NCBI GenBank assembly: GCA_903813345.2
Contig: CAIIXF020000001.1
Location: 10,044,001-10,108,000, forward strand
Source of the DNA: Owenia fusiformis
Taxonomy: Eukaryota
DNA: 64,000 nucleotides
Direction: 5' to 3'
Shown piece after piece: positions 1 to 64,000 of this stretch (positions within the stretch are counted from its first letter, which is position 1; each line of letters begins with the position of its first letter). The notes below the pieces were generated by a model, which saw only the letters and a program-made list of their open reading frames with translations, had not been told where the DNA came from and made no database searches. The translations under genes and the position numbers were made by a program.

Positions 1-270
1 GTTAAGTCTACTATGCCTATGCTGTAGTTTTTTGTGTGGCCTCTTGTTTGTGTATTGGTTGAGATCTTTGCAATGTCGTTAATGTCTAATCTGTCTAGTC
101 CCTTAGTGATTTTGAACATCTGTATGAGGTCCCCTCATCTTCTACGATACTGGAGTGATGGAATCCTCAGTGCTCTCATACGTTGCTCATAGCTCAAGTT
201 TTTTAAACTAGGGACAAGTTTAGTTCCTCTCCTTTTTACTTTCTCTACCATATCCTGATCAATGGTTCGT
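1..270 (-). mobile_element. Degenerate CR1-type LINE fragment (C-terminal part of ORF2)
   Basis: The reverse strand reads MVEKVKRRGTKLVPSLKNLSYEQRMRALRIPSLQYRRR*GDLIQMFKITKGLD...TRGH. This matches the typical CR1 ORF2 C-terminal pattern and has one in-frame stop. It runs off the window edge. Confidence 0.75.
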
Positions 271-549
271 AATTTCGCTGCAACCATGGGCTTTCAATAG
301 AAGGGTAGGCAACTTCCCATGTTTCATATAAAAGCCTTGTCTTAGGTTTTCAAAATTGGAGAAAAATGCTTCCTGTACACATTCCAAGGAAAATCTCATT
401 TTGTGCTTTTCACATATGATTTTAATAACCCAAAAATAAAAACATGATTATCTGCATACATATTCAGTGATCTCGGGAAGCTTTTAGTCTAGTGTTCAAA
501 CCTGATAGCGCCAGTCTCTTGTGCTAAGAATGAATGCCATCGGGATCTA

Positions 550-960
550 ATTATCCCATCATCGAACAAAGTTCGGAGGGATATAGGGAACACCTCCGTC
601 CGTTCGTACATCCCTAGTACGTCCGTCTGTCCATCCGTCTGGGCAATAACTCAAATACCACTGGCCCGATTTTGTTCATATACCCAATGGGGATAGAAGT
701 ACTGCTCGAAATCTGATTTTCAAAATGGCCGCTCAAAAAAAATTGCGGCCATTTTAGTGCCGATTTTACAGTTATTTAGGAACTGCATTTAAAACTGTAA
801 TAGCAATATGTTTTAAATTTAAAAAAGTTATATAAAACATTGATTAAGCTACAAATGTAAATATAGAAGAAATACATGGCAGCCATCTTGAAAAATGGCT
901 GCCTTTGCACGTCATTTTATTTCCTTGCTTTTTTCAGGAAAGTATTGTCTACTTTTAGTA
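550..960 (+). mobile_element. Truncated copy of the Helentron-associated (HINE/DINE-like) element at 10342-11486
   Basis: Near-identical to 10342-10720 (attatccc..tcgaac.aagttcggagggatatagggaac.cctccgtccgt; GTCC microsatellite; aaaatggccgc motifs). Confidence 0.8.
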
Positions 961-3051
961 AACCTGGAAACAGGTCAATGGTAGCTCCTGTGTTGTCTGA
1001 AAACTTTGAAAGAAAATTTGGAAAAATAGAAAGTGTGAAATATCAGAATTTCCTGGAGTTTCCATTGAACTCCTACCAGATATTCTAAAAGAAGACAATG
1101 TAATAATACTTTCTTGAAAAATGCAAGGAAATTGACACATTTCTCATTATTCTTACGACTTTTACATTGAAAATGATGATCTATCATTAAACAAATATCT
1201 TTATATAAAATTAGATCAATATCGGACCGTCTCTAGCGGTAATATTACAGATAATTGGGGAGAACATATCATTCAATTCGCGGGGCTCCACTAGGGATTT
1301 TTGCCATATTGTTTAGTTTAGGTATTTGATTTGGTTCATTTAGCAATCTTAACCGTAAACACAGTGTGGCAAATAAGAGGTCGCCAAACGCCAAAAACAG
1401 GGAGTGAAAAAAATTTGGCGATAGAAGTTGCGATCTATCTCAACAATTTCGGCGATGGATGTTAGAACTTCACAGTTTTTATCCCCGACATTCTTGAAAA
1501 ATGAAGTTTCATAGTTGATCCTATTCCCATTCACAAAGCTTTTTATTCTACCTAAAACATGATCAGAATAGAAGAACATAAAGCCACCTACCTTAGAGAA
1601 GAACAATTTGAAGTAAAATAGCCAGATAATCATCAGTATTTAGAAAAAAAACACTGAAAATCATCTAAATTTTGCCGTGAGCAGGCAGGAAGTTAGCCTA
1701 CTCAGAGGTAACAATTTTGGTATTGTATCTGTATTGATCGCACTGCCATCTTTATAACTTATGAAAAACTGTTGAAGTCAAGATTCATTTATACAACCAG
1801 ATACCTGTCTAGAACTCCTTGCACATTTGATTCCTTTATTTGTTTATCCTCATTAGACTAAAAAAAGTTCATGATGTTCATTTTAAAGAGGTTCAATTCA
1901 AAAAATGCTGCATTTTCAAAATATTGATCTCTCCAAACTCTGAAATAAAAGCTTCTTTGATGATACATACTCTAGCAGTATAGCCTAATAACACAATTTT
2001 CTTTATCTATATTGTTAGTACATACAACTCTAGTATAGACATTTGATCAGCATGCTCTGTCTAATTTACCCTCAAAAAATTTGAGTAAGATTTTTCCAAC
2101 GAACCTACCTGCCTAGTGCCTACCCCAAATCTGAAATTTCATTGATCAGGAAACAGACATGTGTGGCCTTTCCACTTATTTTAAGCAGTTTAATTTACCA
2201 TTCGCAATTCATGCACAGTTTAAGATGAGGGCAAAATTTATGCTGACTAGACAAAATTATGGCCAGACGAAAAATATTTTGGCGAGAGTGTTTCAAATGT
2301 CTCTGGACAAATTTGGCTATAGTGAAAAAATCCTTATTTGCCAGACTGAAACAATCCAATAACAATCCATTCCATTATTATACTCCGTTCTGATGTTGCA
2401 AATAAGTCATTTTTGGCAAGAAAACTTGGCCATGAAATTCCTGGGGATTTCTTCTTCCATATAGTATATCTAAAACAGTGCAGTGTTCTCCCCAGGATTT
2501 TACCTCAAGTGGGTGCAAATTTATTATTTTATAATTTAGACCAAATTTGGACAAAATGTGCCTATTTTTCATGTTTTTCTCATTTTCAAGTGGGTTCAAA
2601 TGGATTCTCAGTTGGCTATTATCAAAATCTGAAGTGGGTGTGGCGCAATTGCTGCTGGGGAGATCACTACAGTGTAATATCTTATTGCGCTCGTAAGTCG
2701 TAAGAATAAAGATCAAAATCTTCACTATCTGGTACTCTCAAATCAGAAAATTCACTAAGTAGTGAAACAACTACCTCACTACCTGATAAAAAAAGTTAAG
2801 TTCAAGGCCTGGGGTGTGTGAATACTAAAAGAATACTGTATTTCTACTTAATTTGGTGAAAATTACATTTTACAAGGAACAATTAGTCCTTAATATTCAG
2901 CACCATTTATCTTATTTGCTTTCAGAAAACTGAGAAGCAGTTGTAAAGTAGGTGCCATTTAGATATTGTACTGAAAGGGCACAGTAATACTACATACCTC
3001 AAAGAAAACTGCATATATCTAAGAAACTAAATTACAATCTAATTCTACAAA

Positions 3052-14875
<11,824 letters not shown>

Positions 14876-16542
14876 CACAATAACCATGGAAACCCAACAT
14901 CCCTGTGAAGATACAATATAGTAACTAAGGGATATAGACAACATGTTGCATCTTAGCAACCATATACATGAACCAATCAGCTGAACAAAACAATGAAGAC
15001 GATTATACCGTCTTGGAAATGATAAATTCTAGAACCAATTTACATGTTCAATAGCATATATAGAGTTAATATTAGATACCGTTTATATTTGATATGGAAT
15101 TGAACAATTGTCATTCATTTAGCCATTTGTAAGGAAATAAAGCAGAGTACTTACACTTGGCTAAGAAAGGGGACCACATACTTCAAAAACAAGTGCTGAA
15201 TATTGATATTGGTTTAATCATGCATAAAGGGAATCAATGATAGCCCTTCAAATTTAGGGTACCATAATAAAGATTGGTGTTGGATATGAAAGTATGTGGT
15301 CCTTAACCATCAATGGACAATTGGCTTGGAACTTGGAGCGTTGATAACTAGTGGTCTTTTGAAAAATGTGATGGTCTCGTTGTTTGACTAACAGAAGCTG
15401 TCTACTACGGAATTTATTTTATTTTAAAAATCTCATTTAAATGATATGTACAAGTGGTACATTTGTATATGTTTAATGTTAGTCAGATAATGCAGTATCA
15501 AATATTTATGTTCATTCAGGTGGTTGAACTTTTATTTTAGTGAAGACTGAACAGTGAAGAGTTTGAAGCTCCAATGTTCTGATAGGTTAACAATTAAAGC
15601 ACATGGGTGGCGAATGGCAGTGTTATTGCGAAGTTGGTTTGAAGAACAGTTACAGGTCTTCTGTATAACTGAATGTAAAGATGAACTCGGGTAGAGCTTG
15701 ATTCATAAAATCGATCAATTGATTTATTGAAGATATTATTCATTAAAATGTACTTGTCCATGAGTATTGCCATGTTATAGTAATCATGAATTTTAAAATG
15801 AATCAATATGACCAAATGAGAAATCACTGAATGCCAATACCAGCATTAAATAAGACATTCCCAGTGACTTGACTATGCACATCAAGATTTTATTTATTTT
15901 TGTACATCTTTTTTAAATCATATAGCATTTATACTTTGAGTGGTGCTAATTACGCACATTTTTGGTGCGAAAAACAAAGTTGCCATATTGACAAGTATTT
16001 AGGTTGTGTATGTAAATGAAAGACACTCAACCGACAACCAGTGATCCGCTCACTACTGCTATGAAAATCCATTTAGAAAAATGTAAAAAATAAGTACAAA
16101 GGGTTTGTCAATATTGTTTAATCGAGGCAAAGTGTATCATTGTCATATTATACATAAGAATGAATCTCTTGATATATTGATTGTTTGTAACTGTCTCAAA
16201 TCTCAATCATATACTGCTGAAAATTGAATTAGCAAGTCTATTTTTCAAGCTCTAGTCTGTAAAAGGATGGTAGTGTAGGTAGTGTAAATACAAGATCTGG
16301 TGAAACCAATTATCTAATTTCTCCAAGACCTCCCTTAGTCCTTCTTTATGAAGGGTGACAGGAAGGCACATGGACAAATTTCATAACTGGTATTTCGGCC
16401 AAGGGGATTGTGCAATACTAATGTGTATTCACGTCTTCATCCATTTCTTGTTTGCCATTGTTGCCCCCATGTAGAGCATGTGGGCCAGCCCAGGTGGCCT
16501 ATGTACATGTCATATTGTTAATTTTATATTAAGCCAAAAATG

Positions 16543-16548
16543 AATAAA
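16543..16548 (+). terminator. Candidate distal poly(A) signal of vasa (3' UTR up to about 1.7 kb)
   Basis: AATAAA followed by a U/GU-rich stretch. More proximal AATAAA hexamers also occur near 15136 and 15266. Confidence 0.4.
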
Positions 16549-16908
16549 TTGTTACTTTTCCATAAAAAAATAATGATTTCATTTGTTCTTTTCACGAGTA
16601 CAAATACATGAAATAACAGAGATTTGTATTGATATATTTTTACACTTTGAGAATCCTTTATTACCCCCATCAAACAACCTGGATACAAACCAAGATCATT
16701 GAATTATATCTGGAAATACTCAAAAATCCCAATGATATCTGGCAAATTGCAGCCCTCTGGTTTGCAAAATTAACCTTAAAGTAATTTTCTGCCCTGCACT
16801 CCACCCTTAACATATTCTTAGCATTTATACGAAATTCTTAAAATAATGACTTTCCGAGTCTCTTTATCACAATGTGGAATTTAAACACAAAATAAATGAA
16901 ATAGGCTA

Positions 16909-17173
16909 CTGTAGATTGGTGGATTGAAAAAATCTGCCAATATTCAGTTCTATTTTGGAAAATCCCTAGGAATTTGCATTTTGCAATTATTTCATTTGTG
17001 TCCGCTTTCCTATTTGGATGACAGTGCAACAACACATGAATCTGAAATGTTTATTTCAAAATCTATGATATAACTCTAGCGCAGTCCTGACTCTGCCAAA
17101 TCAATAGCCCGCCAATATTTGAAATTGAGAAAATCAGCCAAATTAAGTAGCGTCAAATTATAGTTATCTACAG
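16909..17173. mobile_element. Short TA-flanked MITE related to 19062-20017
   Basis: TA|CTGTAGAT ... ATCTACAG|TA; shares gccaaattaagtagcg.caaatta with 19960-20017. Confidence 0.65.
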
Positions 17174-17787
17174 TACATGAACTAGGTATGTTGAGCTGTA
17201 TAACAATTTTTGCTCTTATTCCTTCCCATGCCTACTTTTTAAAAAGTCCACCAGTTACTGACTTGATTGAATTTGGACACTGCATCTTAAGTGTTTGATG
17301 ACACCATTTGGATCACATATCTTTTAAGAAAATAACATTTTAAATGTTATTTGAAAATATTGCATCAAACAAGACATTTCATTCTCATTTATTCCTCTAA
17401 CCAAGAATTGTAACTTTTTTGAATGAATAAAAGCCTGTTTGCTTTATTTTGAGTTTCAATAAACATCCCATTGACAAAATTATAAAGGAGCCTTTGTTTT
17501 GGGAACACCCTCCCTGACTATGATAACAGCCAAAGAGGACCCCTATGGTAAATTGTATACCGACATCGTTCAAAGTCAACTATAAAATCACACATTTTAC
17601 AATAAAGCTTTTAAATAGGAGGTGCTAGTTATAAGCAAATATGCTTTCAGTATCTGTGATGAGTTCTGTTGAGAAAGGGAGATAAAAAAAAACATTGAAA
17701 TATTGCTTTCATTTTCAGGTTGTCCATAAAAATTGCTTTTAAAATACAATAAAACTTATCAAGGGTGACCATTGTCCACTTGTAAAA

Positions 17788-17875
17788 GACCAATCAGGCC
17801 AATCAGATGAATACACCTCCTTACAGAAAATTAGTACCTGTATCATTTATAGATGGCATATTAGTCAATCAGAAA
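17788..17875 (+). promoter_or_regulatory. Putative proximal promoter of ClC exon 1a with tandem CCAAT boxes
   Basis: gaCCAATCAGgCCAATCAG about 70-85 nt upstream of the ATG at 17876. Confidence 0.45.
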
Positions 17876-20800
17876 ATGGCAGCTGTATCAGGCGGAAGTG
17901 CTCCAGATCAGAGGAAACCATCCTTTGGTTATGAACAAACTCTGGTATGTATGTTCAATTTCTATATATCATTATAACGGTGAATTTGTTGAAAAATTAT
18001 ATGGAAAGTATGATTGCAAAGTATTCTCGGGAAAGGTCGATTTTATGTTCACAACAATTTTTTCAATTTTTTTTGTTTATTTTTGTCTAATTTTTTTTCA
18101 ATTTTTTTTACACTACAGAAGGGTATTTAAGACTATAAGTAAGTCTGTATGGTAGTCTATTCTGACTTATTTTTGTTGTTCTTGTGTACCTCCCAAACTC
18201 CATTCTAGCATAAGTTTGCTTGGGTATCATATCAGTTCAACGAGGGACCTCACTCTCTTCTCTCACATTCATGTACACTGTTATCTTGTTCCAACACCAT
18301 CCTCTTCGTTTCTGAACGTAGAGATAGTCTTGGAACGAGATAAGTACACTGTACACAGAGACATATATGTAAATTTTATATGTCTCTGCTGTACATAAGG
18401 TTTATTTAGGTGTGCTAGCTAGAGTACTTTGGGGCATTGTCAGACATGGGGTATTGTTGGACGATCTTCACTAATTCTTAGTTTTATATGATTTCTTTAT
18501 TGAAACTTCAAATTAGACACGTCGTTGTATTGTAAAGTGTCTAACAATGCCCTGTATTTGTATTTTCACTTGATGCTACATGGTCCCTCGAATTAGCTAA
18601 GCTTATATTACTGCAAGTACAAATGTAAGCTCACACACTGTTGATAAGATCAGGATTTTGTGAAAATATCAATCCATTCAATCCAGCTACATATTTCAGT
18701 ATTTTTCTTGTTGACTTAACAACAATTTCATTATATTAGGATGGTGCGAGAGTGAGAAATTGTTGAATGTCCTCTTGTTGACTAAATTCTGCGGCTAACA
18801 AGGGTCAAGAAATTGCTCACTTTTTCCTAAATTGTCCTTCTTGCAGTTGGTATTTTGCATGTTCATCAGTGATGGGACCATGGTCAAAAGATTGCCTGAA
18901 ATAAAAAAAATCCTATATATGAAAACATAGGCAGAGAAATAGTTATGAAAATATACACAGAGAAATAGGTATGAAACCCCCTTAAAGAATAGAAGAAAGA
19001 GGGGACAGTGAAGAACAATGTAGATAAAAAGGCTCAAAATATAATAATAAACAGTCATATACTGTAGATTGGGTTAATTTGGCGCCCGCTTTAATTTGGC
19101 GAATTTGGCGAAATTGAAAAATTCGCCAATATAAATCTTCGCCAAAATTTAGAATGAATCCCCGGGAATTATCTAGGATATTTCGTCCAGTGTATTAAGG
19201 TCACTTCCGGTTTATTTTTTCAAAAAATATGAAAAAATGTCTCTCATAAATTGGCTCAGAACTGGTCAGTCACTCATTAAAGCAGATATGAAATGGTATT
19301 TTTTAACCTAAAGGAATCAATATAATTTTTTGATAAATGTATTTGGACATATTTTCTCATCAGTATTGCGAAAACTATTTCACTCTAACGATCGTTATAG
19401 CTGCTTAATAAGCAATATTCGAATTGGTTGTGACGTTATTGGCCCCCACGTGATCTCTCACTGGTCCCCACATGGCCCATAACGTCATAATGCCAAAATG
19501 TTTTGTTTTGGTTTTCACTACAATCCTATGGTTGCCGTGACGTTGTGATTACTAAGGAACCAATAAACCAAAGCTATATTTTGTATATGACGTTACTTAT
19601 CACGTGGGGGCCAATTTGATTGATCAGTTAGTTTTATTTCGTTATTTATGACCGTTAGCAGTTATCTAACATTTATTTTATAATGACTATCGCAAGAACT
19701 CTACATTGGGCTTACAAAGGAGAAAACCGCATTTTTGTAGCTGCAAGTTGAGAAAAGCTATTTCAGTTGTCCTTTAATACTCAGGGAAGATTAGAAAGGA
19801 AAGGATGATCTCACAAAAATGTACAAACGTGGTGAATATCGCCAGTGGTCCTCAAAAGAAAAAATGATCAAAGCCAAACATGCCCATTTACATGGTAATT
19901 CGCAAACACCGCGTAGGTTTAACATCTTTTGCATATCCGCCAAATTAAATAGCCGCCAATATGCCTAAAATGGCAAAATCGCCAAATTAAGTAGCGCCAA
20001 ATTAACCCAATCTACAGTACTATACAGAATCAGTATTTTATCATTTCCATATTTATTGTCATGCTTACATTTATATATGTGCAATACTGCAATTAATTCA
20101 CTGCCTACCCCCCCCAAAAAAAAAATGCATGAATCATGTATTGTAAAGCTGTGTTTATAACTTTAATGGATCATAAACATTTTAAGGTCATTTTGGGTCG
20201 AAAATGTCATTTACTTGGCAATTATGCTGCAATGAAACAGTTGGTAAACAACATTTTCTGTTGACAATGACATACTAAGTTATCATCCCAGTTGCTAGTA
20301 AGACATAATTTAACTCTGGGCTAGGAGGTCGCGTAACATAAATGTCAGCTTTAGCCATAAAGTAAAATGTTAAGTCATAAGAATGCATCACAAAAACATC
20401 CCTATATATTCAATATTTTCCAATCTTGTTACATCTGATTTATAACTCTGGTTCCCATTACTACCTATTTGTACAATAGTAAAATATACAAACTGTGGTT
20501 ATGTAAAACCTGTATACTATGTTACTTTTAAAGCTTATAATGAATATTCAGTATGGCTTCAGAGAGATACGTATACGTTGTATTGCAGATCATGTTTGTA
20601 ATGTTATATCAACCTTTGTACATTTTTAACTGTAGGAAATCATATCTGATGTTCTCAGCAGTCCTTTCCATTGAAGATAATCGAAAATAGATTCTTATGC
20701 TGTAAAACCCATCTGGAAATTTTATTTTAAAATAGTAATAATTACCCTTTTGATATACATAGATTTTTAAAGGGTACTGTTTCATTTTTGGCTGCCATTT

Positions 20801-23800
20801 GAGGATTTTGACAACATTTATCAAATGATTTCTAGTTTGTATTGAAAGGTTGTAGATTGACTCATTTACCATTGTATGCTAATTCCTTAACAATATGATA
20901 ATTATAGGATATCCTATGGTTTTGAGGAATACCATTTTTATCTACGAGGTGATATTGATATCTGCACGAGAGAGCGAAGCGAACGAGTGCATATATAAAT
21001 ATCACCGAGTAGATTAAAATGATATTCTGAAAAAAATCATAGGATGTTCTTATTATCCTACACTTACAAGGAATGTACTGAATGTATAATATCATTGTAA
21101 AATTAATTCTATGCCAAATAGAGTCAATTTGGCGGGAAATCAACAAGCGGAGTATATCGTCACAATATCCTCCGCATATTGGGTTTTCCGGAGTATATCG
21201 TCACGATATCCTCCGCCCGGAGTATATCGTTACGATATCCTCCGGATATTCATTTTGCCAATAAATATCAAATTTATTTTTTCATGTTATTATACATTTA
21301 GTACACTAAGTGTAGGATAATAAATGTTCCGCATAATATGTTTTTAACAATGAGAATAATTTTATTCAAGTTTCATTTTTACTTTTTCTACGTTTACATT
21401 TTTCCTCTTTTTTTGAAATAATTGTCAGGAAAGAATTGTTTCATCAATGGGTGGTGGCTGATTAGTATTTGGAACTTACTTAAATGTCTCTGTGCATTAA
21501 GAATTAATATTGTATGTGCATGTTGAAATATAAGGAATCTATAGAGAATTTAAGAGATTGTCTTCCTTTATTAAAACATGTATAGATTCGGCCATCTGAT
21601 GTGCCAACAAGGACATTTTTATTAGTAACTGTAAAACTAAAATATTAATTACCCACTGCCTTGTAGTCTTAAATTTTTTTATTTTTAGTTATATTCATGG
21701 TTTTCTTTTATCAACTTACACCACTAGTTTTTCTATTGAGCTAAAAACATGTTTGATCATTGATAGATGTCTCTCATCAACAAAGGAATAGAATCATTAT
21801 TAGGTAAGACCATAAGAAGTAGATTCTTCATTTCATGTCACTGCATGCATGATACAGAGTTAATGAGATGAGCAAACTATGTCCCTATGTCATTCATATC
21901 TACTGATGTAGCAATGAAAATTGATCTTCATTTACTATAAGTAAATATAAATCTGTGTGTCGATTTTGCTATGTGAAGGTTGGCAGACCATGAACCAAAA
22001 ATAAGTTAAAGAATCATTGCATTGTTTTCATGAAATTTCTCCATCCTCATTCCAATTAATTAACATTTAGTAGAGGGTGTAGAACTCAAAATGTTTTAAC
22101 CCAAGGTTTTAACATAAATGATTTGCAAAATTTAAATTTCAGAATTTTAAATGTTTTCATACAATGTGGTTAACAATTCACGAAAGATGTTTCTCTCTGC
22201 CCTTATTTGGATGAATAATTGTTTTCAATTAAGCTACATACATGCAATATCTATTCCTCTAAGGGTTCAGTGGAGATCATTGCAGAATTTGTCTTAGAAT
22301 GGAAATTAAGTTTGCTTAAGAAGATTTAGTCTCCAAAGTCTCTGCAGGAATAAACTAGTCTGGCATTAATACCAGTATTTTAGGCCAAGAAAATAATAGT
22401 CTGTTTTCTGGTCATTTATTTGTAAATTCTAAATGCTTATATTCAAAGATATATGATGTGCAGTTTCTTTCTATTTTATCAGTCCACTCACTATTCAAAG
22501 AGAAATTATGATAAACTTATTTCTCTATGTAATGCATAAAGTTTTGCCCTTTTCCAACTTTTAAAAGCTTAAAAAGAAGATAATAAAGATTTCCATTTCA
22601 AAATAAAAATTAGGCCTGACTACCAAGATCTAAACTTAGAAATCCTTGACCAGAAACAAGAATATTTTTTCTGGCCTTATTTAGTCGATGATTCTCCATT
22701 TTTAGAACACACTCTTCATCACATTTATCTAAAGAAAAGCTTGTTAGTTGTGATAACAATGCACTTGAGGTATACAGGTAAAACATGGCCAAATTCTATA
22801 GCATATGACCTATATAAGTCAAGAGCAATAATTGAGTATTCAGCTTTAGGATCAAAATGTTTTTAGCTTGAAATAAAGAATTGTCTTTTTAAAGAGAAAA
22901 AGCAAAAAGGAAAGTTGGTGACTTTTGATTTTATTTTCCTAAATAACAATTGAACTATCAAATTCACAAAAGTAAAAATTCTGTCTTCTCTTTTTTTGAT
23001 GAATTCAGAAACATTTTGATGTAGAAACATTTATATTTAATGTTAGGTACACTTTATCTGTGGTCGATTTTCAGTACTTAAATTATCATTTAAAATAATG
23101 AAAGTCTGCATTTAGCCAAATATTTCTTGGCAATTTCCTAGGCTACCGTGAAGCAATCTTATATGTTGTATAAGATACAGTTTCTTATTCATTCCTATAA
23201 GATCAGATAGATTACCAGATTATGCCATTTTCCCAAATTGCAAAAAATCCAATCATACTCAAATGTAATATGACCAATAAATCAAAGCAACCAACTGGTT
23301 TAAATTGGTGATGGAATTAGAGGAGATTTACATTGATTATTCAAACTTCAAATTTCTGCAATGAGTAGGATGAGCTATAAATGTTAGGATAACTGAAATA
23401 ATTAGCTAGAGGCCAAGTATCTCAATCCGTAAAGTGCTTAAGTACGTAATATGTTCATTTCTAGTAATACCTGCCAATGCAAGATTGCTGCTCTTTAACT
23501 CTGCCTTAAAGTCTACCAAAGATAATTTCATTTTTTCACAGCTGATTAGAAAAAAACATGAAAAACATGAAAAATGCATACAAAACTTACCTTTATTGTG
23601 GAATGTGGATACTACAGAATGACTTACTAGTTTATTTATTATAGAGAGACAATTTGATGTATTAAATCGGTCAAAGGTCCGTGTGTTATCTAACTGTGCA
23701 AATAAAAACTCCACTTCACATTGTCTTTGCTGACAAGCTGAGAGATACATTCTCACACAATAAAATGGGGGAGTAGCTTCAATATAAATTTTTGAAGGAT

Positions 23801-26800
23801 CAAAATTATGGATTTGTTAAGCAAAATTGAATATATTTAGAATTTACCAATGGCTGGAGCACTTAATGATTTAAATTCAGAAGAGGGGATTTCTTCTCAG
23901 TCAGATGGTGCTTCAAAGAGACCCAATTACCAACGATCACGTTCTAGGGTCGCTTTGGATTATGTAAGAACCTTGGTAGGTATTGTTTACTTGTTAAATC
24001 AGCCACATATGAAAAATATTGCAAAGGTAAATCTGACAATGAAACCCGTTGATTGAGAAAATAAGTTTCATAATCTAAGTTTTGTTATTTAGTTTAAATA
24101 AACATATAAGTCAGATAGGTAATTAGGTCACAATATAACAATTACTTATGTACAATATGTACTAAAAACAACTTATCACAACAACTTGTGAACTTATCAT
24201 ATTGTTACATACAGTGTACAATGGTTGTATGCTATAGCCATTAATTGCAGATCCTCTTTTTGCATTTGTCTGGTTTTACTACGGTTTCAGTATGTATATA
24301 TAATATATATAGGTTATTTACTGGGAGGGATTAAATATGGGTTTTATTCCGAGGGACAATAAGATATTGACCGAAGGGTGATATGATATTGACTGAGGGA
24401 GCGCAGCGACTGAGTGTCAATATGATATTGCCCAAGGTCAATATTATATTTTCGGAGGAATAAAACCCATATTCAATCCCGACCAGAAATTACCTATTTA
24501 TTCCATAAAATGTATTCAGGGAGATCTGGACTTATTCTATTTGTTAACCAGATTGTGTGTCAAAATGTTAAATTGTCAAAATCTTGTATTCATTTATATA
24601 AATTGTCAACCCTCGAATTGCCTTAGAAAACAAATATTTGATAAAATAACTGTTTTTTAAGTTCAAGATATAGAATTAAGACTGGACTTAGCTAATCTTG
24701 AGAATCGTAAAATACTTTTGTCAAAGTTAATAAATCATGTTTTATTCCATAGTTAGCATGATATTCACAGGATAACATGTGAAAATAAAAACGGCATTTT
24801 TGTAATCAGTGGTAAAATATGATATTTTTGAAAATTTTCACTTAACCATAACATACGGTTTTTTAGCCATGACATACGGCGCCGTATGCGATGGTTAATG
24901 GATTTTTGCTACTTCAGACTCAAAACGAGGCTAAGTGTCAACATCGGCCGAATCGTTTGAAAAATTCGAATTAAATAACTTAATTTCTAAATAGAACATC
25001 CTATGATTTATGAGTGATATGATTTTAATCCACTCATGGATATTGATATCTGCACTCTCTCGCTACGCTCGCTCGTGCAGATATCATATCCATTCGTAGA
25101 TAAAAATCATATCACTCATAAATCATAGGATATCCTCTATATATTTGTAAATATCTAAAAATTATTTAAAATTGGATAACAAGTGATAAAAATGACCATT
25201 TTGATATATTAGTAAATCTAATAATCATTTGATATATAAATTGTTGGACCATAGATTTGCCTAAAAACATGAATATTTGAGGGAAAAAACTTTATTTTTA
25301 TAAGTTGAAGGTTAAGAATTAAAACTTGACAAAGGTTATCTTGAGTAGCTAAGATACTTTTGTCAGATTTAATACACCAGGCTAAAAATGACTGTTTTGA
25401 TAAATTAGTAAATCTAATGGTAAATATTGTTTCTTCTATAATAAGGTATATGGACGCTATACCAAAGATTTAGGTGATTATGCTCGAAAGGAGGCTGCAA
25501 CTTTGCACGAGAATGAGAGAGGATTCAGACAATATGAGACATCACGCTGTCCACGATGCAGAGGTATGACTTACTTTATCTTTGTTATAAATTTTGACAA
25601 GTTTGCTGTGAAAGACTTGAATTGCCTGTTGCCATCATGCAGTTTGATGCAAGTAATATTTTTGTTAGTTATGCCCCTTCTTGTCTTATAAAATTTGAAA
25701 AGTAAGTAAGTTATGTATTTTTGGGTATATGGTGATCTTTTGTCTCATTTCAGCATTTTGTCTTGGTGTGCGAGAAATCACTGCCAAAGTTGTTGCAAAG
25801 ATGGGGGAAGATTGGGTGTTCTTGGCAATACTTGGTATTTCCATGGCACTGCTCAGCTTCCTCATGGACTTCCTCATAGAAAAATGCCAAGAAGGTAAGA
25901 ATATATAACTTTTATTTTGTGAGATAAACCCAATTCATTATTGCTTAATCCCAGGTATTTTAAAAGAAAAGTCCTATTTCATGTCACTTTGGAAGTTAAT
26001 TCTAAGCTTGCCGTAACACTCCAACATGAGTCCATGTAATAAGTAATAATTTGTCCTTCAAACGTGGGTTGTAAATATTCTACAGCTTGCAAGAATAGAT
26101 CTTGGAGGATACTTTTCTCTATACTAATTTCCTATTTTGAATTGTTATTGTCGAGCATCTGATTTAAGGTGACACTTGATTATGAAATATTTCAACCTCT
26201 TCGTTCTACTCCTTGTAAAATGTAACATCTACAATAACATGATTATTTTCCAGTCTTTCCTTAATTTTTTTGAGTCATGGCAATCTGCGCGAGATTCCAT
26301 TTTTACTTGGTTCGATTTTTCGCGCATGTGCAAAAATAAAAGCACTTCATTCCCATGATTCATATTGCTTTTCTGAAGTTGGTTCGATTAAGGGCTTATT
26401 TAATACCTGGGGCTTAAGTTGTGTACCAAACGAGACAACACGACATCCGGGGCTTTATATGATCTGCATTACACAATGGTGTATAGAGGGGTCAGTTTTC
26501 GCAGACCTAGGTACCTTTTTCTGTCCCGTTTTGCGGTTATTTTACTCTATGGCATTGCAATCCGTTCACATCATTAGCTACATAATTGATTAACTCAAAT
26601 ATATGATATGTAAATAAGGGTTAATTGGAACAGAATAAACAGGGAAATGTACTTGAAGTGTGATTGCGATCTGTCAGTCAGTGTTACCCCCCTTACCTAG
26701 CTCTATAGCGCGGTATAAGGTGACCTGATTATGCAAATGAGAAGACCCCATTGGTTTCTTGTCAGAACAATCAAAACGGATGCGGACAATCTTTGTTTCA

Positions 26801-29800
26801 ACTTACCAATCACCAACATGAACTGGCATATTCAGCTCTGGACTTCATGTCCAAAGGGGGGTAACACACATCGTCAGAATCAAATTCAAGTTATCGCACC
26901 CCATTTTAATTGGTTGATAAAACAGTATACAAAAGTGTCTTTATACTCATTGTACAGTTTATAATGTTCATCGAAATAAAGTCTTTAATTTAACCAATCA
27001 AAATGAGATTCAGGACAACGGACACTGTAATTACCATATGCCGTTGTCTTTCTAAATTACTCAAATTCAGATTCCGTTGTCATTGACGTTATCGAAGACG
27101 CTATATTGTGGCGATTCATGAACCAATTTGATCGAAATGGGATTTTATATGATATATTATCACAAGAGCTTAATGCATGCACAGAATTAGTGACGATAAA
27201 ATCCCATGAAATGAGGACCAAGTGATTAAGCAGTTGAAGCGACGGTTATGTCCGCCATTTGTGACAACGGTATCTGACTTTACCGTATTCAGGCTATTCC
27301 GGTGTGTTAATTTAATGCCTAAAATGGTTTGACAAATAACAGCCTTACCAGATTGAGTTTCAGAATAAAGTTCCAACCATTTTATGCTTATTAAAATGAT
27401 TTTAACTTATTCAGTTGAATGTTTATAAGTTTTACTTCATTTTATTGTGAATTCAAATGCACATTTTAGGATGTGAATATACTAATAATATATGGAAATT
27501 CATAAGATAAATATGATATCCTATGATTTTCTCAGCCAATCATTTTTATCCACTCTCTCACTGCGCCCACTTGTGGAGATGGTCAATATGCACTCATGGA
27601 TAAAAATAATATCCCTCAAAAATCATAGGACATCCTTTATCAATGCATTCCAAATGAAACATCCTGTTTACTCCAGAATTGAATTGTATTTCTTTTTAAG
27701 TCATAAGAACCCTAACCTTGGTCGCATTTTTATTTGCCAAGAGTCAATTGCTTATTCCGCTTGCCATTCATTAGGTAATCTTAACCAGAGCTAATCCTAA
27801 GTACCCAATCATAAAAAGTAGCTGTAAATCAAGAGTAAACCATGGCTATATATTGCCGAACATTCAGCGTAATATTTTTTATCTTATCCCTTTTTTCGAG
27901 TTAATGCTCCAGCATTTCAAACCTTGAGAATGACTGTGACATTTCGCAGCAACCGTAATTATTAATGTATAATATCTCATAGAGTTCCATATCTTTAGTT
28001 ATTAATTTGATTTTACTGTGCTGTAAGAAGCAATTAAGGAACTGATATTCAATATTGAGTAATTATTGAGTAAAATATTGGATGTATTTTTTATCAGAAA
28101 AGGTCAAAATATTTGTTGAAATGATAATCTTAAAAACATGTTTCTGGCATTAGAACAGTTTTGAAGTTTATTACTTATAAGAATGCAAATCAAAAATTAT
28201 CTTCTTTGAAGCTGGCTGTATTATGTCAGGCTCATTAAGAACGTTTCTAAGATCATTTGAAACCTCATGATTGAACTTTGATGTAGTTAGGTTATGAGAG
28301 AGCATACATTCTCTTCCATACAAAATATTGTATAAAACCATGCCCTGTATTTGAAGTAGAAAAAGTACAAATAATACATGCATTTTCAGTAAACATTTAT
28401 GCTACATATTTATGTAATGTGATGCAAGATCCAAGGGTAGAGAAAACACTTATCCTTGTAGGCTATTTCTTTAAATGTTATTTCTGTAATGAGAGCAAGG
28501 GATACCTGAACATTTGCATTCTAATTATTACATGGTAATCTGTAAATAGCCTGAATATTGATAACATTCTTGGAGATGCCTAGATTGAAGGTTATTTGTT
28601 ATTTGGTCAGCTGGGAAAAGGGAGTAAGGCAAAAGTATTTTTGTGAATATCTGAAGTAGCTACTTATGTGTTGGGATAGGGATGCTAAATATTAATTTTG
28701 AGCCTCAAAGTTTTTTTGCAAGAATAATACTTAAATATAGTCATGATACTTTATTATGAGGTTTAGGATATTGGAATTATCCAGAGGCAAATATCTGCCC
28801 CTTGGACACGTAGGCCCATATTAAAAATACAGCATTTAAGAAACCTGCTTCATATACATGTACATCTAACATATTACCTCAAATACAGTCAAGAAAAGGA
28901 CAAATACAAATATTTCACAAGCAATATTCTTCAAGACCGAAGAGTTATTGTATTGTTTTTCAAGTTTCATAAATAACTCAAAAACTTTGAGACTGTGGAT
29001 CCCACAATGCAAAAATGTTAATACTGCAAGATGATGGATGCTATGTATATATGTACATGTTTTTATTGTTTGTTCCAGCTCGATTATGGCTGTATGACTT
29101 GAGTAAGATTTCAGTGGCATTGCAATATTTCACATGGATTCTCTTCCCCCTTATCTTCCTCTTATTCTCTGTGGGATTCACTCACCTGGTGGCGCCACAA
29201 GCTATAGGTAGCTATAGTTATTATACAATTTCAGATTAATCAAGATAAAGTGATATTATATTAAGACCTAGCACCAAAATTGAGGCCAAAAGGTGATGGG
29301 CGAACAATATGTTTTGGTCTAAGAAATTTGATATCCAAAACATATAAAAAATGAAATACATACTGTACTCTTCTTCATTCAAATTATTTTTATTTGTTTT
29401 GATTTTAGGTTCTGGTATACCTGAAATGAAGACTATTTTGAGAGGTGTGGTGCTGAAGGAGTATTTAACAATGCGAACCCTTATCTCTAAAATGATTGGT
29501 CTAATGACAGCATTGGGTAGTGGGTTACCAATAGGAAAAGAGGTGTGTTATATTTCATCAATTTAGGACTAGAAATATCAATACAGTAAAACCTTTATGT
29601 ACGAACACCTCTCTAATCTGAACACCTCTCTCGTATTAATACTTTTGAGCTTTATTACCCACCCATTAACTCCCATGTTAAAAAACTTTTTAAACGATTT
29701 TTGTGTCACCATTTTTGTGAGGCCGGTAGGTGGTGACATTTTGCATGTTAATGCCTTGTTTTTACATCTTTTTTAATTAATTCAAAATTAATTGTATTTC

Positions 29801-32800
29801 CAGGGTCCATTTGTGCACATTGCCAGTGTTGTCGCAACACAATTAGGGAAACTCTTCACAACATTAAAGGGTTCATATGATGTAAGTAAAGAGATATTAT
29901 TTCTAAGTATACAACATTTCCAAGGTTATAATGTGGTTCTTCCCTTACCAATTTGTTAGTAAACAGATGTTCCACATGAGATGTTCTTCTTCACTTAGAC
30001 CAAAATCATGGCATTGACTTCTGTTCCATGAAAACAGCAATTTTGCTATTACCAAAGGACGATTCTCGGTTTGGAGAACGAAGTTCATCAATCTAAATGA
30101 GCGTTATCCCTGCTTCGGACAAATTTGATTTTTTTACATAATATAGATTTGAATGTCTTCTTTTGAATAGTCATAATTTAATTTGGGTAATATTTCTAGA
30201 TTTTTCGCAAAAAAATGTTACGAACTTCTTTCCCCAAATCAAGACTTGTATTTTATTGAATCGGTCTAATTGAGCGTTATCCCTGCTTCAGACCAATTTG
30301 TTATTTTTACATCTTGTAGATTTAAATGTCGTCTTTTGAATATTCATATTTTAATTTGGGTAATATTTCTATATTTTTCATGAAAAAAATTATTAGCCCC
30401 GGAGACTGTTCTCCAAACCGAGAATCGTCCTTTAAAATGATTATCCAGAAACAAGCAGATTTTGGATTCCATATTTTACCAATATGTGGTTGCTTTATTT
30501 GTGTTAGTATTTTTCTTTCCTGAAAGTCTTGTGAAATTTGTAATTTTTAGAATGAATCACGTAAAGGTGAGATGCTATCTGCAGCTGCTGCTGTTGGTGT
30601 TGCATGTACATTTGCTGCTCCAATTGGAGGTAAAACATACGCTTTATACTATTAAATCTTTTGAGGCATTGTTTTTAACCCTCCTTTAGAAGATGGAGTT
30701 TTATACCTTATGATACAGAATTCAAGTCACTTTCCACATCAGATAGAGTCCTTATCAGTAAAGAAGACCATGATTAAATATTTTGATATTTTGTCATTTT
30801 TCTGGTATCCTCTTCAAAATTAAATAAAACATACAAAAAATGTATTTATACATTTATACTGTACTTGCAATAATGAAAGGAACATATGAAACATCCTCAT
30901 TGTTGTTATAATGTCACCATGACTTTAATACAGACTGCTTATCTTGCATTTCAATTCAGTGTATTAGTATGAAATAAGATTCCATCCATTGTAATGTTAA
31001 ATCTCTTTAAATGTATTTTTGTACCTTTAAACAGTTATATTTTGTCTTTTAAGGTGTATTATTTAGCATTGAAGTAACTGCCACTTATTTTGCTGTGCGG
31101 AACTACTGGCGTGGATTCTTTGCCGCCGTGTGTGGGGCCGTCATGTTCAGGCTGTTTGCCATCTGGTTTAAAAGCGAAGGTAACTGTCTTATTCAATCTT
31201 TAAATGTTCTATTTCGAAAGGTTACACTACAATCGTTTTATTGAGTTCTTTTATCCCATGTACATGTAGATGTTGTTATTTATACCCTCACATAAATTGA
31301 TTCCATATGTTTTCAATAGCCTGGTGAAAAAAAATATTAAAGGGTTATGTATCATTCCCCAGCCTATTGCCAGGTTAAGTAAGTTTAGACCTAAAGTAGA
31401 TCTGACTGACATGTTTTAACTGAATCCTAACCTGTTTTACAGGTCTGTAGACTGAATTTTAACATGTTTTACTTTATAATGTCCATTGTTAACCTAAAGT
31501 GGACCAAATTAATTCTAATAAAGAATGAATTGACTGAAAATTAACCTGTTAATAGGTCTTTAACCTGTTTGAAACCTAAAGTGGACCAACAAAACTCAAA
31601 TGAATTTCAATGTGGGACATAGACCAAAAAAGGACTGAAAGTACCTACTGTATAGCTTAACGTTAACCTGCTGGAGGATACATATAATTAAGCAGGCAAT
31701 AGGCTGCATGATCTTGATATGGCTTTTCACTTGGCATTTGAAATTTAACGCCAGAAATTGCATTGTGTTATGATTTTAATTTCTGTTTATTTTACCTAGA
31801 TGCGCAAGGTATGTTATTGATGGTTCTAGGTTAACATTTCAGTCTTTCCTGTGCAACATTAATCTCTAACTTAACAGGTTGTGGTCTAAACTGATATACA
31901 ATTTGTCTGTTTAGTAGACTGAGTAGAAGGAATACACTGCAGGCCAGTGCAGGGGTTTCTTTGGCAACAGACAACAAGCAATGTTCTGTTGTTTTTACCA
32001 AAACTGCATTTTTCAACAGTATTTCCATGATTTTTTTTAATGATTGTATTAATTTCATTCACCATATTTGGTGTGTATAAATGATACCCAATTATTTTGC
32101 CTGTTGTTTTCATTTATTTTGCCTGTTGTCTGACATTCTGAAGAAACCGCTGAGTCTAGCTAATTAACATGGACTTAACATGCAGTCTTGCATACTGACT
32201 TCTTCTGCATCTTGTCATTCCACAAGGCTCATGTGACATTGGCAGAGAGTCTACACATTGGATTGTAACACACATGTCTAGGATGTGTACCAAACATTAT
32301 GCTATATAATATGTAATTTATAACTGGGCTATAACTCATCTTTGAAACAATACAGAGATGCAAGTCAAGCTCTTGGGTATCTCATAATAATTTGGTTATA
32401 TTCTTAGTACTTAGCTGTTATAGGTAGTCAGATTCACTTTTCCTGTGCATCAATCAAACCCTAAAACATGAGCAATCAAATGACGCACAAAAAAGTGATT
32501 CACACTGTAGTCTTTAAAACACATTTGGCCATAATACCTGATGAAACTGCAGGATTTAATTCTATTTGTTCTGACGTGTAATGAGCTTGATAATGCTTGC
32601 TCATTAAAAGGTTTGTCTTTAAGGTCTGTTGGTAGATACAAACAGTACTAGAAAAAATTACTTCTTGGGTTTCCATTCCATAGTTATGTATTATGCATGT
32701 AGTGAAGTCAAATGCCATTTATGTACACTCAGTCATTGCTCTATTGTGAAGTTTACTCAATAGAGAGCTCACAAAAATAAAGATGGCATACAACACCAGA

Positions 32801-35800
32801 CTTTAAACATGGTCTGAACAATTTAAACAGAGGTATAACTCCTGCTAGATGTATTTAGAGCCTGGTACTAAAATACTTATATTTGTCCCTGGTTAGAGAG
32901 CATTAGAACCATGGGGTTTACTGCATGTAACCTTTGACAGGGATCCTCAGCTCATGTGGGTTAGTCTTGAACCCCCTTGTGTATTAATATACTGCCAGTC
33001 TTTTAGAAATTACAGTTCAGATTAATCTTGCAATTGTATTCAGGTTTCTCTGTGAATTCTTTCATGTGTGGTATTCCTTATTCCTTAAAGACAACAAAGT
33101 AACATTTTCATTAAAAATCTGCTGCTTATACCAAATGAAACATCAATTTGAGCATGCATGATTTTCAAAAATTGTACTGCTGTAAGCCTGTAAGAGTTAA
33201 ATACATACAAACATTATACAAATAGTGACTGCCATTGAGGGCAATAGTGTAAATTATTTCCCAGAGGGAATATCCTCTACAATGTACTATTCCCGAAGCC
33301 GCAGGCTGAGGGAATAGTATATTGTAGAGGATATTCCCAAGGGGAAATCATTTACACTATTGCTCGAAATTAGGCAGTCACTATTTGTTTTATTATATAC
33401 CCTATACTGACTCTTGTCCCGTTTCCTCTGCGAAGGCCAAAAAGGCTTAGAAAGCCCCCTCCCCGGGTCCATTGTTAGCATTATAAGCTGTGACGTCATC
33501 AGATGCTCAACAGAAATTTTTGCCTCTGAGACTCTCACTTGACAAATTCAATCACATTTAACACGCGGAATAGATTATCATAACACTTGAAATTACACAG
33601 ACGTATTGAGCTTAGGGAACTTTATACACGTTGCTTATATTGTATCGTTCACGGACGTCTGTCATGGTGAACGGAGTTGATGTGTGTTTGTGCTCATCCT
33701 CCATTTTTCTGTTTTTCGTCTGCGCAGTGATGATGAGCAGACATTTCCAAGGGTAATAGAGCTTGCAATTGTGATGTCAGCGGGCAATAGTTCAAATGTA
33801 TATTCCCGCTGACGTCACATTTGAGGGAATATAACTTTCCGAGGGAAATAGTAAATCTATTTCGGAACACGTGACTAGGTATTGACCAATCAGGATTAGT
33901 GTTACATATTGGGTATATAATAATCTGAATTATATTCTGATTATGTTTTAGAAACTCTCACAGCATTGTTCAAGACAAACCTCAGGCAAGACTTCCCCTT
34001 TGATACAATAGAGCTGGTAGCCTTCTCAACTATTGGGTGAGTCAGACATACTTGTACCTTCTGAACTTTCATGTAGGTCTAGCACATATTCTTAAGTCAA
34101 TAAGCCCACTCATCAGCAAGTTGAGTTCAGTAAGCCCTCTGAGCTAGAATGTGAGTGAAATATGCCCTTTGAACTATTAGGTGGGTCAGCTGAGTGCCCT
34201 TTAATCCTCTCAATTTTTGGGGCAGTCAAACTAGACCTCTCATTATGAGGAAGTCCAATAAGTTTCTTGAGGCTCTTATAAATTTTTGATTCATGGACTT
34301 GCTTTGTCTTTGATCGTGCCATCTCTTACAGTACATGAACACCTAGACTTGAATTTGAGAAAAAGTGCAATATACCTGTCTTGTGTAGTTGATGATTATC
34401 TAAATGTTTTCTTCTATATACATGTACAAACCATGGTTCATAACATTCAGTGTATGTGATAGTGAATAAGATGTAATTGTGTTTTTAGGATTGTATGTGG
34501 GTTTGCAGGTGCCCTCTTTGTCTTCATACACAGAAAAATAGCTACTTTTACTCGAAATCAAAAAAGAATAGCAACATTTTTACAAAAAAAGTGAGTAACA
34601 TTTTTTATAGTACCTATTGTGCTCTTGTTGAATTATTTTCAATGTTCAATCTATGAATCTACTTTAAAAGATAAACCTAATGCTGTTACTTGGATAATAT
34701 GATACAACCTATAAAATAAGATAAAATTACAAAAAGCCAGATTTTTCCGTCCTTCTGTTTGAGTAGCTTCCTTTTACCAGAAACCACTAACCCATCAATT
34801 TCTTCAATCATTTTAATACATATGTGAAATACTATAGCGATTTCTGCATTGCTGCTATTTTTCAGCTTGTTTTATTAGTCATTTCCTGTGCATAACTTGT
34901 TAGACTATGTGTTTTGGTCATGTATCAAAACTGTTCTGACGTGAAGCCTGATGTCATAAACCAACTCATTATTAAAAAAAAAATTCATGAGATCTGTACT
35001 TATAACAAACTGATAGTCTATATATTACATGCACCTTCATTTGTTTCCAGTCGTTTTATTTATCCAATGTTAGTGACGTTTGTTATCTCATCGCTCACAT
35101 TTCCCAATGGATTTGGTCAGTTCATGGCAGGCCATGTAAGTAACACGTTACACATCTACATGTACATGTAATTGATTAAATATATTAACACCATTTACAG
35201 CATAAACCTAAAAGCTAATTTAAAATGGGTGATCTTGAGCCAATGTGTTTTTTAGATTTAAATTCTGAATTAAATTTAAATTTAGATGTGCATTATCTGG
35301 CACTCTATGTTAATTCTCATCCATTTCGAGAAATCTTGGGTATGGGTTATTGGCATTGTACATGGGTCATGAATATAACTCTGAAAATGCTAGAAAATGT
35401 TTTCACTCAAGTTCTCACTCCTTGCAGCTCACTAGTCGTGGTGCAGTAAATGACTTGTTCAGTAACTTTACATGGAGCAGTGCTAAAGTTCGCTCAGCAG
35501 AAGAGGCAGAAATAATCAATCACTGGAAGCCAGAGAATAGCAATATCTACGTCACTCTAGCCCTATTTGTGCTCATGAGGGTGAGTCATACCAGCAAACT
35601 GCTTGTATAAATGTAAAGTTCAACAGCTAAAACCTTTAGGCTCATAATGAATAGTATCTCTTTGCCATATTGAATACTTTTTGATGCATTTCTTTCATCT
35701 ACTACATTACATTATGTGCTATTTTAGTTCTGGATGTCTGCAACCTGTAACTCTCTACCTATACCTGCTGGGATATTCATGCCTGTATTTGTACTTGGTA

Positions 35801-38800
35801 AGATTTCTTTATTACTTCAAAGACATTTAATATGTCCACGTATCTATACTCAGATGGCAATAAAATCAAGAGAAATGACCAAGTTAAATGAAGCCATTAT
35901 TTTCATTATTTAGAACAATCATGATTGTGTACCAAGTTTTTATCATGAGAAAATTTATTTTCTGCTTCTTCCCCGAAGTCTGTCTTTCAAGAGGAACTCT
36001 TTCACAAAATTGACAACATTTATATCATTTTCAAAATTATGCTTAAAAATCTCCCTGTACTGTAGTTCTTACTTGTAATGTTTTCATGTTGGATTACAGG
36101 AGCTGGGTTCGGTAGACTTGTTGGAGAGTGCATGGCTACTTGGTTTCCTAATGGCGTTAGGCAGGGGGATACATTCTCAGAGATAGTGCCTGGAGGATAT
36201 GCTATAGTCGGTAGGGCTTATAATGTTTGTCGTCATTAAAGAGTTTAAGGAAGTTAATATTTTGATCCCAATGCTCATCTCTTCTAAACACTGTTTTTAT
36301 TACATTGTCCAAATACAATAAGTTGTTGACTTGAAGATGCTTATACATATATTTGATTTGAAGGTGCTGCTGCATTTGCTGGTGCTGTGACACACACAGT
36401 GTCAACATCAGTGATTGTATTTGAACTCACTGGCCAGCTTGGACATGTGTTGCCTGCTGTTGTAAGTAATATAACATATATGTCTCATCGTGTCAAATTG
36501 AACATTTCAAAATTGAATCCAAACTTAAACATACAGTATACTACTCATGAATACAATTGAACAAGAGTTGTATTATAAATTCAATGTACTGTTTTGTATT
36601 TTATTACATGATGTATAATAAACAACAATTATGAAATATGATAAATAGGAGGGGTTCCATGAGTGAACCTCGTGGTACTCCATATCATATATATAAATAT
36701 GTACAACCTCGGTTATACTTAATTCGAACATTGGTTGTGAAATATTTTACATTAAAAATGTTGTTTTGCAGATAGCTGTGTTACTTGCCAATGCTGTAGC
36801 GCAATCTTTGCAGCCTTCATTCTATGATAGTGTAATACAAATTAGAAAATTACCATTTTTACCAGATATAAAATCTTCAGCTTCAAAGTAAGTTGTTTAT
36901 GCTTTGAAGTTTACTAACTCATGTTTTAGATGTTAAAATTCAGATGATTACAGTGTTAGTGTCCCTTGTTTGTTCACTTTACATACATGTATTTAAGATT
37001 TAGTATTGAAATTTTACATGATTGTAGTAATTGATAATTAAATACAGTTTAATTGGTCTAAAGATTTTGAAATTAGTATTTTGCCATCGATTGTTTGAGA
37101 AATGAAGTTTATTCCATTTGGAATAATGTTTTTAATGAATCTGAATGCCATATATTTATCATGTAATTGTTTGTCCATTTATCTTTTGGATAGTTTCCAG
37201 GTTTTCTAATCCTTTAGCGGGTAGTGTAATTGGCATCTTTTCAATTTATATGAATGCGAATGCATGGTTGACCCCAGTTTCACCAGTGTACTTTATAAAG
37301 ACATTCAGTTCAGTATGTAAGACAGTCCACAACACGTGGAAATTTCAACATGTGATATCTTGAAGGTCTAAGTAAATAATCAGACTTACATGTACAAATT
37401 CAAATGTTTTTCAGCGCTCACAAAATATTTGTTGAAGATATAATGATACGGGATGTTAAATTACTCAGTGCCAAATCTACATATAAAGATATAAAGAACT
37501 TGCTCCATAAAGCTACACATCGATCATTCCCTGTTGTAGACAGTCCAGGTAAGTTACTTTAATTTGATCGATTTACACTTGTAAGTTGCAACACATATCA
37601 AAAGATTCTGATTTACTCTACTTATCTTACACTGTGAATTAGATTATAAAAAACTAACCACTAGAAAAAAATAATATTAGGATACATATATGTATATATG
37701 TACAGGATTTTATCTCATCTCATATCTCTTATGTACGTATGTTTTGATGAAATAAATAAAAAATAAATCAAATATGTTGGGTATAGAGTTTAGGCTGAGG
37801 GAAATATTATCTTTCCGAGAGTCCATGGGGACTGTTTGCCATTGCTATGTTATTACTTTCATGTGGATTGTCTCTACATAAGATTTTCTTGAAGGCAATT
37901 TTAAATTCATTCAACCTCACAGCATAGATTATGGGATTTATGCTACTATTGACCAGTACTAATGCACAAGAAATATAGAAGATAGATAAATTGGTGCTAT
38001 CATTGAAAAAAGAAGTCTTTACTGTTGACCATTTAAAGGTTTTTCCCCATATCTCAATGCTGACCATAATTACAAATGGACCCCAACAAAGGAAAAATAG
38101 TCCAATTACAATGCATGCTGTTTTCAGTACTTTAAGGTTGTTTTTCAGGGATGTTCCATCTGATTGTTCAGTATTCGTATTCCTGTTGGCTTTTTTGTTT
38201 AGCTGTTTTCTGGCCACATTAAGTATTCTTATGTACATGATAAGTATACTTATGAAAACAGTTAGAAACATTGGAGCATACAAGAGTTCCAATATAATTG
38301 TGTCTTCCTCCAGGTTTTCACTATATATGCAGTCTTGTTTCTCATTGCTCTGCTGTAGAACAAAATACCAGTCAGTGATTGAAACAGTTGTGATTGTAAT
38401 CACACCAATCCAAACGGCCAGAACTGCAATCCTAGCTCTCTTCTTGGTGACAATAGTTTTGTATTGAAGTGGTTGAAATATTGCAATGTAGCGATCTATT
38501 GTTATACACAGTAATAGCAGCAATGAAGCAAAACTCGGGATGCCAAAACAAATCTGTCCAATGACACATATGATGAAATTGTCTGTGTTTATAGAGGGGA
38601 ATATCTGTGACAAAAGCCATAGAATGTTATAGAGTCCAGATATCCCAGCAAATAAGTCCGCTATCGCTAATTGTAGTATGAAATAGTTACTTACAGTCCG
38701 CAGAGACACATTAGCTCTATAGGCAGCAATAACCAATGCATTTCCAAATACTATACTAAATATCATCACAAAGCATAGTGACATAAAACCAAGTGCTTCT

Positions 38801-41800
38801 TTAAATGGTAATGTTGTTACATTGCTTCCTGTATTATTATTAGCTGAGTCAAATGCATCCAATGTACTGGTATTGATAGCCATATTGTTGGTTGAATCAA
38901 TATTTCAAATATAAGTTTTTTCTCATTTACCACTTCCACACTAAATGCGTCCCTATTTTTCAAGTCACTCAGCTGCTTTAGACGAGAGAATATCATCCCA
39001 TTCTTTTTAGTGAGTCTTTACAGAGATCATTTGATTCATTTTGATTAAATAATAGATGATCTTCAGACATCCATTAATCTAATAGGAGCAAATTGATCGT
39101 GATTTAATGTATAAATTGTTTTCATTAGAAATCCTGTCAGATTGGTAAAGGAGTCATAAGAGCATGCTCTTCCACTGTTCCCCTGTGTCCTTGATCATGA
39201 ATGTATCACATGATTCTCACTGAGGGATGGGGACAGAACTAACAGAGCCCTCAGATGGACTTGGAAAAAATAATAAAAAGCAACTCTTGTCAGTGGGGAG
39301 GAGCAGTAGATGGGGTTTAACTTAGAATAAGAATCAATTTTCTTTCATTTAGTTAAGGCAAGGGGTAAGAAATAAGCATGTGGACACTCTTGATTACCTT
39401 ATAAGCAGCTTTTGAGTAGAAAATTAAATTGTGTGAAAATCTTTTAATTTCTAGTAAAAACAACCTGCTCCTCTCCATTGACAAAATTAGGCGATTACAT
39501 CTCGTGTGTATGTTGAAATGTTTTTCTCCATTTCTCAGTACTAACCATGATAATTATAGATGGACCCCAACAAATGAAAAATAGTCCAATTACAGTGCAC
39601 GTTGCTTTCAGAACTCTAAGGTTGTTTTTCAGGGATGTTCCATTTGAATGCTCATTATTCATATTCCTATTGGCTTTTTTGGTCAACTGTTTTCTATAAG
39701 GGAATAAATGTCTTGACATGTATCGGAAATATCTTTGATAGAGTAATACAAAACAGACTTGTTTTTAATGCTGAAATGTTAGACATTCAAGATCCACTCC
39801 AAGGTGCATATAAACCTGGACATCAAACAACAGATAATTTATATATTTTAAATACAATCTTAACCCGTTATAAGCTCATGAAAAAGCCACTATACTGTAT
39901 CATGATATATTTTAGAAAAGCATTTGACTATGTAAATAGAGTGGCACTTATGTATAAACTTTGTAAATCAGGAATTTCACCTAATTCTAATATATTCAAG
40001 GTTATATCTAGAATGTATGAAAAAATCAAAAGCATGTCTAAAATTTAAAGAAGGTATCACCCCTACTTTCGAAACAAATGTTGGAGTAATGCAGGGCTCT
40101 GTACATAATACCTATTTATTCAACCATTTCCTTGATGACTTAAAAGATAATTTACCAAAAGAAAATGGTATTCAATTTAATGGAAATATGTTAAACCACT
40201 TTGGGCCGATGATCTTATCTTGATGTCAAATAGTAAAGATGGTGCCCAAACTTTGCTCAATTGCCTTTTTTGATTTTTGTAAGAGATATCATCTCATAGT
40301 TAACACAATGAAGACAAAAGCAATTGTTTTCAACTCAAAAATTGATGCTGTTTTCACATTAGAGAATGTTGAGCTGTACAAATATCTTGGATGTGTATTC
40401 AGTAAAACAAAGAATTTTGACCAGCATGTATTTTACTTGAAAGAGCAAGCAAGAAAGGCTTTGTTTAAAGCAATATAAAAAATTTAATGACATTCCAAAT
40501 GATGTTGCATTGCACCTTTTCGATTCCTTAGTTGAACCTATTTTAACTTATGCCTCAGAGGTGTGGATCAATGAAAAACATCTGAAGACAATTGAGACAA
40601 TGCACCTATCTTTTCTTAAATGCCTGTTGGGTGTTAAAAAATCAACAGCAACACCAGCAATTTATGGAGAATTGGGACGCTACCCATTAAAAATACGCTT
40701 TGAAATCAAATTAATTAAATATTGGCTCCGTTTACTTCATCTATCACCGTGAAACATTCTTCATAAAACATAAATATATGACCGTGAAATGAGTCAATTT
40801 GGTTTTAAAGGCACTTGGTCAAACAAAGTCATTGATATATTAAAAAAGTGTGATTTATTATCTTATTGGGATACTCAAAAGATTGATGATGACAATATTT
40901 TTATCAAGACAATAACAAAAACACTGTATCAGAATTATAAAAAAGAAAGATATATTAAATAACCCTGTCTTGAGAAATGTCTTTGAAAGAGAGAGTTATT
41001 TAAATATCCAAAATAGAAATTACAGGCAAGCAATTTGTAGATTTAGGCTTAGTTCCAACAAGTTACAAATAGAACTTGGTCGTCATTTGAAGCCAAAGCC
41101 AAAACCTGTAGATGAACGTTTATGTAATATTTGTGGTATTTTAGAAGATGAACAACACTTCATCATGATTTGTAAGAAAAACACTACAGAAAGAAAACGT
41201 TTGTTTGACACCCTTACACAATTTAATTTTGTTGGCAGCCCTGACATTATTTTTGAAAAACTGATGTTTCACAAAAATTCTTATGTAATTTTACATTTAT
41301 CAAAGTTCATCTATCATTCACTCAAAAAACTGGATTAATGTGTCAACGATGCATCACACTGATATTTAAATTTCTGTCAAGTCGTATCTGTATTTTACAA
41401 TTATCTTGTATTTTGTATTCTACATTTGATGATATAATTAGAATTGTATTTTATAACAACTTTATTTTTGTATTCAGTAGTTAGTTTAGTCTTAGGTCAG
41501 TTTTGTAGATTGTAGTTTTTAGTGACTAATATGTCATTGTAATGACATCAGAGAGTCAATAAAAGATATATATATATAAAAGATATATATTTCTAGCCAC
41601 ATGAAGTATTCTTATGTACATACATTGTAATTAGAATACCTATCAAAACAGTTATAGACAGTGGAACAGCTTTGGTACATCTAAAAATGTTTCACTTGGG
41701 AGGTGTTTCGCTCACAGGGGTTAATTTAATATTATTGTGTGAGTATTATGTACTTCAAAGTTCTGAGGGAAGTGTTATCTTGTTGAAGGTTCACTTTCAT

Positions 41801-44800
41801 GTGGATTGTCATTGTCTCTACATACGATTTTCTTGAAGGCAATTTTAAATTCATTTAACCTCACTGCATAGATTATGGGATTCATGCAACTATTGACCAG
41901 CACTAATAAACAGGAAATATAGTATATAGTCAAATAAGTGGTATCATCGAATAAAGAAGTCTTGACTTTTGAGTGTTGAAAGGTTTTTCCCCATATCTCA
42001 CTACTGACCATAATTATAAATGGACCCCAACAAAGGAAAAACAGTCCAATTACAATGCAGGCTGTTTTCAGTACTCTAAGGTTGTTTTTCAGGGATGTTC
42101 CATCTGATTGTTCAATATTCGTATTCCTGTTGGCTTTTTTGGTCAACTGTTTTCTAGCCACTTTAAGTATTCTCATGTACATAATTGAAATACTTATGAA
42201 AACATTGGACCATACAAGAAACCCAATATTCTTGAGTCTTCCTCCAAGTTTGCACTATATATACAGTCTTGTTTTTCTTTGCTCTGCTGTAGAACAAAAT
42301 ACCAGTCAATGATTGAAACAGTTGTGACTGTAATCACACCAATCCAAACGGCCAGAACTGCAATCCTAGCTCTCTTCTTGGTGACAATAGTTTTGTATTG
42401 AAGTGGTCGAAATATTGCAATGTAGCGATCTATTGTTATACACAGTAATAGCAGCAATGAAGCAAAACTTGGGATGCCAAAACAAAACTGTCCAATGGCA
42501 CAAATGATGAAATTGCCTTTGTAAACAGAGGGAAACACCTGTGACAAAAGCCATAGTATGCTATAGAGTCCAGATATCCCAGCAAATAAGTCTGCTATCG
42601 CTAATTGTAGTATGAAATAGTTACTTACAGTCCGCAGAGACACATTAGCTCTATAGGCAGCAATAACCAATGCATTTCCAAATACTATACTAAATGTCAT
42701 CAAAAAGCATAGTGTCATAAAACCAAGTGCTTCTTTAAATGGTAATGTTGTTACATTGCTTACCGTATTGTTATCAGCTGAGTCAAATGCATCCAATGTG
42801 CTGGTACTGTTATTTGCCATATTGTGTTTCAGTGTTTGAAAAATTTTATTTGTTTATCTTTTTTCCAACTTCCACTTTTCACTCACCGATTTGATTTAGA
42901 GTAAAGTAATACCATCTCATTTAGTGGATCTTTTAGAGATCATCTTGTTCATAAAAGGTTATTACTTTGTGTGGAGGTAATAGCTGTCACTTTTGATTAA
43001 ATAATAGATGATCTAGCTTCAGACACCCATTAATCTAATAGGGGAAATTTGATAATGATTTATTATATAAATTATTCGATACTTTATAAGATTTTATCAG
43101 AAATCCCATCACATTAGTAAAAGGAGCATCGGATCTTCATCCATTATTCTCCTGTGTCTTTGATCATAAATTAATTGCATGATATCACACAGAGATGGGA
43201 ATACGTAACTCTGGTGGTTATTGGGGATGGAATGAATAGTCAGTTACCCTGTAGCAAATAGGGTTGTGGTTATATTCAATTTGTAAAATGATATTTGTGA
43301 AAACTCAAAATGGAGCTTTCTGGTACTTTTAAAATCTGTACCTCTTGTGTCTTAGTGTTCTATAGTTTGTTTAACATTAGTGTATGAGTATGATGTACTT
43401 TAGATGTAACAGGTGACAGGTCATATCAACCCCAAGTCAACTCAATCCAGTAAAACTCAACCCCAAGTCAACTCAATCCAGTAAAACTCAACCCCAAGTC
43501 AACTCGACCCTGTAAAACACAATTCCAATTATTTCTTCAATGTCTGGATTATTTAGTGCATTTATTTTCAATATTCTATTTTTGTTGCATGATATTATGA
43601 TGACAGCGCTTTGGTAAAATATTCACAGAGTATTCACTATTATTTTATTTAACATTAAAATCAAATTTTAAATAATTTGGAAAATATAATGTTGGCAATT
43701 GAAAATGTAATATAACTGTTTATGTATATGTACATTTTTAATAGAGAGGTTAAGCTACACGTATAGATGCAAACCGTGAACCTGAACGCGTAAGTCCACG
43801 CTCAAGTACACGTTTAAGAAAATTTCCTGTTAAGCTACACGTCTGAAACCATGTCAGTGGACGTGGACCTATATGTATGTGGTGACTGTGTCTACAGGTC
43901 ACGTCTCTATGGTGTAATGGATAGTACTTCAGACTCGTGTCCGTGTGGCCTGGGTTCGAGTCTAGTATTAAAATATTTTGTTTTTTATTTTTGCTTTATT
44001 TCATAATTAAAGGGTCTAGTGCACCTTTCCATTATGATTTCCCCATGAACAAAATATATCATTTTTAGGTGTAACATAAAGAATACAATGTCACATAATA
44101 CTTTGGAAAATATTTAAGCATTTGGTCCCACATGGGCTGAGGTTGAGGTCATTAAGTTCAGCAAGTGTTGACTTTACATTGGATGTGCTCCGTTGACTTA
44201 ACATGTAGATACCATCAGATTCCAATGGAGGACATTGGTTTCTATTGATTTTCACAAAAATACCTAAAATACACTATGACCTGAATCGATTGCAAATTAA
44301 ATGATTTCACAATATGACACAAATGGTATATCACATCAGATGTGCAAATATTAAGTTTGCAATCGATTCAGGTCATACTTCAAATTAGAAAATTATACAT
44401 TTTTTCATCATTTTTTCCTCCAAAATGGCTATAGAAAAATGCTTCAAAAGCAACTTTTACACTTATGAAATCCCATACAACTTTGTAAATCCAATGATTA
44501 TACTGTTATATTTCATCAATTAATAACATATTTGAATAAGACGTAGGGATGTGTAGGATGCAAATGGATTTTGACAGACACAAAAAGACTTCCTGGTTTG
44601 GCATCTCTACCCCTGTACACTTTATGATTGAATATCGGCCCTAATAAGTGGCCCATTCATCAATACAGTGCTGAATATAGGTCAACAAGATACTAGTGTA
44701 CATATAAATGTAATAATAAAAGCAGTATATTTATTTTGAAAAATCAGATGAATTTATTTTTGTTCATGGGGAGATCATAATGGAGGGCGCACTAGATCCT

Positions 44801-47800
44801 TTCTTGCCCTGGTTGTCATTTCATTTCGTTTAGTATACATATTGTACTAAGCCCCGGGTATCAAATTGGCCTTGCCAATTTATATTGTACGGAATGAACA
44901 AACGATCACATTTAAAGTTGTCATTTACCCATTAAAATGTATTCTTATTTCCAATTAAGGATTGGGGTTTACCCATATAACAAGCACGATTGTCTGTATC
45001 AAATATGGGCTCCCGGGCCATCCTAGAACATAGCTAAAATCAATCACGTAATGAGCGACGTGTAATCACTCATCTACACGTAAAAACCTGTAACTTTCAT
45101 GCTTACCTGTAGAAAATAGACTAATCTGACGTCATTTTCCTGCGCGCGCATAGAAGTACACGTTCATGCTTTGTTGAACACGCGTCTGTTAATTGCACGA
45201 ATATGAAAATCTCATGTAAAAACCTGTAAACTTCACGCTGGCCCACAGGAAATAAACAAATCTGACGTCATTTATCTGCGTGCGCATTGAAGTTCACGTT
45301 CAAGTTTCGTTAAATACGTGTAGCTTAACCTCTCTAATATATTATAACATTAACTTGTCATACTTGAAGGGTTTGGATAAAGGACCTACAGTAAGGGAAA
45401 TATTATCTTCCTAAGGGTCCATGGGGACTGATTACCGCATTATCACTTTCATGTGGATTGTCATTGTCTACACAAGATTTTCTTAAAAGCAATTTTGAAT
45501 TCATTCAACCTCACTGCATAGATTATGGGATTCATGCAACTATTGACAAGCACTAATAAACAGCAAATATAGTATATAGTCAAATAAGTGCTGTCATCGA
45601 ATAAAGTCTTGACTGTTGAATTTGGAAAGGTTTTTCCCCATATCTCAGTACTAACCACAATTATAAATGGACCCCAACAAATGAAAAATAGTCCAATTAC
45701 AATGCATGCTGTTTTCAGTACTCTAAGGTTTTTCAGGGATGTTCCATCTGATTGTTCAGTATTTGTATTCCTGTTGGCTTTTTTCTTCAGCTGTTTTCTA
45801 GCCACATTAAGTATTTTTATGTACATAATCAAAATACTTATGAAAACAGTAAGAAACATTGGAGCATATAAGAATTCCAGTATTCTTGTGTCTTCCTCAA
45901 AGTTTGCTCTATATACACAGTCTTGTTTTTCTTTGCTCTGCTTTTGAACAAAATACCAGTCAATGATTGTAACAGTTGTGATTGTAATCACACCAATCCA
46001 ACTGGCCACAACTGCAATCCTAGCTCTCTTCTTGGTGACAATAGTTTTGTATTGAAGTGGTTGAAATATTGCAATGTAGCGATCTATTGTTATACACAGT
46101 AATAGCAGCAATGAAGCAAAACTTGGAATGTTAAAACAAAACTGTCCAATGGCACAAATGATAAAATTGTCTGTGTATATAGAGGGGAATATCTGTGACA
46201 TAAGCCAGAGAATGGCATAGAGTCCAGATGTCCCAGCTAATAAGTCCGCTACAGCTAATTGTAGTATGAAATAGTTGCTCACAGTCCGCAGAGATACATT
46301 AGCTCTATAGGCAGCAATAACTAATGCATTTCCAAATACTATACCAAATGTCATCACAAAGCATAGTGTCATAAAACCAAGTGCTTCTTTAAATGGTAAT
46401 GTTGTTGCATTGCTTACCGTATTGTTATCAGCTGAGTCTAATGCGTCTAATACACTTGTATTGTTAGCCATTTTGTTGGTCAATATTCAAAATACAAAAA
46501 TGTTATTCTATTTATTTTGGTCTCTTCCACACTATGAAGACATTCTGGTTTTTCAAATCTCTGATTGAGTTTATTAGGATGAAACATACCCATCCCATTC
46601 TTTTTCATGGATCTTTTCAGTGATTGTTATTCCACAAAAGACTATTAGATCATTTGTTTAGAAGTAATACCTATCAGCTTTTATTAAATAATAGATGATC
46701 TACAGACATCCATTTAACTAAAGGATGAAGGTTGATAATGATTTGTTACATTTATTAATAATGATTTCATTATTCCAATCAATGATGTTCAATGTGGATA
46801 CCTGTAGTGAAGCTCTCCACCAATTTGTCACTCCATTAGTCCATCTAACCATCCTCCATCGAGAATTGTCTACAGGTTTCCAGCCAAACAGATTCATCTG
46901 AAATTTTCAGGGATGTTTCCACATATGAAAGTTTAGAGCTGATAAGTTTTTTGGCATTCTGGGTAAATGTTTTCCATCCTAAATCTTGTCTGTCCAGGCT
47001 CGTGTACAGGTTTCCAGCCAAACCATTTCAGGGATTCATTTTTCCACCTATCAAAGTTTAGAACTGATTAGTTTTTAGGCATTCTGGATAAATGTTAAGA
47101 TGGCCATTTTGGAAGAAGAGATTTTCAAGATGGCTCCTGAATTTCAAAATGGCCACCATTTTTCATAAAAACATATTCTTTGTTAACTCAAATACCATTT
47201 GACGGATTTGGTTCAAATTTTTAATCCGTATGCCTAGAGACAAAGAAGCTCTGCTTGAGGAGACATTTTTAAGATGGCTACTGATTTTTAAAATGGTGGC
47301 CATTTTCTGCTAAAAAAGTAATCTTTGATATTTCAAATATCATTGGACAGGTTTGGTTTATATGCCAATGCCTAGGGACAAATGAGCTCTGCTTGAGAAG
47401 AAATTTTCAAGATTTCAGTTGAATTTCATTTTTGTAAAAAACGTAAACTTAGATGGACAGATTTGGTTTAATTTTTATATGCTAATGCCCAAAGATAAAG
47501 GAGCTCCTCTTCAGTAAAGTCATTATGCTATGATTACAATTAGCACGATTTTCTGAATTCCAATTCATAAATATAATGTTCTATAATTGTTTCTACACAA
47601 CATGTTCTTAAACGCATTGTTAAATTCTTTCAACCTCACTGCATATATGATCGGATTCATGAAACTGTTGCTAAGTACAAGTAAAAATGACATATAGTAT
47701 AAATACAAGAAGTTGTTATTTGGAATAAATGCCTTGAAAGTTGGCAAATGCAAGGCTGTTTGCCAGATCTCAATAGTTACAGTCACTACAAATGGAAACC

Positions 47801-50800
47801 AACACAAAAAGAAGAGTCCAATTACAATGCATGCTGTTTTCAGTACTCGAAGGTTGTTTTTCAGGGATGTTCGATCTGTTTGTTCATTATTCGTATTCCT
47901 ATTGGCATTTTTGGTCAACTGTTTTCTAGCCACTTTAAGTATTCTTATATACATGATTAGAATACTTATGAAAACAGTGGTAAACATTGGAGCATATAGG
48001 AGACCTATAACTCGAGAGTCATTCTCAAAATCATTCCCATGTACACAATGTGACCTTCCCCTTTTCTTTAGATCAAAATACCAGTCAACTATTGAGATAG
48101 CTATGACGGACAATGTCCCAATCCAGACAGCCATAACTGCAATCCTCGCTCTTTTCTTAGTGACATTAGTGACAATAGTTTTGTATTGAAGTGGTCGAAA
48201 TATTGCAATGTAGCGATCTAATGTTATACACAGTAGTATCAGTAATGAAACAAAACAAGGAACGCCCATAACAATTTGTCCAATGGCACACATGGCAAAA
48301 TTCTCAATGTATTCAAAGGGCAGAACCTGGTATATCCCTCCATACACTGCTGACAGCCCAGCTGATATGTCCGCTAAAGCTAACTGTAAAATCAAAAAGT
48401 TGCTCACTGTCCGTAAGGCTTGGTTGTTCCTATAGGCTGAAATAATCAATGCATTTCCAAAAACGATGGAGAATGTAATAAGACACAAAAGTGACATTAT
48501 AGGAACTGCAACAGAAAATCCATGTAGACTTGCCATGTTTCGATATCCTCTAGCAGCCAATGAAGAATTGTTTTCCATGTTGGTGCTTTAATTATCTTTC
48601 TTGTGTAATTAAGTTTCATCCATGTGTCTTTCATATATCTCATTGTCTTGAAACGTTTTCATTTAGCATGCTCAAAGTCATCTCATTTTGGACACAAAAT
48701 GTTTTTGTGATATCTGACAAAGATATAGAACTGTGCATTCATTATTGTTTGGACTTTGATTTTGATGCGACATTCTGCCAATATATGTGTTTCAGTATAA
48801 AACAAAAGTAGTGTTCATAGTGTTATTTTATTGTGCTAAATAATATATGACTTGTCATCATACTTCTTTTAATGGTTTCCCTTGTCGTACTAAATAGATG
48901 ACATGATTGATATTCTATTAACAATAATGTGGTTTTTATTTTATTCATGATAGGCCTATCCTTTACAATCCCTAAATGAATTATTTTATTAAAGGTGAAA
49001 AGTTGCATCATCTTAGAGATTATTGCAAACGAGGATCAAAAGAATGATGCTATATGTCCTAAAGGTTTGAACATACTAACGGAAAGCTGAAAGTGTCATG
49101 AATAAGGATCTGATAAGATTATGGAGCACTGGTGGTTAAGAAAATGTTTATTTAGCCCTTTCATCCACAAGGGCTAATTTTTTAAATAAAATCTTCTCCT
49201 CCTCCTCATTCTTACTAAAAAGCAAGGTAGTCTGTCCAGACATCTTCTCCTAGACTGTTGAACCTTGGGCTCTCATACTTGGTCAACATACTAAATGGGT
49301 CAATGAGCACTCTACAAAGGTCAGAGGTCATGGTCATTGCAAGATTAAAGGTCAGTTTCTAGGTATTTGCCTTTTTAAGACACTTGGTCTGTGCTGTGAC
49401 CCTTGACGACCCAGGATTATGTGACCTGAGGTCAAGATCAGTGTTTATGGGTCAAGGTCATCTCAAGGTCAAAATTCAATATCTAAGTATTTGGCGTTTT
49501 AGGGTCCTTGAGGGCTTCTGTGACCCTTAACGGCACAAATTCGATGACCTAAGGTCAAGGTCAATGTTTTATGCTACTGATGATCCTAGGGTACAGTTTC
49601 ATACATAAAGAATTATAAAGAATATAGTGATAATGAGTTTCATTATATTGAAATATTACAATAAATATACACTGTATACATTTAGGACCTGGAACAATAA
49701 GAATTGAATGCTTTGAACATGATCTGATTGGTGTCCCATTTCATTTATGAGAACATTACTATGATCTGCTTTGTAGATTTGATAGCTGTTGACTGTTAGT
49801 TGTTCCTCTCCCTTCACTCTCATGTGCTATATTATTGTTTCTACTAAGTATGCTCTTAAACGCATTCCTGAATTCTTTCAACCTCACTGCATATATGATT
49901 GGATTCATGAAGCTGTTGCTTAGCAACAACATGAATGACATATTGCGCATAATTGAGGTTCTGGGTTCAGTAAGAACATCTTTGAATGTTGGTAGATCCA
50001 AGGCTTCTCCCCAAAGCTCAGTACTTACTATCACTACAAATGGAAACCAACAAATGAAAAATAATCCAATTACGATGCACGCTGTTTTCAGTATTTTAAG
50101 GTTCCTTTTCAAGGAGGTTCCAATCGATTGTTCGCTGTTTGTATTAACGTTTGCTTGTTGGGTCAGTTGTTTTCTAGCCACATATAAAATTTTTGTATAC
50201 ATGATTGAAACAAAGATGAAAACAGTGAAAAACATTGGAGCATATGAGAAACCCAAGACTTTGGAGTCATATTCCTTGTCAATTCCATCCATGCAATGCA
50301 GTTTTCCTTGTCTTTGGAGATTTAAATACCATTCAACACATGAGGAAACGACGAGTAAACAGATCCCTGTCCAAATTACAATAACTGCAATTTTTACCCT
50401 CTCAATTGTAACAATCATTGGATAGTGAAGTGGGTGGAGTATTGCTATGTAACGATCTAGTGCTATACAGAGTAAGAGAAGTAAAGACACAAAACAAGGG
50501 ATGCCCATAACAAGTTGTTCAATGGCACACCAAGCAAAATCCTTAATATATTCTATGGGCAGAATCTGGTAAGTGACCCCATACACTCCTGACAGTCCAG
50601 CTGATATGTCCGCTAAAGCTAATTGTAAAATCAAAAAGTTGCTCACTGTCCGTAAGGCTTGGTTGTTCCTGTAGGCTGAAATAATTAATGCGTTTCCAAA
50701 TATGATGGCAAACGTCATTACAAACATACAGATTATTATGAAAACTCCAAGAGCTGTACCATGTATAGCAAACATATTACTATAGCCTACTGGAGCGAAA

Positions 50801-53800
50801 ATCATCTGTGGTATTTTCGTATTGTTTTCCATTTTGTGGTTTCAGTCTGTGTCACATTGAATTATTGATTGTCTGATTGAAGGTTCTTCATGTCTTTTAA
50901 TAGATCTTACTGATTGTTTTTTGTTCAACTCTTTTAATTGAATTTCTCCAGATTATAATAGGTAAAGTAGTTTTTTTGGTTATGAATTATCATTTTTCGA
51001 AAATTGTTATTAATTATGCTCCATTTGTATGATGTCCATGGTGTCCTTATGCTTGACAACTTACTGTTTCTATATATTGTGTTCTAGCTGTTCTGTTATG
51101 TATACATATTGAAAAATCCTTGTTGGGGACCATGTCCATATATCCACAGTTGTTGTAGAAAACATAAAAGTTACATTTTGGCATCCTCCTAACACAGGCC
51201 TCCAGAACAGGTACCTACTTCTTCCAGAACAAAAGAAGGAACTTAGTGGATGATGTCTGGAACTCTGCATTCGGAGGATTCATTTTGGGAAAGGGAGTAA
51301 GTGAAAATCTCAGATGTGATGCTAGTAAGGTATCTTGTTTTAGCGAGTATTAATTTCTTATTGATATATTTCTCAATTTTCATGAGAGGTAGGGGGGAAA
51401 TCAGAACAAAATAAACATGTGCTTCCACATCTGATATTTTGATATGATCCCATCTGCCATTCAATACAACACTCATCACTCATGTAAAATGATAAAATGA
51501 TGTCAGCAAGTGATGAGCTTTGTTAAACGATAAAGAAGACTACTAATGGACCTTAATGAGTAGAGCTTGATATCATCAACAATTACGAATAACAATGTGG
51601 GTGTACTCTGATCCATCACCTATCTAATCATGGGGGAAAAGATGACGCATTATTACAATAAACTGTTGATTGGAGTTAGTAAGTGCTTAGGTGTGTTTAT
51701 TGTCCCACCTTAATGAAGTTAGTTAGGGATATAGAGAAGTCATCTGTCTGTCCATTCGTTTGTTTGAACTGGGTGACAGATTTGGTTCATTCTATAGCCT
51801 CGTGTCTTTTCTAAGGTAAAGGAAGTCTTCTTGGAAAGGAATTTCAGTATGGTTGCTGCAATTCAAAATGGCCACCATTTTTCGTAAAAAAATGTAATCA
51901 TCGATAACTCAGATACTGGTTGTTTAGTTCAAGTTTTATTGCCTTATATCTTAGAATTAGAATAAAACCAGCATAACGCCTTTTTTTACCTAACCTATAT
52001 TCCTGTGCTTACAGAGTCCATGGTTCTACTTGGTTCAATACCACGCATAGAGCTTTGTAGACTGTTAGATTGGCTGCTTGGCTGGCAGAGGAGGCAGATT
52101 GCTAAAAAGGAAATGCTGCAGGATGGAAATAGAAGTAGAACATCCAGTCGTTTTGAAGTGACGCCATCTAATGGCAGTGGGGACCAAGCTGTTGTGGATG
52201 TTCATTCACATGTAAGTGGAAGATCTTGGATGTAACATATCATCATTTTATGAGTCACTGGCATACCTATACAGTATGTTTGTGAATTTTATTAATGAAA
52301 ACCTTTGCATATACCACAGTATATAAAATATTTGTATGGATAAATGAACTTTTTTTTGTAGTCCTCAAATGGCAAAAATCTTACTGTAGCAGATACTAGT
52401 CAGAACAGGAGCAGTTCTAAGTCAGGTAGGTAGCATAATGTATACAACCAATCAGTTCTGTATAAGCTACTTAATCAGTCACAGAGTATCAGGAGAAGCT
52501 CTTGTATTCAAATTAACTTTTTAACATTAGGTTTAATAATAAACAATGCACATAAAATTCAAAATGGCCACCATAAAATTACTCTATATGGCCAAAAACT
52601 AATCTGTTCTAGATTTCCATACCAAGAAATATACCTGAAAGCCTGGCCTGAAAGTTTAAATCAATCTGTCAATCAATTTTCTCAGGAAATGTGGAGACAA
52701 GAAAAATGAGATGCCACCTCACTGGTCCAAGTTTGACCAAAAAAGAGCAACAAATTCAATGTATTGAATTACTATTCTAGTATTTCAAATTGAAACATCA
52801 TTTGTAATTTTCATTTCAGGTCGTTCAAGTCCATTCAGTAATCTCTTCTCAGGCCCCCCTGAAGATGAGCAAGCTTCCCCTGACCCAGCACTGGAGATGA
52901 CTGCAGATGAGGTATACTCAAGTGCCAGTAATAAATCAGTTCAGAAATCAATTAAGTGAAAAATGCTGTTCAGTTTTGATCATACCCTTGATCCACTACT
53001 ACTATACCCTAATATGGGGATCAAAATGCTTCCTATCTTTATATAACAAACAAAATTGGTTGCTTCACATTTTTGCTTGATTATGAAACGTAACTATGTC
53101 ATAAAAAAAACTATGTAAACTTAATCATTAGTTATTTTCAGGCCTAAAAGTATATAATCACCTTTTGCGACCATACTTCTCATTCTTTGAAACAAGGAAG
53201 AACACTAATTTCTGGTGACATACTGTAGTCTCCAACTTTTTTTGTGGACATTTTTCGGTGATTGGTGTTCGGCTATCAGAGTCTGTAATAAATGGTAGGT
53301 AGTGACATTTTGCTAATTTTGTTAATGACTTGTTTGTTGTTGTTGTGAGCAGCAGGAGAGATGGGAAGATGAACAGTTGAATCAGACCATAGATCTGGAC
53401 ATGTGTCAAGTTGACCCCGCCCCCTTCCAGCTAGTAGAGCGCACCTCACTTTACAAGGTAAGCCTGTTTACACTGTTTCACTCTATTGATATAGCAGGGG
53501 TTTCATTAGCAGCTAGCAACATGCGATTTTCAATGTTTTTTTTCACAAAATCGCCAGTTGTTTTCTAGTGAAACCCCTGTACAGTTAGAGTATTCATGTT
53601 TCACAAGAGATGTTTCATTATGAAATTCCTGGGAAATTGACATAGTCTTATGTGACCTTAATATGATACTTGAATTCAAGTTTATCTTGGACACATGTTT
53701 ATGGTTCTAAATACAGCATAAGAGATACAGGATTTTGTATTTGACCTTTCCAGTGACCATGACTTTGTGTAACCCCAACACTGTCAAGTGTCAAACAAGG

Positions 53801-56343
53801 TCAACTGTAATATGTTTATCAATAACTTTGACCTCTCTGACCTTATATGCCTCAGTCATTTTGACAATTTCCTCTCTCTCATGTGTACTTGTGAGTACAT
53901 AACTGGAAAACATCATTATGTTAAATTGACATGAGTTTAATATATTTTTCATTGTGTTTCAGGTTCACTCATTGTTTTCACTACTGGGTCTGAGCCATGC
54001 ATATGTCACCAACACAGGGCGCCTTGTAGGAGTCATTGCTCTGAGAGAGGTGGGTACAAGGTCTATGTAACATTAGTACATTTAAAGATATCACATTTTT
54101 AGCAAGTTGATAGAATCAAGGAAAAGTTGAATTGATTAAACAAATACTCTGATTTTGAAAAAAATGAATAAAATGTTTTCATGAATTACACTTAAAACTG
54201 ATTTTAGTAATAAGGTCTTACATACAATTTTGAACATGCTTTATTGAAGAGCTTGTTTAATTTACTTCTTCAAAATATTAGGCCATAAGATCCAGATTAC
54301 ATTTTGTTATCGTAGAAGGAGAAACGTAAGAAAAACTGATCCTGATTCTGAACTTCTGCATTTGGAGAAATCTTAGTATAGACTGGAAATATCTATTAAT
54401 GTGTATTATATTACTGTATGAAATATTGTTTTCTTGTTACTCATAGATTCAGAAGGGTCTGTTTGACCATTCTCTGTCTAACACTGTCAGGTAGTACGTT
54501 TGTGCAAACATAATCTCTGTTAATATGTTGTAACAATGTGGTTTACAGATCATTCAAGTTCTGTTATAAATTCGCCCAATTGAGTATATGCTGCGCGGTA
54601 ATTATTACCCATTTTCCAATAACAACCTATATGACCCGTCAATCCCCAAAATGCTAGATCTCATTTTTCAGTTACAACCTATGTGACCCCCAAATCCCTA
54701 AAAATGGTCAAGATGTTCTGAATTATTTGAACCAATGGTCAAATAGAGTAACACATGAATATTAGCCTCATTCTAAAATCAAAAAATAGATAATACAGAC
54801 AGCAATGCAAAACACATATTTTATATATTTCCTGGATAGATTTGAAACAGAAGGTTAACTCGATTCTGCTTATTTTGTTTGATATCTCTAAGTTAACATT
54901 CACTGTGATTTCAATATTGAGCTTTTCAGTTCACTGCGCAAAATGCAATACTTATCTGAAAATAATTGTATTTGAAGTTTGCACTAGGTTTGAAGTTTTG
55001 CACTAAACTCAGCACGTTGTTTGAAATAATCTGATTCTGATTTTTTATCATAACAACATGGCAGTCCATAGTTGAAGGCCCCAGGCGAATCTGGACAATG
55101 TTTGCTCGATGTGATATGATATTTTTTATATTAAAAGTATTTTTGTGAGCCTATGGGATTAGGTAGGCCTTTGTCCATAATTATAGGAGTGTGTTATATT
55201 AACTTAAGTTGTTAAAATGGTGAAAGATTCAATTGCGCAAATAAAAGGTAGTATTATTTGTACATTGAAAGACATTATCCCCACCCATGTCCAGTAGTAG
55301 ACCTCAATTTATAGTTTTCCTTATTCTCATAGTTTTCAGGATTTTCACTGTCTACTCATCTGTTTATCAAACTTCTCTGTAGACTGTTTTAGCTTATTTA
55401 GTACCCCCAGTGTTGACTTACCAAAAATCTAGTGAGCTTATTTCTTCTTGGTATAGGTATAAACTTTTTACAACTACATGTACATTTATCCCATACTTGG
55501 ACACGATTGAGGTACATAAATCAGGTTTGCAAATAGTCAGTGGGCAGGATATAGCTTTACAGGCTGAGTAAACACTTGCACCGAATTTCAGCAATAAGAA
55601 CAATGAGTGTATGGGATAAACAGATCATCCTATAGTCTGTTCAGGATATCGCCCAATATAATAAAACTGCTCTTGGGACCTATGGCCCTCGGGGGAGATA
55701 TGTTATATTCACCTCTGGATAATCTCAATATCCTGAACCTCATATAGGATAATCTATGTGTATATAGTGCTGGATGTTGCTGTACTTCAATTTTACTGTT
55801 GTTTCAAGTAAATAAGGTCTTGGGTGTCTTCATTATAAATATATCATGCAAACACTTTGTTTTATATGCCTCTGGCGCACATAATATTGAGGTAAAAGAA
55901 TTTAATGTAGATTCTATATGTTTTAAATGGCTTGTTTGGTAATGATAAGTGCATGACAAAGGGTAAAGCATCTAGCAAGGAAACAGGGGATGCAAACAAG
56001 TGTACATTCTCTTGGAATAGATTTTTTGATTTAGTACATTTTTTGAACAGTAAACCAGTAAACGTCACTAGTGTCTCCAATATGAGTCTATCATCTACTC
56101 TATGTATTGTGCATTACCCCCAAATGCAACAACCCAAAATTACATTTAGATAATGCAACATGTGCTTGTTATTATTGCATGTTTAATTTTATATGTCAAT
56201 CTTATCTGCAGGTGAGGTTAGCTGTTCAGGGTAATATGAGTCCCACAGTTGAAGGAGATGAAAATTTGGAGCCTAAAGAGCATCACACAGATTCACACGT
56301 CCCTGGCGAATTTCAACTTGATGTACGAGACTCTAGTGCTTAA
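17876..56343 (+). CDS. CLCN2: ClC-2-like voltage-gated chloride channel with two CBS domains
   Basis: Exons 17876-17944 (alternative 23850-23975), 25446-25563, 25754-25894, 29079-29207, 29409-29542, 29804-29881, 30551-30629, 31054-31179, 33952-34036, 34489-34590, 35051-35135, 35428-35580, 35728-35797, 36100-36210, 36364-36461, 36772-36887, 37415-37548, 52015-52211, 52362-52425, 52820-52911, 53353-53457, 53963-54049, 56212-56343. Phases are all consistent (2505 nt). Motifs: [38 protein letters not shown] (Val at the proton-glutamate site, i.e. channel type), [23 protein letters not shown]. Confidence 0.95.
18430..18553. mobile_element. Small MITE remnant
   Basis: ggggcattgtcagaca / tgtctaacaatgccc inverted repeat. 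Confidence 0.45.
19062..20017. mobile_element. Non-autonomous TA-flanked DNA transposon (Tc1/mariner-pogo superfamily)
   Basis: Perfect 24-bp TIR CTGTAGATTGGGTTAATTTGGCGC / GCGCCAAATTAACCCAATCTACAG, TA TSD, repeated aatttggcg subterminal motifs, internal inverted repeat ttggcccccacgtgat. Confidence 0.88.
20904..21323 (+). mobile_element. Hairpin-plus-short-IR non-autonomous element
   Basis: About 150-bp hairpin (20904-21053) with GCGAAGC apex, then a body bounded by ttattatcctacactt (21050-21065) / aagtgtaggataataa (21308-21323). Three internal repeats of cggagtatatcgtcacgatatcctccg. Confidence 0.7.
23850..23975 (+). CDS. Alternative ClC N-terminal exon 1b (MAGALNDL...LDYVRTL)
   Basis: ATG plus 42 codons ending in YVRTL|gtaggt, phase 0, parallel to exon 1a YEQTL|gtatgt. 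Confidence 0.7.
24310..25140. mobile_element. Two long hairpins (about 24310-24498 and 24991-25140) of the hairpin-element type
   Basis: Imperfect palindromes with apices gagcgcagcg and cgctacgc. The second is homologous to 20904-21053 and about 27512-27640. Confidence 0.6.
30056..30431. mobile_element. MITE with 24-bp TIR (Kolobok-like AG..CT/TTAA ends)
   Basis: AGGACGATTCTCGGTTTGGAGAAC / GTTCTCCAAACCGAGAATCGTCCT|TTAA. The left TSD reads CCAA. Internal direct repeat of about 115 bp. Confidence 0.75.
31346..31684. mobile_element. Probable MITE with internal taacctgttt repeats
   Basis: tatgtatc..ccccagc..caggttaa / ttaacctgctggaggatacata imperfect inverted ends. Confidence 0.45.
31800..31808 (+). 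CDS. Candidate 9-nt ClC microexon (adds Asp-Ala-Gln)
   Basis: ttctgtttattttacctag|ATGCGCAAG|gtatgt; symmetric phase 1, no stop introduced. Confidence 0.65.
33219..33923 (+). mobile_element. Hairpin-plus-short-IR non-autonomous element
   Basis: About 170-bp hairpin 33219-33387 with apex gccgcaggc; body bounded by ttattatataccc (33390-33402) / gggtatataataa (33911-33923). Confidence 0.72.
37807..38883 (-). CDS. Intronless class A (rhodopsin-family) GPCR, copy 1, 358 aa
   Basis: Seven hydrophobic segments; GN, LAIAD, DRY, CWGP, NPIIY; N-terminal N-glycosylation sequons. Confidence 0.93.
   Translation of the reverse strand: MAINTSTLDAFDSANNNTGSNVTTLPFKEALGFMSLCFVMIFSIVFGNALVIAAYRANVSLRTVSNYFILQLAIADLFAGISGLYNILWLLSQIFPSINTDNFIICVIGQICFGIPSFASLLLLLCITIDRYIAIFQPLQYKTIVTKKRARIAVLAVWIGVITITTVSITDWYFVLQQSNEKQDCIYSENLEEDTIILELLYAPMFLTVFISILIMYIRILNVARKQLNKKANRNTNTEQSDGTSLKNNLKVLKTACIVIGLFFLCWGPFVIMVSIEIWGKTFKWSTVKTSFFNDSTNLSIFYISCALVLVNSSINPIIYAVRLNEFKIAFKKILCRDNPHESNNIAMANSPHGLSER
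39505..41655 (-). pseudogene. GPCR fragment (TM5-ICL3-TM6) interrupted by a LINE
   Basis: About 39505-39696 plus 41596-41655 join into a sequence collinear with the paralogues ([33 protein letters not shown]). Confidence 0.85.
39697..41589 (+). mobile_element. Degraded 5'-truncated non-LTR retrotransposon (RTE-X-like by C-terminus and TA tail)
   Basis: Broken ORF pieces with [55 protein letters not shown]; (TA)n tail; TSD TTTCTA at 39691-39696 and 41590-41595. Clade assignment is tentative. Confidence 0.85.
41775..42820 (-). pseudogene. GPCR copy 2, frameshifted by a 10-bp deletion in TM5
   Basis: ORFs 42194-42820 and 41775-42182 together cover the whole receptor. Paralogues read atgaaaaca-gttagaaaca-ttgg where this copy reads atgaaaaca-ttgg (junction near 42204). 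Confidence 0.88.
43428..43518 (+). repeat. About three copies of a 31-bp tandem repeat (tcaaccccaagtcaactcaatccagtaaaac)
   Basis: Read directly from the sequence; probably a transposon end remnant. Confidence 0.8.
43903..43966 (+). pseudogene. tRNA-derived sequence (SINE head or tRNA pseudogene)
   Basis: A-box TGGTGTAATGG and B-box GGTTCGAGTC at tRNA-like spacing. Acceptor and anticodon stems do not pair well. Confidence 0.6.
44011..44800. mobile_element. Kolobok-like MITE nested inside the Harbinger-like element
   Basis: TTAA|AGGGTCTAGTGC..ccattatgatttccccatgaacaaaa / ttttgttcatggggagatcataatgg..GCACTAGATCCT; internal palindrome about 44275-44378. Confidence 0.75.
45461..46483 (-). CDS. 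Intronless class A GPCR, copy 3, 340 aa (C-tail shortened)
   Basis: Close paralogue of copies 1 and 2; DRY, CWGP and NPIIY intact. Confidence 0.9.
   Translation of the reverse strand: MTNKMANNTSVLDALDSADNNTVSNATTLPFKEALGFMTLCFVMTFGIVFGNALVIAAYRANVSLRTVSNYFILQLAVADLLAGTSGLYAILWLMSQIFPSIYTDNFIICAIGQFCFNIPSFASLLLLLCITIDRYIAIFQPLQYKTIVTKKRARIAVVASWIGVITITTVTIIDWYFVQKQSKEKQDCVYRANFEEDTRILEFLYAPMFLTVFISILIMYIKILNVARKQLKKKANRNTNTEQSDGTSLKNLRVLKTACIVIGLFFICWGPFIIVVSTEIWGKTFPNSTVKTLFDDSTYLTIYYICCLLVLVNSCMNPIIYAVRLNEFKIAFKKILCRQ
46790..47510 (+). mobile_element. Degenerate HINE-like repeat; related decayed pieces near 49150-49570, 51690-51930 and 53640-53860
   Basis: Repeated aaaatggcc/caccattttt/tttggttca units as in 10342-11486, and tgacct/aaggtcaa units in the related pieces. 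Confidence 0.5.
47565..48578 (-). CDS. Intronless class A GPCR, copy 4, 337 aa
   Basis: GN, LALAD, DRY, CWFP, NPIIY. Confidence 0.92.
   Translation of the reverse strand: MENNSSLAARGYRNMASLHGFSVAVPIMSLLCLITFSIVFGNALIISAYRNNQALRTVSNFLILQLALADISAGLSAVYGGIYQVLPFEYIENFAMCAIGQIVMGVPCFVSLLILLCITLDRYIAIFRPLQYKTIVTNVTKKRARIAVMAVWIGTLSVIAISIVDWYFDLKKRGRSHCVHGNDFENDSRVIGLLYAPMFTTVFISILIMYIRILKVARKQLTKNANRNTNNEQTDRTSLKNNLRVLKTACIVIGLFFLCWFPFVVTVTIEIWQTALHLPTFKAFIPNNNFLYLYYMSFLLVLSNSFMNPIIYAVRLKEFNNAFKNMLCRNNYRTLYL
49759..50832 (-). CDS. Intronless class A GPCR, copy 5, 357 aa (most divergent)
   Basis: GN, LALAD, DRY, CWFP, NPIIY. Confidence 0.92.
   Translation of the reverse strand: MENNTKIPQMIFAPVGYSNMFAIHGTALGVFIIICMFVMTFAIIFGNALIISAYRNNQALRTVSNFLILQLALADISAGLSGVYGVTYQILPIEYIKDFAWCAIEQLVMGIPCFVSLLLLLCIALDRYIAILHPLHYPMIVTIERVKIAVIVIWTGICLLVVSSCVEWYLNLQRQGKLHCMDGIDKEYDSKVLGFSYAPMFFTVFIFVSIMYTKILYVARKQLTQQANVNTNSEQSIGTSLKRNLKILKTACIVIGLFFICWFPFVVIVSTELWGEALDLPTFKDVLTEPRTSIMRNMSFMLLLSNSFMNPIIYAVRLKEFRNAFKSILSRNNNIAHESEGRGTTNSQQLSNLQSRS
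54447..54494 (+). CDS. Candidate alternative terminal ClC exon ([15 protein letters not shown])
   Basis: Acceptor ttgttttcttgttactcatag; phase 0 after exon 53963-54049; open for 15 codons to TAG. Confidence 0.45.
   Translation: MQKGLFDHSLSNTVR
55485..55760 (-). mobile_element. Reverse-oriented degenerate hairpin-plus-short-IR element
   Basis: tttatcccatac (55485-55496) / gtatgggataaa (55609-55620), followed by an imperfect hairpin at about 55621-55757. Confidence 0.55.
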
Positions 56344-57627
56344 GGATTATGTGTTACCTATTATGTTAATAGAGATTGTATTACTGGTGCAATGTTTCAA
56401 GCTATTATTGCTAATGCATTGCTAGACACCACTGCGTTTTCATCATTATATTGAAATGAATGGTCACAGAATTCATCCTGGACTTGTTTAACATTGTGTG
56501 AAATGGATTGTCTCAACAGTTCCATTTAACAATTCATGCTTTAAAAAGCAGATTTCAAAATTGAATTTGCATTTCACAGAAACCTTTCAGAAGTTTACCA
56601 CTGAAATGTACAATGGTTAAATGAACATAAAAATGATTCAAATGCATAAATATTTTATTCCACATAAATATTTTGGAATGTAGGCTAGGCTATATTAACA
56701 GTAATATTGCATTATAGTCCTTTCTCAAAAATGGGCTTCTTTCTGTTACTTTTATTGATCCATCCAGAGGATGTGTCATTATTATGAAATATTTGGGACC
56801 AGCTATAACATGATACTGTGTATATAGCCCATAGTAGTATACCATGAATATCCTGGTCAACAAATTGTTAAAAAAGAAAGATTTGAGACTCATTCTGTCA
56901 AGAATATCTTATATCTAAATTGCTAAATAGGCATATTTCTGTACTTACACTTAAGGAAATATATTATATTAAATAGAGATCCCTCCATGGGATACACCCT
57001 GGATATGAATAGATATAAAATTGTGTGATATTGAATACATCAAGTAACATCGATGCTAACACTAGTGTCTCACACAAATCATGAGCCATGGGGGTAAACT
57101 CGTCATGTAAGTGCCCGCATAATATAATAATTAAAGACATTGAGTGTTACTAGGTTTTTGATTGACCAGTCAAATTGTTACTAGGTTGCAAACTGTCTCA
57201 TCAGTGATTTGAGTTATGTATGGCTTCGATGAACTCTATAGTACTATTTGTTAAACCCCCTATAACAAGAAAAAGTATTGGGTAAAAATTTACATTTTTG
57301 AGCATTCCACTTCGCATTGATTAGCCTTTTTAACATGTAAAGTCAATGAGAGCCTATGTATAGGCATTTAGGCGTTCTTCCATAATACTTATTTTTGAAA
57401 TAAAGATGGTGCCTTTATATTATATAAAATAGAGATAGAGACATTGGAGAAGTATTTCTTTCCATTTTACTTAGCTAAAGATACTTTTACTGGTTTTAGG
57501 TCGCATACTTATGATTTACTTTACATGTTGTACATAATTTGATATTGCTGTTTGGTGTTGACTTGCCTTAAATGATAGAATGAAAGATTGTAGAGTTTTA
57601 ACCAATTACTTGATGAATGTTCAGGAA

Positions 57628-57800
57628 TACCTGAAACACCTTTGTAAGTGGAACACCTCCATAAGCGGAACACTCTTTTGGAGTCCAGTTACCATATTGA
57701 CTTATGTAAAATCAACCTATGTAAGTGGAATACTGTACCTTGCAAGTGGAACACTTCTGAGGTACCACAGGCATTCCACTTACATGGCTTTCGTTGTATA
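57628..57800. mobile_element. Degenerate copy of the pogo-like MITE family (aagtggaacac repeats)
   Basis: Shares repeated aagtggaacacct units with 61256-61438 and 7352-9140; partial copies also near 29584 and 41660. Confidence 0.6.
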
Positions 57801-58933
57801 TTTTATAAGCTTAAGACATTTACAATGCAATGCCAGGCTCTTAGTCAGGATTTGCCAAGGGGGTGTCCACCTTTAGATATGTTTAACAGGTTGTGCTGAT
57901 TGCTAAGTCACTGTAAATATATAAAAATGTATCTATGTATTTCTATATAGATGGAGCATGTTAACGCAGTGAATTGCTGGTATATTTCAATGAACTGCGC
58001 TGCAATGTTTAATTTGAAAGAATGTACATAGATGTAATGTAACTTCAACAATTACTGTAATTGCAAGAGCACAAAATAGCACATTTGTGCTTCAAATAAA
58101 GAAGATTAATATATATAATTATTTATTATCATGTTTATTTCTATAATTGTATAAAAACAGTTTAAATCTTTTCATTAATATATGAGTACATCACTTTGGT
58201 CTATAAAATATTTCCATATTTTAAATTAAAAAAATAATTTCTTTAAAATTTCATGAAAATCATATTGAACACTTGTTGTAGTTCGTTCGTTGGATACATT
58301 AAATTACATTAAAATACATTGTAATTATGTATCACGATTACAATGACATTGATACACACCAGTAAGATCAATAAATGTAATGACAACTGTAGCCTAACTA
58401 CATATTAATATAATATTAATACTGATTGCTCAATTTCTTAATGTCCATGGACTGACAGAAACAAACATGAATTTGAAATATAGAAATGACATTGACATGA
58501 GAATGAAATTTTGTACATAATGAAAATATGGGCAAGATTATACATAATCATGATTTTTGGTTTATATAAATACTGATTCAAAACATATTGCATCGCTGAT
58601 TTTGAAATACTATGTACACATTATTAATAGTCCCCTTTCGCTAGGGTATATCTCTTTGGATTGTTCAGCTATCCTGAGATTTCAGCTACTGTTCATAACA
58701 ATATAAAAGTATATGATGAATCATCGTAAATTTGGCTGACATTATGGCTTGTTCTCAATTTCATATGACTTCATGGTGATACTCTTCTAATCTTTTAAAT
58801 TGGAAGATATTAAAACATGATTAAGGGCGATTTATCTCATATCTGCCTGCTTTAAAGCTTTGTCATCACTGCATATTATGTGGAAATCATTAAAACCATT
58901 CCTTTTAATAATCCAAGTTTGAGAGATTCAGAT

Positions 58934-61900
58934 TTATGCAATAGTTGCGGCCCTCTGAGCTGCAAACTGCGGTGTATCGTTGTATGAATAGCTGTATTTG
59001 TTAGGTGCACCAGGCTCAACAATATACACTTTGTCCTTTGGTCTAATGTCTTTTCCTCGTATCCTTTCCTTGAGGAATTTCTCCATAGTGGCATTTGGTT
59101 TAGCAGTCTTTGATCTGAATATACTGTCGTGTCCATTCTTGTGTTGGGCCTCTTCCCATTTTTGGATATCATAGCGACCTGCACCAACTGGGTTCTGCAA
59201 TAAACAAATATTTTATAAGATTCTGTACCTCTTAGTAATGATGCCAAAACCATGAGCCCCAGTTCATCTATTCAGTTAAACATATCATTTACACCCTGGA
59301 ATAGATTTTGATATTAACAACTTTAATGTACTTACAAAGTTCCTAGTGAAGAATTTCTGTGATAGTCTGTCATTTCTCTGTGCAGAAGAGAGGAAGCCTG
59401 GTGAGAACTTCGCCTGCATCAATGGTTTTGTCTGAGCTTTAGGATCATATTGACCTGGGCCAGGGAATGTCTGAAAACATTAGACATAAATCTTTCATAA
59501 ATCTCAATACTCATACTAGGATAGCACAAATTATTGCAATAGACCATAGCTTATTACAATATGCCATGGAGCTCTATAGCAAGAGCATAAACGGATTCGT
59601 AAGCAATGTTATAATGCATGATTCCGAACTGAATAACTAATAATCAGATCAAGTGACTTTTTATTGAAATTGAACTGCACTTTGCAATGCATACATATAG
59701 CACTGAAAATTACTTGTAGTATTAATAAGCCATGTACTTACAGCTTCTTTAGGGCATTGTGATAGAGTATGGCTGAATATTCTCTCTGAGTTAGAAGTAG
59801 GGTATTGTGCAACTTTGCCAAACTTTCCTTGTTTCTTCTTGTGTTCATTTACCAGTTCTTCATTGAACGACTTGATCTCATACTGCCCTGGGCCAAGATT
59901 GGCATTTTGCTGAAATAGGGAAAAGATACTGTTATTAAAAATGCATCCAGTCATGAAAATTATATCCATAATGGGCCTCTAGACTACTCCTGTCTAAATA
60001 CATATTGGTACATTACAAAAACTTAAATACAAGAAATACAAGAGCTTAAATAAATAACTATTATCTGTTCACCATGTAAACTATGATTTATACTCATTTG
60101 GGTTTTACTTTGTTGTTTATTATCTTTTAAAATTCTTAATATAAATAACTACTAATAGTACTAGACAAATGAACTACTTACAGGTGCTGCGAGATGGCCA
60201 GTTTTGATTGGTTTATTTCTGTCGCCACTGAACAGATCATAAGGACCTCTTACACTTGTAAGTTTTTTATGTAAAACATCTGTGAAACTGTCAAACTGGT
60301 AGCTGCCAGGTCCAAGATCTGAGCCCTGAAATAAATGAAAGACATCATCATCTGAATCAAGAATGGGAGAACACAGTGAAGACACATGAAAGAAACCATC
60401 AACAGATACACTGCTTCATCTGAATCAACAATTGATTACTTGTTTTACTATCTCTTTCAATTCACGATTAACAGAGAATACAAGAGAAATTTTACACAAG
60501 GGAACCAACAAACAGACATCCTACATGTATACCATCTGAATCATCTGAATTAGGTATTCATGTTTACTATTTATTTTAAATGATGAGTAGTAAAACAACT
60601 TACCACAGTTGGAAGTGACCTTGGGAAGGATGAGCCTGCATCTAGGAGACCTATTGTGCTTATAGATTTCTTATCTTTCACTTCAATAGCTGAATGTGGG
60701 ATGCCTCCATCGCCATATGTGCCTGGTCCTGGTGTTACATTCTGAAAGAAGAGTTGGGAAATGTAAAAATTGCCATGTTGAATGGGACTATAGTACATTC
60801 AAACAAATGATGCAAATAACAGTTGAAAAGAGATGGATACTCTTTAAAGAGAGAATCAGAGATAGCGAGCAGGCTAAACAAAAAATTGTTACAATTTTAG
60901 AATATTTTTGGCTCATGTCATTCCTTGTCATGTCTATTTTCTAAAAATCACAAAAGTGCATACTTTATTCAAGGAAAACTAAAGAATTTTACAATAATGT
61001 ATTATTTTTTGGTTACCATTCTTATTATTTGGGAGAATTTAAACATTTTTCACCAATTTTTGCACTTTGAATCATTAATAACTTCACCAATTTATAACAT
61101 ATTGTGAATCTTTTAGGAGATATTGTATTTGATATTGTAAGGAATAGATTGGTAGGTTAATTATGCAAGTTGCTTGTAATTTTGTCACCCCCTATAGATC
61201 TGATTCTGCCTTTAATAACTAATTATAAAAAAAGTTATTTGCCTATATTTATGTACAGTGAAATCGGCAAAGTCCAACACCTATAGAAGTGGAACACCTC
61301 TGTTAGTGGAACACTTTTCAGAGTCCCAAGACTAACTGACTTCAATGTTAAATGAACCTCTATAAGTGGAACACCTCTCAAGTGGAACACTTTTTATTTA
61401 TAAGTAGCAAAGGTGTTCCATTTAGATAGGTTTTACTGTATTTCATTTAAGTTGTATGAGTGTATAAATGTATGATGACATCATCATTTGTTGATAGCAG
61501 CTGTAGTTATTGTAAAATACGAAAATCAAACTTACGCTCATTGTAACTGGTTCTTTAAATCTTTTGTCTTTTGTTTGGCAAATTCCTCTCATACTACGAG
61601 GCTTTTCATCAGATGATTCCAAAAAATCTTTGATTTCATAACTACCAGGCCCCAATTTTCTTTTCTGAAAAATTAAATTCCTTCATATTAAATAATTGAA
61701 CATGTTATGTACTTAAGCTACAGTATTACTCTATTTCATTTGTACTGTCGCTGTACTGTATTTTATTGTTTTTGTCTGAAGTGGTCTTTTATCAATAAAA
61801 AGTGCTGGGTAGGGAAATGAACATTCCCTTTGCATTATAGATCAATTAAATCAAAGCTTTACCTTAATTTCAACTTACTAATAAGTATTGATATTGTAAT

Positions 61901-63177
61901 AGTGTATTGATTTTCTTTGAACAAGGGTCTAATTTATCAATAAAGGTGCTGGGTTGTGAAATGAACATTCCTTTTGCTTTATAGATCAATTAACCCAAAG
62001 CTTTAGCTTCATTTCAACCTACCAATAAACGCTTTAATTCCCATTGTTCTTTATGTAGTAGATGTGGCAATGCAGCCATACGTGCTACTTCATAAGCCCT
62101 TGCCCAGCCCGGCCCATCTGCCCTTTCTTCTACAGCCTGTGCATTAAAACTACCCGTCTCAACATTGTAGCTACCTGGGCCCAACTTTTTACTCTGAAAA
62201 TACAAAGTAGACAAAAATAGTGATCCATAAAGACTACAACAGTGCAGAAGATAAAATGTCTGCATTTCAACATTTCCTAGTAACATGAAATTTGAGTAAA
62301 ATTGGAAATACTATTTTTTGACAAGTATTTAGAATTGCATTAACAATATTACAAGCTTCAATAATTATATAAATTCAACTTGTGAATGTTTAATATTATT
62401 CACTATAAAATATTTATGTATACTGTGCATGTATATAAACGGAATATAAAAGCATCCATTATTTTCATGGACTGGTTAATTAGTCATATTGTAGTAAAAA
62501 TCATGTTATTTACCAGTGTACTCGTTGCTTTTCTGCAATAAGGAGTCTGTGTGAATGTTCCTGGCATTTTACTCTTTGGATGAACACCTGATACATCAAA
62601 CCTGAAAATCAAAATTAACATACCTTTTACAGTTCTTATTGTCATGTAGAATATGTCATATTAGAATGGACATATTTTAGAAGTCCATATTAATAGGAGT
62701 AAATTTGTTATTCATGGTATATACATTGTAAATAGGGGCTAGATTACTAGATATTGAGGTGGCAAATACTCCACATATGGCAGAATTTTTCTTGGGAAAT
62801 ACGTCCTAAAGATCACTGTCTTTAGGAGGTATTTCCTAATAAAAATTCTGATATCTATGAAATACTTGTCTATGATTAATTATTTCATGTAATGGGTAGA
62901 TCTACTTGGTTACCCAAAAAGGAGGCTATAAACCATCACAAGCCTAATCTAGATTATTTGACTAGTTTGTCCATTTGATAAAGCTATATTAAGTATGGAC
63001 ATCAGGGTAAAAACCAGGTCAATTACTGTGTTGAACAAAGTTGGAAGTTGCTTATCATTCTCAGATTCTGGCCTGAACTGAACATCAACATTGAAGTTGA
63101 ACATCATGAACATTATAAATATTTTACCTTGCTGTCTGAGTCCCAAATGGGCATCCCTTGAACTTCTTATCAGCCAT
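58934..63177 (-). CDS. CIMAP2: Lymphocyte expansion molecule / ciliary microtubule-associated protein 2 homologue with PGPGxY repeats
   Basis: Exons 63177-63128, 62601-62514, 62193-62023, 61664-61536, 60741-60604, 60325-60182, 59909-59742, 59470-59336, 59194-58934 (1284 nt, GT-AG, phases consistent). KFKGCPFGTQTARFDVSGVHP, GWARAYE..R...LPH, LGPGSYEIKDFLE and RGPYDLFSGDR match my recollection of LEXM/C1orf177; confirm by BLAST. Confidence 0.88.
61256..61438. mobile_element. Intact pogo/Tigger-like MITE
   Basis: TA|CAGTGAAA ... TTTTACTG|TA, with internal aagtggaacac repeats. Confidence 0.8.
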
Positions 63178-63316
63178 CGTTAGTTAGAATTAATCCTTAT
63201 GATCCTTGCGTGATGATCCGATGTGATATGGCTAATTTCACAACATTTATAGTGAGATAAACTAGAAAATCGAAGCGGATTACAACGCTGGTAGCACTCT
63301 TACTTTTGATTACAAT

Positions 63317-63570
63317 GCTCACATGACAACGGCCTCAATAATATCTAAAAGTAAAACTGCAAAAACGAAATTGTACTATTAATAATGTTTTCACGATTTA
63401 ATGATCGTTAATTTTGGGAAAAGTTAATGATTTTCTTTCAAATGAAGTTGTTGTTGTATATTTTATTAAATGTTGAGATTTTAAGCATATTGAAAAAACA
63501 ATTTCCAATGTAAATTCCCTTGCGGAGTTTGACATTTTGATGACGTCATATGTAAACAGAAAAGCACGTG
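63317..63570. promoter_or_regulatory. Putative CIMAP2 upstream motifs: X-box-like, CRE, forkhead site, E-box
   Basis: GCTCACATGACAAC (63317-63330; 10/14 match to GTTGCCATGGCAAC), TGACGTCA (63541-63548), TGTAAACA (63551-63558), CACGTG (63565-63570). Confidence 0.4.
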
Positions 63571-64000
63571 GTCTTTATGCATCTCACACAGAAAGTTTAT
63601 TTTTGAGCGATTTGGATTATGGACGTTCAAGTTATCCATACATCTTTCTAATTAGGTAGAGGCATGGTCATTTATCCCACGATCATTGATTGTGGAATGT
63701 GTATGAAAACCTTATTTCTTTTATAGCATGGACTTCTGGCTGGAATAAGCCCATGATAAGCAGAAATAAATAAAACAGAAGTCGATTTTCTTATTTTATT
63801 TTTTATAATTGTACATTTAATTTCGTTGTGGATAAGTATGTAAAATTAATAATAAGCCTTTTTATGTTTGCATTTTTATTTGCATTATCTGTAAAGAAAA
63901 ATTTAATTTAGGGCTGAAAATACAAATTGAAATCATTTCCAGAAATTACAATAGACATATCTGATGGATTTTTGAAAATCAAAATTCCCATGTAAACCAA

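Follow-up and report, generated by a model that had tools for sequence, protein, structure and literature searches.

The Owenia fusiformis (annelid) window, that is, the whole 64-kb stretch of DNA that was analyzed, contains a ClC-2-type chloride channel gene on the + strand, with 23 coding exons and a stop codon at 56341-56343 (Table 1). The 853-residue isoform matches the Pfam families Voltage_CLC (PF00654, E = 1.4e-74) and CBS (PF00571, E = 4.8e-07). When the PDB was searched with phmmer, the best match was human CLC-2 (7xf5_A, E = 1.8e-257), followed by CLC-1 (1.3e-226), CLC-K (6.4e-156), and ClC-3 (1.2e-66); human CLC-2 also occupied ranks 1 to 5 in Foldseek, and homologues with names are called "chloride channel protein 2(-like)." In CLC channels, SIEV replaces the second Glu of exchangers. 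This channel-type motif and the gating glutamate motif, GKEGPFVH, are both identical to those of human CLC-2 in the phmmer alignment. Judged by sequence, the gene is a ClC-2 orthologue. Two retroelement-like frames and one downstream minus-strand frame gave no Pfam match.

Table 1. Features of the channel gene, in window coordinates
Feature	Position	Strand	Details
CAATCAG, three copies	17791, 17801, 17867 (span 17791..17873)	+	two as CCAATCAG; flank ATG 17807
Exon 1a, coding part	17807-17944	+	ends ...SFGYEQTL, phase 0, donor gtatgt
Intron between exons 1a and 2	17945-25445	+	7501 bases; contains exon 1b
Possible exon 1b 5' leader	23734-23849	+	from sequence and X5 contig
Exon 1b, coding part	23850-23975	+	42 codons, MAGALNDL... 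to ...LDYVRTL, phase 0, donor gtaggt
Exon 2	25446-25563	+	common to both isoforms; starts VYGRYT, ends phase 1; acceptor AG 25444-25445
Exons 3-7	25754-25894, 29079-29207, 29409-29542, 29804-29881, 30551-30629	+	
Exons 8-12	31054-31179, 33952-34036, 34489-34590, 35051-35135, 35428-35580	+	
Exons 13-17	35728-35797, 36100-36210, 36364-36461, 36772-36887, 37415-37548	+	
Exons 18-22	52015-52211, 52362-52425, 52820-52911, 53353-53457, 53963-54049	+	
Exon 23	56212-56343	+	includes stop codon

A first-pass annotation of this DNA proposed that two first coding exons are used alternatively, each able to join in phase 0 the exon that begins VYGRYT, and both joins are indeed present in deposited proteins. 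When exon 1a is followed by exons 2-23, the translation is exactly CAH1772896.1 (857 residues), and exon 1b in its place gives exactly CAH1772897.1 (853 residues); the two are identical at 814 of 823 aligned residues, with all mismatches preceding the join, and neither member of this two-member deposited cluster contains 1a and 1b together. The coordinates proposed for exon 1b, from the ATG at 23850-23852 to the end of ...LDYVRTL at 23975, hold. For exon 1a, the end at 17944 and the in-frame ATG at 17876-17878 were right, but the start was not: the deposited isoform begins 23 codons earlier in the same frame, at ATG 17807 (MNTPPYRK...). The Kozak context of ATG 17876 is better than that of ATG 17807 (A at -3, G at +4), and the CAATCAG copies nearby may be CCAAT-box promoter elements. 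Every intron of both isoform models is GT-AG. As excerpted, the Owenia genome paper describes a pipeline of Mikado, Augustus, and PASA that yielded 26,966 genes and 31,903 transcripts; the extra isoform of the channel gene presumably came from transcript alignments, as is usual for such pipelines. Since both isoforms are already public annotation, the novelty lies in the reading rather than in the gene model. Among the papers searched, we found no discussion of the two Owenia isoforms and no paper on alternative exons that swap a CLC-2 hairpin strand; the excerpt of a Drosophila ClC-a paper gives isoforms of 113-132 kDa and does not mention their N-termini.

According to the excerpted text of PMC10942593, the N-terminal hairpin of human CLC-2 comprises residues 14-28 (residues 14-27 are ALQYEQTLMYGRYT) and plugs the cytoplasmic mouth of the pore. 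The Owenia splice point corresponds to L21|M22 of the human protein and thus lies inside residues 14-28, so that exon 1 encodes strand 1, and exon 2, which supplies the V after the join (human M22), encodes strand 2; the proposal that each first exon contributes half of the hairpin is thus supported at the sequence level. Upstream of the first membrane helix, each isoform shares 10 of the 15 hairpin residues with human CLC-2, and as in the human and rat CLC-2 structures (PDB 8ta3 and 7xf5) the motif stands at the same distance from that helix; strand 2, YGRYT, is also identical. By sequence comparison, the first strand in exon 1a, FGYEQTL, is the ancestral one, common to cnidarians through vertebrates. 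Exon 1b keeps five of the eight human strand-1 positions (A14, L15, Y17, T20, and L21), of which A14 and L15 are absent from 1a, and changes the other three (Q16>D, E18>V, and Q19>R). In the exon 1b isoform, T41 and L42 lie in columns at least 90% conserved among 87 aligned homologues. The replacement of EQ by VR was described earlier as an exchange of an acidic for a basic strand, which oversimplifies: where human CLC-2 has Q16, exon 1b acquires an Asp, and the net charge is 0 for ALDYVRTL versus -1 for SFGYEQTL.

In human CLC-2, only two hairpin residues are hydrogen bonded to the channel, Q19 to Q153 and T20 to R363, and the excerpted text says that the negative surface of the hairpin aids binding; deletion of the hairpin makes currents ∼6-fold larger, faster, and less rectifying (PMC10942593). 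Both residues of the T20 contact are kept in Owenia, where T20 occurs in both isoforms and the receptor Arg is conserved (human R363 is R378 in the 857-residue numbering). Q19 is kept in 1a and is R in 1b; its human partner, Q153, is His in Owenia (H168) and in most invertebrates, so the human Q19 contact may not transfer exactly. Unlike in human and rat CLC-2, strand 1 of the worm channel exists in two genomic versions chosen by the first exon. AlphaFold2 models of the full-length isoforms, built from 87-sequence alignments, had no strands and pLDDT below 50 over residues 1-47 (1b) and 1-50 (1a), and thus lend no support to a hairpin in either form.

As had been proposed, exons 1a and 1b are unrelated outside the motif: 35 of 90 aligned bases around the donors are identical, with 20 of 33 identical over the last 27 coding and first 6 intron bases, and the BLASTP alignment was confined to the last 12 residues. 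Y-x-x-T-L followed immediately by GT occurs at two sites on the + strand of the window, which are the two exon 1 ends; the - strand has two chance matches. When the 7501-base intron was shuffled 1000 times with its dinucleotides preserved, at least one such site arose in 85 shuffles, and 2 contained one that closed an ATG-started frame of at least 20 codons. Conservation of 1b in relatives, to which the first-pass annotation had looked for confirmation, did not emerge from a peptide search, which matched only Owenia's own protein (1 of 11 candidates). A search with residues 1-100 at E ≤ 0.01, a threshold too strict for a database of 5.8 billion sequences, returned the query alone (1 of 65 candidates).

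Predicted isoforms from crab, shrimp, thrips, spider, and octopus also have swapped sequence upstream of the equivalent join, with a hairpin-like strand kept in some and absent from others. Among 13 isoforms in the decapod clusters examined (Scylla and Portunus), 4 have LEYEVTLM, 3 LQYEESFM, and 3 FEFEIQQM, and the remaining 3 are unrelated, truncated, or without the motif. One Penaeus vannamei gene has RQYEQTLM and FDYTFTVM forms, and a thrips cluster has LGYQRTLM and MDYVQTAM; all of these decapod and thrips strands join immediately 5' of M-YGRY. In several decapod forms, ∼190-420 additional residues precede the strand, whose exon is thus not necessarily the first one in these animals. Hairpin-like strands are missing from the octopus forms ILDLRHKL (3 of 15 listed isoforms) and HLYLPDQL (1 of 15) and from the alternative exon ETDGSPAQM of the spiders Argiope and Larinioides, which uses the same join. 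The decapod, thrips, spider, and octopus sequences join at exactly the position used by the Owenia exons, in their case before [M/L]-[Y/C]G[R/Q]Y, and several retain a Y/F-x-x-x-x strand (DYTFTV, YEESF, FEIQQ, and DYVQTA); they differ in coming from other phyla, in being unalignable with 1b beyond the motif, and in being computer predicted throughout.

To look for expression, we placed reads from 4 of 16 sequencing runs on positions 17000-32000, the two raw RNA runs being sampled at ∼6% each. Five exon junctions (3>4 to 7>8) were present in RNA reads and in one spliced contig. The joints 17944>25446 and 23975>25446 were absent from the 15 joints listed for this ∼6% read sample, as was the constitutive joint 25563>25754; a further 86 joints lay beyond that listing. 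The intron between exons 1a and 2 holds several highly repeated elements, transcribed from both strands (depth bins 19004-21508 and 24014-25516). A 231-base stretch with exon 1b was partly present in 10 of the 16 runs listed, none of which is on record as RNA. Run X5 includes RNA-derived sequence, because a spliced contig was found there; run X1 is uninformative on expression because its colinear contigs span introns, as DNA would. Record 12 of X5 (198 nt, depth 5.6) is colinear with 23734-23931 and begins 116 bases 5' of the 1b ATG, whereas the neighboring intron has only single-read pieces of depth 2. This contig could represent a separate 1b leader and could equally be pre-mRNA or DNA.

We favor, with moderate confidence, a ClC-2 gene with mutually exclusive first exons, each of which supplies a strand that would give the blocking hairpin different gating properties. 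Two promoters ∼6 kb apart most likely drive 1a and 1b, and each first exon is spliced in phase 0 to the common exon 2, at the equivalent of human L21|M22. Both N-termini would fold into a blocking hairpin, the last nine residues of 1b (ALDYVRTL and the shared V) keeping the scaffold residues of strand 1. Since Q19 hydrogen bonds to the channel in human CLC-2 and the negative hairpin surface is said to aid binding, the plug of the 1b isoform would be bound less tightly or with altered voltage and time dependence, and its current would be larger, faster activating, and less rectifying than that of 1a. We infer that the isoforms differ in gating, in which case the choice of first exon would adapt it to tissue or stage.

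The first exons might instead serve chiefly to provide two promoters for different tissues or stages, with equivalent hairpins and neutral E18V/Q19R changes, which we regard as rather unlikely. A distance of ∼6 kb does separate the exons, a separate upstream sequence precedes each, and 1b keeps most of strand 1, including T20, whose Arg partner is conserved. Arg also stands at the Q19 position in the possible main N-termini of two other animals (SLGYQRTLM and QYDLQRTIM), so R at position 19 may still permit normal block. Against neutrality, E18 is found in 32 and Q19 in 30 of 66 distinct strand-1 sequences drawn from 237 proteins, and rat Q25/T26 mutants have an open-channel phenotype (PMC10942593), mutation of Q25 opening the channel. 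A 1b N-terminus that cannot plug the pore at all, giving a constitutively unblocked isoform comparable to the N-terminal variants of mammals or to hairpin deletions, with a YxxTL that is a relic of an old exon 1a duplication, is unlikely as well. It would fit the lack of Q19 and of negative charge in 1b, and octopus and spiders offer parallels: alternative exons of theirs that use this join encode nothing like a hairpin strand, which makes loss of the plug a recurrent solution. A relic, however, would hardly retain A14, L15, Y17, T20, and L21 in an exon otherwise devoid of similarity, and chance would produce a 1b-like frame only about 2 times in 1000.

Exon 1b could also be nonfunctional, a rare or spurious transcript start in intron 1 turned into an isoform by the pipeline. 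This we consider improbable. It is favored by the absence of 1b homologues outside Owenia in the peptide search, by 1b coverage of 1-2 reads per run, close to the intron background of 0-0.26 reads per 500-base bin, and by two short upstream reading frames in the putative leader (ATG 23765, 3 codons; ATG 23808, 10 codons, with stop TAG at 23838-23840). The low depth does not discriminate, because exon 1a is covered just as thinly in the same runs, and a spurious start would leave unexplained 42 open codons from an ATG, an in-phase gtaggt donor, an ending in the hairpin motif, and the depth of 5.6 over 23734-23931 in a contig from a run with RNA. The first-pass annotation also raised the option of 1b as an internal exon, spliced in after 1a through an acceptor at 23839-23840 and on to exon 2, producing a tandem YxxTL. 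The "ag" is there, and the frame is open from 23841, in phase with 1a. An internal exon nevertheless seems highly improbable: the pyrimidine fraction over 20 bases is 0.40, below all 22 real acceptors (mean, 0.66; minimum, 0.55); neither of the two deposited cluster members has such a form; the X5 contig continues through the site without a splice; and the AG is the tail of the TAG that ends the second upstream frame.

Mammalian ClC-2 has splice variants in which the N-terminal region is reportedly truncated or removed, whereas in Owenia a full alternative strand is substituted. Shaker-type K+ channels use alternative 5' exons to make different N-type inactivation balls. There, too, alternative first exons exchange a pore-blocking N-terminal peptide and tune inactivation, but the family is unrelated, and the whole ball is exchanged rather than one strand of an intron-split hairpin. 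CLH-3a, a Caenorhabditis elegans splice variant, also has an N-terminal extension. CLH-3a and CLH-3b, variants of a ClC-2-type channel, have strikingly different gating; unlike what we propose for Owenia, a meeting abstract (PMC2442181) places the cause in the C-terminus and CBS2 rather than in a hairpin strand. The mammalian variants (Furukawa 1995 and Cid 2000, cited, like the Shaker ball and chain, in PMC10942593) resemble the Owenia pair in being N-terminal isoforms proposed to modulate ball-and-chain gating. The same source, as excerpted, describes ball-and-chain gating of CLC-2 as disputed for 30 years until structures in 2024 revealed the hairpin plug, and its authors suggest that N-terminal splice variants might be the reason why native CLC-2 currents vary so widely.

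The Owenia pair offers a natural and direct handle on how strand 1 sets the strength of block, since the two channels are identical but for the N-terminus with strand 1, in which Q19, a contact residue, and the acidic residue beside it are both changed. More tentatively, and with doubt prevailing, the hairpin-splitting intron may mark an ancient and conserved boundary between modules that lets protostome ClC-2 genes swap strand 1 only, through the choice of exon or promoter. Such a boundary would yield graded blockers: canonical, retuned (DYVRTL in Owenia, DYVQTA in thrips, and DYTFTV, YEESF, and FEIQQ in decapods), or none (octopus and spiders). It would amount to a general mechanism, as yet undescribed, for adjusting the rectification and open probability of ClC-2 from tissue to tissue, and natural strand-swap variants would be ready probes of the disputed mechanism. 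The swap point recurs in predicted isoforms of several other invertebrate groups.

The Owenia ClC-2-type gene has a pair of alternative first exons, which is real and already annotated. Rebuilt from the window, the channel gene comprises 23 coding exons with GT-AG at every intron and a stop codon at 56341-56343, and it yields both deposited proteins letter for letter, with either 23850-23975 or 17807-17944 as the first exon. A search with the exon 1b peptide returned a single protein (1 of 11 candidates), an 853-residue "unnamed protein product" of the annelid Owenia fusiformis that opens with the 1b peptide fused to VYGRYT; none of the 11 candidates matched the peptide in another species. The 90% cluster of this protein has two members, CAH1772897.1 (853 aa, 1b) and CAH1772896.1 (857 aa, 1a), which are identical at 814 of 823 aligned residues, with every mismatch upstream of the join and no difference from VYGRYT on. 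The first-pass annotation had proposed that 1a and 1b are alternatives, both joinable to the VYGRYT exon, and the two joins are indeed the two deposited proteins. Extra isoforms from an annotation pipeline of the kind used for this genome are normally derived from transcript alignments. An excerpt of the Owenia genome paper describes annotation by Mikado, Augustus, and PASA, resulting in 26,966 genes and 31,903 transcripts.

Every exon coordinate proposed from the sequence alone was correct when the window was read at that place. In the whole 64-kb window, Y-x-x-T-L stands immediately before GT at two plus-strand sites, which are exactly the ends of 1a and 1b, and at two minus-strand sites, which are chance matches. 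When the 7501-base intron was shuffled with dinucleotides preserved (1000 rounds), at least one such site appeared in 85 of 1000 shuffles, and one closing a frame that opens with ATG and spans at least 20 codons appeared in 2 of 1000. The twin exon ends are thus real, and a chance origin is unlikely. Deposited CAH1772896.1 starts with MNTPPYRK at the upstream in-frame ATG 17807 and includes the whole 1a peptide. This ATG stands right behind two CCAATCAG boxes. The ATG at 17876 has a better Kozak context, and a start there would give an N terminus of MA plus ∼14 residues ahead of FGYEQTL, a form shared with nemertean and mollusc orthologues. Judged from the sequence, the true 1a start codon may be 17876 rather than 17807.

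Coordinates of the channel exons and of other features in the window
Feature	Position	Strand	Remarks
Exon 1a	17876-17944	+	from ATG at 17876; ends SFGYEQTL, then gtatgt
Exon 1b	23850-23975	+	42 codons from ATG at 23850; then gtaggt
Exon 2	25446-25563	+	preceded by AG at 25444-25445
Intact receptor frames	37807-38904, 45461-46486, 47565-48587, 49759-50841	-	Pfam 7tm_1, E 1e-41 to 1e-47
Split receptor copy	41775-42254 + 42194-42853	-	two overlapping frames
Receptor fragment	39495-39764	-	
Retroelement-like open frames	39620-41338	+	
Retroelement-like open frame	7333-8925	+	530 codons; reverse-transcriptase-like YADD motif
Transcribed dispersed repeats in introns	19004-21508, 24014-25516, 27020-27520, 29525-30526		
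Upstream neighbour	3337-3957 + 11904-14237	+	
Downstream exons	58876-62310	-	repeated motif LGPG(S/Q)Y

Of the 16 sequencing runs listed in a run search, 10 contain part of the 231-base 1b stretch, and none of these is on record as RNA. Two raw stranded RNA runs (X11 and X12, ∼6% of each) and two contig sets (X1 and X5) were aligned to positions 17000-32000. Five junctions spanning exons 3 to 8 were covered by 1 to 5 reads per raw RNA run, all oriented as for a plus-strand gene, and the same junctions are present in a spliced 638-nt X5 contig (depth, 56.9); the channel gene is therefore expressed, weakly in the sampled reads. The junctions listed for this ∼6% of each raw run did not include 17944>25446, 23975>25446, or 17944>23841, an absence that is uninformative because the constitutive 25563>25754 was missing as well and a further 86 junctions fell outside the listing. 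Read depth was 0.47 (X11) and 0.31 (X12) over the 1a bin, 0.6 and 0.08 over the 1b bin, and 0 to 0.26 in repeat-free intron bins. The repeat stretches in the introns are covered very deeply from both strands in the RNA runs; in the contig sets their depth climbs to thousands or tens of thousands. Loose read ends accumulate at 29727-29761. X1 behaves as DNA. In X5, nearly nothing lies over 1a (0.07), and a 198-nt contig (depth, 5.6) is colinear with 23734-23931, ending 44 bases short of the 1b donor; it may represent a separate 1b leader, but pre-mRNA or DNA would fit equally well.

The same contig bears on the suggestion that 1b could be an internal exon, entered through the AG at 23839-23840. 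This AG is in frame with 1b, but the 20 bases before it have a pyrimidine fraction of 0.40, below the range of the gene's 22 genuine acceptors (0.55 to 0.80; mean, 0.66). Moreover, it closes the stop codon that ends an upstream reading frame of 10 codons, it is used in neither deposited isoform, and the X5 contig crosses it unspliced. Internal use of 1b is rated as very improbable. Between the contig start at 23734 and the 1b ATG, the stretch 23765-23840 contains two small upstream reading frames, one of 3 and one of 10 codons, which might damp 1b translation. That 1b is a nonfunctional transcript altogether seems improbable.

Excerpts of a 2024 eLife study of human CLC-2 (PMC10942593) place the hairpin at residues 14-28, of which 14-27 read ALQYEQTLMYGRYT, and describe two hydrogen bonds between hairpin and channel, Q19-Q153 and T20-R363. 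They also report an open-channel phenotype for rat Q25/T26 mutants, a negative hairpin surface said to aid binding, and, upon hairpin deletion, currents that are ∼sixfold larger, faster, and less rectifying and lack run-up. The worm protein aligns to 7xf5_A with an E value of 1.8e-257, and its exon 1/exon 2 join corresponds to human L21|M22; 1a and 1b thus each supply one half of the predicted pore-blocking hairpin, strand 1, as first suggested. Human R363 corresponds to R378 (857-aa numbering), a position with at least 90% conservation across 87 homologues, and Q153 corresponds to H168, His being the invertebrate consensus.

Strand 1 of 1b keeps A14, L15, Y17, T20, and L21, with D in place of Q16, V in place of E18, and R in place of Q19. 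The first-pass contrast between an acidic and a basic strand was roughly right but too simple, since strand 1 carries a net charge of -1 in 1a versus 0 in 1b, which also has Q16>D. Because Q19 and its acidic neighbour are exchanged but the scaffold positions are kept, the 1b isoform most likely carries a retuned plug, as extrapolated from the human and rat data, and probably a weaker one. The isoforms match the human hairpin equally well, at 10 of 15 positions each. That they carry equivalent plugs driven from two promoters is possible but rather unlikely, and a 1b isoform without any plug is slightly more doubtful still. In AlphaFold2 models of the two isoforms (87-sequence alignments; mean pLDDT, 79.5 and 79.6), the membrane and CBS domains were well modelled, and Foldseek returned human CLC-2 structures as the top matches. 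The N termini, residues 1-47 in 1b and 1-50 in 1a, stayed below a pLDDT of 50 and lacked strands; this has no bearing on 1b because the N terminus of the canonical 1a isoform is likewise unmodelled.

We compared strand 1 across animals using a HMMER full-library search (11,994 proteins at E ≤ 0.001; best 150 examined), a word-indexed search (best 120 matches), and three cluster look-ups. Strand 2 could be recognised, with nine or more residues ahead of it, in 237 of the resulting 393 proteins, and these gave 66 distinct strand-1 nine-mers. The canonical form, [F/L][G/D]YE[Q/E/H]TL[M/L/I], was found from corals to birds; judged from this span, exon 1a is the ancestral exon. Truncated models aside, the 68 listed proteins from amphioxus, sea urchins, a hemichordate, two nemerteans, and five bivalve genera included no alternative strand. 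Other predicted isoforms do vary: the crabs Scylla/Portunus (13 listed) have LEYEVTLM (4), LQYEESFM (3), FEFEIQQM (3), an unrelated form, a start at M-YGRYS, and one protein with no motif, and a Penaeus cluster (15 listed) has L[H/Q]YEESFM (6), LEYEVTLM (3), two unrelated forms, one start at M, and three proteins with no motif. In a second gene of Penaeus vannamei, the forms are RQYEQTLM and FDYTFTVM, the latter (once as NYDYTFTVM) recurring in decapods and a stomatopod. A thrips cluster has LGYQRTLM and MDYVQTAM; octopus (15 listed) has FGYEQTLL (9), ILDLRHKL (3), HLYLPDQL (1), and two N-terminally truncated models; the spiders Argiope and Larinioides have ALGYEHTLM and ETDGSPAQM. All these crab, Penaeus, thrips, octopus, and spider forms, computer predictions throughout, join directly ahead of the residue preceding YG[R/Q]Y, and several independent models begin at exactly that Met, a pattern that would fit an intron at the identical place in many lineages.

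N-terminal isoforms proposed to tune ball-and-chain block are known, and the Owenia pair probably belongs to this kind. What goes beyond public annotation is that the swap point lies inside the hairpin, between its strands, and that predicted isoforms place it identically in several other invertebrate groups; our literature search found no paper on an exon swap within the CLC-2 hairpin.

Antisense within the 14.5-kb channel-gene intron 37549-52014, rhodopsin-type receptor genes that lack introns form a tandem cluster (37807-50841), of which the split copy is probably broken by a frameshift. Several retroelement-like frames sit between the receptor genes; pieces 39620-40048 and 40916-41338 had no Pfam match. 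The downstream repeats resemble SHIPPO/ODF3-type repeat proteins; 58876-59271, the piece run against Pfam, had no match. In the frame listing, the upstream neighbour has one exon with Gly-rich repeats and five CCHC zinc knuckles, followed by exons with helicase motifs, and it looks like a Vasa-type DEAD-box helicase.
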